Below, in pieces: positions 1 to 64,000 of a DNA stretch of 64,000 bases. The notes beneath the pieces were generated by a model. That model did not search any database. It was not told the DNA's origin and saw only the letters and a list, made by a program, of their open reading frames with translations. Position 1 is the stretch's first letter. Every line of letters begins with the position of its first letter. The translations under genes and the position numbers were made by a program. Source of the stretch: a virus (Duplodnaviria > Caudoviricetes); IMG/VR virus record IMGVR_UViG_3300018413_000007, positions 1 to 64,000 of that record. The stretch is one strand, 5' to 3'.

Positions 1-780
1 GAGGTCAATTCAATGCAGCTTCTTCTGAAAGATTACCCCACATTTACACTTTACGAATCTATTGCCAAAGAGGTTACGTTCGGTTCGACCACCTTCCTTA
101 TGTTGCCGTGGTTGTGTAAGGATAATGAGAAAGAAAATTTTGAAATCATCTCTAAAACCAAGGCAGACATCGTTATGGGCCATCTTGAGGTCAAGGGGTT
201 CGAAATGATGAAAGGCATGCCTTGTAATGATGGGATCGACATGAACGTGTTCAAGAACTTTGAATCAGTTTACTCTGGGCACTTCCATCACCCTTCTCGC
301 TACCAAAACATCGAATATCTTGGTGCTCCTTATGAGATGACCTGGTCAGACTATCTAGGCAGTCGTGGGTTCCATGTCTTTGACACGGAGACACGTGAGA
401 TGACCAAGATTGAGAATCCGTACAGGATGTTCTATAAGATCGACTACGACGACACAGATATGACCGTGGATGATGTAGCAAACTTCGACACTTCTCCCTA
501 TAAAGATACCTATATCAAGGTGATTGTGAAGAATCGAACGAATGCTTACATCTACGACATGTTTATGAATCGATTAAACGATGAAGGGGCTGCAGATATC
601 AAAGCTGTTGATGATGCCTTGAACCTCGAGTCGGCAGGTGTAGAAGAAATCCTAGACGAAACTAAAGACACGACAGAAATCCTACATAATTATATTGATT
701 CATTAGAGACGACCGCTGACAAGGGAATGATCAAGCGGACCGTCGATGAACTGTACAATGAGGCATTAAACATCGGATGA
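1..780 (+). CDS. gp47: Recombination endonuclease subunit, Mre11/SbcD-like (5'-truncated)
   Basis: Frame is open from base 1; metallophosphoesterase motifs MGHLE, SGHFH and YLGAPYEMTWSD; stop overlaps the gp46 start (ATGA). Confidence 0.92.
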   Translation, partial: EVNSMQLLLKDYPTFTLYESIAKEVTFGSTTFLMLPWLCKDNEKENFEIISKTKADIVMGHLEVKGFEMMKGMPCNDGIDMNVFKNFESVYSGHFHHPSRYQNIEYLGAPYEMTWSDYLGSRGFHVFDTETREMTKIENPYRMFYKIDYDDTDMTVDDVANFDTSPYKDTYIKVIVKNRTNAYIYDMFMNRLNDEGAADIKAVDDALNLESAGVEEILDETKDTTEILHNYIDSLETTADKGMIKRTVDELYNEALNIG

Positions 781-2489
781 GATTACAATTTAAAGAACTT
801 CGTTATAAAAACATCTTATCTACCGGCAATTCTTTCACGACAATCTATCTCGACAACAAAAGCTCTACTCTTATCAGTGGTTCGAATGGAGCAGGGAAGT
901 CTACATTCTTAGATGCGATCGTGTTTGGCCTGTATGGTAAGCCATTTCGAAAGATCAATAAACCCCAGCTTCTCAACAGTATCAACAACAAGGGACTCCT
1001 CGTGGAGATCGAGTTCAATGTTGGTGGTTCTGATTATCTCGTGCGTCGAGGCATCAAGCCGAACGTATTTGAGATTCATAGAGATGGACAGCTGATTAAC
1101 CAAGATTCTGCCAAGAAGGATTACCAGGCCTTCCTAGAACAGAACGTACTGGGCATCAATTATAAATCCTTCAATCAGATCGTGGTCTTAGGTAGTGCGA
1201 CCTATGTTCCGTTTATGGAACTCCCGGCGCAATCTCGACGAGACATCATCGAAGATCTACTCGATATCCAAGTCTTCAGCACGATGAACTTCTTGGCCAA
1301 AGATCGAATCAGTGTGAATAAGAATGATATCGCTGAGAATGGCTATAAGGTGGATATGACCGAGGGAAGTCTCGAACAGGCTGAGAAGAACAATGCCGAG
1401 ATCGTCAAGATCAAGAAGTCTGAGGTCAAGAAAATCCAAAAGAAGATGCAGGAACACATTGACAAGATCGAAGAGAAACAGCTCCTAATCGACGACATCG
1501 ATGAAAAGATAACTGCCCTATATGAAACCATTGCAGATAAGAGCTCGACTCAGAACAAACTTGACAAGTACACTAATGTCGAACGAGATCTGATAAAATC
1601 AAAGCAAACTTTTGAAAAAGAAATTGCCTTCTATCACGACAATGACAACTGCCCGACCTGCAAACAAGGAATCGACCACGAGTTTAAGGCAGAGATCACG
1701 ACAGAGAAAGAAGAAAAGAAACATGCTATTGAAACGGGCTTGATTGATATCGCAGAGAAGATCGCCGATATGTCCTCACGTATCAGTGAAATATCCGAGG
1801 TCGAGACTCTGATTCAAAAGAACCACACGGATATCAGTGAAAATCGAGGCGAGATTCGAATCTCTAAGAATGCCCTCATGTCTTATAAGTCCGAACTAGA
1901 GAACGCTGAAAGGGAAGTCGAATCGGTCGATAAATCCTATATGAAACAACTCAAGAAGGAACTCTGCGACCTACACAAACGCAGGGAAGAACTCTTTGAA
2001 GAGCAAAACATCTTGAATGTGGTGAACACGATCCTCAAAGATGGTGGGATCAAGGCAAAGATCATTCGGCAGTACATCCCTGTGATGAACAAGCTGATCA
2101 ACAAGTATTTGGCTGCATTCGAACTGTTTGTCGATTTTCATCTTGACGAGAGCTTCAATGAGGTAATTCGGTCTCGGTTCCGTGACACGTTCTCATATGG
2201 GTCATTCTCCGAAGGTGAGAAGTTACGAATCTCTCTATCGATCATGTTGGCCTGGAGATCGGTGGCCAAACTGAGAAACTCTGTGTCGACCAATCTTCTT
2301 GTTCTCGACGAGACCCTTGATGGGGCTCTCGATGGAACTGGGATTGAAAGTCTGATTGAGACCCTACACAACCTGAATGCCAACGACAACATCTTTGTGA
2401 TCTCACACCGTGGTGATCAGTTCGCAGAGAAATTTGCAAATCATATCAGATTCCACAAAGTCAAGAATTTTTCAGAGATTGCTGCATAA
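777..2489 (+). CDS. gp46: Recombination ATPase subunit, Rad50/SbcC-like
   Basis: Walker A GSNGAGKS, zinc hook CPTC within a coiled coil, signature FSEGE, Walker B/D-loop LLVLDETLDG. Confidence 0.95.
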   Translation: MRLQFKELRYKNILSTGNSFTTIYLDNKSSTLISGSNGAGKSTFLDAIVFGLYGKPFRKINKPQLLNSINNKGLLVEIEFNVGGSDYLVRRGIKPNVFEIHRDGQLINQDSAKKDYQAFLEQNVLGINYKSFNQIVVLGSATYVPFMELPAQSRRDIIEDLLDIQVFSTMNFLAKDRISVNKNDIAENGYKVDMTEGSLEQAEKNNAEIVKIKKSEVKKIQKKMQEHIDKIEEKQLLIDDIDEKITALYETIADKSSTQNKLDKYTNVERDLIKSKQTFEKEIAFYHDNDNCPTCKQGIDHEFKAEITTEKEEKKHAIETGLIDIAEKIADMSSRISEISEVETLIQKNHTDISENRGEIRISKNALMSYKSELENAEREVESVDKSYMKQLKKELCDLHKRREELFEEQNILNVVNTILKDGGIKAKIIRQYIPVMNKLINKYLAAFELFVDFHLDESFNEVIRSRFRDTFSYGSFSEGEKLRISLSIMLAWRSVAKLRNSVSTNLLVLDETLDGALDGTGIESLIETLHNLNANDNIFVISHRGDQFAEKFANHIRFHKVKNFSEIAA

Positions 2490-2492
2490 TAT

Positions 2493-2577
2493 ACTTATAG
2501 GTACATATAAGTGCATACAAATTACACTTATAGGTACATATAAATGGACAAAGTTACACTTTTATGGACATAAAAGT
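2493..2577. repeat. Three 20-bp quasi-palindromic boxes at 32-33 bp spacing
   Basis: ACTTATAGGTACATATAAGT (2493-2512), ACTTATAGGTACATATAAAT (2526-2545) and ACTTTTATGGACATAAAAGT (2558-2577) in the gp46-gp43 intergenic region. Confidence 0.85.
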
Positions 2578-2586
2578 GCATAGTGG

Positions 2587-2615
2587 TTGACTTTTGGTTT
2601 GGTGCGTGATAAAAT
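2587..2615 (+). promoter_or_regulatory. sigma70-type promoter for gp43
   Basis: TTGACT-N17-TAAAAT with an extended -10 TG; GGAG RBS before ATG 2640. Confidence 0.75.
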
Positions 2616-2639
2616 GGCCACTCAAACTGGAGACAATAT

Positions 2640-5189
2640 ATGCAATTCTACACTTCAGTAGATAGACTCGGCAACAACATCCTCTACCGTGGATACAAGA
2701 ACGGCAAGAGGGTGGCACACAAAATTCCATACAAGCCCACTCTCTATGTTCATGCCCCGAACAAGAAAGAAGGCACCACCCATACCTCCCTGCTGACAGA
2801 GAAGCCTCTCCATCCGTTCAAGTTCGACTCGATGAAAGAGGCCTCGGACTTCGTCGACCAATACAAAGATGTTGGGATGATGGAAATCTGTGGGAACACG
2901 AAGTATGTGGCTCAATTCATTCAAGAACATTACCCAGGCGAGATAGAGTTCGATATCAATCAGATCAACATTGTCTCGTTCGATATCGAGGTTGATGTTA
3001 CCGATGGCTTCCCCAACGTGGAGGAGGCTGATAACCCAATCACATCCATCGCGTACAAATCTTCCAAGTCAGATACCTATCATCTGCTCGGTCTGAAAGA
3101 TTACGACAAATACGCAACGATCACTGACATCGACCCAGAGAATATCAACTTCATCAAATTCGATACCGAACAACAACTCCTTCGGCATTTCGTGGATCTG
3201 TGGACATCTGACTATCCAGATATCGTAACAGGATGGAACGTAGAGTTCTTCGATATCATGTACATCGTGACGAGAATTCTTCGAGAGTGTGGTGAGGAAT
3301 TGGCAAACCGACTGTCCCCGTGGAAAAAGATTCGTAAACGTAGCCGTGAACTCTTCGACAAGATCCAATCGACCTATTCGATCTCTGGTGTGGCTGTCCT
3401 CGACTATCTGGATGCTTTCAAGAAGTTTGGATACAAATATGGCCCACAAGAATCATTCAAACTTGACCATATCGCTCATGTGATCCTCGGTGAGAAGAAA
3501 CTTGATTATACCGAATACGGCTCATTGACAGCCCTCTATGAACAGAATCCTCAGCTCTATCTCGATTATAACCTCCAAGATACCCGACTGATTCAAAGAC
3601 TAGAAGATGAGACTGCCCTATTGGCTCTCGTGATGACCATCGCGTACCAAGGTGGTGTGAATTACCAAGAGGCATTCGGGACTGTGGGCATATGGGAAAC
3701 CACACTCTATCGTCGATTGATGAGCAAGAATATTGCCCCACCGATCAAGAGTGGTTCTCCCGGTCACCGCGCGGATCTCGTTGGTGGATATGTGAAAGAC
3801 CCTCAGATCGGTCTACATCCTTGGGTCGTGTCCTTTGATTTGAACTCCCTGTATCCTCACCTTATGCTTCAATACAATATGTCACCCGAGACGTACATTG
3901 GTGATCGTAGAGAATATGTGACGCAGGACATGGTTCTCAAGGGTGATTACAAGAACGACGATCCTAACGTGTCGGTCACTGCCAATGGTGTGTGTTTTCG
4001 AAATGACAAACTGGGAATCATTCCAGAAATCATTGATGAATACTACAACAACCGATCCAAGATCAAGAAACAGATGTTGGCTGTAGAACAGCAACTCGAG
4101 GTTGAGAAAGATCCTCGACAGATCAAAAAACTCAAGGCAGAGGCCAATCAGTTACACAACTCTCAGATGTCGATCAAGATCTCGATGAACAGCCTCTATG
4201 GTGCGACTGCCAACATTTACTTCGCATACTATATTAATGAGATGGCCGAGGCGATCACCACATCTGGACAGCTCTCGATTCGATATGCCCAGAAATCGGT
4301 GAACGATTATCTAAACAAACTCCTCAAGACTGACGACAAGGATTATATCATCTACATCGATACCGACTCGATCTATGTGAACTTTGCCCCGGTGATCGAA
4401 GAGGTCTTCGGTACTGTTGATATTGATCGGCAGAAGGGTGAAGAATTTCTCGACAAGATCTGCTCCTCGAAAATCGAAGATGTCATTGAAAAAGGATACC
4501 AGAAACTTGCAGATGACATGGGTGCGTATCGGCAGGCCATGGGGATGAAACGAGAGAAGATCAACGACAAGGGTCTGTTCGTGGCCAAGAAGAGATACAT
4601 TCTCAATACCCTCAACTCTGAAGGTGTCCATTATGAGACCCCAAAGATCTCTGTGACTGGCTTGGAATCTGTTCGGTCCTCGACTCCTGAGGTCTGCCGA
4701 GATAAGATGAAAGAGGCCTTCAAGGTGATCATGCAGGGTACCGAATCAGACACCCAACAATTCATCGCCGAGTTTCGAGATCAGTTCAAATCGCTCCCCA
4801 TCGAAGAGATCGCCAAGAACTCAGGAACTGACAACATTGACAAATTCCGTGTGAAGGCCGGCCCAGAACTCTACAAGAAGGGATGTCCAATCCACGTCCG
4901 TGGCTGTATCCTGTACAACGACTTCCTGCAGAAGAAGAATCTATCCAAGAAATACGAGAAGATCATCTCCGGTGATAAGATCAAATATGTCTATCTGAAA
5001 CTCCCCAACCCCCTGCGAGAGAATATGATCTCGTTCCCCCGTAACCTACCCAAGGAGTTCGACCTCCAGCCCTACATCGACTACGATACCCAGTTCGACA
5101 AAGTGTTCCTCAAACCCATTGAAATCATCCTCGAGGCCCTAGGTTGGTCTGCCGAGAAGGTCAATACCTTAGAAGATTTCTTCTCGTGA
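2640..5189 (+). CDS. gp43: Family B DNA polymerase
   Basis: Exonuclease motifs SFDIEV, GWNVEFFD, DYNLQD; polymerase motifs SFDLNSLYP, KISMNSLYG, YIDTDS; 849 aa with no apparent intein. Confidence 0.97.
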   Translation: MQFYTSVDRLGNNILYRGYKNGKRVAHKIPYKPTLYVHAPNKKEGTTHTSLLTEKPLHPFKFDSMKEASDFVDQYKDVGMMEICGNTKYVAQFIQEHYPGEIEFDINQINIVSFDIEVDVTDGFPNVEEADNPITSIAYKSSKSDTYHLLGLKDYDKYATITDIDPENINFIKFDTEQQLLRHFVDLWTSDYPDIVTGWNVEFFDIMYIVTRILRECGEELANRLSPWKKIRKRSRELFDKIQSTYSISGVAVLDYLDAFKKFGYKYGPQESFKLDHIAHVILGEKKLDYTEYGSLTALYEQNPQLYLDYNLQDTRLIQRLEDETALLALVMTIAYQGGVNYQEAFGTVGIWETTLYRRLMSKNIAPPIKSGSPGHRADLVGGYVKDPQIGLHPWVVSFDLNSLYPHLMLQYNMSPETYIGDRREYVTQDMVLKGDYKNDDPNVSVTANGVCFRNDKLGIIPEIIDEYYNNRSKIKKQMLAVEQQLEVEKDPRQIKKLKAEANQLHNSQMSIKISMNSLYGATANIYFAYYINEMAEAITTSGQLSIRYAQKSVNDYLNKLLKTDDKDYIIYIDTDSIYVNFAPVIEEVFGTVDIDRQKGEEFLDKICSSKIEDVIEKGYQKLADDMGAYRQAMGMKREKINDKGLFVAKKRYILNTLNSEGVHYETPKISVTGLESVRSSTPEVCRDKMKEAFKVIMQGTESDTQQFIAEFRDQFKSLPIEEIAKNSGTDNIDKFRVKAGPELYKKGCPIHVRGCILYNDFLQKKNLSKKYEKIISGDKIKYVYLKLPNPLRENMISFPRNLPKEFDLQPYIDYDTQFDKVFLKPIEIILEALGWSAEKVNTLEDFFS

Positions 5190-5199
5190 TATCGGTTCC

Positions 5200-5218
5200 T
5201 TATTCCAAAATGTTCTAA
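5200..5218 (+). repeat. 19-bp direct repeat, copy 1, upstream of early promoter
   Basis: TTATTCCAAAATGTTCTAA, identical to 5498-5516. Confidence 0.9.
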
Positions 5219-5226
5219 GAAAAGTC

Positions 5227-5255
5227 TTGATAAAATGTCAGCTATGGCCTATAAT
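5227..5255 (+). promoter_or_regulatory. Early sigma70-type promoter
   Basis: AAAAGTC-TTGATA-N17-TATAAT. Confidence 0.8.
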
Positions 5256-5282
5256 ATACTCTCAAATCAAGGAAACAAAGAC

Positions 5283-5480
5283 ATGATGAAAACAACAGGA
5301 ACCGCTACCTCTTTTGATACCTATGCCGACTATGTTGCTGACCGTCGATCAGCACGTCATCAAGTTTTGCCTGAGACTTTATGGACTGCGTTGAAAAATA
5401 ATGAGTCTTTATGTAACACTCGGGTGGCCGAAGGTTTTGATGACTTTGAGGCTGCGTGGGAAGAAGCAGAATACGCATAG
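5283..5480 (+). CDS. Hypothetical early protein (65 aa)
   Basis: ATG 5283 follows AAGGA and lies downstream of the promoter; the upstream ATG at 5235 is inside the promoter spacer. Confidence 0.65.
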   Translation: MMKTTGTATSFDTYADYVADRRSARHQVLPETLWTALKNNESLCNTRVAEGFDDFEAAWEEAEYA

Positions 5481-5497
5481 AACAAAAAGTTATATCT

Positions 5498-5516
5498 TTA
5501 TTCCAAAATGTTCTAA
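5498..5516 (+). repeat. 19-bp direct repeat, copy 2
   Basis: TTATTCCAAAATGTTCTAA, upstream of the next early promoter. Confidence 0.9.
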
Positions 5517-5544
5517 AAAAAGTTGTTTTTTTTACAAAAAAGTG

Positions 5545-5573
5545 TTGACAAAGGCCCCGATCTAGCCTATAAT
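5545..5573 (+). promoter_or_regulatory. Early sigma70-type promoter (perfect consensus)
   Basis: A/T tracts, then AAAAAAGTG-TTGACA-N17-TATAAT. Confidence 0.9.
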
Positions 5574-5604
5574 GTACACATAAATTGAGATAAGGAATTG
5601 ACAC

Positions 5605-5877
5605 ATGGCACGAATCATCTACCAAACAGAATCTGAAATCCAAGAGATGCAGGCTGAAGGGATCGACTTCAACCAAGCTTTGAGGATTGTCAAAGGTTTC
5701 ATGGGTACTGAAGATACCCTCGACGCTCTGATGGGTTTTGAGAAGCGTTACGCCGCTGCTGAGGTAGCTGCGCTTGAGACTGACGACTACGATTTCGACC
5801 ATGAGTGGAGATATGAGGTCTATTCTTACAACCTTCTGGTTGAAGGTTTTGGTCAATTGTTCGCGGAGGCATCATAA
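5605..5877 (+). CDS. Hypothetical early protein (90 aa, acidic)
   Basis: TAAGGA RBS; first gene after a consensus promoter. Confidence 0.75.
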   Translation: MARIIYQTESEIQEMQAEGIDFNQALRIVKGFMGTEDTLDALMGFEKRYAAAEVAALETDDYDFDHEWRYEVYSYNLLVEGFGQLFAEAS

Positions 5878-6044
5878 TGAACACGCTTGAGATGCTTAGA
5901 GAGTCGCTGATCAGCTACATTTCTGATGCTCACAAGGATGCCTATGGCTTCCGTCCTCGTGGTTACAACTATTCTGAGTGGTCGATGGAGGCCCTCGGCG
6001 AGGAGGTAGATCGCATGAGCGAGGTCGTTTCCCGATGTCAGTAA
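5877..6044 (+). CDS. Hypothetical phage protein (55 aa), not in the ORF track
   Basis: MNTLEMLRESLISYISDAHKDAYGFRPRGYNYSEWSMEALGEEVDRMSEVVSRCQ; TAATG coupling at both ends; SDxHKDAYGFRPR resembles a motif I recall from small phage proteins. Confidence 0.7.
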   Translation: MNTLEMLRESLISYISDAHKDAYGFRPRGYNYSEWSMEALGEEVDRMSEVVSRCQ

Positions 6045-6196
6045 TGAGAGATTACGCGAAGAAAGATTTTTCAATCCCTAAGAGAGAGGGCAAGATTCCT
6101 AAAGAAAGCCCTCTTGTATCGTTCCTTGCGTGTTGTATTATGGGCGCAATCCTAGGTGGATTGTTTGGATATGGTCTATTGTTTACAGGAGTTTAA
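6044..6196 (+). CDS. Small membrane peptide (50 aa)
   Basis: TAATG-coupled start; basic N-terminus and a C-terminal hydrophobic helix LVSFLACCIMGAILGGLFGYGLLF. Confidence 0.6.
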   Translation: MRDYAKKDFSIPKREGKIPKESPLVSFLACCIMGAILGGLFGYGLLFTGV

Positions 6197-6197
6197 G

Positions 6198-6419
6198 ATG
6201 ACGTTAGAAGATTTTCAAGATATGTTACAAAGGCACGACTGGTACTTCAACTATTCAGACGACCACAATGTCTGGGTCAAAGGAAACAATCAAAGTAAAG
6301 AAATTGATATTGCGTACAAAGAATTGAGTGGTCAGGGTCTTGAAGAAGAAGCTCGAGAACTTTACAACGCTTTGTCACCCAGTAATTTTCATATGAAACC
6401 ACCAAAGGAGAATTCTTAA
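6198..6419 (+). CDS. Hypothetical protein (73 aa)
   Basis: AGGAG RBS before ATG 6198; HDWYFNYSDD motif. Confidence 0.7.
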   Translation: MTLEDFQDMLQRHDWYFNYSDDHNVWVKGNNQSKEIDIAYKELSGQGLEEEARELYNALSPSNFHMKPPKENS

Positions 6420-6448
6420 ATTATTTTAACTTTTTTTTAAAAAAAGTG

Positions 6449-6476
6449 TTGACATCCCAGCCAGATGTGTTATAAT
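6449..6476 (+). promoter_or_regulatory. Early sigma70-type promoter
   Basis: Palindromic T8A7 tract, then AAAAGTG-TTGACA-N16-TATAAT with an extended -10 TG. Confidence 0.85.
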
Positions 6477-6505
6477 GGCTATTGAAATTGAGAGGAAACT
6501 TTACT

Positions 6506-6940
6506 ATGTTTAAGAAAACTTTGTTACTAACCGCAGCTTGTCTCGCGAGTGTATCCGCCGAGGCCCGATATCAAACCGACCCAGCCGAACACGAAAAGGG
6601 CGCTCTTCGAGCCCTGAGTGGTTTAGAGGCTCCTATTGTCAAAACAGCCACCGGTTCTGAGATCATCTATTCTGCGTTTGATGTAAACAACGCTGCTGCG
6701 ATGTTGAATGGAACTGAATGGCTCCCTGACTTTCCTTATGACTCTAAGGAACAGTGGAAGGCCGATTATGGTTACGCCCCAGAAAAAGTCATCAATGCGA
6801 TTTATCAATGTCAGATGAAACCTGGTACCCAATACGTTGAAGGGACTAAGCCCGGTACCGAGAAAAAGGCGATCTATTTGAAGAATCATGTGATGTCTTT
6901 GAACCTTGCTGTTTGTTATCAAGTCGCTGATTGGGACTAA
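6506..6940 (+). CDS. Predicted exported protein (144 aa, Sec signal peptide)
   Basis: GAGG RBS; N-terminus MFKKTLLLTAACLASVSAEA ends in an A-x-A cleavage motif; two Cys in the mature part. Confidence 0.7.
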   Translation: MFKKTLLLTAACLASVSAEARYQTDPAEHEKGALRALSGLEAPIVKTATGSEIIYSAFDVNNAAAMLNGTEWLPDFPYDSKEQWKADYGYAPEKVINAIYQCQMKPGTQYVEGTKPGTEKKAIYLKNHVMSLNLAVCYQVADWD

Positions 6941-6942
6941 TT

Positions 6943-7128
6943 ATGAGATTTAAATTTGAAGCTTATGGCTCTGAACTTATGGTGGAGGCCAGAAATCAGG
7001 TCGAAGCCTTTGATAAAGCCAACGAGGCCCTTTTGTGGCCCCACCCAAACCACAACGGTCAAGATGGTATGTGGAACTATCAAGGTGAAATGACATACCG
7101 TTGGGTTACTGGGAATTTTTTTGATTAA
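6943..7128 (+). CDS. Hypothetical protein (61 aa)
   Basis: Compact ORF in an operon-like arrangement (MRFKFEAYG...). Confidence 0.6.
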   Translation: MRFKFEAYGSELMVEARNQVEAFDKANEALLWPHPNHNGQDGMWNYQGEMTYRWVTGNFFD

Positions 7129-7134
7129 GGATAT

Positions 7135-7416
7135 ATGATGTTTGATGGTGATGACTTTTACGACTACTTTATTAAGCCCCTCAGTGATCTGAGCCATAAT
7201 GATTTGGCCACTGTCGCTGATAAGGCTTTTGCCAACCCTGATTGGATCTTCATCCAAAATGGTCCTGCCGATACTATCGATAAGGTCGCGACAATTATTC
7301 ACGACGATTATTTCGATACTGGTGCTTGTGACAGCTGGGGACCTGCCACCTTTGTCAACTGGTACATCAATTCTGCTCTCTATGATGTGAGCAAAATGGT
7401 TGCCAAGGCATCCTAA
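7135..7416 (+). CDS. Hypothetical protein (93 aa)
   Basis: TAAGGA RBS; stop coupled to the next start. Confidence 0.65.
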   Translation: MMFDGDDFYDYFIKPLSDLSHNDLATVADKAFANPDWIFIQNGPADTIDKVATIIHDDYFDTGACDSWGPATFVNWYINSALYDVSKMVAKAS

Positions 7417-7607
7417 TGTATCTCTGTATCTGTAACGCGATTACAGAAAAGATGCTTGACGACAACCACTTTCTATTAGAAAAGATTGGATCTCAATGTG
7501 GCAAGTGTCTTGAAGGTGGACATATACGAGATGGTCACAGAGTAACTTATCTAAAAGGAACCGATGAAACTAATCGAAGCCCTAGTTCGAAGCTGCGGAC
7601 ATTATAA
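7416..7607 (+). CDS. bfd: Bacterioferritin-associated ferredoxin-like [2Fe-2S] protein
   Basis: MYLCICN...GSQCGKC gives the C-x-C...C-x2-C pattern of Bfd (E. coli MYVCLCN...GNQCGKC). Confidence 0.75.
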   Translation: MYLCICNAITEKMLDDNHFLLEKIGSQCGKCLEGGHIRDGHRVTYLKGTDETNRSPSSKLRTL

Positions 7608-7833
7608 AACTGAAGAGCAAATCCTCGATGAATGTGAATATTATGGGTTAGACCCAGATTCAGAGGTGAGCCATGGCCAGAAAGTATCTCTCGGTCATAT
7701 TTCTTTTCTGGTTTACGACAACGCCGGTGCGTCTATACGAAAATTGGTAGATACTCCTATGGAAGACCCCGGCGAAGTCGTTTGTCCTACCTGTGGTGGC
7801 ACAGGAAAAGTTCTTGACAATTCGACTAAATAA
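7564..7833 (+). CDS. Hypothetical protein with C-terminal CPTCGGTG motif
   Basis: AAAGGA RBS; a single CxxCxGxG zinc-ribbon half motif. Confidence 0.6.
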   Translation: MKLIEALVRSCGHYKTEEQILDECEYYGLDPDSEVSHGQKVSLGHISFLVYDNAGASIRKLVDTPMEDPGEVVCPTCGGTGKVLDNSTK

Positions 7834-7842
7834 TGGTATAAT
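7814..7842 (+). promoter_or_regulatory. sigma70-type promoter for the glycosyltransferase cluster
   Basis: AAAAGTTC-TTGACA-N17-TATAAT with an extended -10 TG. Confidence 0.85.
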
Positions 7843-7861
7843 GGCCACCAGTGAGGTAAGA

Positions 7862-8167
7862 ATGAAAGTAAAAGACACATCGCTAGACTACGAGACAATG
7901 TTGGAATACTCTGATGAGGAAAACATCATCGACAATCTTGATGAGTTTCTCGGCGAAGAATCTGACACCAAGCTTAAAGTAGCACCTAGAAAAATTAATA
8001 AAGAGTTTCCTGAGCCATGGCAGACCATTACGATGAACTTCCCGACCGAGGAAGATTACGTCGAATTCATGCTCAAGGCTGACGAGAAACCTATGCCTAA
8101 ACTAAATAAGTTTGTCTATAAGGCAGGCCGTACTGATACCGGCCTATTAGGATTTTTGGAGGATTAA
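7862..8167 (+). CDS. Hypothetical acidic protein resembling the N-terminal domain of the adjacent glycosyltransferase
   Basis: GAGGT RBS before ATG 7862; PWQTITMNFPTEEDYVEF resembles PFKQIRVHFNTREDREHF in the next ORF. Confidence 0.7.
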   Translation: MKVKDTSLDYETMLEYSDEENIIDNLDEFLGEESDTKLKVAPRKINKEFPEPWQTITMNFPTEEDYVEFMLKADEKPMPKLNKFVYKAGRTDTGLLGFLED

Positions 8168-9393
8168 TGTTTCAACCCGTACACACCCATGAAGAACTCC
8201 AGCAGGAGTGGAGGAACCAATTTATACAATGGTACGCAGCAGGCGCTCCTGCTTTCACCCAACCAAAACTCGATCCATTCAAACAGATTCGAGTTCATTT
8301 CAACACACGAGAAGATCGTGAACATTTCGGTGAAAGATTCGGCTACAAGCTGACCGACAAGACTCATATCCTTGCATATCCTAATAAGGAACGTGAGGTG
8401 AATCTTTTTAATAAATGGGTCGATGATGAGACCCATACTCGATACCCGATCTACATCCTGTCAAAGGGTCGATGGGAGTCACGATATACAGCCAAGGCTC
8501 TCGAACGGATGGGAATCAAATATTATATCTGTGTTGAACCTCAAGAGTTTGATAAGTATCAGGCCGTGACAAATCCAGAGTTCGGTACCGTTCTTGAATT
8601 GCCTTTCAGTAATCATGGGAAGGGCTCTGGGCCAGCACGGAATTGGATGTGGGAACACTCTCTTGCCATGGGCTTCGACAAGCACTGGATGATGGATGAT
8701 AATATCGTTGACTTTGGTCGACTCCATAACAATAAGAGATATATCATCGAGAAAGGTTCGGGTATGTTTCGGGCTGTGGAAGACTTCACAGATCGTTATG
8801 AGAATGTGGCCCTTGCCGGACCGCACTACAAATTCTTCGTGATTAATCAGTGTGCTTATCAGCCGTTCATACTAAATACTAGATTGATGTCATGTATCCT
8901 TATTGACAACCGATTCCCCGGTCGATGGAGAGGTAAATTTAACGAGGACGTTGACATCTCAATCCGAGCCCTCAAAGAAGGATGGACGACAATGTTGTTC
9001 TATGCTTTCTTTCAAGGCAAGATGAGGACAGGGACTGTCAAAGGTGGTAACACCACCGAGGTCTATAAGGACTACAAGACCGATGAGAGTGGAGAAGATC
9101 CAGCATATAACAAATCAAAGATGCTGAAAGAGATGCATCCTGATTGTGTGACATTGGTGGAACGATACGGTCGTGTTCATCATCACGTGGATCTCAACGC
9201 AATCGTAAACAAGCATACTGGTCAACCAGCAAGACAGAATGCTTTGATTTTGAAAAAAGATGTACCTATCTATAATAAGACAAACAATTATGGGATGAGT
9301 CTCATGCGAAACTATGGGCTAGAAGATGAATATCCAGACCCACATTTCGAGGCAGATGTATTCCCAACAGGAAGGACTTCAATTCATGCATAA
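8167..9393 (+). CDS. GT-A glycosyltransferase, TAGT/GREB1-like (candidate DNA base glycosylation)
   Basis: PIYILSKGR, VEPQEFDKY, GPARNW, WMMDDN (DxD-like), LNTRLMSCILI and WRGKFNEDVD match my recollection of TET-associated/GREB1-like glycosyltransferases. Confidence 0.75.
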   Translation: MFQPVHTHEELQQEWRNQFIQWYAAGAPAFTQPKLDPFKQIRVHFNTREDREHFGERFGYKLTDKTHILAYPNKEREVNLFNKWVDDETHTRYPIYILSKGRWESRYTAKALERMGIKYYICVEPQEFDKYQAVTNPEFGTVLELPFSNHGKGSGPARNWMWEHSLAMGFDKHWMMDDNIVDFGRLHNNKRYIIEKGSGMFRAVEDFTDRYENVALAGPHYKFFVINQCAYQPFILNTRLMSCILIDNRFPGRWRGKFNEDVDISIRALKEGWTTMLFYAFFQGKMRTGTVKGGNTTEVYKDYKTDESGEDPAYNKSKMLKEMHPDCVTLVERYGRVHHHVDLNAIVNKHTGQPARQNALILKKDVPIYNKTNNYGMSLMRNYGLEDEYPDPHFEADVFPTGRTSIHA

Positions 9394-10267
9394 AAAAATT
9401 CTCGTGACGGGTGGTGCCGGATTTGTCGGTAGTCATTTATGTGAGGCCTTGACAGCACTAGGTCATAACGTAACATCTATTGATAATTATTTTACCGGCT
9501 CACCTGACAATCACGTGCCGGGGGTAAGCTACATTCGCGGGACAACAGATTCCATGCGAATGGATGCCATGCCTCGATTCGATCTTGTCTATCATCTAGG
9601 AGAGTATTCTCGTGTAGAACAGAGCTTTGACGACATCAATTTGGTTCATCGATATAATGTCAACGGCACCTTTCGTTTGCTACAGGCTGCAAGGAACTGG
9701 GGTGCAAAGATCATATATGCTGGATCGAGTACAAAATTTGCAGACGAACACGATGGTTACACGATAAGCCCATATGCATTTTTCAAGAAGCAGAATACAG
9801 AACTGGTCAAGCAATTCTGTGAATGGTATCACCTCGATTATGCTATCACATATTTCTATAACGTATACGGTCCTCGTGAAATCAGTGAAGGGAAATATGC
9901 CACTTTAATTGCAAAATATATGGATCGTTTCGACAAAGGGCTTCCTTTACAGGTGGTCGCCCCTGGTACACAAAAGAGAAACTTCACTCACATTGCTGAC
10001 ATTGTCCAGGCTCTGATTTTAATTGGTATCGATGGTAAGGGTGATGAATATGGTATTGGCCATCCAGACTCTTATACAGTTCAAGAAGTCGCTGAGATGT
10101 TTAATGCTCCGATTGAGATGTTACCTCCCAGACCGGGTAACAGGATGTCTGCACCCGTGATCACGAACAAAACCAAGGCACTTGGGTGGGAGCCAGAACA
10201 CAATTTGGAAACTTATATCAAAGATTTCCTTTTCGCCATACCCCCGGCGATGAAGCTATATAAATAG
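9386..10267 (+). CDS. NAD-dependent nucleotide-sugar epimerase/dehydratase (extended SDR, WcaG/GalE-like)
   Basis: ILVTGGAGFVGSHL Rossmann motif, catalytic S (AGSS), YxxxK (YAFFK), YFYNVYGP, RNFTHIADIV. Confidence 0.9.
   Translation: MHKKILVTGGAGFVGSHLCEALTALGHNVTSIDNYFTGSPDNHVPGVSYIRGTTDSMRMDAMPRFDLVYHLGEYSRVEQSFDDINLVHRYNVNGTFRLLQAARNWGAKIIYAGSSTKFADEHDGYTISPYAFFKKQNTELVKQFCEWYHLDYAITYFYNVYGPREISEGKYATLIAKYMDRFDKGLPLQVVAPGTQKRNFTHIADIVQALILIGIDGKGDEYGIGHPDSYTVQEVAEMFNAPIEMLPPRPGNRMSAPVITNKTKALGWEPEHNLETYIKDFLFAIPPAMKLYK
10259..10266 (+). promoter_or_regulatory. T4-type late promoter
   Basis: Exact TATAAATA upstream of dexA. Confidence 0.6.
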
Positions 10268-10293
10268 ATTGATTGACACCTAAATTTTTTGTT

Positions 10294-10914
10294 ATGAGTA
10301 GAAAACACTTAATTATTGATTTTGAAACCATGGGTATTGATATTCACAGTTGTGCTGTGATCGATATGTCTGCCATGGTCTTCGACTGGGATCGTTTCCA
10401 AACCAACAAGCCCTACAATTTCGACTCTATTTCAGAGTGTAAAAAATTCAAGCTCAATGTTCAACAACAGGTAAAGGAACACGACTTTACGATTGATCAA
10501 AGCACTTTAGAATTTTGGGCAGAACAGCCTAAAAATGTCAGAAAGAACATCTCACCCAAACCAGATGATCTATCCGTAGATGAATTCTGTGATGAGTTCT
10601 TAGAGTTTCTGATTCCTCATGGCAAAATATCTTGTTGGTGGTCTCGGTCAAATACATTTGACCCCATCATCCTCTGGCGTCTCTTCGACGCTGCCGGTAA
10701 ATTACCTAAGATACACGAATATCTCCCACACTATGCATTGAGAGATACTCGAACTTGGATTGACGCAAAATTAAATTTTCCTAAAAAGAATGGATTCGCT
10801 CCAGTGAACAAAGAAGAATGGGATAAGCACTTCAAGCACCATGACAGCTCATGGGATATCCTTGCTGATGTTCTTCGCATGCAGTTCATAGAGCGGGTTG
10901 AATTTTTAGACTAA
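10294..10914 (+). CDS. dexA: 3'-5' exonuclease, DexA-like (DEDDh)
   Basis: IIDFET, WSRSNTFDPIIL, RDTRT and H...DILAD; ATG 10294 preferred over TTG 10273. Confidence 0.8.
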   Translation: MSRKHLIIDFETMGIDIHSCAVIDMSAMVFDWDRFQTNKPYNFDSISECKKFKLNVQQQVKEHDFTIDQSTLEFWAEQPKNVRKNISPKPDDLSVDEFCDEFLEFLIPHGKISCWWSRSNTFDPIILWRLFDAAGKLPKIHEYLPHYALRDTRTWIDAKLNFPKKNGFAPVNKEEWDKHFKHHDSSWDILADVLRMQFIERVEFLD

Positions 10915-10945
10915 ATAATTTTACATACATTATGGAGCACTTGAC

Positions 10946-11809
10946 ATGTCAGCTTTAACTAGAGAGCAAGAAAATCTTATGGAATACTCACTACGCTTGG
11001 GAATCATTGGTCATGGTTTCGTGGGTGGCTCAGTCTCACACGGCTTTAACAACGATTTCACGAAACAGTTGATCATCGACCCACGATTCGGTGATAGTAA
11101 CTACGACGATCTTATGGGATTCAGCCCACAGATGGTATTTGTCTGTGTACCGACACCGCAGATGCCAGATGGCACACAAGACAACACCATCGTTCGAAAG
11201 GTGTGTTCTTCTTTATATAATAAGAACTACAAAGGAATCGTCGTAATCAAGAGTACGATCACTCCTCAGAGTATCAAGTATCTGAAAACTGCTTATGGTG
11301 ATCGGTTACGCCTCGTGTATAACCCAGAGTTCTTGACCGAGGCCAATGCAAAGAAAGACTTTATCAACCCACCGTTTCAGATCATCGGTGGTGAATTGGA
11401 TGACTGTATCGAGGTCGAAAAATTCTACAAGACCCACAGTAATGTGAAAACATGTCCCACATATAAGGTTGACATGGTGGCCGCATCTATGATAAAATAC
11501 ACGATCAACAGTTTCCTTGCAATGAAGGTTGTCTTCTTCAACGAATTGAATACTCTGTTTGAAAATAGTGGAACATCAGAATCGTGGGATACCTTTACCG
11601 ATATCTTGGCACAGGAACCTCGAATGGGTCCTAGTCATATGAAGGTGCCAGGGCCAGATGGATCACGAGGATTTGGTGGTAATTGTTTCCCCAAAGATAC
11701 TGCTGGATTCGTGAAATATTCCGAGCAGGTATCTGATACCACGGGTGAGAATCACATTTTGAATTTATTAAAATACGCTACAGAACTGAATAGAGATATG
11801 AGGGGTTGA
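10946..11809 (+). CDS. UDP-glucose/GDP-mannose dehydrogenase-like protein lacking the C-terminal domain
   Basis: GIIGHGFVG, FVCVPTP, IKST, NPEFL, KYTIN, and catalytic Cys in GFGGNCFPKD; only 287 aa. Confidence 0.85.
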   Translation: MSALTREQENLMEYSLRLGIIGHGFVGGSVSHGFNNDFTKQLIIDPRFGDSNYDDLMGFSPQMVFVCVPTPQMPDGTQDNTIVRKVCSSLYNKNYKGIVVIKSTITPQSIKYLKTAYGDRLRLVYNPEFLTEANAKKDFINPPFQIIGGELDDCIEVEKFYKTHSNVKTCPTYKVDMVAASMIKYTINSFLAMKVVFFNELNTLFENSGTSESWDTFTDILAQEPRMGPSHMKVPGPDGSRGFGGNCFPKDTAGFVKYSEQVSDTTGENHILNLLKYATELNRDMRG

Positions 11810-11834
11810 CAAGCAACCCAATCTTTGATATAAT
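11806..11834 (+). promoter_or_regulatory. sigma70-type promoter
   Basis: TTGACA-N17-TATAAT with an extended -10 TG, followed directly by AGGAG. Confidence 0.85.
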
Positions 11835-11845
11835 AGGAGTTTATT

Positions 11846-12052
11846 ATGGCAGATTTACGAGAAGAAATAATTGACGGCCTTGTTACATACTTCAAGGCAG
11901 GCATTGAAAGACACAGAATCAATGTGGAGATCTTGCTCGAAAAACGTGTCGGGGTCGCAGAACACCCTGACGTGATGGAAACTATTGAGAGTGAACTGAC
12001 CAAGATTGCAGAACTTGATGATAAGATTTCTGTTCTTAACAAATATTTTTGA
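11846..12052 (+). CDS. Conserved T4-like hypothetical protein (68 aa)
   Basis: AGGAG RBS; GVAEHPDVMETIESEL motif that I recall from marine T4-like phages. Confidence 0.75.
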   Translation: MADLREEIIDGLVTYFKAGIERHRINVEILLEKRVGVAEHPDVMETIESELTKIAELDDKISVLNKYF

Positions 12053-12061
12053 GGTATTATA

Positions 12062-12928
12062 ATGTCTGAAGGTGAAGTAAGAGTAGAAGACCTGAAACAA
12101 TACAGGATCTTTCTGGGCACACCAATGTATGGTGGCCAATGCTCTGGCCTATACACTAAATCAGTGGCAGATCTATCCGCACTTTGTTCCCAGCAAGGCA
12201 TCTTTATCAATCAATATTTCTTGTTCAACGAAAGTCTAGTTCAAAGAGCAAGGAATTACATCACCGATGAGTTCCTTCGATCTAACTGTACCCATTTGTT
12301 GTTCATTGATTCAGATATTGGTTTTGATCCAAGAGATGTTTTGAATCTTCTAGCCATTCAGCATTCGAATCCAGAAACAGTACACGTAATTTCTGGTGCT
12401 TATCCGAAGAAGACAATTGCTTGGGAAAAAGTGCATGTCGCATCAAGGTTAGGCAAGGGAGATAACAGCCCCTTCGACCTCGAAAATTATTCTGCAGATT
12501 TTGCCTTGAATCTATCGAAGATGGGTGCTGATGATATGAAGAGGCCGGTACAAGTCGCAGAGGCTGCCACTGGTTTCATGTTATTGCCCAGATCAACATT
12601 AGAAGAATGGGCAAAGAGATATCCAGAGCAACGATATCGACCTGACCATGCTAGAACAGATAACTTTGATGGGACGAATGAGATCACAGCATTCTTTGAT
12701 TGTGTGATCGACCCAGAAACAAAACGATATCTTTCTGAAGATTACTATTTCTGCAAGAAGGCAAGAGAGGCTGGAATGTTTCTATGGCTATGCCCTTGGA
12801 TGAAATTGAACCATGTTGGTATGCATGTATTCAAAGGTGATATGCAGGCGATGCACGATTTAGGTCTATCTATGACAGCAGATAGATCCTCAATGAAACG
12901 AAAATATAGAAAACCGAAACGCAAGTAG
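12062..12928 (+). CDS. GT-A (GT2-like) glycosyltransferase
   Basis: FLGTPMYGG, ESLVQRARN, THLLFIDSDIGF (DxD), GAYPKK, TGFMLL, YLSEDYYFC and HVG. Confidence 0.75.
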   Translation: MSEGEVRVEDLKQYRIFLGTPMYGGQCSGLYTKSVADLSALCSQQGIFINQYFLFNESLVQRARNYITDEFLRSNCTHLLFIDSDIGFDPRDVLNLLAIQHSNPETVHVISGAYPKKTIAWEKVHVASRLGKGDNSPFDLENYSADFALNLSKMGADDMKRPVQVAEAATGFMLLPRSTLEEWAKRYPEQRYRPDHARTDNFDGTNEITAFFDCVIDPETKRYLSEDYYFCKKAREAGMFLWLCPWMKLNHVGMHVFKGDMQAMHDLGLSMTADRSSMKRKYRKPKRK

Positions 12929-12943
12929 GGAGACCCTTATATA

Positions 12944-13609
12944 ATGAACTTTAGTGAACAAACTCTGAATGTGCTGAAATCCTTTTCCGGCATCAACAAG
13001 TCTATCTTGTTGCAACCTGGTCGAGAGCTTCGCACTATTACTCCAGAGAAGACCCTTATTGCTAAGGCAGTGATTGCTGATGAGATCCCTGCTGAGGCAT
13101 GTATCTATGATTTATCTCGATTCATCTCAATTTTGAGTCTATATAATGAACCAAATGTCGAGTTCGAAGATAAATACTTTATTATCTCCGAGGGTAAGCG
13201 TAAGACAAAATATGTGTACGCTGACATCTCGATGATACACGTTCCGCCCTCTAAGGAAATTACCATTCCTTCTGAAGATGTGAAAGTGAATGTGGGTTGG
13301 GATGACCTCCAATCAGTCGTCAAGGCTGCCGGTGTTCTCCAATTCTCAGAGGTTGCCTTCGTTGGTACCGACGGTAAGGTATTCCTCAAAGCAATCGACA
13401 GTTCCAATGAAGGTTCCGATGATTACGGTATTGAAATTGGTGAGACTGCCGACGAGTTTAAGATTATCATTAAGACTGATAACCTCAAGCTCTTGCCTCA
13501 AGACTATGAAGTTGTTTTGTGCTCAAAAGGAATTTCTCAATTCAAAGGCGAAACTGCTACATATTTTGTGGCTATTGATTCAAAGTCGACTTACAATAAA
13601 GGAGCTTAA
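12944..13609 (+). CDS. gp45: Sliding clamp
   Basis: T4-like N-terminus SEQTLNVLKSFSGINKSILL, IYDLSRFIS; located just before the clamp loader. Confidence 0.92.
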   Translation: MNFSEQTLNVLKSFSGINKSILLQPGRELRTITPEKTLIAKAVIADEIPAEACIYDLSRFISILSLYNEPNVEFEDKYFIISEGKRKTKYVYADISMIHVPPSKEITIPSEDVKVNVGWDDLQSVVKAAGVLQFSEVAFVGTDGKVFLKAIDSSNEGSDDYGIEIGETADEFKIIIKTDNLKLLPQDYEVVLCSKGISQFKGETATYFVAIDSKSTYNKGA

Positions 13610-13611
13610 TT

Positions 13612-13887
13612 ATGAGCGAAATGCAACAGCAACAGCAGGAGCCAGTATCTATCACTCTGAATGATATTGCTACTACCCTGCAGATTATCGATGTGGTTTC
13701 ACGTCGTGGTGCCTTCCAAGGCAACGAACTCCGAGGCGTAGGTATGCTTCGTGATAAGCTTGAAGTATATCTTCAGCAAAATGGCCCTCAGCAAAGTTCT
13801 GAGCAGCAAATGGCTGCCGCTGCTGAACAGGGTGTTGATGTCGCCGTTCCCCCAGAAGGGGAATTGTCGAACTTGGTGGTTCAATAA
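13612..13887 (+). CDS. Conserved hypothetical protein (91 aa)
   Basis: AGGAG RBS; IIDVVSRRGAFQGNEL motif recalled from T4-like phages. Confidence 0.7.
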   Translation: MSEMQQQQQEPVSITLNDIATTLQIIDVVSRRGAFQGNELRGVGMLRDKLEVYLQQNGPQQSSEQQMAAAAEQGVDVAVPPEGELSNLVVQ

Positions 13888-13900
13888 GAACCCCACTTTG

Positions 13901-13927
13901 GGGGCCGAATCAGGCCCCTATTTTTTT
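13901..13927 (+). terminator. Rho-independent terminator before gp44
   Basis: GGGGCC-GAATCA-GGCCCC followed by TA and a T7 run. Confidence 0.75.
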
Positions 13928-13952
13928 ATATTATGATTAAGGTGACTATATT

Positions 13953-14903
13953 ATGGTGGATGTTAAATCCAACGAAGTGTTGTGGGTGGAGAAATACCGG
14001 CCACAAAAAATTGATGACACCATTCTTCCTGAAAAGACAAAAACTGCTTTCAAAAAATTTGTTTCTGACGAGACAATCCCTAATCTACTCCTGACTGGTA
14101 CCCCTGGCGTTGGTAAGACCACCATCGCTAAGGCAATGCTAGATGAACTTGGCTGTGATTATATTGTCAAGAATGGATCTCTTAATGTCAATATCGATTC
14201 GATTCGGTATGATATCTCTACGTTTGCTTCAGCGGTATCTCTGACTGGTGGTCGGAAATATGTGATCTTTGATGAGGCAGACTATCTCAATGCCACCAGT
14301 GTCCAACCTGCACTGAGAAACTTCATCGAAGAATATTCTTCGAACTGTGGTTTCATCTTTACCTGTAACTTCAAGAACAGGATTATCGAACCCCTACGAT
14401 CTCGGCTTTCTGAGGTAGATTTCTCTATTAACCCAGAAGAAAGACCTGCCCTTGCCATGCAATTCTTCAAACGTGTGACTACCATCCTCGATATGGAAGG
14501 GGTGACATATGACAAGAAGGTCGTGGCCAAGATCATCGAAAAATATTTTCCAGATTTTCGACGGGTCCTTACTGAACTCCAATCCTATGCTGGTTCTGGT
14601 TCTATCGATGAGGGTATCTTCGTCAACCTTAAACAAGAATCGGTGGACGAACTCTTCTCTCTTCTCAAGCAGAAGAACTTCACTGAGATGCGGAAATGGG
14701 TTGCCAAGAACTCTGATCAAGATATGAACGAACTCTTTCGTCGGATCTATGATACGGCCAGTGACAAGATTGAATTCAAATCTGTCCCCGGTCTGGTTGT
14801 AACCCTGGCTGATTATATGTACAAGGCCAATTTTGTTGCCGACCAAGAAATCAATATGGTTGCTTTCTTGACTGAGATCATGATCGAATCGGAGTTCAAA
14901 TAG
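13953..14903 (+). CDS. gp44: Clamp loader large subunit (AAA+)
   Basis: LWVEKYRP, Walker A GTPGVGKT, IFDEAD, SRL arginine finger, FPDFRR. Confidence 0.95.
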   Translation: MVDVKSNEVLWVEKYRPQKIDDTILPEKTKTAFKKFVSDETIPNLLLTGTPGVGKTTIAKAMLDELGCDYIVKNGSLNVNIDSIRYDISTFASAVSLTGGRKYVIFDEADYLNATSVQPALRNFIEEYSSNCGFIFTCNFKNRIIEPLRSRLSEVDFSINPEERPALAMQFFKRVTTILDMEGVTYDKKVVAKIIEKYFPDFRRVLTELQSYAGSGSIDEGIFVNLKQESVDELFSLLKQKNFTEMRKWVAKNSDQDMNELFRRIYDTASDKIEFKSVPGLVVTLADYMYKANFVADQEINMVAFLTEIMIESEFK

Positions 14904-15091
14904 TGTTCATCTCAAGAAAATGCTTTAATTGTGGAAAAAAGATCAAGACCAAACATGATCTCTATGAGATCACGATGAATACCCTAGAAGGTAAACACCA
15001 GGTCAAGGTCTGTGGTACCTGCGCCACACAATTTGATGAGATACTGAAAGATATTGAGGAGTTACATAGTGAAAGACCTAAGCCCATTTGA
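14903..15091 (+). CDS. Small zinc-binding hypothetical protein
   Basis: GTG start overlapping the gp44 stop; CFNC...CGTC. Confidence 0.55.
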   Translation: MFISRKCFNCGKKIKTKHDLYEITMNTLEGKHQVKVCGTCATQFDEILKDIEELHSERPKPI

Positions 15092-15464
15092 TTTCATCTC
15101 AGCCGTTTCTGATAACAAGAAGGATCTTATCAGAGAATCAGACAACCCCGCTCTCACGGAGAAAGAGTATCTACCCTTTATCGTGAATAGAGGCCTGTCA
15201 TTCTTCGATGATTCAATACTGCATGTGAATGAAATGAACCAGAGACATCATATGTTCCCAGTGGGTCAGTTCGATTATTATCGTGCTGCCCTTCGAAAGA
15301 GAAAGAGATTTTCGAAATGGTTCAAACCAGAACAGGACGTAGATCTTGATGCTATCCAGCAGGTCTATCAGTGTTCGAGGTCTATTGCAAAGCTTTACCT
15401 TAAAGCCCTATCCAAATCCCAGTTAAGTGAGATACATTCTCGTTTGGAGAAGGGTGGAAATTGA
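15069..15464 (+). CDS. gp62: Clamp loader small subunit
   Basis: PFDFI, YLPFIVNRGLS and RKRKRFSKW motifs; GTG 15069 after GAGGAG. Confidence 0.88.
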   Translation: MKDLSPFDFISAVSDNKKDLIRESDNPALTEKEYLPFIVNRGLSFFDDSILHVNEMNQRHHMFPVGQFDYYRAALRKRKRFSKWFKPEQDVDLDAIQQVYQCSRSIAKLYLKALSKSQLSEIHSRLEKGGN

Positions 15465-15525
15465 TACATTCCTAAATAGAATGATGACTTTTCCATAATA
15501 ATAAGAAATAAGGTGAATTTGCAGT

Positions 15526-15930
15526 ATGGATTCAGAAGATATATTTAAGGGCGTCGGTGTCGAGATTGAATTACCCAATCAAGACAATTTCCTAAAAGTC
15601 CGTGAGACGCTCACAAGAATTGGTATTTCCTCGCGTAAAGAAAAAAAGCTCTATCAGTCTTGCCATATTTTACACAAGAAAGGTAGATATTCAATTTTGC
15701 ATTTTAAAGAACTTTTTGTTCTGGATGGCAAGTACAATACGTTTACAGATGAAGACAAAGGACGACGTAACGCAATCGTCAATTTGCTAGAAGAGTGGGA
15801 ACTGATCAAGATAATCGACAAAGAAAAGGCCAACGATTTGGTGGCTCCACTCAACCAGATTAAAATCATTTCATTTAAAGATAAGAGCGATTGGGATTTA
15901 GTAGTAAAGTATAATATTGGTAAAAAATAA
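15526..15930 (+). CDS. regA: Translational repressor RegA
   Basis: FLKVRETLTRIGI, LYQSCHILHK, HFKELF. Confidence 0.95.
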   Translation: MDSEDIFKGVGVEIELPNQDNFLKVRETLTRIGISSRKEKKLYQSCHILHKKGRYSILHFKELFVLDGKYNTFTDEDKGRRNAIVNLLEEWELIKIIDKEKANDLVAPLNQIKIISFKDKSDWDLVVKYNIGKK

Positions 15931-15947
15931 ATTTTGAGGTTTATATT

Positions 15948-16454
15948 ATGAAAGTGTATAGAAGTGTTCAAGAGGCAACACTACCAGAATTCGCGACTGA
16001 GGGTTCTGCATGTTTTGATCTTAAAGCATGTTTCCAATTTGGAGATAGGCTCAAAAGTTATAATGCGTGGAATAAAGAAACCCCCATTGTAGCCAAAGAC
16101 CGACTTGAGGGTGACGCTGCAATCAAAATCCCACCCGAGACTCGTGTCCTTATACCTACCGGATTGATCTTTGATATCCCAGACAATCATGTCCTCAAGG
16201 TATATGTTCGATCAAGTGTCGCCCTCAAAAAAGGGTTGACATTAGCGAATAACACTGGTATAATAGATAGCGACTATGTCGATCCGTTATTCGTCGTCTT
16301 ATACAACCTATCAGATACTCTGGTGATGATTAAGAATGGCGAAAGGATCGCTCAGGGAATGCTCCAGAAGACTCTGAAGTATTCTCTATCAGAAACAAAA
16401 ACACAACCCGAACAAAAAACTGATCGGGATGGTGGATTGGGCAGTACAAACTAA
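15948..16454 (+). CDS. dut: Trimeric dUTPase
   Basis: GSACFDL, IPTGL, RSS, GIIDSDY, ERIAQ, RDGGLGST (motifs 1-5). Confidence 0.92.
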   Translation: MKVYRSVQEATLPEFATEGSACFDLKACFQFGDRLKSYNAWNKETPIVAKDRLEGDAAIKIPPETRVLIPTGLIFDIPDNHVLKVYVRSSVALKKGLTLANNTGIIDSDYVDPLFVVLYNLSDTLVMIKNGERIAQGMLQKTLKYSLSETKTQPEQKTDRDGGLGSTN

Positions 16455-16462
16455 TATAAATA
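16455..16462 (+). promoter_or_regulatory. T4-type late promoter for hsp20
   Basis: Exact TATAAATA immediately after the dut stop. Confidence 0.75.
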
Positions 16463-16467
16463 AATTC

Positions 16468-16549
16468 CGTGAGATGCCGAAAGGGTCTCATTGAACCGTC
16501 GGGTATTACCGGCACACAACTCAATGTCTTGCTTAAAAGGAGATAGCAC
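16468..16549 (+). ncRNA. Structured 5' leader of hsp20, ROSE-like RNA thermometer candidate
   Basis: GAGATGCC-GAAA-GGGTCTC hairpin, a second stem GTCGGGT-ATT-ACCGGC, and TTGCT (16529-16533) able to pair with the AGGAG Shine-Dalgarno (16538-16542) with a bulged G. Confidence 0.6.
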
Positions 16550-17005
16550 ATGACTACACTTAAGTTTAATACTTTAAGCCCCTATTCCGTTGGTTTTGAT
16601 CGTATGTTCGATCGTCTGAATGAAATGCATCATGCAACTCATTCTAATAACCAAGGATTCCCCCCATACAATATCCGCAGAGAAGCAGAAGATTTTTATA
16701 TCGACATAGCTCTCGCTGGAATCGATCAAGACGATATTGACATCGAGGTCAAAGAAGACCAACTGACTGTCAAATCTGCTTGGGAAGAGCCTGGTGATTA
16801 TATGAATGCCGGTGGCGAATATCTTCATCGCGGTATATCACGAAAGAAATTTACTCGACAATTCACCCTCACGGATGATATTGAGGTGCAAGGAGCCGAG
16901 TATGTCAATGGTCTTTTAACTATTCATTTGGAAAGGATTATCCCCGAAGAGAAAAGACCCAAGAAAATAGCCATTAATTCTAAAAAAGAACTATTGGTCG
17001 ATTGA
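16550..17005 (+). CDS. hsp20: Small heat-shock protein (Hsp20/IbpA-like)
   Basis: GFDRMF, FPPYNI, IALAG, YLHRGISRKKFTRQF, NGLLTIHL, IPEEKRPKKI. Confidence 0.95.
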   Translation: MTTLKFNTLSPYSVGFDRMFDRLNEMHHATHSNNQGFPPYNIRREAEDFYIDIALAGIDQDDIDIEVKEDQLTVKSAWEEPGDYMNAGGEYLHRGISRKKFTRQFTLTDDIEVQGAEYVNGLLTIHLERIIPEEKRPKKIAINSKKELLVD

Positions 17006-17018
17006 GGAGACTTATATA

Positions 17019-17603
17019 ATGGAATTACAAGGACGACTACTACCTGATGTAGTCTTTAAGACACGTGTACGCGACGAATCGATTGGCGGTGACAATCCCT
17101 ATCGGTGGGAAGATGTAACCACGGATGATCTTTTCGAGAAGAAGCGTATAGTTGTATTCAGTTTGCCTGGAGCATTCACACCCACGTGTTCGACGTATCA
17201 GGTACCTGGCTTTGAAGAGGCCTATGAGTGCATCAAATCACTTCATGTTGATGACGTTTACTGTGTATCGGTAAATGACGCATTTGTAATGAATGCCTGG
17301 GCTAAGGCTCAAGGAGTGGAAAACATCAAGATGATTCCAGATGGCTCTGGTCAATTTACTGCTGGACTTAATATGTTGGTCGAAAAAGACAATCTCGGCT
17401 TTGGAAATCGATCATGGCGATATGCAATGTTAGTCACCGACTGTGTCGTTGAGAAAGCATTCGTAGAACCAGGTCAGATGGACAATTGCCCAGAAGATCC
17501 TTATGGTGAATCTGCTCCAGAAAAAGTCATCGCTTACCTCGAATCAGTTGCTGAAAGATTTGCGGTACGATCTGTAGGGAGTAAGGATGAAAAAGCTGCG
17601 TAA
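17019..17603 (+). CDS. Peroxiredoxin, Prx5/redoxin family
   Basis: FSLPGAFTPTCS (peroxidatic Cys), SVNDAFVMNAW, PDGSGQFT, FGNRSWRYAM. Confidence 0.92.
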   Translation: MELQGRLLPDVVFKTRVRDESIGGDNPYRWEDVTTDDLFEKKRIVVFSLPGAFTPTCSTYQVPGFEEAYECIKSLHVDDVYCVSVNDAFVMNAWAKAQGVENIKMIPDGSGQFTAGLNMLVEKDNLGFGNRSWRYAMLVTDCVVEKAFVEPGQMDNCPEDPYGESAPEKVIAYLESVAERFAVRSVGSKDEKAA

Positions 17604-17739
17604 TTTTCTTATACAATACTGGGCTGATTTTAAAGAGGCTTTACAGTGGATGAATTTCATCGAAATGTATGACCATAATCTAAATGAAGCTCTTAGAAAA
17701 AGAGAAGAACAAAGGCAAAAAGAAAAGGAGTCCGAATAG
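17587..17739 (+). CDS. Hypothetical protein (50 aa), not in the ORF track
   Basis: MKKLRNFLIQYWADFKEALQWMNFIEMYDHNLNEALRKREEQRQKEKESE; fills the gap between the peroxiredoxin gene and the terminator. Confidence 0.5.
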   Translation: MKKLRNFLIQYWADFKEALQWMNFIEMYDHNLNEALRKREEQRQKEKESE

Positions 17740-17753
17740 GGCTCCTTTTTTTT
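17723..17753. terminator. Bidirectional intrinsic terminator between convergent modules
   Basis: AAAAGGAGTCC-GAATA-GGGCTCC followed by a long T run, with an A run on the 5' side. Confidence 0.85.
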
Positions 17754-19497
17754 AGCTTATTGGCCCGAAGACATCTTGCTGGACAGGAGATCCATTAGCA
17801 TTAACACTAGTAAATGTCTGCGTAGGACCACCTTTAATATCATTAACGATATTCGTGTGATTATCACCACCTCTGTTCACCTCGACAGTCACTGTCTGAG
17901 CCTGAACATTCGCGACACTTTCTAATTTCGCAGCCATATCTGCCGGCATTTCTTGTATTACGGCATTTGGTGGAGGGGTGAGAGGAGTAGGAGCTTCGGC
18001 AGCATCCATTATTGGTGTTACGGCCGGAGTTATTTCAAGATCCATTCCAGCAAGTTGTCCAGCGAGACCCTCTCTTTGTTGGCGTAAAAGTGCCATCTTC
18101 TCGTCGAATTCTTCCTTTTCTCTTTCCAGAAGACGTGCACTTCGAAGGGTTTTGGATCGGCCGCGGCCAACATAAATGCTTCGATTATCAAAAGCTTCTT
18201 GGGCTTCAGCCATTTCAGTATCTAATCTGTCTAATTCTGCCTGGGCCCTTGCATTGAATTCATCGTCTGATAAGATTTCGGCTCTTTTTCTCTCAGGTAA
18301 CGCGTCTATGTATTCTTGATATTTGTCACCGAGTGATTCTTGAAGTCGCTGTCTTTCTCTACGAGCTGCAATAATGTCTTCTGCCTCATTCGACAGGATT
18401 CCTTTGTCTAAGACGTCGTCTTGAATGAAATCATAAACCTCTTTCCCTAGACCATAGGCAAATCCAGCAACGGCTCCTACGAGAGCTCCTTTAGGACCAA
18501 ACATCATACCAAGGGTGGCACCAGCTCCAGCACTAATTCCTACTGATGTGGCGGATTCTCTAAGGTCAAAATTCTTGATGTCAGCATTTCTGGCTTCACC
18601 TCTAATAAAAGAGGCTATATCTTCAGCGTAGATCAATCCGGCCACACCCAGGGCACCCATCATTGCCTTACCCATACCCTTACCAGCAGCGCCAGACATT
18701 GCACCAGGCATTCCAGTAACAAGACTTGCAATTGCCTTTCCAGCAATAGATGTTCCAATAGAGGTAATGAGTTTAGCACCGACTGCTGATGCTGCAAGAC
18801 CGGTCAGAATCTTTAAAGGATCATCGAAGTATGTAATCATACTCTGTAATCCTGCACCGGCCTGACCAATGAATTCAACAGCAGTGGTTCCAAACTCTAA
18901 TAGTGTTTGACCGAGACCAGCGAAATCAAAGTTTTTGATATCTTCCATAAACCGATCAAACCCACCATCGGTCATTTCGTTAACAAATCCTTTTATTACT
19001 TTAAAAGCAATATAACCCCCACCAGCAAAGATAGCAAGATTCTTCAGAAGACTTCTTGCTCCACCGCCTATAAGTTTGTCAAGAAGGCCTGGTCCTTTTG
19101 CTTCTTTTAGGTCAGATTTTGCTCTGAATAGATCAGCCTTTTCTCGAAGCATTCTGATTTCTTTGGCAGTTTCAGATTCCCCATCGTCTAATTCGGCCAG
19201 ATCAGCATTTCGTTTTGCGGTTTCAGCTTGATCTTGAGCTAGACCTTGCATCCCGTCTAAGATAGAACTTTGATCTGCAATGGCATCAGAGATACTATCG
19301 AACGCAACAGAAAATTTTTCCAACTCGACATTTGTTTGACGAATAGAGTTCTTACCACTATTACGCAGTAATTGTCCTTCTCGCTTGAGACGATCAATGA
19401 TTGCCTCTGTCTGTTCAGAATATTGCTTCTTATCTTCGGTTCGATTAGTCGAAGCTCTACCCTTCATGGGTAATGATCCTGCTGTTTCTTCTGCCAT
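17752..19497 (-). CDS. Baseplate hub/tail-length (tape measure, gp29-like) protein
   Basis: Helical/coiled-coil, Gly/Ala-rich hydrophobic segments; adjacent to gp51 and gp26. Confidence 0.6.
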   Translation of the reverse strand: MAEETAGSLPMKGRASTNRTEDKKQYSEQTEAIIDRLKREGQLLRNSGKNSIRQTNVELEKFSVAFDSISDAIADQSSILDGMQGLAQDQAETAKRNADLAELDDGESETAKEIRMLREKADLFRAKSDLKEAKGPGLLDKLIGGGARSLLKNLAIFAGGGYIAFKVIKGFVNEMTDGGFDRFMEDIKNFDFAGLGQTLLEFGTTAVEFIGQAGAGLQSMITYFDDPLKILTGLAASAVGAKLITSIGTSIAGKAIASLVTGMPGAMSGAAGKGMGKAMMGALGVAGLIYAEDIASFIRGEARNADIKNFDLRESATSVGISAGAGATLGMMFGPKGALVGAVAGFAYGLGKEVYDFIQDDVLDKGILSNEAEDIIAARRERQRLQESLGDKYQEYIDALPERKRAEILSDDEFNARAQAELDRLDTEMAEAQEAFDNRSIYVGRGRSKTLRSARLLEREKEEFDEKMALLRQQREGLAGQLAGMDLEITPAVTPIMDAAEAPTPLTPPPNAVIQEMPADMAAKLESVANVQAQTVTVEVNRGGDNHTNIVNDIKGGPTQTFTSVNANGSPVQQDVFGPIS

Positions 19498-19499
19498 TG

Positions 19500-19670
19500 T
19501 TATTTCTTCTGTTTTTCTTTTTGTTCTTCGACCCAGTTAACTAACATCGCGAAATACAGGTCTCTTTCGTATGGTATTAACTTTTCCAGCTCACCTATTG
19601 AGTATTTATGATGCTGCACCATGGCAAACAAGACCTGATAATAGTTTCCCAAAGTGGTATGGCACAGCAT
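19500..19670 (-). CDS. gp51: Baseplate hub assembly catalyst (56 aa), not in the ORF track
   Basis: MLCHTTLGNYYQVLFAMVQHHKYSIGELEKLIPYERDLYFAML...; HHKYS...IPYERD motif; TAATG-coupled to gp26. Confidence 0.8.
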   Translation of the reverse strand: MLCHTTLGNYYQVLFAMVQHHKYSIGELEKLIPYERDLYFAMLVNWVEEQKEKQKK

Positions 19671-20371
19671 TAGATAAAAAACGTTCGCATTCCCTCTATC
19701 ACAAATGTCTTTTCGGTACCTTCCTTATTGGTGTATTGGATCTCGTGTCTCAATTTTGGCATTGTCTGGAAAAAGGTCTGAATCCCTTTAATTACATCTC
19801 CAGTCATATTACCCATAAAATCGTCGATCTCTTCGTCAGAATACTCAGAAAAATCATGTACCTCGTCCTCTGATGCTATCTTATCTAAACACGAAATCAT
19901 AATAAAATAATTTACCAATGGATCGGTAGGTTCGAAACTGAGAATCTTAATGAATTCATCGATACTTGGATATTTTAAAAACAAATAATATTCATCATTA
20001 ATCTTGATTTTATTTGAGTGTCCTTCTGGCTTAACCAGCTTGACTTCATCTAAATCGAGATTGACCGTGATCTGTTCTTCTGTATCTGGGTCAGTTAATC
20101 TGAATTCAATATTGTTATCAATCGATTTAGATCTCATCGTCAATAACACGAATTCCAAATCAAACATTGCAAGATCTGTAATTTCCTTATCGATCAAGCA
20201 ATTGTTCACAACTTGTTTAGCAGCGAGAACCTCTTGCTCTGGATCTTTGGACTCTTGAGCCACAAGTAAGATTTTTTCTTCTTTGACCGTGAAAGGTCGG
20301 TATTTTATTTTTTCACCCGTGGAAGGAAGCTCCATTTCCAAAATAGGTAAATCAATTTTAGGCAACGCCAT
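19670..20371 (-). CDS. gp26: Baseplate hub subunit
   Basis: MALPKIDLP...LPSTGEKIKYRPFTVKEEKILL, FDLEFV, LRSKS-like motif, MPKLRH. Confidence 0.9.
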   Translation of the reverse strand: MALPKIDLPILEMELPSTGEKIKYRPFTVKEEKILLVAQESKDPEQEVLAAKQVVNNCLIDKEITDLAMFDLEFVLLTMRSKSIDNNIEFRLTDPDTEEQITVNLDLDEVKLVKPEGHSNKIKINDEYYLFLKYPSIDEFIKILSFEPTDPLVNYFIMISCLDKIASEDEVHDFSEYSDEEIDDFMGNMTGDVIKGIQTFFQTMPKLRHEIQYTNKEGTEKTFVIEGMRTFFI

Positions 20372-20387
20372 AATATACTCCTATGTT

Positions 20388-21170
20388 TTAGCCACCTCCG
20401 AAGATGTCGCTAATATTATCAAACGAATTACGAACTCTAGTCAACCTATTGACAGCATCTTGTACTGATGTTACACTATTGCCTTGATTGACCGTTTGTC
20501 GGACGACATCTGCGAATCCAGCAATGGCTCCGATTGTCTCTAAGAGACCAGCACCTCTACCGAGGGAACTTCTATTGGTCCCATTAATTTCACCTGCAAA
20601 TCTAAATCTATCGAATGAAAACTCGACGGGGAGAGTCATAAACGAATCATTGTCTTCCCAGGCCAGGTCAATATTTCCTAATGAGGTAGGGAATATGTTT
20701 TCAAATTGTGTTTCGTAATAACGGAAATCACTAGAATCTGTGGTATAGTGTCGAACGAACATGTCTAATGTATAATCGCTTTTATAGCCCACCTCGAATG
20801 GTAACTGATCTCCGTTGATCGATGAAAGTGGACCACCTGTCGTTCCGTAATTCACAACAGTCTGCATCCAAGAATGGAAGAATCGAAGCACTTCGTGGTC
20901 TGAATCACACAAAAAGATTGCCTGGATTGGTTCCTTTGAAATGGTGGTGGGGAACTCTCTATTCAATTGGCCGACCTTAACATCTTCTGCCATATTAAGT
21001 GAGATGCCTGGAATTGTAATACTGCTGCAGAAAAAAGAAAAATCTCTAGGCCCTATCCTAGATGTATTCAACCGGGGCCGATTGGATATACGTACCTCAA
21101 AAAGATTCGATCGGCTGGGACCACCATATCGATCAAATGTTGACTTGAATTGCGTTATGTTAAAAGGCAC
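20388..21170 (-). CDS. gp54: Baseplate-tail tube initiator (tube-protein fold)
   Basis: GGPSRSNLFEV, ITIPG, GYKSDY, FPTSLG..L.W and LPVEF.F patterns of gp19/gp54-like proteins. Confidence 0.7.
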   Translation of the reverse strand: MPFNITQFKSTFDRYGGPSRSNLFEVRISNRPRLNTSRIGPRDFSFFCSSITIPGISLNMAEDVKVGQLNREFPTTISKEPIQAIFLCDSDHEVLRFFHSWMQTVVNYGTTGGPLSSINGDQLPFEVGYKSDYTLDMFVRHYTTDSSDFRYYETQFENIFPTSLGNIDLAWEDNDSFMTLPVEFSFDRFRFAGEINGTNRSSLGRGAGLLETIGAIAGFADVVRQTVNQGNSVTSVQDAVNRLTRVRNSFDNISDIFGGG

Positions 21171-21173
21171 TTA

Positions 21174-21779
21174 TTATCCCCTTATTATTTTTCTGGAATC
21201 TGCCCAGACCTTTTGTTTACTAGCACCGACAAAATTTGCTGTCGGTAAAAATAGTGCTGTATCCCATTCCGAAGGAGCGACTAATAAAAACCGAGACTGT
21301 AATTGATTCGATAGATAATGTTTGACAGTCGGTTTAAATGGCTTAAATTTAGCAGCACTATTTAAAATATCGTACGATATCTTCAATCGAGTCGAATCAT
21401 CGTATTTTTTATTTGTCGTTGTCGAATATAGAGCATCCATCAGTTTAGCTCTCAACGTAGGTGGGAGATAATGTAGGTTGATCCCAAGAAAGCCACCCTT
21501 AGCTCTATTTATTGGAAAAACGAGAGGAAATTTATCATAATACGGTAAGGTGTCTTTATGCTTTGGATCATATGCGAACATGTACATATTGCCGTATTGA
21601 AGCCGGCCCTTTGCCCTACCAGATTTGGTCAACTGAGATTCAAGTTTTGATTGAGATACCGAGCCCTTGCTTACCCCCTGGGCTTGTTTACGGTACCATT
21701 CTCGTGCGGCTTTGGTTCGCCCCGGCACTTGTCCGGCACGAATTCCCTTTAATAATATTTCGTCGAATATTTGAGCCAC
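21174..21779 (-). CDS. gp2: DNA end protector protein
   Basis: GNMYMFAYDPKHK, LPYYDKFPL, GFLGINLHYL, W...LFLPT. Confidence 0.9.
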   Translation of the reverse strand: MAQIFDEILLKGIRAGQVPGRTKAAREWYRKQAQGVSKGSVSQSKLESQLTKSGRAKGRLQYGNMYMFAYDPKHKDTLPYYDKFPLVFPINRAKGGFLGINLHYLPPTLRAKLMDALYSTTTNKKYDDSTRLKISYDILNSAAKFKPFKPTVKHYLSNQLQSRFLLVAPSEWDTALFLPTANFVGASKQKVWADSRKIIRG

Positions 21780-22267
21780 TATTCCTCCCAGGTCCAGGCA
21801 CTACAGTTATGGAGGTCTTCCCACGGGTCGACCAGAAATATTTGAAGTGTATCAGATGCAGGATATTCAACATCCTTACACTGAACAGCCTCGGTATGTC
21901 CAATCATAAACTTCCCACCCGGTTTCAACGTACATCGGGTGATCCCGCTCAATGAACTCCATTCTGGGCAAATTGCATTTGCCTTTCTATATTCCTCTCT
22001 GGTAAATTGGGTCGGAATATCGAGTGACCACCATCTACCTGTTGCCGATTCTGGATATTCCATATTGAACACACGCCAGAGAATAATGGGTTCGTCTGAT
22101 GTGTTTTCATAAAAGATAGTATCACTGATAGGCATATCGATACCACACAACTGATCGATCATTGGATGATCATCATGGGCCTGACAAGCACCCTTCACAC
22201 TCTGTGTATAAACACCTAACACGAATGCCAAAAACAAAAACCCTAATCTATTCACTATCCTAATCAT
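21779..22267 (-). CDS. Predicted exported Cys-rich protein (162 aa)
   Basis: ATGA-coupled to gp4; N-terminal hydrophobic segment LGFLFLAFVLGVY; six Cys. Confidence 0.6.
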   Translation of the reverse strand: MIRIVNRLGFLFLAFVLGVYTQSVKGACQAHDDHPMIDQLCGIDMPISDTIFYENTSDEPIILWRVFNMEYPESATGRWWSLDIPTQFTREEYRKANAICPEWSSLSGITRCTLKPGGKFMIGHTEAVQCKDVEYPASDTLQIFLVDPWEDLHNCSAWTWEE

Positions 22268-22722
22268 TTTATACCCAATTCCTTTTCGGTCCAAATTTGA
22301 AATTCCCAGCCTCGATCAGCACAATAGCTTCTTGCTGCTTTCCATTTCGCTTCATTCACACCCCAGGTTTTAACCTCTCTCAGATATCTGGTAGATATTC
22401 TACCCGTGGGTGTCGCATTCTTTTTCTTTATATCGGGTGGCCGAGTTTGTCCGGCTGGTTTGATTTCTATCATCAATGTACCAATACTGCCGTCTCGTTT
22501 TCGCATGTGCACAATCACGTCTGGATAGTACCTATGCACCTTTCCATCGATCGGTGATCTATACGGGACGACAAGCTCTTCCGATTGCCACCAAATCACA
22601 TCTGGGTGATCATCTACCAAACGAAAAAACTTCAATTCCCACAAGGATCTATAAATTATGTTTGTAGGGTTGCCCTTATACTTTGCAGGGTTCTTGGGCC
22701 TAAACCTACCTTTATACGCCAT
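22264..22722 (-). CDS. gp4: Head completion nuclease (TnsA-like PD-(D/E)xK)
   Basis: MAYKG.F.PKNP.KY.G, YRSLWE, WQSEE, HRYYPD, IEIKP, NEAKW. Confidence 0.93.
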   Translation of the reverse strand: MAYKGRFRPKNPAKYKGNPTNIIYRSLWELKFFRLVDDHPDVIWWQSEELVVPYRSPIDGKVHRYYPDVIVHMRKRDGSIGTLMIEIKPAGQTRPPDIKKKNATPTGRISTRYLREVKTWGVNEAKWKAARSYCADRGWEFQIWTEKELGIK

Positions 22723-22735
22723 TTGTCAAGTTCGA

Positions 22736-22743
22736 TATAAATA
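22736..22743 (+). promoter_or_regulatory. T4-type late promoter for the baseplate operon
   Basis: Exact TATAAATA at the strand switch. Confidence 0.75.
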
Positions 22744-22761
22744 AAAAGTAATTGCCTTTAA

Positions 22762-22769
22762 TATTTATT
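22762..22769 (-). promoter_or_regulatory. Late promoter variant for the minus-strand gp4 operon
   Basis: AATAAATA on the minus strand about 40 nt upstream of the gp4 ATG, facing the plus-strand late promoter. Confidence 0.5.
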
Positions 22770-22787
22770 CAAAAACAGGGAACCGAA

Positions 22788-23855
22788 ATGGGACGATCTA
22801 CTCGACCAGAGTTCGTAATTCAGCAAAATAAAAAAGGAATGTCGTCGGAAAGATATTCATTTCCGTCTACTCCCTATCCGCATTCCATTCTTTTTATCTT
22901 CAAAGAATATGCATACGCTGACCTACAAGAAAATTATGCAAAGTTTTCTGCCCCTCAAGACCTCCAATCCAATCAGATTAATAATGATGGTGGGGGCAAA
23001 GCAGCAAACGTTCGTAAGAACTCGTCGATAGAATTACCATTCCCATCTGCACTCAATGATGAGATCTCGCTCAGAATAGAAGGATTCGAGCAAGACGTGA
23101 TTGCTGAAAAGATTGCAAGAGGCCTGGCCAGTTATGCAAAGGGCGGCACCATTGGTGATTTGGCCTCGAAAGGTGACAAAATGCTAGAGACGGTTGGTAA
23201 GGCCGGTGCAGAGATGATCAAAAATATGGATTTCTCTAAGATAAAAGAAGGCGGTGGGGACATGATAGGTTCTCTCGCAAAGGGCATCGAAAACGCATTG
23301 GGGAAGATCGGTGGCTTGGACACCAGTACCGTAGCAGCGGCTGCAGGTTTTGCTGCAAGAAATATTCTACCAGGCGATATGGGTAAAACAATCGACGCGG
23401 TCACCGGTAAAACATTAAACCCAAAAGAAACATTGGCCTTTGGTGGTGTTGATCTAAAATCATATCAATTCGATTGGACACTTTTCCCATCCAGCCCTCA
23501 AGATTCTCAGAATATTAAAAATATTGTCAACCTATTTAAACGTAACGCGCTCCCTACAGTTGATAGTAGTATTCCAGGTTTTGAAAGGGCATTCTTGAAT
23601 TATCCATCGGTTGTAGATACGGTTCTCATTGGTGTTGATGAATCTTTTTGGCCTCGATTTAAACCAGCAATGATTTCGGCAGTCTCAGCAGATTATACGG
23701 GCGGTAATGATATGACCATCCTGCGTGGTGGTAAACCTACAGCAGTCACATTATCAATCACGATCAATGAACTTGGTATCCATACGGCAGAAGATTATGG
23801 AGCAGAATCAACATCTCCTGCTACATCTACCGATGAGCCAGAGGTAAACGCATAA
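22788..23855 (+). CDS. gp48: Baseplate tail-tube cap
   Basis: IELPFP, NPKETLAFGGVDLKSYQFDWTLFPSS, YP...F.R; precedes gp53. Confidence 0.78.
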   Translation: MGRSTRPEFVIQQNKKGMSSERYSFPSTPYPHSILFIFKEYAYADLQENYAKFSAPQDLQSNQINNDGGGKAANVRKNSSIELPFPSALNDEISLRIEGFEQDVIAEKIARGLASYAKGGTIGDLASKGDKMLETVGKAGAEMIKNMDFSKIKEGGGDMIGSLAKGIENALGKIGGLDTSTVAAAAGFAARNILPGDMGKTIDAVTGKTLNPKETLAFGGVDLKSYQFDWTLFPSSPQDSQNIKNIVNLFKRNALPTVDSSIPGFERAFLNYPSVVDTVLIGVDESFWPRFKPAMISAVSADYTGGNDMTILRGGKPTAVTLSITINELGIHTAEDYGAESTSPATSTDEPEVNA

Positions 23856-24236
23856 ATGAAATATTTTTCTGAATTTCCTATCATCGAATATGAGGGTCGT
23901 CGTGTTAGAGATATAACACGAAGAACTCAATTTGTCAAGGATCTAACTACAAACCCATTTCTCTACATGCCGTATACGGTAAAAGAAGGAGAGAGGGCAG
24001 AAGACATCGCTCAATATTACTATGGTTCTGTGGATTACGTTTGGTTGGTTTATATGGCGAATGGAATCGTTGATCCCTACCACGATTGGCCAAAGAGCCT
24101 AGAGCAATTCCACGAATATCTCATAGACAAATATGAAGATATTGCAGACGCCACTGGTGAAGATATCTTGAATTGGCTTCAAGATGAGGGTGGCGATAAC
24201 AACATTGTTTATTATTACAGACCAGCGGGGACATAA
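23856..24236 (+). CDS. gp53: Baseplate wedge subunit, N-terminal part
   Basis: MKYFSEFP, YTVKEGERAEDIA..YYG, W.V.MAN.I.DPY.DWP (LysM-like). Confidence 0.85.
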   Translation: MKYFSEFPIIEYEGRRVRDITRRTQFVKDLTTNPFLYMPYTVKEGERAEDIAQYYYGSVDYVWLVYMANGIVDPYHDWPKSLEQFHEYLIDKYEDIADATGEDILNWLQDEGGDNNIVYYYRPAGT

Positions 24237-24239
24237 TAA

Positions 24240-24494
24240 ATGGCCGTCGAAGATATTATCTTAACTCCCGAATCATTTGAAACCATATATCTCCGTAGAG
24301 AAGATAGGGTAATTCTTCGTACTGAGAAAGGTGCTAAGATCATTATCAAACGAATCATACCCGACGAATGGGTAGCATATCGATATTACGAATACGAAGA
24401 AGACATTAACAACAATAAAAAAGAAATTTTGTTGTTTGACAAATCTTACCTGACTCAAATAGAGCGAGAATTCAAAGCAAGTTTTAACGTATGA
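24240..24494 (+). CDS. Probable C-terminal part of gp53 encoded as a separate ORF
   Basis: In frame with the upstream ORF after TAA TAA; YEYEEDINNNKKEILL..KSYL..IEREF resembles the gp53 C-terminus. Confidence 0.6.
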   Translation: MAVEDIILTPESFETIYLRREDRVILRTEKGAKIIIKRIIPDEWVAYRYYEYEEDINNNKKEILLFDKSYLTQIEREFKASFNV

Positions 24495-25840
24495 GCGAAT
24501 TCAATCCTCAAACATGTAGAATTCTTAAGGCGGAAATTACAAGGACCGATAGGAATTCTAGGGATATAAGTAGTCTCATTACTGAGATTCATATATCCCA
24601 ATCGCTCGTGTCAGTGAGTTGGAGAGGAGTATTAACCGTTTTAGATAACGTAGGTATGCTAGATCTGTTTGGTCTTCGAGGTGAAGAACAACTCAGTTTA
24701 GAATTAATCTGCGATGATCTTGGTACCGTACGTAATTTAGATTGTCAGGTCTATAGAATAGATAATGTGAATGCAAGTAGTGATGGTTCTGGTGTGACGT
24801 ATATGCTTCACTTTATGTCGCGAACAACATGGAACGCTAGTATTCGAAAGGTAATCAGACCCTTTACAAATGTGACGTGCTCTTTTGCTGCAGAATCATT
24901 GATGAAAGAATATTTTGGTGGTTTCGCAGAACAAAGAAACACCACGATCAACCAAGACAAAGAGATCTTACCCTTCGATGCCAGAAAATATACTTTGAAA
25001 AGAAGTGGCAGAGGAGTCTATCTCCAGCCTTCAATAGGCAATATCAAGGCAGTCATTCCGAATTATTCACCCCAGAGGGCAATGTCTTTCCTGGCATCGA
25101 GAGCATACAGCACGGATTCTATCTCTTCATCTTATAGATTCTTCGAGACCCTGAGTTCATATTGGTTCGTCACAGATGAGTTTCTAATGAAGAGGGCCAC
25201 CGACAATCCTTCTCAAATTCAGCAGATGACATATGGTCCTTTTACCACACGAGAGGGAGATCAACCAATTGCCCAGATCGCTTCTCTTAATTCTTTTGTG
25301 GATACGGTTCGGGTTGACAGTGGTACTGATATGGTGTCGGGTGGATATAAAAATAAATCAATAGAGATTAATCTGTTACAAAGAAAGGTAAAAGAAACCG
25401 TACACGATTATACCAAAAATGGTAACTATGTGAGTGCGTCAGGCAAAAAACGCAAGATTTCAGATGATATCCATACAGAAGAATATATGAAGGCAACCTT
25501 TACCGAGGAAAACGCTCCTAGGTTCATTGTCTTTAGAGACTATCGATACGAAGATGAGCCGGAAGGAAACCTTAGACCCGATCAACATTATGCTCAATCA
25601 TATGCCAACAGAATATCTCATACTCATCACATGAGTGCGACCACAGTCAAGGCTGAGATCTCAGGTCGATTGGATATTGAACCTGGTAATGTATTGAACA
25701 TCGATATACAGGAAAGAACAGTACGAGAACAGGTAAATCAAGATTCAAAACTATCTGGCAATTATTTGGTATTGAGTACCGATCACGATATTATGGGGAA
25801 CGATTTAAATACATCAATGACTATGGTGAAATATGGCTGA
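24491..25840 (+). CDS. Baseplate hub protein (gp27/GpD-like)
   Basis: Directly before gp5; G.L.V.DN.G, YRFFET, I.G...IEPG.V..I, LSGNYLV....H patterns. Confidence 0.65.
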   Translation: MSEFNPQTCRILKAEITRTDRNSRDISSLITEIHISQSLVSVSWRGVLTVLDNVGMLDLFGLRGEEQLSLELICDDLGTVRNLDCQVYRIDNVNASSDGSGVTYMLHFMSRTTWNASIRKVIRPFTNVTCSFAAESLMKEYFGGFAEQRNTTINQDKEILPFDARKYTLKRSGRGVYLQPSIGNIKAVIPNYSPQRAMSFLASRAYSTDSISSSYRFFETLSSYWFVTDEFLMKRATDNPSQIQQMTYGPFTTREGDQPIAQIASLNSFVDTVRVDSGTDMVSGGYKNKSIEINLLQRKVKETVHDYTKNGNYVSASGKKRKISDDIHTEEYMKATFTEENAPRFIVFRDYRYEDEPEGNLRPDQHYAQSYANRISHTHHMSATTVKAEISGRLDIEPGNVLNIDIQERTVREQVNQDSKLSGNYLVLSTDHDIMGNDLNTSMTMVKYG

Positions 25841-27503
25841 GTTAGGAGTAGGAATTAAAAGTCCGGTCTTCTTCATCGGCGTGGTGGAGAATAACGATGA
25901 CCCTCAATTTGAAGGAAGGGTCCAAGTTCGTGCGTTCTCAGTTCACGGTACGAATAAACAAGTTCCTACACCAGAATTGCCCTGGGCAATTGTCGCCTCT
26001 GGTTCTTACGATTTAAGTCAACCCCCGCCACCACTCAATTCATTCGTGTACGGCATGTTCCTCGACGGCCGAGATGCACAACAACCTATGGTTCTGGGTT
26101 TAATACCTGGCCAATATCAAGAGGTTGTAGACCCAGAGAAAAACGGCTGGGGTGTTGTCCCACACCGTAACGGCACAGAATTATCAAAAGGTACTGACCC
26201 AAGATCTATCGGTAACCCATCGATGTCAAGATTGGCTCGAGGTGAGAATATCGAAGAGACCTATGTCCTTCAGCAAGAGATGGGCAGGACAGAAGAGCAG
26301 AAGATCGCCGGAACAGATAAAAATTGGTCACAGCCATCATCTGCTTATAATGCCCAATATCCACATAATAGAGTGATCGAAACGACTCACCATTCGATTG
26401 AATTGGATGATACTCCAGACGGTGAGCGTATTATGATTCACCACAAGGCAGGATCTTATATTCAGATTGATTCATCCGGCACCGTGTCAGAAAACGCCTC
26501 TGGTGATCGATACGAAGTCACGGATGGAAATTATCATCAGTCGGTAGGAAATGAAGGTGGGAATTATTACGTCACAATTGGCGGTAATGCCCACGTATAT
26601 GTCAAAGGAAATAAGACAGAAGAAATCGAAGGCGATTATAATTTAATTGTAAGAGGTAACGCCCAATTTGGAGTCGGATCAGCAATGTATCTGAACGCCG
26701 AGATGTTAGAGGCTCGTGGTGGAGATGTCAAGATCGAATCCAAATCCACAACATCAGTCAAGGCAACCAAAGAGCTCTTCCTAGGCGCAAGTGGATTTAT
26801 CCCAGGCCTGGGCAACGTAGATGGTGCTCCTGGGCCCAGTGGTGGTGATGTCAAGATTACTGGTAATAAAGTATTCACGACTGGTTATTACAGTGTCGAA
26901 TCATTCAGTGGATTGTTCACCAAGATTACATCCGTCATTGATACACATATGACCGGGAGTAACCTATTCATAGGACAGACTGGAGCCCTACCTCCTGTCA
27001 CCCCTGTGGTTGGGACTCCGATTGGTACTCCAAGCCCGAATGCTCCTGGCATCACACAAGGCATCAATATCGTGAGTGGAGTCAAGACAAACATCAGTAC
27101 TGGTGGCACGTTGAGTCTCCAGACAGGTGGAGCTGCAGGCATCTTGACTGGTGGTCTCTTCTCTATCTCTACTGGCGGGGTAATGGATTTCACTGTGGGT
27201 GGTGCAATGCAAATAAGCACGGGAGGTATCTTCAGTGCTCAAGCTGGAGGTGCTGCAACAATTATTGCTGGTGGTATCACAAGTATCGATGGTTCTGTGG
27301 TAAATATTGGTATGGGTGGCACACCTGGTGTACCGACTGCCCCTGTCATCGACGTACCCGGCATTTCGATTCTTGGTTTGCCATCGTTGGATTCTATTGG
27401 TGTTACGATGCCAGAACCACCAGGCAAATCCACAGCGATTATATCAAGGGCTGTAACAAGATCCTTTAATAATGCTGGATATGTAGCTTCTCACGGAGAC
27501 TAA
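25833..27503 (+). CDS. gp5: Baseplate central spike without lysozyme domain
   Basis: OB-fold GVVENNDDP..EGRVQVR, LPWA, VYGMFLD; YP.N.V.ET..H..E.DDTP..ERI; Gly-rich beta-helix repeats. Confidence 0.88.
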   Translation: MAELGVGIKSPVFFIGVVENNDDPQFEGRVQVRAFSVHGTNKQVPTPELPWAIVASGSYDLSQPPPPLNSFVYGMFLDGRDAQQPMVLGLIPGQYQEVVDPEKNGWGVVPHRNGTELSKGTDPRSIGNPSMSRLARGENIEETYVLQQEMGRTEEQKIAGTDKNWSQPSSAYNAQYPHNRVIETTHHSIELDDTPDGERIMIHHKAGSYIQIDSSGTVSENASGDRYEVTDGNYHQSVGNEGGNYYVTIGGNAHVYVKGNKTEEIEGDYNLIVRGNAQFGVGSAMYLNAEMLEARGGDVKIESKSTTSVKATKELFLGASGFIPGLGNVDGAPGPSGGDVKITGNKVFTTGYYSVESFSGLFTKITSVIDTHMTGSNLFIGQTGALPPVTPVVGTPIGTPSPNAPGITQGINIVSGVKTNISTGGTLSLQTGGAAGILTGGLFSISTGGVMDFTVGGAMQISTGGIFSAQAGGAATIIAGGITSIDGSVVNIGMGGTPGVPTAPVIDVPGISILGLPSLDSIGVTMPEPPGKSTAIISRAVTRSFNNAGYVASHGD

Positions 27504-27504
27504 A

Positions 27505-29055
27505 ATGGAAGTTTGTGCTGACGATACTAATTTAACTCTACAGAATAGGTTATCTCTACCTCAAGGACCTACGATCAATGGCCGTGGTAATTATACCTTC
27601 AGGCAGATCGAGGCGTTTTCTGCAGCGTTAGAGCAAAATGTATTAGATGAGGCAGAATCAAATCCCATCGCAGTAGCTACTCGCCGATATGGTGATACCT
27701 TTGGTGAAGGACAACAACAATTAAATACGCTTTTAAATCGAACTGGTGGTAGTGGTTATCCAGACCTAAACAATCGATTGCAACAAGGGCCTATCACAGC
27801 CTTAGAATACGCAGGGTTTATCACTGACTATAATTTAACACCGGCAGATTGCACAGATAAGTGCTTTAATGATGTACCTGTGTTATTGTCCCAGCTTAAT
27901 AGCTATTATCAGGGATCGTTCGCTCAGAGCTCAATGGGAGGTCTGTGTGCCCAGATGCCTAATTTCTTTGCTCAGATTGAAGGGTTCTTTACTCTATTGG
28001 GCACTGCAGAGGCAATTATTAAAGACGCGTTGGAATTTCTGACCAAGATTCGTGACCTTGATGATATTATCAAGGCCGCAATACAAAAAATTACTGTCAA
28101 AGCATTAATCGAGAAACTCAAGGAACAGTTAATCAAGGGGTTGATGGATGCGTTTGATAATATCCGAAGTGCAATTGAAAACTTCAATATCGAGAATGTA
28201 ATTGGCAACGTATCTACCTTCATCAATGAACAGTTGGTGAAGAGAGTGATGACTCAAAAAGAGAAAATGTGTTTGTTTTTCAATGACGAAAACAAAAAAG
28301 CAATTGAAGATAAATTCAAATCTCTCGTCGATTACGCTGTTGGCCTCTTTGAGAATCCCAATATTGAGGAATTATATTATTTAATCTCTCGTTTTTGCGC
28401 CTTTATCTTCAACATTGAGGCGTTAATGAACCAGATTAAGTCACCCCTTGACAACTTTGCAAATAAATATTCTAATATAGCGAATCGACTTAAGATCATT
28501 TCTAACATCAACACATCTTCAGCAATCAGAAATGGTGCTGTAAGAATGTCAGACGAGAAGAAAAAAGAGTTGATCGAGAAACAGGAGACGATGTGGTCAC
28601 CTGAGAATGGTAAGGCAATTACTCCCACTGGAGAAGAACCAGTGAATGTGAAACGAATTACCATTAAAGAATATTCTACCCTGCCATCATGTAAAGATGT
28701 GAAAGAGGGTACAGACAGTAAGATAGGTATATCTGGTGATTGGGTCGATGATGAAAACTGTGGCCTAGAGGGCTATGTCAATATTGATTTAGATGTGAAG
28801 GTATATTTGATTCGACTATCAGATGAGCTTGGGTCTAAGATGGATATCACATCTGGCTGGAGAAGTCAACAATATAATGAAGAAATTGGAGCTCCACCGG
28901 AATCATCTCATATGAGTGGTAAAGTCGTAGACATCAAGGCACCGGGTGATGATGAGGAAACATTTACAAATACAGCCATAAAGGTAGGTTTTAAACACGT
29001 AAGGTTCTTAGATTCGGGTGATATACACCTTGATATAAGAAGGAGACCATCGTAA
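27505..29055 (+). CDS. Tail-associated protein with C-terminal peptidase M15A (zinc D,D-peptidase-like) domain
   Basis: ITSGWRS, SSHMSGKVVDI (H-x6-D) and terminal HLDIR; long helical N-terminal region. Confidence 0.8.
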   Translation: MEVCADDTNLTLQNRLSLPQGPTINGRGNYTFRQIEAFSAALEQNVLDEAESNPIAVATRRYGDTFGEGQQQLNTLLNRTGGSGYPDLNNRLQQGPITALEYAGFITDYNLTPADCTDKCFNDVPVLLSQLNSYYQGSFAQSSMGGLCAQMPNFFAQIEGFFTLLGTAEAIIKDALEFLTKIRDLDDIIKAAIQKITVKALIEKLKEQLIKGLMDAFDNIRSAIENFNIENVIGNVSTFINEQLVKRVMTQKEKMCLFFNDENKKAIEDKFKSLVDYAVGLFENPNIEELYYLISRFCAFIFNIEALMNQIKSPLDNFANKYSNIANRLKIISNINTSSAIRNGAVRMSDEKKKELIEKQETMWSPENGKAITPTGEEPVNVKRITIKEYSTLPSCKDVKEGTDSKIGISGDWVDDENCGLEGYVNIDLDVKVYLIRLSDELGSKMDITSGWRSQQYNEEIGAPPESSHMSGKVVDIKAPGDDEETFTNTAIKVGFKHVRFLDSGDIHLDIRRRPS

Positions 29056-29489
29056 TGCCACTGACAACATTAGACGCCAGGGATCTCTTTACCCCGGTCA
29101 CTAAAAAGGTATCTCTGTATCAAGATTTTTCAAAAGATCTTGCTCAGAGTCCTCTTTCTGCTGACATCGTCATGTTGAAAGATGAGGACGCAGTGAAAGA
29201 TGCAATCAAAAATCTTTTACTGACGGACCCAGGTGAAAGACCTATGCAACCATTCCTCGGTGGTGGCATCCGTGAATTGCTTTTCGAAAATATTACCCCA
29301 TCTACACTGAAATTATTAAAAGATAAAATAACATCAACCATTGAATTGTATGAGCCAAGAGCAGAACTTATAGATGTTTCTGTTCGGTCAGAAATTGATG
29401 ATAATACAGTTGGTGTTGTCATTCAATTTTATATTCGCAACAGACAACAGCCGATCACACTCGATGTGATTTTAGAAAGGATTAGATAA
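29055..29489 (+). CDS. gp25: Baseplate wedge subunit
   Basis: AVKDAIKNLLLT.PGERPMQP.LG, I..YEPR. Confidence 0.92.
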   Translation: MPLTTLDARDLFTPVTKKVSLYQDFSKDLAQSPLSADIVMLKDEDAVKDAIKNLLLTDPGERPMQPFLGGGIRELLFENITPSTLKLLKDKITSTIELYEPRAELIDVSVRSEIDDNTVGVVIQFYIRNRQQPITLDVILERIR

Positions 29490-31328
29490 ATGGCAGACGT
29501 CAAGACACCAATCACAGAACTGGACTTTGATGGGATCAAAACCCAATTAAAGACATATCTGCAAACACAGACACAGTTCAAAGACTATAATTTTGAAGGG
29601 TCGAATCTGAGTGCACTGCTCGATGTCCTTTCGTATAATACGTTTATGAATAATTATTATACGAACATGGCAATCAACGAAATGTTCCTCGACACCGCCT
29701 CAATCAAAAACTCAATTGTCTCCCATGCTAAAGAATTAAACTATCTACCAAGATCCCGAAGATCTGCAAGAGCAGAAGTTATCGTTACGATCACTGATGA
29801 GACAGAGACTGCTCAAACACTCACGATTCCACGATATAGTATTTTTCAGGCAACATATCTTGGTGAGGCATTCCAGTTTGTCACAGACGAAACATATATT
29901 GCCAAGAGAATAGCTGCCGGTGTTTATCAAACAGAAACGATTACACTATTCGAAGGTCAGATGCTAGAAAGCTTCCAGAGAGAAGGCTTCATTGTTGATG
30001 CAGATGGTGTGCTCAGGGTAGCACTTTCTAATGATAATGTCGATACAGATTCATTGGTGGTATTCGTTGATGCTGAGGCGACAGACGATCAAAATGTTTT
30101 CACAAGGGCAAATGACATATTTGGTGTCGGGCCAACGGACAAGGTATTTTATGTAGAGCCTTATTTTGATAATCGATATAGTGTTTATTTCGGTGGGAAT
30201 AAATTCGGTGCACAGCCAGAGGAATTTGAGGATGTTCGTGTTCGATATAGAATCTGTTCTGGTGAAGAAGGTAATAAAATTTCTGCATTCACAGCTTCAT
30301 TCATAGAAGGGGCATCGATCTCAGTCGAGACGGTGACTCCTTCTACGGGTGGAGCCGAACGTGAATCGATGGAATCTATTCGATTCAATGCTCCTAAGTC
30401 AATTCAAATTCAAGAAAGGGCTGTTACCACAAAGGATTACGAAATCCTTCTCAAGCAACAATTCCCAGAAATCACGGCAGTATCTGTGTACGGTGGTGAT
30501 GAGTTAGATCCACCACAGTTTGGTAAGGTCGCGGTTTCGGTATATCTTTCAGACGATACGACAATTATTTCCCAGACACTTGCCAATTCTTATCTTGAAT
30601 ATTTGGCGGATAGATCTCCATTGTCCATCGAACCGATATTTGTTCAAACAGAATTCGTATATGCTGACATGATCGTGGACGTATCCTACACTGGTAAGCA
30701 AACAAGTAGATCTGCCAGTGAATTAGAAACCTTGGTACGTAATGCAATCGGTACCTTTTCTGACGACACCCTTGAAGACTTCGATAAGACATTAAGAGTG
30801 TCTAAGCTTTCAAGTGCAATCGATAGTATTGACACTGCAATTAAGAGCACTAGCCTCGAGATTAAACCTATCATCGAATATGCCCCAGCACTGAATGTAA
30901 AAGGCAATCCACGATTTCAGTTTAATGCTCCTCTCGTTAGGCCATATCCCTTTAGAGATGAGAACGGATTCCCAGACTATAAGCCGGCAATCAAGAGTAG
31001 TCCTTATGACGTAGATGATGTTTGCGTATACATTCAAGACGATGGCTTGGGTAATATTCAGATCGTCGTTGATGATCCGGCCAATCCTCAGGTCATTAAT
31101 CCAAAAGCCGGTACTGTAGATTATGATACTGGTGAGGTTAGATTGGTTGACTTTGTTGTTCAACGATTCGATGGGTCTGGTATTAAGGTCACGGCAAACA
31201 CCAAAGACCAAGATGTCAAATCACCAAAGGGTCGTGTATTCATTATCCGCGACACTGACGTAACTGTCAATATGAATCTAGTCGAAGCAAAAGAGGCTAC
31301 GATTAATCAGGCCAAGACCTATAATTAA
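29490..31328 (+). CDS. gp6: Baseplate wedge subunit
   Basis: ELDFD.IK..L, DYNFEGS.LS.LLD.L.YNT, E.FLD.A, GGAERES.ESIRFNAP, Q.RAVT..DY. Confidence 0.93.
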   Translation: MADVKTPITELDFDGIKTQLKTYLQTQTQFKDYNFEGSNLSALLDVLSYNTFMNNYYTNMAINEMFLDTASIKNSIVSHAKELNYLPRSRRSARAEVIVTITDETETAQTLTIPRYSIFQATYLGEAFQFVTDETYIAKRIAAGVYQTETITLFEGQMLESFQREGFIVDADGVLRVALSNDNVDTDSLVVFVDAEATDDQNVFTRANDIFGVGPTDKVFYVEPYFDNRYSVYFGGNKFGAQPEEFEDVRVRYRICSGEEGNKISAFTASFIEGASISVETVTPSTGGAERESMESIRFNAPKSIQIQERAVTTKDYEILLKQQFPEITAVSVYGGDELDPPQFGKVAVSVYLSDDTTIISQTLANSYLEYLADRSPLSIEPIFVQTEFVYADMIVDVSYTGKQTSRSASELETLVRNAIGTFSDDTLEDFDKTLRVSKLSSAIDSIDTAIKSTSLEIKPIIEYAPALNVKGNPRFQFNAPLVRPYPFRDENGFPDYKPAIKSSPYDVDDVCVYIQDDGLGNIQIVVDDPANPQVINPKAGTVDYDTGEVRLVDFVVQRFDGSGIKVTANTKDQDVKSPKGRVFIIRDTDVTVNMNLVEAKEATINQAKTYN

Positions 31329-31342
31329 TACGGTAAAGTAAA

Positions 31343-33595
31343 ATGGTTGGCATTGTAGACAAAAATGTATCTCTCTTCGTAGAAAGTCAATACCCCGCTA
31401 TCTATAAGGAAAGCGGACAGGAATTGATTGCACTCACGAAAGAATACTACAAGTGGTTGGAAGAGACCACGAACCAATCTACCTATAATGCTCGTAGGAT
31501 GTTTGAGTATCGTGATATCGCGACCACTCAAAATGAGATGTTACTTTACTTTAAAAACAAATATATGGCAGATCTTCCCCTTGATGAAGCAGGGGTAAAG
31601 GTACTAGTTCGAAATATCCTTGATCTATATCAACGTAAAGGTTCGGCTTCTGGCATTAAGCTTTTCTTCCAAATGTTTTACAATAAGGATGTTGAGGTCG
31701 TTTATCCTGCAGCGAATATGCTCAAGGTATCCGACTCTAAATGGAAGACCGGTAATTATCTGCAGATGTACCCAAATAATAATCAATTCTTTTCACCCAC
31801 CGGTGAACAGTACGATTATAGTACACTTCTTTCTCGTAATATTACAGGATCGTTTTCTGGAGCAAAGGCTGCGGTCGATAAAATTAATACGATTCTATTA
31901 AATGGTATCTTGACCCCGATCATTTATATTGATCAGGTAAGAGGTTCATTTCAAAAATATGATCAATTATTGACAATCGTGAATGGTGTAGAGGTAGGAT
32001 TTGGATTCGTAAACGGATCTATGAACTTTTTAGATGTTGATGATCAGCTCGGAATCAGAACCGTAGGTAATGAGGTTGGTGATATTGTAAATGTCACATC
32101 GCCGATAGGGACCGGAGGTACTGCAGTCGTCACAAAGATATCAGAAGATATTGACGGTCAGGTAAAATACGATCTACAAGATGGTGGTTGGGGTTACAGT
32201 CTCGAAGAAACAAGATTACTTTCTTCGAATCAGCTCATCCTTTTAGATAATTCGGCTGAAGATTTCGAAATATACGAGAGACTCAGTGACACGAATGGTA
32301 CATCTGGTGTGGTAACAGGACAAACAACGAGTTATGTTGCTGTCAGAATAGACACTGGTACATCATTCAGTCTGTCATATACCGTAAGTACAGTTGATCG
32401 TAATCCAAATATTACTGTACCAGCAGTCAGTTACACAGTTCTCAATAGTTCTGCTCCTGGTAATTTAGAACCAGATACCGGATTATCGACAGACGTTCGA
32501 GTAGAATCCATATCTAATTCAGAGACAGTCAGTCTTATCACTGACCTAATTTCTCCATATGTGTCTGTCGCATTAAATGCTGCAGATTATGGAGCAAGTA
32601 CTCCAATGTCTGGTTCAGCCTCTCCTGTCAATATTAATACCGTACTAGAAGACGCATTTGATTTGCAAGATATTACCATTGGAACTATCGATGCGTTATT
32701 AAACGTCAACCCTGGTACTGCCTACACAAATGATGTGAAATCTGTATTGCAAGATTCTTTATTTTCCAGATTCGACCGAAGAGACCAAAATATTATCTTC
32801 ACCAATTCCGAAGAGGTATTTGATTTTTCAATCGGTAATATCATCACAGAGACAGGAACTGGTAGACAAGGTATCGTGAGGGAGATTAATTCTAACGGCT
32901 ATCTTCGAATCACACCTTACACCTATTACGGGTTTGACAGCCAAACAAATGATATTCTTAGAGATGGTATTGTCTTATATTCAACGATAAAGTCAGAACA
33001 AAATTATGATTCGCCTAAATTGGGTGAAAACGCTGTCATTGCATCTCCTGTAGCATTCGAAATAGGAACGATTGAAGAGGTAGCTGTTCAAGGCTCTGGG
33101 TTTGGATATCCCGATGGGACATATGTACAGCTGACAAGACCCTCAGATGGATCGGTTAGAGCAGAGGCAGTGGTAACGTCACAATCACAGGGCACGAATT
33201 CTGGTTATTGGTCTAATTTTAATTCTCATATTAATGGATACACGAAAACACTGGCCGAGGACGGTGAAGATTTTTATTACGATTCGCAGAAGAAGGTTCA
33301 GGATAGTGATTATCTTCAGGAGTATTCTTATGAGCTTAAGAGTGCCGTCAATCCAGCAGATTACATGCCGGGTCTTCTTGAGAATGTGCATCTTGCCGGT
33401 ACTAAGGTATTCAATCAATTCTTATTTAAAAACAAAGTAGGTATATCATTAACCTCTAACTTCATTCGATATTTCAATGATGATGGCCAGGGTTCAATTT
33501 TCGATACCCAGGATATTAATGCTATTACCTCAGATATTTTAAACTTTACTGTAGATTCTACAATATTGACATCAGATAATGTTAACACAATTTAA
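31343..33595 (+). CDS. gp7: Baseplate wedge initiator (gp7-like)
   Basis: Follows gp6; LY.RKGS..G.KLFF...Y, QDSDY.QEYSYEL, VH.AGTK.F. Confidence 0.72.
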   Translation: MVGIVDKNVSLFVESQYPAIYKESGQELIALTKEYYKWLEETTNQSTYNARRMFEYRDIATTQNEMLLYFKNKYMADLPLDEAGVKVLVRNILDLYQRKGSASGIKLFFQMFYNKDVEVVYPAANMLKVSDSKWKTGNYLQMYPNNNQFFSPTGEQYDYSTLLSRNITGSFSGAKAAVDKINTILLNGILTPIIYIDQVRGSFQKYDQLLTIVNGVEVGFGFVNGSMNFLDVDDQLGIRTVGNEVGDIVNVTSPIGTGGTAVVTKISEDIDGQVKYDLQDGGWGYSLEETRLLSSNQLILLDNSAEDFEIYERLSDTNGTSGVVTGQTTSYVAVRIDTGTSFSLSYTVSTVDRNPNITVPAVSYTVLNSSAPGNLEPDTGLSTDVRVESISNSETVSLITDLISPYVSVALNAADYGASTPMSGSASPVNINTVLEDAFDLQDITIGTIDALLNVNPGTAYTNDVKSVLQDSLFSRFDRRDQNIIFTNSEEVFDFSIGNIITETGTGRQGIVREINSNGYLRITPYTYYGFDSQTNDILRDGIVLYSTIKSEQNYDSPKLGENAVIASPVAFEIGTIEEVAVQGSGFGYPDGTYVQLTRPSDGSVRAEAVVTSQSQGTNSGYWSNFNSHINGYTKTLAEDGEDFYYDSQKKVQDSDYLQEYSYELKSAVNPADYMPGLLENVHLAGTKVFNQFLFKNKVGISLTSNFIRYFNDDGQGSIFDTQDINAITSDILNFTVDSTILTSDNVNTI

Positions 33596-33603
33596 AATAA
33601 ATA
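33596..33603 (+). promoter_or_regulatory. Late promoter variant
   Basis: AATAAATA in the intergenic gap. Confidence 0.45.
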
Positions 33604-33629
33604 ACAGATAAAAACTTTTTGGAGATAAC

Positions 33630-35168
33630 ATGGCCAAGCAAACAGTCGATATAGGGGCAGTCGCCAATGACGGCACTGGTGATCCTATACGAACAGCGAT
33701 GCAGAAAATTAATGGTAACTTCACAGAGGTGTATAACTCTTTAGGTGGGGATATCGTTACCAACCTTGTCAACTCAGATGAAGAAATAGAGCTTCTTGGT
33801 ACAGCAAATAAAATTTCTTTCCTCTACGCATTAGAATCCGAGGTTCTTGCATTAGATCCAGCCGCGCATCACGGAGTCATTGCTCACGCTCATGACACAG
33901 GGGCCATGTACTATGCTCATGGGCAGTGGAATAAACTTCTCAGTGATAATTCAGCTGGTAATATAGGTTCATATGTTGATCCTCTTGCACCATTTGTCTA
34001 CGACGGTACTATTACAAACACAGAAGCGGCCAATTACGTATTACAGACAAATGGAGATGGTACCTATACTTGGGTAACCAATGCTGGTGGCGGTGGTGCT
34101 AGTAATTTACCTGATCTCGGCGATGTCACAATCAGCAGTCCGACCAATGGCCAGGTATTAAAATATAATGGATCAGCTTGGATTAATGATACAGATGCCA
34201 CTGGCGGTGGTGGTGCAAATATCACCGTATCAGATGAAGGATCTTCATTAACGACTAGTCTGGCATCAATCAATTTTGTAGGTGCTGGTGTTGTTGCTTC
34301 GACTTCTGGCGATGATGTCACCGTGACAATTGCAGGCGGCGGTGGTGGTGGTACCTTTGCCACACTAACCGAGGTAGATACAGCCGATTTAGATGTTGAT
34401 GATATTGCGTTACAGGCTGTCAGTAACTTGGTAGTCACTGGACCTGATTCGACACGTTATCTGATTGATCAATACCCAGGTGATAATCCCACAGTCTATG
34501 TAGATCGTGGCCAGACGATTGCCTTCAATCTCGATGGTGTTACTGCATCTCACCCATTTAGAATTTTAGATATCGGTGGCGGATCTAATTATAATACAGG
34601 ATTGGTACACGTTGCTCAAGATGGTACAACAACTACAGGAAGTAATGCTCAAGATAAAACAAGCGGTACACTCTATTGGAAAATCCCAGGTAACGCCCCT
34701 GCTGGTACATATGAATATGTTTGTACTGTCCATGCATCGATGAATGGTGATATTGTTGTTCGAGATCCATCCGCCGGTGGTGGTGGAGGTAGTGCAACAC
34801 GAAACACAGAGGCAGAAACAACGGCATCTATTGCTGACGGAGCTTCTGATAATGTCGAATATGCATCAATCGGTAAGTCCTATGCACTTTATTCGATTCA
34901 ATCAGATGGTGCAGCTTGGGTTAGAATTTACTCAGATACGTCTGCAAGAACGGCTGACGCTGGAAGAACACAAGGTGTAGATCCTGCAGAAGGTTCTGGT
35001 GTAATTGCAGAAGCAGTATTCACCGGAGCCGGAACCGTAAAGATTACTCCTGCAGTATTCGGTTGGTTAGATAATTCAGAAACCGTGGTCCCAGTTGCAA
35101 TACAAAATAATACTGGTTCTACTGGTACGGTCACGGTAACATTAACTGCTCTCACATTAGAGACCTAA
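33630..35168 (+). CDS. Baseplate/fibre connector with gp9/gp10-like N-terminus and a cupredoxin-like domain
   Basis: MAKQTVDIG..ANDGTGDP.R.A..KIN.NF.E.Y; Gly-run linkers; SHPF...YEYVCTVHASMNG. Confidence 0.72.
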   Translation: MAKQTVDIGAVANDGTGDPIRTAMQKINGNFTEVYNSLGGDIVTNLVNSDEEIELLGTANKISFLYALESEVLALDPAAHHGVIAHAHDTGAMYYAHGQWNKLLSDNSAGNIGSYVDPLAPFVYDGTITNTEAANYVLQTNGDGTYTWVTNAGGGGASNLPDLGDVTISSPTNGQVLKYNGSAWINDTDATGGGGANITVSDEGSSLTTSLASINFVGAGVVASTSGDDVTVTIAGGGGGGTFATLTEVDTADLDVDDIALQAVSNLVVTGPDSTRYLIDQYPGDNPTVYVDRGQTIAFNLDGVTASHPFRILDIGGGSNYNTGLVHVAQDGTTTTGSNAQDKTSGTLYWKIPGNAPAGTYEYVCTVHASMNGDIVVRDPSAGGGGGSATRNTEAETTASIADGASDNVEYASIGKSYALYSIQSDGAAWVRIYSDTSARTADAGRTQGVDPAEGSGVIAEAVFTGAGTVKITPAVFGWLDNSETVVPVAIQNNTGSTGTVTVTLTALTLET

Positions 35169-35169
35169 T

Positions 35170-37227
35170 ATGTCAGACAAGAAAAGATATGAGGTTGTAC
35201 TAGCTGAAGGCGTCGATAAAGATGACTTTGTAGCAGAGTTCAGTGGTGTGGTGGACATTCCCAGCACACTGCAATATGTTCCTCGATGTCTTATTATTGA
35301 TATGACAGATAGCCAAAAAGATGTTTTGGAAGCTGATTCTCGTGTCCAAGAAGTAGATTGGATTTTTAGAGAAGAAAGAAATGTAAAGCATCATGGTTAT
35401 AATGAAATCACTCAGACAAAAAAGCCAACGGTAGACCAACAATCTGCTTGGAATTCTGTAGATGGCTCGGAATATACCAGTAGCTTTATCTGTTATTCTG
35501 CAGGAATAGATACCTCATCTCTCACTGCATCCGGTCAAACTGTTGGAATGTTTTATGATTCTGGCCTGGCTGATGGAGATCAGGAAGATCCAATTGCAAT
35601 CTCAAACGCTACTATTAAACAAAGCTTTGATGGGTCTACTGTTGATATAGTCATATTGGAACCGGCCGGTAATGAGAACAATACGTTAATGTCGAATAAC
35701 GCCAGCCATCCCAATTTTTTGAAACCAAGTGATAATAGTTTCAAAATTGTTCCAATGGATTGGAGTTCTTATGATGGTTCTGTAACTGCGTCTGAAAATA
35801 ATCAGGTATCCAATACAAACTATGTACATGAACATGCTGTTGCGTCTGCTATGGCAGCAGCCGGAACGTGCACCGGCTGGGCAAAGAATTCTGATGTAAG
35901 ATTGATATATACTACTAATGGCGCGACTGCGGCTGTCAACGCAATAGTGGCTTGGCACATTACCAAACCAATCAATTCAGCCACCGGCCGAAGAAACGCG
36001 ACAATCATAAACAATTCTTGGGGCTACTTCGCCAGCGGCCAGTTTAATTATTATATTCCGGTTGATCTAATCTCACAATTTATTTGGTATGATAGCGATG
36101 GAAATCAAACAACTGTGAACAGACCTGGTGGTGGTTGGGCCAATGATTTCACAGCTTTTCATGCTGGTGGATTTTCATTATGGCAGATAGAAAGGTCTGA
36201 TGCACCCGGCAATTATTTTTGGTGTGTAAAATCAGGTCAGTCGTCCCGAGCATCTTTTACGTTAGATTTGGCTTGGAATAATTTAAATACATATGAAGGC
36301 ATATATTCTTTCTGGTCTTCAGGAAATGAACCAAACGTATATAGAGCAGACGACTCCCAGCCGCAATGGAATAATCAGTTATTCACTGACGCTGGGAATA
36401 TATATGCTATTTCTAATTCACAAGGCGGTTTTTATAATGAAGACTGGACGATAGAAAATAGAGCAACAACTAGCTCATTTTATCCTCATAGAGATCCATA
36501 TAATCATGAAACCGCAATTGTCGTTGGAGGATGCAACAATTCTGGTTTATATAATACATTTTCCGAGAGCGCTGCTCATGGCCATCTTGTAACTACAACT
36601 GCCGAGGTGAAGCGCGCATATAATTCAGTATCTAATTATGGCGATCCGCAGAGCGATGTAAATGGATATGTATGGAGTTTATATGGTGGTACCAGTAATG
36701 CATGCCCCCAAGTTGTTGGAGGCGCTGCTTTATTAGTCGAATATTTTTATAATAAGAAAGGTGCATGGCCAACGATAGCAGAGCTTAGGTCTTTAATAGA
36801 AGAGGCACAAGATTCTGTGGATTATAATACAATGGTTGAACCTATCTTTGAACCCACAAACCAACCTTTTGATTGGTCTTCAGCTGGTAGTGCCACTTCG
36901 ATCATGCAGGAAGTTGCTAATATGGTAGAGGGTAATAATGGCCTTAATATTAATAATGTAGGAGATTCAACAGGAGGCAGCGCTGCTTATAAACCTGATC
37001 GTGTAAGGTATCAACCTACCAGTCAGTCTGGAGGACCCGGAGAGGATTTTGTATTTTGCAATACAACTCAGGCATACTATGCCACTGCAAACAAAAAACG
37101 CTTTGCTTTGCCTTGGCGATATAGGGTGGTGCCAGAATTTGTCAGTGAGCCAGTTCGAACAAACGTATATCAAAGCCGGCCTGTAAGTGGTCAAACATAT
37201 CCTCGTAGAAAGATTAGACTCGGGTAA
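35170..37227 (+). CDS. Subtilisin-like (S8) serine protease in the virion gene cluster
   Basis: Propeptide-like N-terminus, HEHAVAS, INNSWG, SSGNE (oxyanion Asn), GGTSNACPQVVGGAALL (catalytic Ser). Confidence 0.78.
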   Translation: MSDKKRYEVVLAEGVDKDDFVAEFSGVVDIPSTLQYVPRCLIIDMTDSQKDVLEADSRVQEVDWIFREERNVKHHGYNEITQTKKPTVDQQSAWNSVDGSEYTSSFICYSAGIDTSSLTASGQTVGMFYDSGLADGDQEDPIAISNATIKQSFDGSTVDIVILEPAGNENNTLMSNNASHPNFLKPSDNSFKIVPMDWSSYDGSVTASENNQVSNTNYVHEHAVASAMAAAGTCTGWAKNSDVRLIYTTNGATAAVNAIVAWHITKPINSATGRRNATIINNSWGYFASGQFNYYIPVDLISQFIWYDSDGNQTTVNRPGGGWANDFTAFHAGGFSLWQIERSDAPGNYFWCVKSGQSSRASFTLDLAWNNLNTYEGIYSFWSSGNEPNVYRADDSQPQWNNQLFTDAGNIYAISNSQGGFYNEDWTIENRATTSSFYPHRDPYNHETAIVVGGCNNSGLYNTFSESAAHGHLVTTTAEVKRAYNSVSNYGDPQSDVNGYVWSLYGGTSNACPQVVGGAALLVEYFYNKKGAWPTIAELRSLIEEAQDSVDYNTMVEPIFEPTNQPFDWSSAGSATSIMQEVANMVEGNNGLNINNVGDSTGGSAAYKPDRVRYQPTSQSGGPGEDFVFCNTTQAYYATANKKRFALPWRYRVVPEFVSEPVRTNVYQSRPVSGQTYPRRKIRLG

Positions 37228-37233
37228 TAAATA
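37226..37233 (+). promoter_or_regulatory. Late promoter variant before gp8
   Basis: AATAAATA in the intergenic gap. Confidence 0.45.
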
Positions 37234-37260
37234 AACATAGAAAAGTAATGTGGAATTCAG

Positions 37261-38895
37261 ATGGCCGAAATATTAACAACAAATTATAAGACCGATGTCC
37301 TTCGACGTTTTTACGAAGACATCGAGTCTTCGAATACGTATGTATTTGTTTCAGGGATTGAATTAGGAAGTATCCAGGCCACGAATTCACAGGTAGCCAA
37401 AAATTCTTTCCTATCAAAAACATTATTCGGCAAAAAGATCCGTCAGGAAGACGTGCGATATATGATCAAATATATCCCATGGGCCAACGGAGATACATAC
37501 GTCCAATACGACGATACAGTAGATTTAGAAGATGAACGATTCTATGCCGTGGTAGGGCCCACCAATAACGATACGGGTGACTATCGTGTTTATAAGTGTC
37601 TATTTAATAATTATGGCGGTGAGGTATCATCCCCACCTAATTACGATCCCGCGGTAGGAGATCAAATTTATCGTACTGCAGATGGATACGTCTGGAAATA
37701 CCTATACGCAATCAGTTTAATTGAATTTGAGGCTTATAACGCATTGGGTTATATTCCAATCGTTGGCACATTCGAATCAGATCCAGTTGCGAATACCTCC
37801 TTCTTATCATCATTCAGTGATATTTTTATCGAGAATAAAGATATCAATCAAGGCTATGAAGAGATTTTGGCTAATATCGTAGGTGCTGTATCCCCTAACG
37901 AGATTCAGGTAACTGGTGCCACTCTTAGAGAAAATGTCAAATATCATGCGAATGATTATTTCATCGGCCAAAGATTAAGGGCAACTACAGTATCCGCAAA
38001 CACATTTTATTATGAAGTGACGGATTATGAATACGACGAAGGTACACAGAGAGGGATATTTACGGTAACACCAGATCCTCAGCCAGATAATCTAGGCTCT
38101 GCGGCCATTGGAATTACTCCCTTTATTACCATTACCGGTGATGGAACTGGTGCATCAGCTGTAGCAGAAATTGATTCAGGTCGAATAAATAATATTCAGG
38201 TGATCACAGCAGGTAGTGGTTATCGAAATGCATCTGCAGTGGTAAAAGATCCTCTGTTTGATTTCGATCCAGAAGATACGGCAACCACAGATGTGAGGGC
38301 AGAGATCAGACCAGTATTATCACCACCCGGTGGCCACGGATATAATCTTTTAGATGAATTGAAGTGCAAGCATTTCTTGCTTTATGGGTTCATTACGGGT
38401 GATGATAACGAGCAGATCGGTGATACAAATACATATAATGGTATTGGTATCGTAAAAGAGCCAGAATTCTTCCCCGATCCAAATGCAAATAATGCTGTCA
38501 TCGCACAGGAGATATTCGATAATAGAATTGCAGTGACGACAGACGATATTGGTTTTATTACTGCTAATACAATTATTACCCAGATAGATTCGAATAATGA
38601 AACCATATTCAGTGGAACAGTACATGAATTAGATTTTACTTCAAACACGGTTTACATAGCACAATATGTCGGGGTCTATCCAAACCAACCTGGTAGTGAT
38701 ATTTCTTTAGATCCAGCATTGCCATTTAGAACAGATACCGGTGTTATCATTACTCCGAATTCACCGGCAGCAAATAACATAGTGACACCACTTTATAAAC
38801 AACAAACGGGAGAGGTATACTATATCGAAGACTTCTTCCCATTAGAAAGAAATCCTCTTTCACGAGAAGAGTTTAAGATAGTATTCGAATTTTAA
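37261..38895 (+). CDS. gp8: Baseplate wedge subunit
   Basis: W..G..Y.QYDD, FY.V, VYKCL.NN.G..S..P, T.DGYVWKYLY. Confidence 0.85.
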   Translation: MAEILTTNYKTDVLRRFYEDIESSNTYVFVSGIELGSIQATNSQVAKNSFLSKTLFGKKIRQEDVRYMIKYIPWANGDTYVQYDDTVDLEDERFYAVVGPTNNDTGDYRVYKCLFNNYGGEVSSPPNYDPAVGDQIYRTADGYVWKYLYAISLIEFEAYNALGYIPIVGTFESDPVANTSFLSSFSDIFIENKDINQGYEEILANIVGAVSPNEIQVTGATLRENVKYHANDYFIGQRLRATTVSANTFYYEVTDYEYDEGTQRGIFTVTPDPQPDNLGSAAIGITPFITITGDGTGASAVAEIDSGRINNIQVITAGSGYRNASAVVKDPLFDFDPEDTATTDVRAEIRPVLSPPGGHGYNLLDELKCKHFLLYGFITGDDNEQIGDTNTYNGIGIVKEPEFFPDPNANNAVIAQEIFDNRIAVTTDDIGFITANTIITQIDSNNETIFSGTVHELDFTSNTVYIAQYVGVYPNQPGSDISLDPALPFRTDTGVIITPNSPAANNIVTPLYKQQTGEVYYIEDFFPLERNPLSREEFKIVFEF

Positions 38896-38907
38896 GGGAC
38901 CAGATTA

Positions 38908-41900
38908 ATGCCAATTAATACAAACCTAAATACTGCTCCGTATTTCGACGATTACGATTTAGAGAATCAGTATTATCGTGTTCTATACAAGCCCGGGTTC
39001 GCAGTACAGGCTCGAGAGCTCACACAGATGCAGACAATGCTCCAAAATCAAGTGGAGCAATTTGGCGATAATATTTTCAAAGAAGGCAGTATTGTCAAAG
39101 GCTGTAACTTCACAAGAATCAATGGTCTTCAGTTCGTAAAGGTCGACGACCTCTCAAACAATGTTAATGTCGAAGCATATATTTCAGGCCGAGGAACTGA
39201 AACGATCAATGGAATCGAAACAGAGATCGATTACGTATATGTTCTTACTGGTGGTGATACGGGTCTTCAGGCGGAGATCATTTCTGCAGCCCAGGGCTTT
39301 GAATCTAGGCCACCCGATTTAAATACCTTTTTCATTCGATATTTAAACCAGACAACAAATAATACGACTGGTCAATTCAATGACGGTGAATCATTAACAA
39401 TCACCAGATACAAGTATAAGGTCGGCGAGTTGGTTCCACCCGAAGTGAACCCAATCGCTACAGATCTATTATCGATCACAGGACTTCAGGCATCTGATGG
39501 TGTTTTGACTCCTGCGACTGGTCCTGCATATGGTCTGCAGGCTGCTCCTGGCATTATCTTCCAAAAGGGACATTTTCTCTTTGCCGATGCACAGACATTG
39601 GTCGTAACAAAGTACACTGATATCCCCGACGCTAAGAATGTGGGTTATCGAATCCGTGAGCGTTTGGTTAATGCTCGACAGGATGGATCTTTATACGATA
39701 ATGCCAACGGTTCACAAAATGAAAATGCGCCAGGTGCTGATCGTCTTAAATTAATTCCAGAATTGGTATCCCTTGATACGCCTATAGCAGAGGCAGATGC
39801 ATCGTTCTTCTCTCTCGTTCGTTACCAAAATGGAAACGCCGTAACACTTAGAGACGTTTCTCAATATAACGTCATCGGCGAAGAAATGGCACGTCGAACC
39901 TATGAAGAATCTGGTAATTACATTCTTCGTAATTTTGATTTAAAAACAGAACGAAAAGAAAACCTGGCGAATACTGCTATCACCGATCTAAGGGTAACAG
40001 TAGGATCTGGTACTGCATACGTCAAGGGCTTTAGGGTAGAGAATAAAGGTGAACAGTCTTTTATCTTAGATGATATCGCATCGACTGATGTACTGAATAA
40101 TCAACCAGTATCTTTGAATTATGGTAGCTGGTATCCTTGTACGTATTCCGGCCGACCAGTATTAGGAATGTCCGCGAAGGTCAATTTAAGAAATTCTTCC
40201 AATGTCGATATTGGTGAGGCATATGTTCTTAACGCACTACCAGGAAAGATTTTCTTGTCACGAATTTATATGTCCAGTGGAACAACGACAGATGTCGATA
40301 ATATTGAGATACCTGGTTTTGGGCAGGTCGATCTGACCCAAGGATTTTTTGCAAAAGAAAATTCAAAATCAGAGCTTGTGTTCGACAGTGGTGTGATGAG
40401 TAGTTTTGAAACATCAGACACCACAGTTGCGATAAGACAACAACAGTTAAATGTCACGTTAACTGGAACACAAATTACAATCGCTGCTACTGGAAATGAT
40501 AACTTTGCTGGTTCTAATTCTGTCAGCGATGTTCTGGTAATTGACAGCTCTTCAACTCCTCTCACTGTATCGTCGGTTACCACCCAATTAAATGATTCAG
40601 AATTGGTCATCAACGTTGCCTCTGCCGGTACAGGTGTAGCAGACGTTTATTATAATATCAATAAAAATTTGACTTCTTCTGGTCCTTGGGGCAAACAAGA
40701 AAGAACTACATTCGTTAAGGCTACGGCAAACGTTCCGACCAAGACAAGATATACGTTGGGTATGCCTGATTGTTACGAGATCGTACAGATTCTTGATTCG
40801 GCAGGGATTGATGTAACCTCATCATTTAGACTTGTACCTAATCAGAAGGATACCTTCTACGATTGGTCTTACATCGAATATATCTCGGGTCGACCAGTAC
40901 CAACTGCTGGTGTTATGTCTATTGAATTCAAGTGCTTCCAGTTAAATAATTCGACTGGAGAGTATTTCTTCACGATTAATAGTTATCCTCAAACATTGGA
41001 TTCAAATGAAATCCCCACATTTACTGCTTCGAGTGGTAAGAGATATAACCTTCGTGAGTGTTTCGATTTTAGGCCTTATGCAAATAAAGAGGCTACGATT
41101 TCCTATACGGTACCAAATGCGGCCTCAGCAGTGGTATTTGATGATCCGGTAGGTAGCAACGCAAACGAAACATTCAGCGACTATACCCCACCATTGATTC
41201 CAGCATATAACGGCACGTGTATCACAGATATCGAACACTATCTTTCACGTGTGGATTTGTTAATCATTGATTCATATGGTGCTACCAAATTAATTAAGGG
41301 AGAGGAAGAAAGATATGCTGTACCCCCTCGTCCTGAGCCTGACCAACTGGTAATCGGTGAGGTGACAATACCCGGTGTTCCTGCTCTTACAATGCAAGAA
41401 GCAAACACGATGGGTAAAAGAGATTATGCAGTAAAGGCCAAGCAAAAAGGCATTAAGAATTATACGATGAAGGATCTTCATTCATTAGAGAAGAAGATCG
41501 AAAATATGTCGTATTATATCTCACTGAACCAATTAGAGTCTGATACTGCCAATCTGAATATCAAAGATGAGAATGGTAATACTCGCTTTAAGAACGGATT
41601 TATTGTAGATCCAATGAACGATCTGGGTATTGCTGATGTCAAACATCCAGAATTCAGATCTGCGATTCGACACAAGGCTAAAATATTGACACCGGCCACA
41701 ACAGAATTCTCTATGGATCTGATTTATGCCAGTGGAACGAACGATCAGAGATTCCCAAGTAATGCCCTAACCAAGGCAGTGGGTCTGAGCAAGAATTCAG
41801 ATATTCCTATCATCGAGCAACCATTTGCCACCAACACACGAAACTGTGTAAGTAATTTCTATAATTATGCTGGCCGTGGTCAGATAACACCTCCTTACGA

Positions 41901-44331
41901 TGCGAATTATGATACGACCACAACTCCTGCTCAGATAGTGATCGATAATTCTTTCCCCACGCAGGAAATCATTGATAACATTCAGGAATTCCAACCTCTA
42001 ACGGATACAGAAGTTACTGTTTCTGGTGTAAATCCTGTTACAGGTGGAGGAGTAGAGACAACGACAACTAGGTCCTTAGAGCTAGTAGGGGAAACTGTAA
42101 CTACGACAGAACAATATGTTGGTGATTTTGTCACCAATATGGAATTTCAACCATTCATGTCAGGAAGGAATATTGCAATCTTCATGGTTGGCTTGAGACC
42201 AAATACGAGACATTATTTCTATTTCGATAAGGTCAACGTAGATGGTTCGGTTGCCCCTGGCAATATAGATGCATTTAGTTCAGACGATGTTCGAAGAGCC
42301 GGATCTTTGGGTGATCCTGTCACCACAGATGCCGAAGGTGTTTTAAGAGCAGTATTTGCTTTACCTGCCAATACCTTCTTTGTCGGTGATAGGGTATTAG
42401 AGATTGCAGACGTAGACGTATATGGTGACATCGAATCCTCTGGCACCTCTGGTGGTTTCGTGACATATCATGCATATAATTTCTCTGTAGAGAAAACATC
42501 TCTGTCTACCACCACAACGACAAGAACTCCAGAATTTGAAATTCAGGAAACTACCTCTACGCGTAATCTCCCATCGAGGCCTGCTCCTATTATCGTACCA
42601 ACGATTCCTATATTCCGACGTGGTGATCCTCTGGCACAGACATTCTTCATCAAGGCTGGTATGGGTCAGGGATCTGATGCCGTATATGTCTCTAAGGTCG
42701 ATCTGTATTTTAAGAGAAAGAGTGCAACGAATGGTGTCACTGTAATGCTTCGAGAGGTATCTAACGGATATCCTGCTCCAGAGATTTTGCCATTCTCAGA
42801 AATTCATCTACGATCAAGTCAGGTAAATGTATCAGATGATGCCTCTGTGGTAACGACAGTCATATTTGAGGCTCCTGTTCGATTAGATACAGAAAAAGAA
42901 TATTGTGTGGTAGTAATGCCAGATGGTAACGATCCTGGTTACCTAATCTTCACTTCAAAGGTTGGTGGGGATGATCTGACCCCCGGCGCTACTCAGGGAC
43001 AAGCAATTGTCCAAGACTGGGGAGACGGGGTTCTGTTTACATCTACCAATAACCGTGCTTGGAAATCCTATCAAGATGAGGATATCAAGTTTAAACTGTA
43101 TCGCAATAATTTTGATCAGTCTACTGGAAGTGTTGTTCTCACTAATAATAATCACGAATTCTTTACGGTGGATTCGTTCACCGGAGCATTCAATCGTGGT
43201 GAGACAATTTATCAGCTAAAGAACACCTCTGGTTCAACAAGTGCAACTGTGAGCATCACAACCGGTACTAACACGATCACTGGTACTGCACTAGATGATA
43301 CTTACGCCGGTGGTGATTTCATTTTGGTCAACGATACTGGTAACGGTATTATTGATATCTTCGAAATTGTCACGGTGGATACATCTACGAGCATGACTGT
43401 AGATCATACGGCAGGACACACATTCTCCAACAGTACTGCGAATCCTATCGTTAAAGGTGAATTGATTTATTATAACCCAAGAGATGTATTCAAGATGTAC
43501 CTCGAAGGAAGTAATGCATCTGCGACCAGACAGTTTGATGTATCTGGCCAAATTGTAGGATTAGATTCACAGTCTACAGCAAACATCGTATCGATTGATA
43601 ACGTTGAATTGAGCTATTTCATGCCATTCATCTCTCGAAGTAATGACAGTGTAACAAGTACTACGATCACTGGTGAATTCACCGATCCTCTTAATGTGAA
43701 TAATACGCATGTACAATCACTGAGATTCAATGATCGAAACGAATTCAATAAGACTGGATGTCTTGTATACAGTTTATCAAATGATCCAGGCAAGGGCAAG
43801 AAATTTGAAATCACGGTCAATATGGCCAACAGTGGCAATCAAACCTCTACTCCATTATTGGATGTTGAGGTTTCGAAAATATTGGCTGGTCAATATCAGA
43901 TATCTGAAACAGAAGATGAGGCTGGAGTCTATGTATCAAAGGTCTCCGAATTGGCCGAAGACTTTGATGCGGAAGATTTTGAAATGTATCTCACGGGTTA
44001 TAGGCCTACTGGTACAGATATTAAGGTATATTTCCGAGGTCAAAATGTTTCTGATGTTTCTGCATTCACCACATTGGACTGGGTTGAAATGGAATTGTTT
44101 GAAGGTGTAGGTCTATTTTCGAATACGGGCAACCTTCGTGACTTTAGAGAGTTTAGATATCGAATACCTGCTTCTGCTAAGACTGGTGCCGGTGGTGAAT
44201 ATCAATATACAAGTGCAGATGGAGGAACCTTTGATACATTCAGGCGTTGGTCATTGAAGATAGTAATGACCTCAGACAGAAGGGGTTCTGTACCATTTGT
44301 CAAGGATTATAGAGGGATTGCACTCACATGA
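38908..44331 (+). CDS. Large virion structural protein, VrlC/DUF4815-like
   Basis: NLN.APYFDDYD, VL.KPG.AVQARELTQ.Q, APGADRLK, RFKNGF.VD, DPLAQTF, W...Q.ED.KF.L. Confidence 0.85.
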   Translation: MPINTNLNTAPYFDDYDLENQYYRVLYKPGFAVQARELTQMQTMLQNQVEQFGDNIFKEGSIVKGCNFTRINGLQFVKVDDLSNNVNVEAYISGRGTETINGIETEIDYVYVLTGGDTGLQAEIISAAQGFESRPPDLNTFFIRYLNQTTNNTTGQFNDGESLTITRYKYKVGELVPPEVNPIATDLLSITGLQASDGVLTPATGPAYGLQAAPGIIFQKGHFLFADAQTLVVTKYTDIPDAKNVGYRIRERLVNARQDGSLYDNANGSQNENAPGADRLKLIPELVSLDTPIAEADASFFSLVRYQNGNAVTLRDVSQYNVIGEEMARRTYEESGNYILRNFDLKTERKENLANTAITDLRVTVGSGTAYVKGFRVENKGEQSFILDDIASTDVLNNQPVSLNYGSWYPCTYSGRPVLGMSAKVNLRNSSNVDIGEAYVLNALPGKIFLSRIYMSSGTTTDVDNIEIPGFGQVDLTQGFFAKENSKSELVFDSGVMSSFETSDTTVAIRQQQLNVTLTGTQITIAATGNDNFAGSNSVSDVLVIDSSSTPLTVSSVTTQLNDSELVINVASAGTGVADVYYNINKNLTSSGPWGKQERTTFVKATANVPTKTRYTLGMPDCYEIVQILDSAGIDVTSSFRLVPNQKDTFYDWSYIEYISGRPVPTAGVMSIEFKCFQLNNSTGEYFFTINSYPQTLDSNEIPTFTASSGKRYNLRECFDFRPYANKEATISYTVPNAASAVVFDDPVGSNANETFSDYTPPLIPAYNGTCITDIEHYLSRVDLLIIDSYGATKLIKGEEERYAVPPRPEPDQLVIGEVTIPGVPALTMQEANTMGKRDYAVKAKQKGIKNYTMKDLHSLEKKIENMSYYISLNQLESDTANLNIKDENGNTRFKNGFIVDPMNDLGIADVKHPEFRSAIRHKAKILTPATTEFSMDLIYASGTNDQRFPSNALTKAVGLSKNSDIPIIEQPFATNTRNCVSNFYNYAGRGQITPPYDANYDTTTTPAQIVIDNSFPTQEIIDNIQEFQPLTDTEVTVSGVNPVTGGGVETTTTRSLELVGETVTTTEQYVGDFVTNMEFQPFMSGRNIAIFMVGLRPNTRHYFYFDKVNVDGSVAPGNIDAFSSDDVRRAGSLGDPVTTDAEGVLRAVFALPANTFFVGDRVLEIADVDVYGDIESSGTSGGFVTYHAYNFSVEKTSLSTTTTTRTPEFEIQETTSTRNLPSRPAPIIVPTIPIFRRGDPLAQTFFIKAGMGQGSDAVYVSKVDLYFKRKSATNGVTVMLREVSNGYPAPEILPFSEIHLRSSQVNVSDDASVVTTVIFEAPVRLDTEKEYCVVVMPDGNDPGYLIFTSKVGGDDLTPGATQGQAIVQDWGDGVLFTSTNNRAWKSYQDEDIKFKLYRNNFDQSTGSVVLTNNNHEFFTVDSFTGAFNRGETIYQLKNTSGSTSATVSITTGTNTITGTALDDTYAGGDFILVNDTGNGIIDIFEIVTVDTSTSMTVDHTAGHTFSNSTANPIVKGELIYYNPRDVFKMYLEGSNASATRQFDVSGQIVGLDSQSTANIVSIDNVELSYFMPFISRSNDSVTSTTITGEFTDPLNVNNTHVQSLRFNDRNEFNKTGCLVYSLSNDPGKGKKFEITVNMANSGNQTSTPLLDVEVSKILAGQYQISETEDEAGVYVSKVSELAEDFDAEDFEMYLTGYRPTGTDIKVYFRGQNVSDVSAFTTLDWVEMELFEGVGLFSNTGNLRDFREFRYRIPASAKTGAGGEYQYTSADGGTFDTFRRWSLKIVMTSDRRGSVPFVKDYRGIALT

Positions 44332-44519
44332 TGCAGAGATCACCTACCGGGAAAGCCATTCTTAATACCGACCGAGAAGCATTAAATAAATATAAAATGG
44401 AAAGGCTCTATCAACGAAAGGTTGATCAGCTTCATTCTGATATCGTAGAAATCAAACAATGCCTGCTCAATATCAGCGAAAGAATCGAAAAAATAGAATC
44501 GGACACGAATAATGGCTAA
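44328..44519 (+). CDS. Small coiled-coil hypothetical protein
   Basis: Overlaps both neighbours; GKAILNTD and a C-terminal heptad pattern. Confidence 0.65.
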   Translation: MMQRSPTGKAILNTDREALNKYKMERLYQRKVDQLHSDIVEIKQCLLNISERIEKIESDTNNG

Positions 44520-45873
44520 GACAATAACTACTGTTAGTACCACTGATACCTTTCAGACATGGTTGAATAAAACCAATGAAATGGTAGGAATCTTTGCTGG
44601 AGACGCCATGACAGCATCTGGCAGTGGTGACTCGGCAACTGGTAATTCTACACTGGTTGGTGATTTCACTGCAACAAACTTGATTGCTACTAACAAGTTA
44701 TCGACTACCACGATTGGTAATACCGGTGCTGGTAATACGATTGCATTCACTGAACCGGTAAATATCTCTGGTCCAGATCAAATCGTAGCCACATTTACGT
44801 ATTCTGGTTCTGGTGCACAGACACAATACACCAACGGCACACTATCTTGGGATGTAGGAATCAAGGATAGTGGTGGTGATTTCATCATGAATACTGGTGG
44901 AGGCACCGAAGAACTGGTATTGACCACTGCTGGTACATTGACGGTACCTAATTTGATTGTTTCTGAAGATATCGTGGTGACAGAAGATGTTACTGCTAAC
45001 AATGGTATCTTCAATAATGTTACGATTAATGGTTCATTGGGTGGTTTGACTACCGCTGACGTCAGTGAAGATCCTAGTGCAGCATACGATTCTGGAACAC
45101 AATATTTTACCAGAGCAAGAGTTGCTTCATCACTTTCGGCTGGTAGTAATATCACCATATCAGAAATTTCTAATGGTGTTCAAGAAATCTCGGCAACTGT
45201 AAACCTCTCTGGTTACGCACAAGAAAATACAGCTGTATCTTTTTCTAGTGTAACATCTACCGGTAATATTACAGCAGACTCTGGGGTTGTCCGTGCCAAT
45301 GAATTTTTGGTTGATGGTGCGTATGCTGACACTAACAATCATTTTAGAATATATGGCAGTGGTTCAGCCTCTACACCAACTATTAATTGGGCATTAAAGC
45401 AAAGTGGTACATCAACTAGAAAAATGTACCTTGCCGCTAATTTGAATGTTGAATGTGACGAATATCTATATGGTAATCTTCGTGTATATAATGCAACCGA
45501 TCCCACTATTCGCCTATACGAAACTGGCGAAATTGTCGCTGAAGGTGATATCACGGCATTCGGTAATGCATCAGATATTAATTTAAAAGAAAATATCGAG
45601 GTCATTCCAAATGCTCTCGAAAAGGTTTCTCAACTCAGGGGTGTCACATTTAACTACAAGGACGACCCCGATTATAGAACCACTGGTCTCATAGCTCAGG
45701 AAGTTGAGAAGGTCTTACCTGGTGTTGTTTACGATGCATCTCATATAGAAGATGACGGAGAGACATATAAAGCACTTCGATATGGAAATACGGTTGGTCT
45801 TCTTGTAGAGGCCATCAAAGAATTACAAGACAGGATTGTGGAATTAGAAAAACGTTGCAACTGCGACGGATAA
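44512..45873 (+). CDS. Tail fibre with C-terminal intramolecular chaperone (peptidase S74)
   Basis: N-terminal TDTFQTWLNKTN; C-terminal SDINLKENI, GLIAQEVEKVLP, LVEAIKEL coiled coil. Confidence 0.85.
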   Translation: MAKTITTVSTTDTFQTWLNKTNEMVGIFAGDAMTASGSGDSATGNSTLVGDFTATNLIATNKLSTTTIGNTGAGNTIAFTEPVNISGPDQIVATFTYSGSGAQTQYTNGTLSWDVGIKDSGGDFIMNTGGGTEELVLTTAGTLTVPNLIVSEDIVVTEDVTANNGIFNNVTINGSLGGLTTADVSEDPSAAYDSGTQYFTRARVASSLSAGSNITISEISNGVQEISATVNLSGYAQENTAVSFSSVTSTGNITADSGVVRANEFLVDGAYADTNNHFRIYGSGSASTPTINWALKQSGTSTRKMYLAANLNVECDEYLYGNLRVYNATDPTIRLYETGEIVAEGDITAFGNASDINLKENIEVIPNALEKVSQLRGVTFNYKDDPDYRTTGLIAQEVEKVLPGVVYDASHIEDDGETYKALRYGNTVGLLVEAIKELQDRIVELEKRCNCDG

Positions 45874-45905
45874 TCTTAGTTATATTATATTTTGATTGTT
45901 GATCT

Positions 45906-45913
45906 TATAAATA
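45906..45913 (+). promoter_or_regulatory. T4-type late promoter for the giant gene
   Basis: Exact TATAAATA 24 nt upstream of ATG 45937. Confidence 0.8.
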
Positions 45914-45936
45914 CAAAATAAAAAGGTAAAGGCTTC

Positions 45937-48900
45937 ATGGCTAAGATTTCAGAGTTAGGTTCGATCACTGGTGCCAATACCCGTAGTGAAGACCTCTTCG
46001 TCATCGTCAACCTTATCCAAGGTGATGACGGCACCAAAAATATTACCCGTAAAGAGCTCGTAGAAGCAATTCAGTACGAGATCTTCTCACGCATCAGAAT
46101 TACTGGTGGTCAGATTTCTGGTGTCACAATCTTTGACTCTCTTATCCGTAACGTAACCATCACTGATTCCATAATGGAAGACAGTATCATTCGACGATCT
46201 ACTTTCAGAGATGGTACCCTTCAAGATTCTGTTGCTCTTCGCTTAGATATCCGCGACTCCACCTTTACTGATGGTGAGATCACCGATTCTACTGCTGATA
46301 ACGTAGCCATTACAGATTCTACATTTACCGATGGAGCCATATTTGATTCTACCGGTAATAATATGATCATCACGAACTCTGAGTTCAACGATGGCACCGG
46401 TAATAATGTCACCCTAACAAATTCTGTCATCGATCAGTCTCTATTCTCAAATGGAGATATCGAAGATTCTAATGCCAATAATCTTGTTATAACAAATTCG
46501 ACATTTATCGATGGGGCTATATTTGATTCCGTAGCAAATAATGTCGACATTAGCGCGTCTACCTTCACTGATGGCGCGATATTCGATTCTACTGCGAATA
46601 ATGTAACGATTACACAATCGTTGTTCACAGACGGTGATATCACTGATTCGAATGCAAACAATATTGTCATTACTCAGTCTGAGTTCTTAAATGGAAATCT
46701 TGCAGACAGTACTGCCAATAACCTGTCTATCGGGTTCAGTACCTTTACTGATGGAACAATTGAATATTCAGAAATTCTCGAATCCTCATTTACTCTTGGC
46801 GAGATTTCAGATTCTACTGCCACTGATATCATTATGGATAACAGTGTCATATTCAATTCAACTGGTAACAACAACATTTTCTCAGAATCTGCTCTTGTTA
46901 ATAGCACGGTTAATACCTCTATTATCACACAGTCTGAGTTCAATGATGGTACTGCCAATAATGTTGTATTCTCGCAAGGTGAATTGCTAAATTCAACTGG
47001 TGATAACCTAGATATCGATAACTCAGACTTCTCTAATGGCACTGGTTCGAATAACCTATTCACCAGTACTACGTTAGATGATTCACTGATCACCAATTCG
47101 ACAATCTTAACAACTGATTTCAGAGAAGGCACGATATCTGAGACCACCTTGACCAACACGGTGATCTTAGATTCTGATATGCAAGATTCAACCATTGAGA
47201 CATCATTCTTTGCGAATGGTACTGTCGATGACTCATTGGTGACAAACGCTCGATTCATCGAAGGTGAGCTTGAAGACTTCGAGATGGATCTGAAAGAGGT
47301 ATTCGATCCTAATATCCACGAAGAGTCTTGGTTCGCATTAAAGAATTTCCAGACCGGAAAAACAGAAAAGATCACGTATAAGCAATTCTACGATGAATTG
47401 GCCAAATCAGTATCTCAGGCATTAAAGATTCACGTTGATGTCTCTCACGGCCGTGATGAGTGGCCCGGATCTATGCTCCAGCCTGTTAAATCACTTGAAA
47501 GAGCTTGTGAATTGGCCCTCGAAAAGGCAGGTGGCAAGTTTGATCGTAACGATGTCAATAACGCCGTACATATTTCTGTTGGCCCAGGAACATATTACAC
47601 CAAGGGTAACCTTGCCATTCCAGATGATTGTTCCGCAACATCTACGTCAGGACAATACGCCACTGTAATCGAGGCATTACCCGGGTACGAAAACAATAAC
47701 TGTTGGTTGGTAGGTTCCGGCTGTTACCTACAAGGTTTCTCATACACTAATTGGAAGGTCGACAACTTCGATTTCCCAGAAGGTGGTTTCGCTGTTGCTT
47801 ATCGACCAGGTGCCAAACTCCGACGTTCACCTTATTTGAGGGATTCATCTCAGCTCTCTAACTTCTTACGTGCTGATGTTGAACCACCCCTCAACCCATT
47901 CAACACCAAGGGAACAATTGCTGACCTTGGTCGACAGATCATTTTAGAGCCTGGCTATTCTGGTCAATGGTTATTCGGTGATAAGGTAACCTTCTCTAGT
48001 GGTGCTGTAGGTTTCTTGTCATGGGATGATGCTGCAGATGCTGCTCTTGAGATACCGGTAATACCAGGTGATCTTGTTACTCAAAGAAAGATTTACGTAC
48101 GTAACCTGAAAAATGGTGAAGGATTCAATGTTGGCGATACTGTCATTTCTGAATCCGGTGGTGTTGGTATCGTAGAAAGTATAGGTATAGATGACTTCCC
48201 GAATCCACTCGTGGGACGAGGTGGGGGATGTCTTCTTGCCGACCGACGAGTTCTCGATAAAGACTCTCTGTATACGTATGTTCTCTGCTTCGGTTTCACA
48301 CCTAGAACCCAGAATGGTATCGGATATGTTGCCCGAGATGGTGCCGGTGTCAACGGAATTGGTTCGCTGTCGATCTTCACACGTTGTGCGTTCTATGCAT
48401 TGAACGGTGGTCAGGTGACATTGAATAACTCAGGTTCTCAGTTCGGTGATATATCGATGAGAGCCAAGGGTACTGCCACATTCTATCAACCAAGGCAACC
48501 TACCGGCACGATATTCCAAAATACAGCATTCGGTGATACGTTAGTTGCAGAATCGAATAATATCGTTCAAGATATGATCGACCATCTTACCACTCCAATC
48601 AGTGATGGAGGATTAGGTTATGAGGTTTATGATTCTCAAAAATGTGAAAGAGATTCCGGCATTATACTCGACGGAGTGGGTTTGGATATCGCTACCGATT
48701 CTAACTACTGGGGAAGATTGGCTGGTATCACATATCGAAGCCCAATTTCTTATGTCGTCATTAATGACCAACAAGAAGAGACAGCAGGAGCAATCCGATA
48801 TCTTCAGGACCGAGTAGAGGCGATCTTCCAATCAAATGATCCAACGATTAATACTCGAGCAAATACATCATTTGATGCGACACTCAATATTTTGGAGAAT

Positions 48901-51900
48901 GGAGAGTCATATGCTGATCCTCTAACCTTTGCTGATACAGGTGTCGATGAACAAACTCAGGCAAGAGAAATACTGCAAGATAACAAAGAGCTCATCATCG
49001 AAAACTTTGTCGATTGGATTGACAATAATGACGAATTCTTTGCCTATAACAGCAAGAAGTGCCGTAGGGATACAGAGGACTATATTTTACCAGCAGTTAA
49101 ATATGATGCTCAGTTAGACACCAATTATAACTCGATTACGGCTGGTAACGCATATTACATGGCGACAGCCAGAAAGGTTGTTGAGAAGCAACGAGAAGAG
49201 ACAATAGGTGCCTATAAGCATCTGAAAGATCAAACAAATGAATTGATCGATTCTCTCGGTTATCTTGGTGCATCTCGTGTAGATGCTGCCTTCGACAACA
49301 TCTTAGATATCCTCGAAAGAACTGGTCGCCAATATACAGCTACCTTCGCGACATATGATACGGTCGCCGGCACATTTACGATTACCATAGAAGATCACGA
49401 CCTGACTGTTGGAACAAGCATTCTGTTAGAAGAAGAGAGCTTCGTATTCCGATGTGGATCTGATAATTATATTGCTGAGATCTCTCACCCAAGGGCAACA
49501 GATCCGGCATTCAATAAGCCGTTGCCAATTCTTTCAACTACTCAAGACACGATCACAGTTCATGTGGGTGCTTCTACGGAGACCTCAGATCACATCTATA
49601 TTCGATCAAACGTCAATTCAATATCTGTGGTACCAAATGCTATCACGTTTAGTGATGACGCTGGTATCTCGGTAGATAGAAGAAATGCAAGAAAGCAACT
49701 TCAGGCAAACAAAGAATATATCCAAGATCATATTGTTGGATGGATTAACGACGCATTCTTTGTCTATGATGACATCAAGTGTGCACGAGATACAAATCTC
49801 TACATCCTTCCTGCAATCGAACGAGATCTTGCTTTAGGAACGAATTTTAATTCTGTTCAGGCAGGGATTGCATATTATCAGGGCATTTCAACCAAGGTCA
49901 TAAACGACCAATTAGAGCCCACGGTTGGCGCATGGGGTTATGTCAAGAATCAGGTGGCTGCAGCGATTAGTGGCCAACCTTCTCTGACGAGAACAGATGC
50001 CGCGGCTGACGAGATCATCGATATTATCAACAACGGTTTAGACAATGTCGATACAATTGTTTGGTCAGATCCTGCATCTAATTTAGAATATCTCACACCG
50101 TCAACTGCTACGTATGACCCAGTCACGGGCGACAGTACACTTACTGTTACAAACCATGGTCTGACGACAGACGATTGGGTAATCTTTGCTCCATATTCAT
50201 TTACCTTCACGTGTGACCTAGACGGAAATGCTACACAGCATTCATATCCTCGTGTTGGTGATGCGAATTATAATACTCCAATGCAGGTAACGTCGGTACC
50301 GACTGCCGATACTTTCGTTGTTAATGCTGGTGTAGGTGCTGGTGGTAATCATACGTTTGTATCTGTCACGCCAAATGCTGTGACCAAGGTAACAACAAAT
50401 TCTCAAGGTCAATACGCCAGACAAACGATTCAGGCAAACAAGGCCTTCATGCAACAAGATGTGATTTCATATCTTAATGCAAATTATTTCACCTTCGACG
50501 GTGAGAAGTGTTCACGAGATACTGGACTTATCCTCGATGCTGTCAAACGAGATATTGTATCTGGTTCTAACTATCATGCGGTCTACACTGGCCTTGCCTA
50601 TCGCTCTGGAGCCTTAGGTACCGAAACTGTAATTACAGATCAATTAGTTCAAACCACCTCAGCAATTAATTATCTGAAGAGTGAAATTGGTGCTGGTTTA
50701 TCAGGTGCCGAACTGACAAGATCTAATACGGCATTCGACGAGATCATTGATATTCTCAATAATGGAACTGGAAATGCCGATCCTTATAATTTTGGAACCA
50801 ATTCCGTAAGTGCCAATGCTCTTAATGCTAGAGTAATCTTACAGTTGAATAGGGCATTCTTGATTGCAGAGGCAACTGCCTATGTTGCAGCCACATATCC
50901 AGACCTAGAATATGATGTTGCTAAGTGTGAAAGAGATACTGGATTCCTTATTGATGCTGCATCTTGGGATATCCAACATGGATCTAATGTTGCTTCCGGT
51001 AATAATGCTAAATTCTATTTCGATCATGCTGTATCACAATTAGGTGCGGATGAGGTTATTCCTACTGCTAATACATTTGCCCATTTGGCTGAGATTGCAT
51101 TCCAGATCGTAAGAGATCGATTGGTTGTACCGACCACGGGTAATGCTGAGGTTCAGGACCAATCACAACCAGATTTAGGTTTGACCCTGGCAAGTCAGGT
51201 TCGTAATTTGATGAATATCACTGCTACTGCAATCGGTGATAGCCGTGATCTTCTTGTACCAGAAGCTGTTGAGCCTGTCGTAGAGACTGGTTATTCTGAT
51301 GCCCTAGTATGGATCAATGGTCAGAGAGCACGACTCCAAGACGATGTGATTGATGTTCACCTGATACCAACATTCAATGGATTGCCATACAAGCAAGATA
51401 AGTGCTACCGAGATGTTGGTCTTATTTTGGATGCTGTGTCTAAGGATATCGAATACGGTGGAAACGCATCTACAATCGAGGCAATTAATTACTATTTCGA
51501 AGGTGCTCTTGGTGTCGATCTTAAAGATGGTGAGCCTATTATCAATCAGGTCAACATCTTACCACTAGAGCAAAGAGTACCGACCAAACTTGCCTTCCAA
51601 CACCTTGCTGATATTGCTGATGACATAGTTAGAAATGTAGCAGTATCTCCTCAAGGCGGAAACAGTATTGTCCAAGACACTTCTGGTAACGCAGTAAATG
51701 TAGCCACGGGCACTTCAGTACATGATTTGATCGATACACTTGCCGTACAATTGGCAGTATTTGAAAATCCTGTCACCCCGACTCTTGTAAGACCAGTTGC
51801 CGATCCAAACCAAACTATTGCTCGTCAACACTTGCAAGCAAATAAGGCGTTTATCCAGCAAGAGGTGATTAGCTACCTCGACGATAGATATTTCACATAC

Positions 51901-54900
51901 AACAATGTGAACTGTTCGGGTGATACTGGTACATTAATGGATGCTGTTAAGCGTGATGTCTTGACAGGATCTAATTTCAATTCTATATTCAATGGTCTTG
52001 CATATCGTGCTGGAACAGTATCCGCTGACTTGGTTGTCAGTGATCAGTTAACTGAGACCGTTGGAGCCATAAACTACATCAAGCAACAAACGGCACTCAG
52101 AGTAGAAGATACCACGGCCAAGGCTAGGGTAGATGCAGGTTTCAATGAAATCATTGATATCATGACGAATGGTGCTCCTTCGGCTGATGTGATTGTATGG
52201 GGCGATAATGCTCTTAATGCAAATCGACTTCTCGGCCGTCAAAAGATTCAAGCCAATAAGGCGTTCTTGCAAAAAGAAATCACGGCATTCCTTGAAGACC
52301 GATATTTCACCTATGATCTGGCCAAGTGTGAAAGAGACACTGGGTACATCATTGATTCGACAACATTAGACATCCAGTTAGGAACCAACTTCAACTCAGT
52401 ACAGGCTGGATTGGCATACTACAATGCTACTGCTGCCTCTACGATTGCAAATGAAAGAGCTCAAACAGTAGCTGCATTTAGAAGACTGTCTGACGAGATT
52501 GAGACCATCGGTATCGATGCAGGTGTTGCTGGTGCCACGGTAACGAATAGTCTGAATGCTAGTATCGAGGTTGTTGCTAACATCATCGAAGATGCAAACA
52601 CTGCTCCTTCTCTTACTTGGTCCAACCCAGGTATCGTTGCAGAAAGAACATACGCAAGAGAGCAATTGCAGATCAACAGGGATTTCATCATCGCTGAGGT
52701 GATCGCTTATATTACTGAGGAATTACCTAATTATGATGTCGCGACATGTCAAAGAGACATCGGTTATATCCTCGATGCTGTAAGACGTGATCTTATTTTG
52801 AACACGACACATAATACGATTACTGCGGGTGACGCATATCTTCGAACAGGATCAGCATACGTATTATCAGATCAGAAAGAATATACAATCGCTGGTGTTG
52901 AACGTGCCAGGGAACAGGTCAAGGCATTAGGTCTTGCCACTGCTGATGCAACAATCGACACACTTTTCGAAAGGGTAATTGATGTATTAGATGGCACTGT
53001 CACTACATATACTGTTCCATCTTATCCGTTGACTGGAAGTGGTTCATATCAGACAACCGAACGAAACACTGCCAAGAATCAGATCCAAAACAACAGGGCT
53101 GCCATTCAACAGTCTGTGGTGGATTATATCGGTGAGCAATTCCCAGAACTGGTCTACGACGTTGCTGATTGCTTCAGAGATTCCGGTTACATTCTTGATG
53201 CTGTTTCTCATGACGTTCTATACGGCGGTAACAGTGCCTCAATCAGAGCTGCAGATGCATATTTTGTAGGTGCGGCTTCTCAATTAGGGCCCGAAGAGGT
53301 TGCTCCTACAATTCAGGCATTCTCTTTCCTCAAGGGTAAAGTAAACGAATTCGTAACCACAACACCAGAAAGACTCCGTGTGGTTGAATTGATAGACATC
53401 ATCATTGATGTTCTTGCTGCTGGAACAACTGCCGGATTACCTGCTGTTGTTGAACCAGATCTCACTGGCCTTAATACGGCAGATCATGATGCAATTCAGA
53501 CTGCACAGACCTTGATAGAACAAGATGTAACAGATTACATCACTGCCACGTATCCAATATATGACCAGGCTAAGTGCGAGAGAGACACGGGTTATATCAT
53601 CGATGCTATTTCTCACGATCTCCAATATGCTGGTAACAGGGCCACACTTGCAGCCGCAAATATTTACTTTGAAGATGGAATTAATGTACTGCCTTCATTG
53701 CAACGCGCTGACACAGAAGATGCCTATGTCCATATGTCATCAGTCATGCAGGATATCGTTGTCGAGACGGTGGTAACACCTACCACGGGTAACGCAGAAA
53801 CTCAAGATGTTTCTGGTAATGCTGCATCTGCCACAGAGGCTACCACGGTTTCGGAATTAATGGAAATCATCATTGATGCACTGACTGCAGCCACAATCTC
53901 AGAAGCCAATATCCCTGCAAGGGTAGAGCCAGATCTGTCCTTTGTTGCTACTGATATCCAGACCTGGGCATCCAATACGGTAAGTGCAACTGCTACACTG
54001 AAATCTGCAGTGACCGATTTCTTGAATAGAGACTACGATAATGAGGTCTGCGAACGAGACCTTGATTACATCATCGATGGTATTCGAAGAGACCTACTCA
54101 CAGGATCTAATTACAATTCTGTCACGAACGGTGAGGCGTATCTCAGATCAACATCAGAATATTTGCTTGGCAATCAATCCGAGGCAACGGCTGCGGTAAT
54201 TCAATATGCGGTTGATCAGATCAAGGGCTTGGGTAGTGTCACATCAGATGCCACTGTACAGTCATTGGCAGATATCGTCATCGATATTCTCGATGGTTCT
54301 GCTACTACAACACCTGCCGTTACATATCCGAGCAACGGTTCTGCCACATATCAGACTGCTCAAAGGGTTGCGGCTAGTACAGCAATTCAGGCCAATAAGG
54401 CAACAATTATTTCTGATATACAGGATTTCATTCAGGCAAATTATCCTAATATCTACTACGATAATGCTAAGTGTACACGAGATCTTGGGTATATCATCGA
54501 TTCTGTACGCAGAGATTTGATTTTAGGAACCAATCATAATACTGTCACGTCTGCAAATGCATATCTCAGAACATCTAGTGGATATCCTGCCAATGGACAG
54601 TCTACAGCAACAATAGCAGCAATCGAATTCGCGAGAGATAAACTCACAAGATTGCCGGCTGTAGAAAGTATCGGTGAAATCAACGATCTGTTTGATCGTG
54701 TCATTGATGTATTGAATGGTTCTGTTACCACATTCGAACCTTCAACATTCCCAACGACAGAAGGCGCAGATTATCAGACAGATGATCGAGTAGAGGCTGT
54801 ATCATTAATCCAAGGCAATAAACAACAGTTTGCCATAGAATTGACTACTTGGATTGCAGATCAGGTTGCTGCTAATACGTCTCCATTCACTACTGATTTC

Positions 54901-57900
54901 ACATACGATGTTGCAGATTGTGAAAGAGACACGAAGTTTATTTTAGATGGTATTTCACATGACATCAAGTACGGCGGTAACTCATCTTCAAGATTGAGTG
55001 CAATTGCCTACTTCGATAATGCAACATCTCAGGTACCAGGTGAAGAGGCTCAGACAATTGCTGCATTCGGGCAATTGAAGACCATCGTAAATCAGATCGT
55101 GACTACGGCTCCCGAACAGACAAGGGTAAATGATCTGATTGATATCACAATCAATGTTTTGATTGCAGGAAGTACTGCAGGTATGCCTGCTGAGGTCGAT
55201 ATCGATGTCACTGGTCTGGATACTACAGAATATGATCAGTTTACTGGGAATCAAGCTAGTATTATATCAGACACTATCACATTTGTCAACACTAATTATG
55301 CAACGTATGATATCGCTGACTGTGAAAGAGACACAGGATATATTCTTGATGCAATTTCTCACGATGTGAAATACGGAGGTAATATTGGATCAAGGGCATC
55401 TGCTCGAGCATATTTTGATGGAGCAGTCAATCAGCTAGGAAGTGCTGCTGAGACAACTGCATCAATCGGTGCTTATACAGAATTAAAGACTTTGGTTAGA
55501 GATATTCTGGTAGCAGATCCTATCGCTACCACTACAGAGGCAGACGAATGTGATGCATTAATTGATATCATCATCGATGTATTGAATGATGGCAATTTGG
55601 ATAATCTCCCTGCAGAGGTTGAGATTGTCACCACTGGATATACAACTACAGAATATGATGATATCACTGCCAACCAGACATCTATCATTGCCAACTCCAT
55701 TGTTTATGCAAATAATAATTGGCCGAATGGACTTGGATATGATGCTGCCAAGTGTGAGAGAGATGTAGGTTATCTGCTTGATTGTGTATCATTCGACCTT
55801 CAGCACGGTGGCAACAGTGCGACCATCCAAGATGCTGAAATGTATTTCACAAATGCATACACTGTGAATACACTACCAGAGAATCAAAGAAGAGCTTCAG
55901 AAAGAGCATTTGCTCATTTGGCTGAGGTGACACGCCAGGTCGTAAATGCCGAGACTGTCACTCCATCGCCAGGTAACCCAGAATCACAGATCGTGGGCGT
56001 AACTGCTGGTACAGAGGCTGCAGATAGATCGAAGGTACTGGTCAATATCACCACAAATGTTGTCGGTGCTGCTAGTCTATCCGGTCTGCCTGCTGAAGAA
56101 GAGCCTGATACTGCTGCATATGATGCTGTATATGTATCTGCATTTAATGCTATCGAAGCAATAATACCCACGGTTCAGAAAGATGTAATCACGTATCTTG
56201 CTAGAGAATGGAATGGTTTGGGTTATGATCAGGCCAAGTGCTTCAGAGATACTGGATATGTGGTCGATGCTATTTCACACGATATTCAATATAAGGGTAA
56301 TGCAGCTACATGGAATGCGGCTCAAATATATTTCGTAAACGCAGTAAATCTGCTTCCATATGATCAGAGAGAGCCTACAAAACTTGCATGGATGCGTCTT
56401 GCAGAGGTCGTAGAAAAAGTCGTGCAGCTCCAGGCGGTAACACCAACTCCTGGCAATACTGTCGCACAGATTACTACCGGTATCACAGGCAACCCATTGA
56501 TCGGTGAGAGAGCCAAAGAATTGGGTATGTACATTGCCAATATCGTAGACGATCCAGATGATTCCAAATTACCACTACGTGATGAGCCGGATTACGATTG
56601 GGTCGCCTCTAATTATACTGCTGATGTAGATGCAATAGAGGCTCAGGCTGCGACAATCTCTACCGGTGTTATCGATTATATCGCAAAGAATTGGAATGGC
56701 CTGAGTTATATCGAAAAGAGTTGCCGACGAGATGTTGGTTTCATTGTCGACGCGATATCACACGACGTTCAATATGGTGGAAATAGAGCCACTCGTATCA
56801 ATGCACAAATTTACTTTGAAAACGCTATCAGTGTTCTCCCAGTATCAACACGGCGACAGACTGCAGATACCTACGAATATCTAGGTCTGTTGGTAAGAGA
56901 TATCGTCCAAGGTATCGACACACAAGATACACAATACACGACTACAGCACAAGATTTCACGGGTGATAATTCTAATTCTTCAGAAGGGGCCCGTGCTCAA
57001 GATCTCGTGCAGATTATTGAAAGTGTAATTCGTGAAGATAATCTTGATGTTCTGGTTTCTCAGGTAGAGCCAGATCTTTCTTGGGTCGATGCAGAATTGG
57101 TAACTCTCGGAACGACAATCGATAACAATGACACAGTCCTTGCCGATCGAATGATAGAGTTCATCAACAAAGAATTCGATGTCCTTGATTACGATAGAGA
57201 CAAGTGTTATAGAGATTCTGGTTACCTACTCGATGCATTCAGCTGGGATTTGAACTACAATTCTAATTTGGCTTCAAGATGGAATGCAGACTTCTATTTC
57301 TGGAATAACATTTTGAGATTGCCAGAAGAGCAACGTGAACCTACTGGTCGATCGTACAGAGAGTTGGGTGAGATTTGCGCCAGAGCACTGAAAGGTGAGC
57401 TCGAGGGGCAGGTGCTCAATAGTGGATTCCCAAGTGAAGTTGAGGTCGAGAAAGTCAAGGATTTGGCTAACATTTTCTATCTCACTTTGTATAATAACAC
57501 ACCTAAGAATCTTCCTGTCAAGATACAGCCGGATGAAGCATGGATGGGTGATATCTACCTCGATGCGAAGGCCGCGCTTACTGCCAAGAGAATCGATCTT
57601 GCCAAGGATGTTGTAAGATGGGTCGGGGCTACATACAGATTCGTAGATGAATATCTGACCAGAAGAGATGCCGGAAACCTCATTCAGGCTATGGTAAATG
57701 ACTTCAAGTATGTGAATACAGCATTGGCCACACCTGGCGGATACTCAGGGCCTGGTTATGGTTCATCTTTCGCTACACTGACCTACTCTGCATCGTTCTT
57801 CGATCAGGAAGGTAAGATCGTATTCCCAGTATTCAATCCATCCGACGCATATCCAAACTTGATATTCAAGGGTGTATTAGAAAATACCGGAGCATTACCT

Positions 57901-58470
57901 TCTACCGGCCAGAGACCAAATTGGGCATATATTGTATCTACGGCATATGCAGTTAATCACTGGGAGGGAGATATATACTTCTGGGATGGCATTGGCTATC
58001 AAAATGCTGGGGCTAACAATACAGATCTGCTCGATGCGTTCACTGGATGTTGGGATAGAATGCAAAATTATATCACAACAAACCTGACGCCTGACCCAGA
58101 TCATACTCTGATGGTAAATACATTAATATCAGAGGCCTTAAAAGATAACATTTTAAGACCAGATTCACTAGTATTCGGATCGTTGGTTGAATCTATTGCT
58201 CACCAGTTCAACGGTGCATCGGCAGGCGTTAACAGAAACGCGCTTCCTTTGAACTTCAGAAACCTGGGTAGTGCAATCTCGGCCTTGGCATCTGTCCAAT
58301 ATGAAGATGGTGGTCGAATTAGATGGTCGGGTTCAGACGAATTGAACAACCAGTACTTCGCCCGAGGATTAAGGATTAATGGTCGAACAGGACGAATCGA
58401 AGGACGACCATTTACATCTTCAGTACGTAAACTTGCAAGACGTGCTTCTCAAAGTCGCGCGTCAATCTAG
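45937..58470 (+). CDS. Giant 4177-aa virion-associated protein: acidic beta-solenoid, pectin-lyase-like domain and about 20 globin/phycobiliprotein-like repeats
   Basis: One uninterrupted ORF behind a late promoter; recurring (Y/F)-x3-K-C-x-R-D-x-G-Y-I-(I/L)-D-A-x3-D-x3-G-x-N motif. Confidence 0.85.
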   Translation: MAKISELGSITGANTRSEDLFVIVNLIQGDDGTKNITRKELVEAIQYEIFSRIRITGGQISGVTIFDSLIRNVTITDSIMEDSIIRRSTFRDGTLQDSVALRLDIRDSTFTDGEITDSTADNVAITDSTFTDGAIFDSTGNNMIITNSEFNDGTGNNVTLTNSVIDQSLFSNGDIEDSNANNLVITNSTFIDGAIFDSVANNVDISASTFTDGAIFDSTANNVTITQSLFTDGDITDSNANNIVITQSEFLNGNLADSTANNLSIGFSTFTDGTIEYSEILESSFTLGEISDSTATDIIMDNSVIFNSTGNNNIFSESALVNSTVNTSIITQSEFNDGTANNVVFSQGELLNSTGDNLDIDNSDFSNGTGSNNLFTSTTLDDSLITNSTILTTDFREGTISETTLTNTVILDSDMQDSTIETSFFANGTVDDSLVTNARFIEGELEDFEMDLKEVFDPNIHEESWFALKNFQTGKTEKITYKQFYDELAKSVSQALKIHVDVSHGRDEWPGSMLQPVKSLERACELALEKAGGKFDRNDVNNAVHISVGPGTYYTKGNLAIPDDCSATSTSGQYATVIEALPGYENNNCWLVGSGCYLQGFSYTNWKVDNFDFPEGGFAVAYRPGAKLRRSPYLRDSSQLSNFLRADVEPPLNPFNTKGTIADLGRQIILEPGYSGQWLFGDKVTFSSGAVGFLSWDDAADAALEIPVIPGDLVTQRKIYVRNLKNGEGFNVGDTVISESGGVGIVESIGIDDFPNPLVGRGGGCLLADRRVLDKDSLYTYVLCFGFTPRTQNGIGYVARDGAGVNGIGSLSIFTRCAFYALNGGQVTLNNSGSQFGDISMRAKGTATFYQPRQPTGTIFQNTAFGDTLVAESNNIVQDMIDHLTTPISDGGLGYEVYDSQKCERDSGIILDGVGLDIATDSNYWGRLAGITYRSPISYVVINDQQEETAGAIRYLQDRVEAIFQSNDPTINTRANTSFDATLNILENGESYADPLTFADTGVDEQTQAREILQDNKELIIENFVDWIDNNDEFFAYNSKKCRRDTEDYILPAVKYDAQLDTNYNSITAGNAYYMATARKVVEKQREETIGAYKHLKDQTNELIDSLGYLGASRVDAAFDNILDILERTGRQYTATFATYDTVAGTFTITIEDHDLTVGTSILLEEESFVFRCGSDNYIAEISHPRATDPAFNKPLPILSTTQDTITVHVGASTETSDHIYIRSNVNSISVVPNAITFSDDAGISVDRRNARKQLQANKEYIQDHIVGWINDAFFVYDDIKCARDTNLYILPAIERDLALGTNFNSVQAGIAYYQGISTKVINDQLEPTVGAWGYVKNQVAAAISGQPSLTRTDAAADEIIDIINNGLDNVDTIVWSDPASNLEYLTPSTATYDPVTGDSTLTVTNHGLTTDDWVIFAPYSFTFTCDLDGNATQHSYPRVGDANYNTPMQVTSVPTADTFVVNAGVGAGGNHTFVSVTPNAVTKVTTNSQGQYARQTIQANKAFMQQDVISYLNANYFTFDGEKCSRDTGLILDAVKRDIVSGSNYHAVYTGLAYRSGALGTETVITDQLVQTTSAINYLKSEIGAGLSGAELTRSNTAFDEIIDILNNGTGNADPYNFGTNSVSANALNARVILQLNRAFLIAEATAYVAATYPDLEYDVAKCERDTGFLIDAASWDIQHGSNVASGNNAKFYFDHAVSQLGADEVIPTANTFAHLAEIAFQIVRDRLVVPTTGNAEVQDQSQPDLGLTLASQVRNLMNITATAIGDSRDLLVPEAVEPVVETGYSDALVWINGQRARLQDDVIDVHLIPTFNGLPYKQDKCYRDVGLILDAVSKDIEYGGNASTIEAINYYFEGALGVDLKDGEPIINQVNILPLEQRVPTKLAFQHLADIADDIVRNVAVSPQGGNSIVQDTSGNAVNVATGTSVHDLIDTLAVQLAVFENPVTPTLVRPVADPNQTIARQHLQANKAFIQQEVISYLDDRYFTYNNVNCSGDTGTLMDAVKRDVLTGSNFNSIFNGLAYRAGTVSADLVVSDQLTETVGAINYIKQQTALRVEDTTAKARVDAGFNEIIDIMTNGAPSADVIVWGDNALNANRLLGRQKIQANKAFLQKEITAFLEDRYFTYDLAKCERDTGYIIDSTTLDIQLGTNFNSVQAGLAYYNATAASTIANERAQTVAAFRRLSDEIETIGIDAGVAGATVTNSLNASIEVVANIIEDANTAPSLTWSNPGIVAERTYAREQLQINRDFIIAEVIAYITEELPNYDVATCQRDIGYILDAVRRDLILNTTHNTITAGDAYLRTGSAYVLSDQKEYTIAGVERAREQVKALGLATADATIDTLFERVIDVLDGTVTTYTVPSYPLTGSGSYQTTERNTAKNQIQNNRAAIQQSVVDYIGEQFPELVYDVADCFRDSGYILDAVSHDVLYGGNSASIRAADAYFVGAASQLGPEEVAPTIQAFSFLKGKVNEFVTTTPERLRVVELIDIIIDVLAAGTTAGLPAVVEPDLTGLNTADHDAIQTAQTLIEQDVTDYITATYPIYDQAKCERDTGYIIDAISHDLQYAGNRATLAAANIYFEDGINVLPSLQRADTEDAYVHMSSVMQDIVVETVVTPTTGNAETQDVSGNAASATEATTVSELMEIIIDALTAATISEANIPARVEPDLSFVATDIQTWASNTVSATATLKSAVTDFLNRDYDNEVCERDLDYIIDGIRRDLLTGSNYNSVTNGEAYLRSTSEYLLGNQSEATAAVIQYAVDQIKGLGSVTSDATVQSLADIVIDILDGSATTTPAVTYPSNGSATYQTAQRVAASTAIQANKATIISDIQDFIQANYPNIYYDNAKCTRDLGYIIDSVRRDLILGTNHNTVTSANAYLRTSSGYPANGQSTATIAAIEFARDKLTRLPAVESIGEINDLFDRVIDVLNGSVTTFEPSTFPTTEGADYQTDDRVEAVSLIQGNKQQFAIELTTWIADQVAANTSPFTTDFTYDVADCERDTKFILDGISHDIKYGGNSSSRLSAIAYFDNATSQVPGEEAQTIAAFGQLKTIVNQIVTTAPEQTRVNDLIDITINVLIAGSTAGMPAEVDIDVTGLDTTEYDQFTGNQASIISDTITFVNTNYATYDIADCERDTGYILDAISHDVKYGGNIGSRASARAYFDGAVNQLGSAAETTASIGAYTELKTLVRDILVADPIATTTEADECDALIDIIIDVLNDGNLDNLPAEVEIVTTGYTTTEYDDITANQTSIIANSIVYANNNWPNGLGYDAAKCERDVGYLLDCVSFDLQHGGNSATIQDAEMYFTNAYTVNTLPENQRRASERAFAHLAEVTRQVVNAETVTPSPGNPESQIVGVTAGTEAADRSKVLVNITTNVVGAASLSGLPAEEEPDTAAYDAVYVSAFNAIEAIIPTVQKDVITYLAREWNGLGYDQAKCFRDTGYVVDAISHDIQYKGNAATWNAAQIYFVNAVNLLPYDQREPTKLAWMRLAEVVEKVVQLQAVTPTPGNTVAQITTGITGNPLIGERAKELGMYIANIVDDPDDSKLPLRDEPDYDWVASNYTADVDAIEAQAATISTGVIDYIAKNWNGLSYIEKSCRRDVGFIVDAISHDVQYGGNRATRINAQIYFENAISVLPVSTRRQTADTYEYLGLLVRDIVQGIDTQDTQYTTTAQDFTGDNSNSSEGARAQDLVQIIESVIREDNLDVLVSQVEPDLSWVDAELVTLGTTIDNNDTVLADRMIEFINKEFDVLDYDRDKCYRDSGYLLDAFSWDLNYNSNLASRWNADFYFWNNILRLPEEQREPTGRSYRELGEICARALKGELEGQVLNSGFPSEVEVEKVKDLANIFYLTLYNNTPKNLPVKIQPDEAWMGDIYLDAKAALTAKRIDLAKDVVRWVGATYRFVDEYLTRRDAGNLIQAMVNDFKYVNTALATPGGYSGPGYGSSFATLTYSASFFDQEGKIVFPVFNPSDAYPNLIFKGVLENTGALPSTGQRPNWAYIVSTAYAVNHWEGDIYFWDGIGYQNAGANNTDLLDAFTGCWDRMQNYITTNLTPDPDHTLMVNTLISEALKDNILRPDSLVFGSLVESIAHQFNGASAGVNRNALPLNFRNLGSAISALASVQYEDGGRIRWSGSDELNNQYFARGLRINGRTGRIEGRPFTSSVRKLARRASQSRASI
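46110..47290 (+). repeat. Acidic Ser/Thr/Asp/Asn short-period repeats (STFTDGAIFDSTANN type)
   Basis: 5-10 residue periodic repeats at the N-terminus of the giant ORF; almost no Lys/Arg through most of the block. Confidence 0.8.
48530..57760 (+). repeat. About 20 tandem ~160-aa helical repeats with a C-x-R-D motif
   Basis: First Cys codon at 48643 (aa 903) and 19th at 57205 (aa 3757), mean spacing about 159 aa; a 20th degenerate TRRD copy follows. Confidence 0.9.
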
Positions 58471-58506
58471 GTCTAAATAGAAAAGAGAATATAGGATCTA
58501 CTACAC

Positions 58507-58932
58507 ATGGCTATAACCACAATCGCTACTTCACAGGCGCCAGACGCGAAACCAGTTGCGGTCAATAAATCGTTGTCAGTAAATTGGCAGGAATTGATTA
58601 ATGTGCCTAATTATGAGGTTCCCGAATTGGTATTCGGTGGTTCGACTACTGTAGAGCCAGGTGTTGGTGAAATTATCAGTCCTTTAATTTGTTGCAATAC
58701 TACAGCTAATACAGCTACAGTAGATGTGCAAGTTTTCAGATTTGATCTTACACAGACATTTTGGATCATTAGAAACTTGCAAGTTCCTGGTTATGAAACA
58801 ATCCCCATTCCTCTTAATGGTCAGTTCTTAAAATCAGGAGACGTTCTGGAAGCCAAAAGTGATGCTAATAACGCGATAGATGTTACATTATCATTCACTC
58901 TCGGTCAGTCTGAAGAAGACGATGTAGTATAA
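58507..58932 (+). CDS. Hypothetical virion protein (141 aa)
   Basis: Beta-rich ORF between the two giant fibre genes; CTAAATA late-like site at 58473. Confidence 0.7.
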   Translation: MAITTIATSQAPDAKPVAVNKSLSVNWQELINVPNYEVPELVFGGSTTVEPGVGEIISPLICCNTTANTATVDVQVFRFDLTQTFWIIRNLQVPGYETIPIPLNGQFLKSGDVLEAKSDANNAIDVTLSFTLGQSEEDDVV

Positions 58933-58947
58933 CCGTAGGAACCTAGA

Positions 58948-61900
58948 ATGCCAGAACAATTTCGAACTATATCCGGTAAAAATAAAACCATAGGCCAGGG
59001 AATACCCCAGGCCTTTCCCATACAGCTTGACCCTGCGCCATTCGAAGGTGCAATCGTTTATGCTGATGATGGGACACTAAAATATTCAGATGGTGTTCAG
59101 TGGTTAGATTTAGGCACAGGGCCACAGGGTGTTCAAGGACTTCAAGGTCTCCAAGGCGATCAGGGTACACAAGGTGAGTACGGCCCTGGGTTCACAATTA
59201 TTGGTTCTGTTGCTGATGTCAATTCTACCGGCGATCCTCAGGCACTATTAAATGCTACTTTTCCAGGCGCAAATATCGGTGAAGGTGTTATTGATGACCT
59301 TTTAGATGAGCTGTGGATATACGACGGCACGAACTGGGTAAACATCGGTTCCTTTAGAGGTGTTCAGGGTTTCCAAGGTATTCAGGGAGATCAGGGTGTT
59401 CAGGGTCAACTTGGTGAAGAAGGCATCCAAGGGTCTCGTGGATTCATTGGTCTGCAAGGTCCACAGGGTGTCCAAGGTGATCTCGGTATTCAAGGCCCTA
59501 TTGGTTTCCAAGGTATCCAAGGATTTATCGGGCCTCAGGGCTCTCAGGGAACCCAGGGTGATCTTGGTATTCAGGGCGATGTCGGACCACAGGGTATCCA
59601 AGGCCCGCAAGGGACTCAGGGAATTCAAGGCATCCAAGGTATTCAAGGCCCTCAAGGGTTCTTAGGTCCTCAGGGGCTTCAGGGCGACCAAGGTATCCAA
59701 GGTAACCAAGGTTTACAGGGCAATACTGGCCCTCAAGGTATCCAAGGCCCACAGGGAACACAAGGATTCCAAGGACCGCAAGGTACTCAAGGATTACAGG
59801 GTAATACTGGCCCTCAAGGCATTCAAGGTTTTCAGGGTACTGATGCTATCGGTACTCAAGGTCCAACAGGTATACAGGGTAATACTGGGCCTCAAGGCAT
59901 TCAAGGTAACCAAGGAACTCAAGGGAATCAGGGTATTCAAGGATTCCAAGGGCTTCAGGGAAATCAGGGGCCACAAGGTACGCAGGGCATTCAGGGTGAC
60001 CAAGGGGTTCAGGGATTGCAAGGCAACACGGGCCCACAAGGGATATCCGGGCCTCAAGGTATCCAAGGGGATCTCGGTATCCAAGGTGGAACCGGTGCTG
60101 GTGGTGCTCAGGGTGCTCAGGGAACACAGGGTAATCAAGGTATTCAAGGAAATCTTGGTAACCAAGGTGTGGAAGGATGGGCAGGAGGTCTGTCTTTCTA
60201 TTGGGAATTCAGTACAAATACAACTGGTGGCCAGTTCCCCGGCCTTAATACTTGGTATTTAAACAATTCTAACGTAACATTAGCCACAGAAATGTGGATC
60301 GATGATCTGGCGGGTTCTGGTCGAAGAATCGACGAATTGTTTAATTATCTTGATGCTATCACATCTAGCCCGAAAGGCCAAATTATAATTCGAAGTGCCA
60401 GAGAATCAAATGGCACTTATCAGTATATCATATATGAATATACCAACTGGACTTGGTCTGTAACAGGTACTGGTTCTGACTGGGGTAATTTTGATATCAA
60501 TTTCATTGAGAGATCTGAGCTCGAAGGAACAGACGCGTTCCCAGGCACAAGTTGGAATGCTGGTGCTGTAGTACCTACTGGTGATGCTACTGCATCTATC
60601 ACATTCATCCCAGCTGGTAATCAGGGTGCTCAAGGTCTTCAAGGATTCAGTGGTACACAGGGTACTGTTGGTACTGGATTACCTCCTTTTTCATTCCTCT
60701 ATAATTACAATACTGCTCAAACGACAGCCTCAGATCCAGGCCAAACATTCTTCAAAACTGATAGCAATTTCCTTTCTGGGACTCCAGAAATGTATATTGA
60801 TGATCGTGATGTTGGTTTATCTAATGGTATAGAAGCTGTATTGGGTTATATGAGTCAATTACCTTCCGCTCCATACGGAAGTTTGATTTTAAGCAATGCT
60901 AATACTGCATCGGGTGATATTAATACCTGGTTCTTGGTCAATGGAATCACAGATAATACTAGCTGGTGGACATTAGACTTAGAGTGGGAATCGGGCTCGA
61001 CTGACCAAACTGGCCAGGTATCAACATATGGACCAGAAAGTGTCCTTACGTTTATTCCTTCTTCTCCGGGCCTACAAGGTGTTCAGGGGCCACAAGGGGC
61101 ACAAGGTCTTGGCGGTAATACAGGTGCAATCGGCCCGATGGGTGGATTGTCTTGGGAATATAATTACGTCAATACAAATACCACTGCGTCAGATCCATCG
61201 TTCGGTAATTTAAAATTCAATAATGCTTTGTTGGCATCAGCCACGGCATTGTATATCGATGACCTTGATGTCTATAATCAGGTATTCGATACAATCATCC
61301 CAGCCCTAAATGGGGTGAATAATACTCCTAAGGGTTATCTCACAATCGTGAGTAAAGGCTTCAGGGGATATTATGCTAAATTCTCTTATACTGCCTTTGC
61401 TGATCAGACCGGTTGGTGGACTATTAATGTTCAATTCGAATCCGGTGATTCTGATTGGACATCAATCATTGCTGCTGAAGGTAATGGCGTATACATTACA
61501 TTCCAGCCTACCGGTGATGAGGGTATTCAGGGTGATACTGGTCTCCAAGGTGCTACTGGCTCACAAGGAGCTGACGGTTCAGAAGGAAATCAAGGTACCC
61601 AGGGTATCCAAGGGCCACAAGGTAACACTGGTATTCAAGGTGTTCAGGGACAGATAGGTTCCGATGGTGCAAGAATTTATCAGATCACCAATAACGGTAA
61701 CACTGATTATGTTGTCGATGGTATCGGTGGTAACCCAGATATCATTCTGATTCGGGGATTCACATATAAATTCCAGATCAATGCTTCAGGGCATCCGTTC
61801 TATATCAAGACAGACCCAGGTACAGGTACTGGAGATCAGTATAATACTGGGGTCACCAATAATGGTGAGGACAACGGTGAAATCACATTCGTCGTGCCTC

Positions 61901-64000
61901 CCAATGCACCGAGCCTGTTATATTATCAGTGTTCTACTCATGCGGCTATGGTCGGTAATATTATTATCAGTGATCTTGGCCCGCAGGGTGTCCAAGGTCC
62001 TCAAGGTCCTCAAGGTCCTCAGGGTGAGGGCATTCAGGGAGCATCAGGTGGATTCGGTGGTGTCACATTTGACTATACATTCGACACGACAACCTCGACC
62101 TATCCTCCGTTTGGAAGTTACGATGGCTTAATTCGCTACAATAATGCCACACCATCTGCCGCAACTCAGATATTCATTCGTGAAATTGATGACTACGGTG
62201 TGAGCATCGAGGCCTACTTGAGAACAATTGATGATTCAACATCAGCCATCAAGGGCCACGTAAAGGTCACGAAGAAATCAGATCCCGCGATATTCCATAT
62301 CTACACGATCTCGGGTTCTACTGAAAATAATGAGACCCATACCATTGATGTTTCATATCTAAATGGTAACGGAACCTTTGTCAACTCAGAAGATGTAACA
62401 GTAACATTTGCTCGAACTGGCGATTCCGGTGACGAAGGTGCTCAAGGAACTCAAGGTATTCAGGGTGATCAGGGAACAGATGGCTTCCAAGGTGATGTAG
62501 GTTTCCAAGGTGCTGATGGTGCTGGTTCTCAAGGAACTCAAGGTATCCAAGGCAACCAAGGTCAGGCTGGTATTGGTGCTCAGGGAACACAGGGTATTCA
62601 AGGCTACAGAGGAGAAGATGGCAACCAAGGTTTTGCTGGATTCCAAGGCCCCGGCGGAACAGGTCCTCAAGGTATTCAAGGTAATCAAGGTACCGATGCT
62701 CAGGGCATTCAAGGTAATGATGGTCAGGCTGGTGCTTCTGCTGGATTTAAATTCGCCTTTGATTCAGGCACTGCTCAGTCAGACCCAGGTACTGGTAATT
62801 TCAGACTGAATAATGGTACTCAGAATGCAGCTACTGCAATCTATATCAACAACGCTAGTGCTGACGCAGGTAATCCGACGGTTGATGGCTGGTTAAATTC
62901 ATTCGGTGCTAGTACAAGTAACCCCAAAGGTTACATTGTTATTAAGGGCACCGATAATAACGCGACTCCAGATTTTGCTGAATTCTATATCTGGCCAGTC
63001 ACAGCTGTTATCAATCAAACAACTTATGTTGAATTGACATTATCAACACTGATAGATGAAGGAACACAATCATTCACTGCTGGGGATGAGTGTTTCTTAG
63101 AATTCTTTAGAACTGGTGATGCTGCTCAGGGAACATTGGGTTCTCAAGGTGCACAAGGTTTTGCCGGTCAGGTTGGTACTCCAGGTACACAGGGAGCTCA
63201 GGGAACCCAGGGTACACAAGGTATTCAAGGATTCCAAGGTACAGATGGTATCGGTGGATCAGGTGTTCAGGGTATTCAAGGTATTCAGGGTCACCAGGGT
63301 GATACAGGAACTGGTGCTCCAGGGCCTCAAGGTATTCAAGGTACCCAAGGTGAATTTGGTGCACAGGGTGGCCCAGGTGCTGGTGCTCCTGGCGCGCAAG
63401 GTGCTCAAGGTATTCAAGGCTTCCAAGGTATTATCGGCCCAGAAGGTGGCGGTGGTGACCCAGGTATTCAGGGTGATACTGGTATACAAGGTACCCAGGG
63501 CCCATTTGGTATAGGCCAAGATGGTGTTCAGGGCCCAGAAGGTCCACAAGGTCCAGTTGGAACACAGGGTCTCGATGGAGATGGTGGTGCTGAAGGTGCA
63601 CAGGGCCCAAGAGGATTCCAAGGTATCAGAGGTGATGATGGATTCCAAGGCCCGTCTGGTGCTGGTACGCCGGGTGCACAGGGTGGTGATGGCCCACAGG
63701 GTCCCGCTGGTCTTCAGGGTAATGGTATTCAAGGTCCAACCGGTGAAGGTGCTCAGGGCCCATCCGGTCCACCGGGTGGTCCAGGCCCACAGGGAGACAT
63801 TGGTTTCCAAGGTGAGGATGGTGCTCAAGGAAATCCAGGTGGAGATGGTGCTCAAGGGCCAAATGGTTTCCAAGGGCCCGTAGGGTCTGGTGCTCAGGGT
63901 ACCGATGGATCACAAGGTGCTGATGGAGGTCCGGGTCCACAAGGTACCACTGGTACAGGTTTGCCGGGCTCACAAGGTCCTACTGGTACTGATGGTATTC
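58948..64000 (+). CDS. Collagen-like fibre protein (3'-truncated, at least 1684 aa), absent from the ORF track because it has no stop in the window
   Basis: AGGA RBS and ATG 58948 (MPEQFRTISG...); G-X-Q triplet blocks; frame still reads LPGSQGPTGTDGI at the window end; globular domains are interspersed. Confidence 0.88.
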   Translation, partial: MPEQFRTISGKNKTIGQGIPQAFPIQLDPAPFEGAIVYADDGTLKYSDGVQWLDLGTGPQGVQGLQGLQGDQGTQGEYGPGFTIIGSVADVNSTGDPQALLNATFPGANIGEGVIDDLLDELWIYDGTNWVNIGSFRGVQGFQGIQGDQGVQGQLGEEGIQGSRGFIGLQGPQGVQGDLGIQGPIGFQGIQGFIGPQGSQGTQGDLGIQGDVGPQGIQGPQGTQGIQGIQGIQGPQGFLGPQGLQGDQGIQGNQGLQGNTGPQGIQGPQGTQGFQGPQGTQGLQGNTGPQGIQGFQGTDAIGTQGPTGIQGNTGPQGIQGNQGTQGNQGIQGFQGLQGNQGPQGTQGIQGDQGVQGLQGNTGPQGISGPQGIQGDLGIQGGTGAGGAQGAQGTQGNQGIQGNLGNQGVEGWAGGLSFYWEFSTNTTGGQFPGLNTWYLNNSNVTLATEMWIDDLAGSGRRIDELFNYLDAITSSPKGQIIIRSARESNGTYQYIIYEYTNWTWSVTGTGSDWGNFDINFIERSELEGTDAFPGTSWNAGAVVPTGDATASITFIPAGNQGAQGLQGFSGTQGTVGTGLPPFSFLYNYNTAQTTASDPGQTFFKTDSNFLSGTPEMYIDDRDVGLSNGIEAVLGYMSQLPSAPYGSLILSNANTASGDINTWFLVNGITDNTSWWTLDLEWESGSTDQTGQVSTYGPESVLTFIPSSPGLQGVQGPQGAQGLGGNTGAIGPMGGLSWEYNYVNTNTTASDPSFGNLKFNNALLASATALYIDDLDVYNQVFDTIIPALNGVNNTPKGYLTIVSKGFRGYYAKFSYTAFADQTGWWTINVQFESGDSDWTSIIAAEGNGVYITFQPTGDEGIQGDTGLQGATGSQGADGSEGNQGTQGIQGPQGNTGIQGVQGQIGSDGARIYQITNNGNTDYVVDGIGGNPDIILIRGFTYKFQINASGHPFYIKTDPGTGTGDQYNTGVTNNGEDNGEITFVVPPNAPSLLYYQCSTHAAMVGNIIISDLGPQGVQGPQGPQGPQGEGIQGASGGFGGVTFDYTFDTTTSTYPPFGSYDGLIRYNNATPSAATQIFIREIDDYGVSIEAYLRTIDDSTSAIKGHVKVTKKSDPAIFHIYTISGSTENNETHTIDVSYLNGNGTFVNSEDVTVTFARTGDSGDEGAQGTQGIQGDQGTDGFQGDVGFQGADGAGSQGTQGIQGNQGQAGIGAQGTQGIQGYRGEDGNQGFAGFQGPGGTGPQGIQGNQGTDAQGIQGNDGQAGASAGFKFAFDSGTAQSDPGTGNFRLNNGTQNAATAIYINNASADAGNPTVDGWLNSFGASTSNPKGYIVIKGTDNNATPDFAEFYIWPVTAVINQTTYVELTLSTLIDEGTQSFTAGDECFLEFFRTGDAAQGTLGSQGAQGFAGQVGTPGTQGAQGTQGTQGIQGFQGTDGIGGSGVQGIQGIQGHQGDTGTGAPGPQGIQGTQGEFGAQGGPGAGAPGAQGAQGIQGFQGIIGPEGGGGDPGIQGDTGIQGTQGPFGIGQDGVQGPEGPQGPVGTQGLDGDGGAEGAQGPRGFQGIRGDDGFQGPSGAGTPGAQGGDGPQGPAGLQGNGIQGPTGEGAQGPSGPPGGPGPQGDIGFQGEDGAQGNPGGDGAQGPNGFQGPVGSGAQGTDGSQGADGGPGPQGTTGTGLPGSQGPTGTDGI

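Follow-up and report, generated by a model that had tools for sequence, protein, structure and literature searches.

In an uncultured marine T4-like phage we found, between the gp43 DNA polymerase and gp45 sliding-clamp genes, a cassette built around the glycosyltransferase TAGT; sequence families and structure models support this protein as a DNA-type sugar transferase accompanied by its own nucleotide-sugar enzymes inside the replication module. We lean, at slightly above even confidence, towards replisome-tethered glycosylation of the phage's own DNA by this early-expressed cassette. Because a DNA-type transferase is combined here with predicted sugar-acid donor enzymes and a probable clamp-docking protein, an acidic sugar on new DNA would be the most likely product. 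The window, which is the whole stretch of 64,000 nt that was analysed, contains the following features.

7814 to 7842, + strand: sigma-70-type early promoter, perfect TTGACA-N17-TATAAT with extended -10 TG, upstream of o101, TAGT, SDR, DexA and the short UGDH
7862 to 8167, + strand: o101, small acidic protein of about 101 aa, its stop overlapping the TAGT start
8167 to 9393, + strand: TAGT ORF, 408 aa (PF20691, 147.8 bits, cut-off 27.5, model positions 1-205 of 205)
8167 to 8430, + strand: TAGT N-terminal domain, about 88 aa, a separate ORF in many relatives
8443 to 9048, + strand: GT-A catalytic core (PF20691) within the TAGT ORF
9386 to 10267, + strand: extended SDR, 4-epimerase type by sequence (PF01370, 8.7e-39; GGAGFVGSH, SPYAFFK)
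10273 to 10914, + strand: DexA-like DEDD exonuclease (PF16473, phrog_255)
10946 to 11809, + strand: short UGDH-like dehydrogenase, 287 aa (PF03721 and PF00984; GxGxxG, GFGGNCFPKD)
11806 to 11834, + strand: second sigma-70-type promoter, perfect, preceding o68, p288 and gp45
11846 to 12052, + strand: o68, conserved small protein (phrog_1811)
12062 to 12928, + strand: p288, second GT-A glycosyltransferase, 288 aa (phrog_1574; invariant D83-S-D85; basic C-terminal tail)
12944 to 13609, + strand: gp45 sliding clamp (phrog_223, 3e-69), the proposed docking platform

Every element named in an earlier note on this DNA was recovered in place on the plus strand, and its description of a promoter-led cluster from 7814 to 12928, bounded downstream by gp45, was borne out. 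That note had missed o101, the TAGT N-terminal domain, the lack of a UDP-binding domain in the dehydrogenase, and p288's own promoter and adjacency to gp45. Perfect promoter sites number six in the window against 0.09 expected, five of them on the plus strand between 5.5 and 16.3 kb; the site at 11806-11834 divides the cluster into two transcription units, and the perfect promoters on either side of the module count for a link to DNA or the replisome. The gene order is repeated in dozens of IMG/VR contigs at protein identities of 35-95%, and by these comparisons the arrangement is far from chance. In a survey of 65 distinct IMG/VR loci with the core of o101, TAGT and SDR, o101 lay upstream of TAGT in 53 of 61 and the SDR immediately 3' of TAGT in 53 of 58, while the short UGDH was present in 36 of 47 and p288 in 43 of 47. 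The identity of gp45 drops to about 35% among these loci, and the position of the cassette between gp43/gp46 and gp45 is retained over this deep divergence.

The placement of a TAGT-like GT-A with sugar enzymes inside the replication region, as the earlier note had described it, was upheld by the PF20691 match and by an AF2 model (pLDDT 89) with the GT-A fold. The invariant residues R102, D177-D178-N179 and E260-D261 follow the R...DDN...ED pattern of DNA-acting GT-A enzymes and JGT (Pyle et al., bioRxiv 10.1101/2023.12.21.572611). DNA is the substrate of all PF20691 and JGT-like GT-A enzymes characterised so far, including the T2/T6 enzymes and those of metavirome clusters, in which one GT-A and epimerase pair yields hexuronic-acid-5hmC in E. 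coli (Pyle et al.). The N-terminal domain of TAGT is fused elsewhere to ParB_N, LAGLIDADG and zinc-ribbon proteins.

The T2/T6 beta-glucosyl-HMC-alpha-glucosyltransferase of the T-even glucosyl-hmC system has PF20691 and the GT-A fold in common with the window TAGT, and both occur in T4-like phages. In gene order too the two agree, each lying among early genes close to the one for the DNA polymerase. However, T2/T6 use UDP-glucose instead of the uronic acid predicted here, and their glucosyl-hmC acceptor is supplied by gene 42 (dCMP hydroxymethylase), dCTPase and alpha-GT, none of which was found in the window phage, while the window TAGT has an extra N-terminal domain and a small partner with a clamp-type tail. 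The metavirome subclass II clusters also contain a JGT/TAGT-like GT-A adjoining an epimerase, and the GT-A neighbours in the wider search include epimerase, DNA polymerase and gp45/clamp (Pyle et al.). Those clusters stand beside a C5-methyltransferase and a TET-like 5mYOX, whereas the window cassette is without methyltransferase, 5mYOX or ThyS, is located in a T4-like replication core, and adds a second GT-A, a truncated dehydrogenase and a putative clamp-tail adaptor; the reconstitutions of Pyle et al. did not include clusters of this type. In the kinetoplastid base J system (JBP1/2 thymidine hydroxylase and JGT), JGT is the eukaryotic enzyme structurally related to the phage GT-A DNA transferases and has the same active-site motifs, but the system requires the JBP dioxygenase, of which no counterpart was found in the window phage, has UDP-glucose as donor and works uncoupled from replication.

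The candidate link to the replisome is o101, whose start was placed 3' of the promoter at 7814-7842. Thirty-nine of its residues form a domain that is a paralogue of the TAGT N-terminal domain (hhalign 93.4%, E 2.5e-7), and its C-terminal tail, conserved in the family alignment as G-(I/L)-L-x-F-(F/L/M)-(G/E)-D, is similar to the clamp-docking tail of gp43 (TLEDFFS); only these two ORFs of the contig have a clamp-type tail. Complex prediction for o101 with gp45 gave an ipSAE of 0.56 (runs 0.01, 0.56 and 0.61; best control 0.00), graded by the tool as weak support, with at least 89% contact agreement and a partner pLDDT of at least 43. Among 80 solved complexes, 58 reached the ipSAE mark, as did 2 among 110 mismatched pairs; at 0.60 or below it was reached by only 7 of the 80 plus both passing mismatches. 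These counts are approximate here because custom alignments were used for the prediction; solved clamp-peptide complexes may also have been memorised by the model behind the score. Judged from the tail and this prediction, o101 probably docks on the gp45 clamp. The T4 alpha-GT, which is described as associating with the T4 replisome and so glucosylating at the time of replication (PMC13216743), serves as our working model for o101 and TAGT, although its fold is GT-B and a separate clamp adaptor is not known for it, whereas the link in the window phage would be a small protein with a polymerase-like tail.

With regard to the sugar, a non-glucose donor (uronic acid, pentose or epimer) had been suggested, and the sequences favour a uronic acid and its 4-epimer, UDP-glucuronate and then UDP-galacturonate. 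The window SDR has no Glu following the catalytic Ser/Thr, and its sequence indicates the 4-epimerase type but does not assign a substrate class; it is 52% identical to the SDR of Vibrio phage Kuja, which adjoins a full-length 413-aa UGDH. The window type and an alternative type carried by relatives are not orthologous, though each is paired with a UGDH, and the best matches of the alternative type are UDP-glucuronate 4-epimerases (5u4q, 2.5e-76; 6zl6, 6e-46; MoeE5). A pentose is unlikely, given these matches and the absence from both SDR types of the Thr-Ser-Glu/Thr-Asp-Glu signature of decarboxylases and dehydratases. In the dehydrogenase the catalytic Cys is retained along with the central and NAD-binding domains, but this truncated protein lacks the UDP-binding domain at the C-terminus (PF03720) and scores 130.9 against the TIGR03026 cut-off of 189.8. 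Owing to the missing domain, its earlier description as UDP-glucose-dehydrogenase-like stands only in part, and it cannot be counted on to make UDP-glucuronate. The bacterial UDP-galacturonate route (Ugd and UDP-glucuronate 4-epimerase, e.g., BcUGAepi 6zl6, MoeE5) likewise has dehydrogenase and 4-epimerase genes side by side; the phage dehydrogenase keeps GGxCxxKD, with the catalytic Cys, and NPEFL, and the relatives' alternative SDR finds its best matches among these epimerases. The phage dehydrogenase differs in lacking the UDP-binding domain of Ugd, and the window SDR is not assigned to a substrate class. The arabinosyl-5-hydroxycytosine systems of RB69, DLP3 and Thanatos are also T4-like, with their own UDP-sugar and glycosylated cytosine derivatives, but their GT-B transferases, arabinose-5-phosphate route and ThyA-homologue 5hodCMP synthase are absent from the window phage.

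The earlier remark that the window holds no TET or hydroxymethylase gene holds, and the search for acceptor-base genes extended it: ThyA-family genes (dCMP/dUMP hydroxymethylase, 5hoC synthase) and Tet_JBP genes were found neither in the 78-kb contig (37% complete) nor in a colinear 170-kb relative (77% complete, the best available) nor in other relatives, apart from one ThyA-family fragment. It seems unlikely that the cassette is a plain GT-A and epimerase cluster serving ordinary hydroxymethyl-pyrimidine glycosylation, parted by happenstance from its base-modifying gene, with 5hmC/5hmU made by a ThyA homologue or divergent 5-methylpyrimidine dioxygenase encoded beyond the sequenced contig. 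The incompleteness of the contigs leaves room for such a gene, and TAGT acceptors known to date are all primary hydroxyl groups, those of hmC, hmU or glucose. Moreover, the PF12851 search gave no signal in any control genome, its sensitivity here being unproven, and thousands of phage 5mYOX contigs lack PF12851 annotation, so that Pfam can miss this enzyme (T-dioxygenase paper). Yet the sequence of the 170-kb relative takes in the complete replication module as well as a nucleotide-metabolism block (RNR, ThyX, SHMT, dCMP deaminase, dUTPase), and neither a dCTPase nor another thymidylate-synthase-like gene was seen there; a hydroxymethylase-like ThyA match occurred in 0 of 23 related contigs, and base-modification pathways are usually clustered (Pyle et al.). 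ThyX and dCMP deaminase in relatives make up an ordinary dTMP route, the ThyA-family fragment of one relative scores like normal thymidylate synthase, and in Aeromonas phage Aeh1 a TAGT homologue is accompanied only by an ordinary thymidylate synthase. The same lack of an acceptor-base pathway counts against replisome-tethered DNA glycosylation and speaks for a target other than DNA, namely a replisome or virion protein, a small molecule or, in line with proposals for cyanophage sugar genes, a host envelope glycan, with the site beside replication genes reflecting early timing only; this we regard as improbable, a little more so than a distant base-modifying gene. UGDH and epimerase are common auxiliary genes of cyanomyoviruses, p288 is as similar to protein- and teichoic-acid-modifying GT-A enzymes as to any other, and 65% of GT-A contigs have no DNA-modification neighbour and are less obviously DNA-related (Pyle et al.). 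Further glycan genes elsewhere in the 170-kb relative (GT17-like, GT25-like, sulfotransferase, FkbM methyltransferases and cytidylyltransferase) indicate that the phage group makes other glycans too. Against this stand the DNA substrates of all characterised PF20691/JGT-like enzymes, the accessory domain of TAGT common to ParB_N and homing-endonuclease proteins, the polymerase-like tail of o101, and the fixed place of the cassette, whereas envelope genes usually lie in variable islands.

More weight, somewhat short of even, goes to the cluster holding several pathways, with o101, TAGT and SDR as the functional unit and the short dehydrogenase, o68 and p288 as genes found generally beside the clamp in marine T4-like phages, with a distinct role; as regards the TAGT part, this agrees with replisome-tethered glycosylation. 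The second GT-A with a DxD-type motif was verified by an AF2 model of p288 (pLDDT 84; Foldseek GT-A matches at probability 1.0), but the disaccharide made by two transferases found no specific support. A promoter of its own precedes o68 and p288, and p288 lies immediately 5' of gp45 in phiM12, Cr30 and DLP6 with no TAGT, SDR or UGDH nearby; such gene orders make p288 the ancestral gene preceding gp45 in many T4-like phages. The p288 family and the short-UGDH family have more than 7600 clusters each, versus 2929 for TAGT, and 11 of the 47 loci are without a dehydrogenase. On the other hand, the dehydrogenase lies directly 3' of the SDR with overlapping stops and starts in most relatives, uronic-acid chemistry is linked to both SDR types, and two-GT clusters making di- or trisaccharides on DNA are known (Pyle et al.). 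Thus p288 and the short dehydrogenase may belong to the TAGT pathway or to a separate clamp-adjacent one. DexA, counted in the cluster by the earlier note, is present, but its variable position or absence in relatives marks it as a neighbour outside the pathway.

For replisome-tethered glycosylation we infer the following course. The short UGDH-like enzyme, possibly with help from host Ugd, would convert UDP-glucose to UDP-glucuronate, which the SDR would 4-epimerise to UDP-galacturonate, and the GT-A of TAGT would move this sugar acid onto a DNA-borne hydroxyl. Meanwhile, o101 and the TAGT N-terminal domain could pair through their shared paralogous domain, and o101 would attach to gp45 by its C-terminal tail, in the manner of the polymerase. 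TAGT tethered in this way would modify the new phage DNA during its synthesis.

Judged from its sequence, the phage is a divergent T4-like virus. Its gp43 polymerase shares no more than 45% identity with those of cyanomyoviruses, and when 50,697 phage records were searched for near-identical DNA of the cluster, none matched; the phage has no close relative in culture. The source contig is 78,363 bp long and estimated to be 37% complete, with the window as its first 64 kb. On the + strand, the order runs from gp47 (truncated by the contig end), gp46, gp43 and several small ORFs into the cassette (7814-12928), and continues with gp45, gp44, gp62, regA, dUTPase, Hsp20 and peroxiredoxin, followed by the structural genes. 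At the far end of the contig, beyond the window (72,500-78,363; stretch L027), the last ~6 kb hold few and short ORFs of at least 60 aa on either strand, which sets them apart from the rest. The sugar genes, the exonuclease and gp45 that the earlier note had placed in or next to this cluster were all recovered at their positions by Pfam, phrog and AF2 models, as listed here.

Features of the cassette and its surroundings
2640-5189, + strand: gp43
5545-5573, + strand: perfect promoter
6449-6476, + strand: perfect promoter
7814-7842, + strand: perfect promoter, TTGACA-N17-TATAAT
7862-8167, + strand: o101, a protein of ~101 aa
8167-9393, + strand: TAGT, TET-associated glycosyltransferase (PF20691), 408 aa
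9386-10267, + strand: SDR, NAD-dependent epimerase/dehydratase family (PF01370, 8.7e-39)
10273-10914, + strand: DEDD exonuclease, DexA kind
10946-11809, + strand: short UGDH-like dehydrogenase with the N-terminal and central domains of UDP-glucose/GDP-mannose dehydrogenases
11806-11834, + strand: perfect promoter, ahead of o68 and p288
11846-12052, + strand: o68, a 68-aa ORF
12062-12928, + strand: p288, a GT-A protein of 288 aa (phrog_1574; no Pfam family above cut-off)
12944-13609, + strand: gp45
16236-16264, + strand: perfect promoter
55261-55289, - strand: perfect promoter

Counting perfect TTGACA-N16-18-TATAAT sequences, we found six promoters in the window against 0.09 expected by chance, and five of them are + strand sites in the stretch from 5.5 to 16.3 kb, the early, replication-side region. 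The cluster had been described as promoter-led from 7814, and a perfect promoter does begin there; because another precedes o68 and p288, the region comprises two early transcription units rather than one. The T4-type late-promoter word TATAAATA at 10259-10266, at the end of the SDR gene and just 5' of the DexA-like gene, was set aside, its frequency in the window being not above chance expectation.

The TAGT matches PF20691 over the whole model (1-205 of 205) with 147.8 bits against a cut-off of 27.5 (149.8 bits in the genome search of the contig) and phrog_842 with 2.3e-45. Its AF2 model (pLDDT 89.3, pTM 0.89) retrieves GT-A enzymes in Foldseek at probability 1.0, and R102, D177, D178, N179, E260 and D261 do not vary among 36 sequences, so that the GT-A fold and the R...DD(D/N)...ED active-site motifs are both present. 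Residues ~1-88 form a separate conserved domain, which in many relatives is an ORF of its own between o101 and a TAGT core of 314-320 aa. This domain and o101 have a 39-residue segment in common (hhalign 93.4%, E 2.5e-7), a relation visible only by profile-profile comparison, as BLASTP between the two found nothing. A profile of the domain matched 2453 proteins; the larger ones include other TAGTs, a LAGLIDADG protein, a zinc-ribbon protein and ParB_N proteins, which carry the domain at their C-terminus. Phage thymidine dioxygenases have ParB activators that show this layout, ParB_N followed by a C-terminal domain (PMC13229309), which may be the same domain.

Upstream of the TAGT, the promoter at 7814-7842 falls within the mechanical 124-aa ORF of o101; we therefore place its start at ATG 7862, a start found in all homologues, and its end overlaps the TAGT start codon by one base. 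Across the family the C-terminal tail is strongly conserved: it reads GLLGFLED here, and GILDLL, GLLDFMES, GILNFFGD or GLLSFFGD in homologues. The last residues of gp43 in these phages are T(L/I)E(D/N/S)FF(S/T/G). The gp45 clamp of T4 and RB69 is bound by gp43 with a tail of this kind, and likewise by gp33 and gp55; o101 carries the gp43-like motif of these gp45 clients. Scanning all ORFs of the contig, we found a hydrophobic/acidic extreme C-terminal tail only in gp43 and o101, and in the colinear 170-kb relative only in these two and one other protein. The predicted complex of o101 with gp45 reached an ipSAE of 0.56 (0.01, 0.56 and 0.61 in three runs; best control 0.00), rated by the tool as weak support, with contact agreement of at least 89% and a partner pLDDT of 43-59. 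Of 80 solved complexes 58 passed the ipSAE mark, as did 2 of 110 mismatched pairs; with values up to 0.60, only 7 of the 80 passed, together with both of those mismatches. These counts apply only roughly here, since our own alignments were used, and the model perhaps remembers solved clamp-peptide complexes. In the favoured reading, o101 would be a putative clamp adaptor which brings the transferase to nascent DNA.

For the donor sugar, the earlier note had proposed something other than glucose, namely a uronic acid, a pentose or an epimer. The window's SDR carries GGAGFVGSH for NAD, GSSTKF and SPYAFFK, thus showing the GxxGxxG and Ser/Thr...YxxxK motifs of extended SDR nucleotide-sugar 4-epimerases. 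After the catalytic Ser/Thr the sequence runs Ser-Ser-Thr-Lys and lacks the Glu by which 4,6-dehydratases and UDP-glucuronate decarboxylases are recognised (Thr-Asp-Glu or Thr-Ser-Glu); the missing Glu makes a pentose route via UDP-xylose unlikely. In the PDB it matches the 4-epimerases 6wjb, 4zrm and 2p5u best, and UXS follows close behind. No NCBIfam equivalog reached its cut-off with this SDR (substrate class UDP-GlcA, UDP-Glc or UDP-GlcNAc). An SDR of Vibrio phage Kuja, 52% identical to it, adjoins a full-length UGDH of 413 aa, and Kuja has two tandem TAGTs elsewhere in its genome. In 20 of 53 loci, the place of the window's type is taken by a second SDR, ~26% identical, whose best matches are UDP-glucuronate 4-epimerases (5u4q, 2.5e-76; BcUGAepi 6zl6, 6e-46; MoeE5). 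Two non-orthologous SDRs in the same position, each tied to uronic-acid chemistry, point to conversion of UDP-glucuronate to UDP-galacturonate as the most likely supply. The uronic-acid and epimer parts of the proposal thus gain ground and the pentose loses it.

The dehydrogenase next to the SDR was rightly called UGDH-like in its first two domains. It has a GxGxxG motif (GHGFVGG, residues 22-28) in a Rossmann domain matched by PF03721 (1.2e-15, only model positions 78-181 aligned) and a central domain (PF00984, 1.6e-12) in which GFGGNCFPKD, with the catalytic Cys, and NPEFLTEAN align with 3vtf. The protein stops ~40 residues past the catalytic Cys, shows no match to the C-terminal UDP-binding domain PF03720, and scores 130.9 with TIGR03026, below the cut-off of 189.8 (model positions 78-296 of 413). 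Because the same two-domain form of 260-296 aa recurs in more than 7600 protein clusters, the missing domain is not damage. We also considered o68 as supplier of that domain and found it unsupported: it matches phrog_1811 and no Pfam or NCBIfam family. A literature search on phage Kuja, and on UDP-glucose dehydrogenase together with DNA hypermodification, found nothing on the sugar chemistry considered here.

The second transferase, p288, gave an AF2 model of pLDDT 84.2, and Foldseek returned 2c0n (STIV A197, 1.7e-7), LH3, GalNAc-T2 and RmlT at probability 1.0, with TM-scores of a modest 0.4-0.5. D83-S-D85 is invariant in 33 sequences, so that model and alignment give it a GT-A fold with a DxD motif. 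The position directly upstream of gp45 is also taken by p288 in Sinorhizobium phage phiM12, Caulobacter phage Cr30 and Stenotrophomonas phage DLP6, and none of the other sugar genes is present at that locus; its family comprises more than 7600 clusters versus 2929 metagenome protein clusters for TAGT. IMG/VR searches with the TAGT yielded 65 distinct loci, across which gp45 identity falls to ~35%; four carry a second TAGT paralogue. The DexA-like exonuclease is displaced or absent in relatives and is therefore only a neighbour.

Conservation around TAGT in IMG/VR (denominators are loci with enough sequence)
o101 upstream of TAGT: 53/61 loci
SDR directly downstream of TAGT: 53/58 loci
SDR of the window's type: 33 loci
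SDR of the second type, ~26% identical: 20 loci
Short dehydrogenase within 4 kb: 36/47 loci
p288: 43/47 loci
gp45: 22/25 loci

As for the acceptor base, the earlier note had seen neither a TET nor a hydroxymethyltransferase in the window, and this absence extends further. Searches with PF00303 and PF12851 in the 78-kb contig, the 170-kb relative (77% complete) and 22 other related contigs, every record being incomplete, gave no candidate hydroxymethylase or TET. It should be mentioned that PF12851 gave no hit in any control genome, and the Pfam TET model misses part of the phage dioxygenases (PMC13229309). Likewise, dCMP/dUMP hydroxymethylases, the new 5hodCMP synthases and Tet_JBP were absent from the contig, the relative and the other related contigs, and these incomplete records show no association of the TAGT with TET/JBP, a ThyA homologue or a first DNA glucosyltransferase. 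One relative has a ThyA fragment that scores as an ordinary thymidylate synthase, and the ThyX, SHMT, RNR, dCMP deaminase and dUTPase of the relatives belong to ordinary nucleotide metabolism. The only oxygenase seen in the 170-kb relative, a 2OG-Fe(II) oxygenase of 180 aa (PF13640), was not accepted as a TET substitute, this small type being common in cyanophages. Nothing about the acceptor could be learned from TAGT loci that lie away from the replication module; one of them (stretch L041), on a T4-like contig, has CsgG-like and CsgF-like curli secretion proteins (5200-6667, - strand) a few kb from gp23. In Aeh1 and PTm1, no sugar-nucleotide genes adjoin the TAGT. Tenacibaculum phage PTm1 (NC_049340.1, 199569-201143) also has a thymidylate synthase match in two pieces within one open frame of 527 aa, an arrangement that points to an insertion, for example an intein, and a third, weak ThyA-like match with a stop codon.

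The transferases may also serve glycans that are not on DNA, since the 170-kb relative has further genes of this sort: GT17-like and GT25-like proteins, a sulfotransferase, two FkbM methyltransferases, and a cytidylyltransferase of 667 aa that carries DUF5824. They form a second set of glycan genes (stretches L105 and L106, 1-30 kb). The same region encodes SHMT, a class I/II aminotransferase, a PTOX-like alternative oxidase and a glutaredoxin-fused RNR small subunit, and L106 also a ferredoxin-dependent bilin reductase and a heme oxygenase (17857-18597 and 18604-19209, both - strand). Taken together, we lean, by a small balance, towards glycosylation of phage DNA with a uronic-acid sugar, tethered to the replisome, as the function of the cassette, and the interpretation in the earlier note is upheld in part. 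A bolder version, to which we give rather low odds, is that marine T4-like phages glycosylate their DNA without any known route to a hydroxylated pyrimidine. The acceptor chemistry would then be new, or a base-hydroxylating enzyme would have escaped recognition; o101 would be a dedicated adaptor bringing the transferase to nascent DNA, and the dehydrogenase, its UDP-binding domain lost, might oxidise a hexose already on the DNA rather than a free UDP-sugar.

Among known systems, PF20691 takes in the T2/T6 enzyme that adds a second glucose onto glucosyl-hmC. Metavirome clusters whose JGT-like GT-A enzymes add sugars to 5hmC were reconstituted by Pyle et al. (bioRxiv 10.1101/2023.12.21.572611), among them "subclass II" pairs of glycosyltransferase and epimerase, one of which yields hexuronic-acid-5hmC; their wide search listed epimerases, DNA polymerase and gp45/clamp among GT-A neighbours. 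Our cassette is one of their orphan GT-A cases. It can now be described as a unit that a T4-like clade has conserved, comprising a putative clamp-tail adaptor, an accessory domain shared between proteins and a shortened dehydrogenase. RB69, DLP3 and Thanatos make arabinosyl-5hoC with GT-B enzymes, by way of arabinose-5-phosphate and with a ThyA homologue; their systems are unrelated to it.

The main interest of the cassette is that it is abundant and conserved without the expected base-modifying partner: 65 distinct loci lie in IMG/VR alone, and its proteins fill thousands of metagenome protein clusters. It raises two well-defined questions, the missing acceptor pathway and the truncated dehydrogenase, and a putative small adaptor with the polymerase's clamp tail offers a concrete, testable handle on the coupling between DNA modification enzymes and the replication fork. 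If the reading is true, an acidic sugar would sit on the DNA of uncultured marine T4-like phages that form a large, abundant group, with a bearing on phage escape from restriction and CRISPR, on genome packaging, and on DNA recovery and base-calling in viromes.
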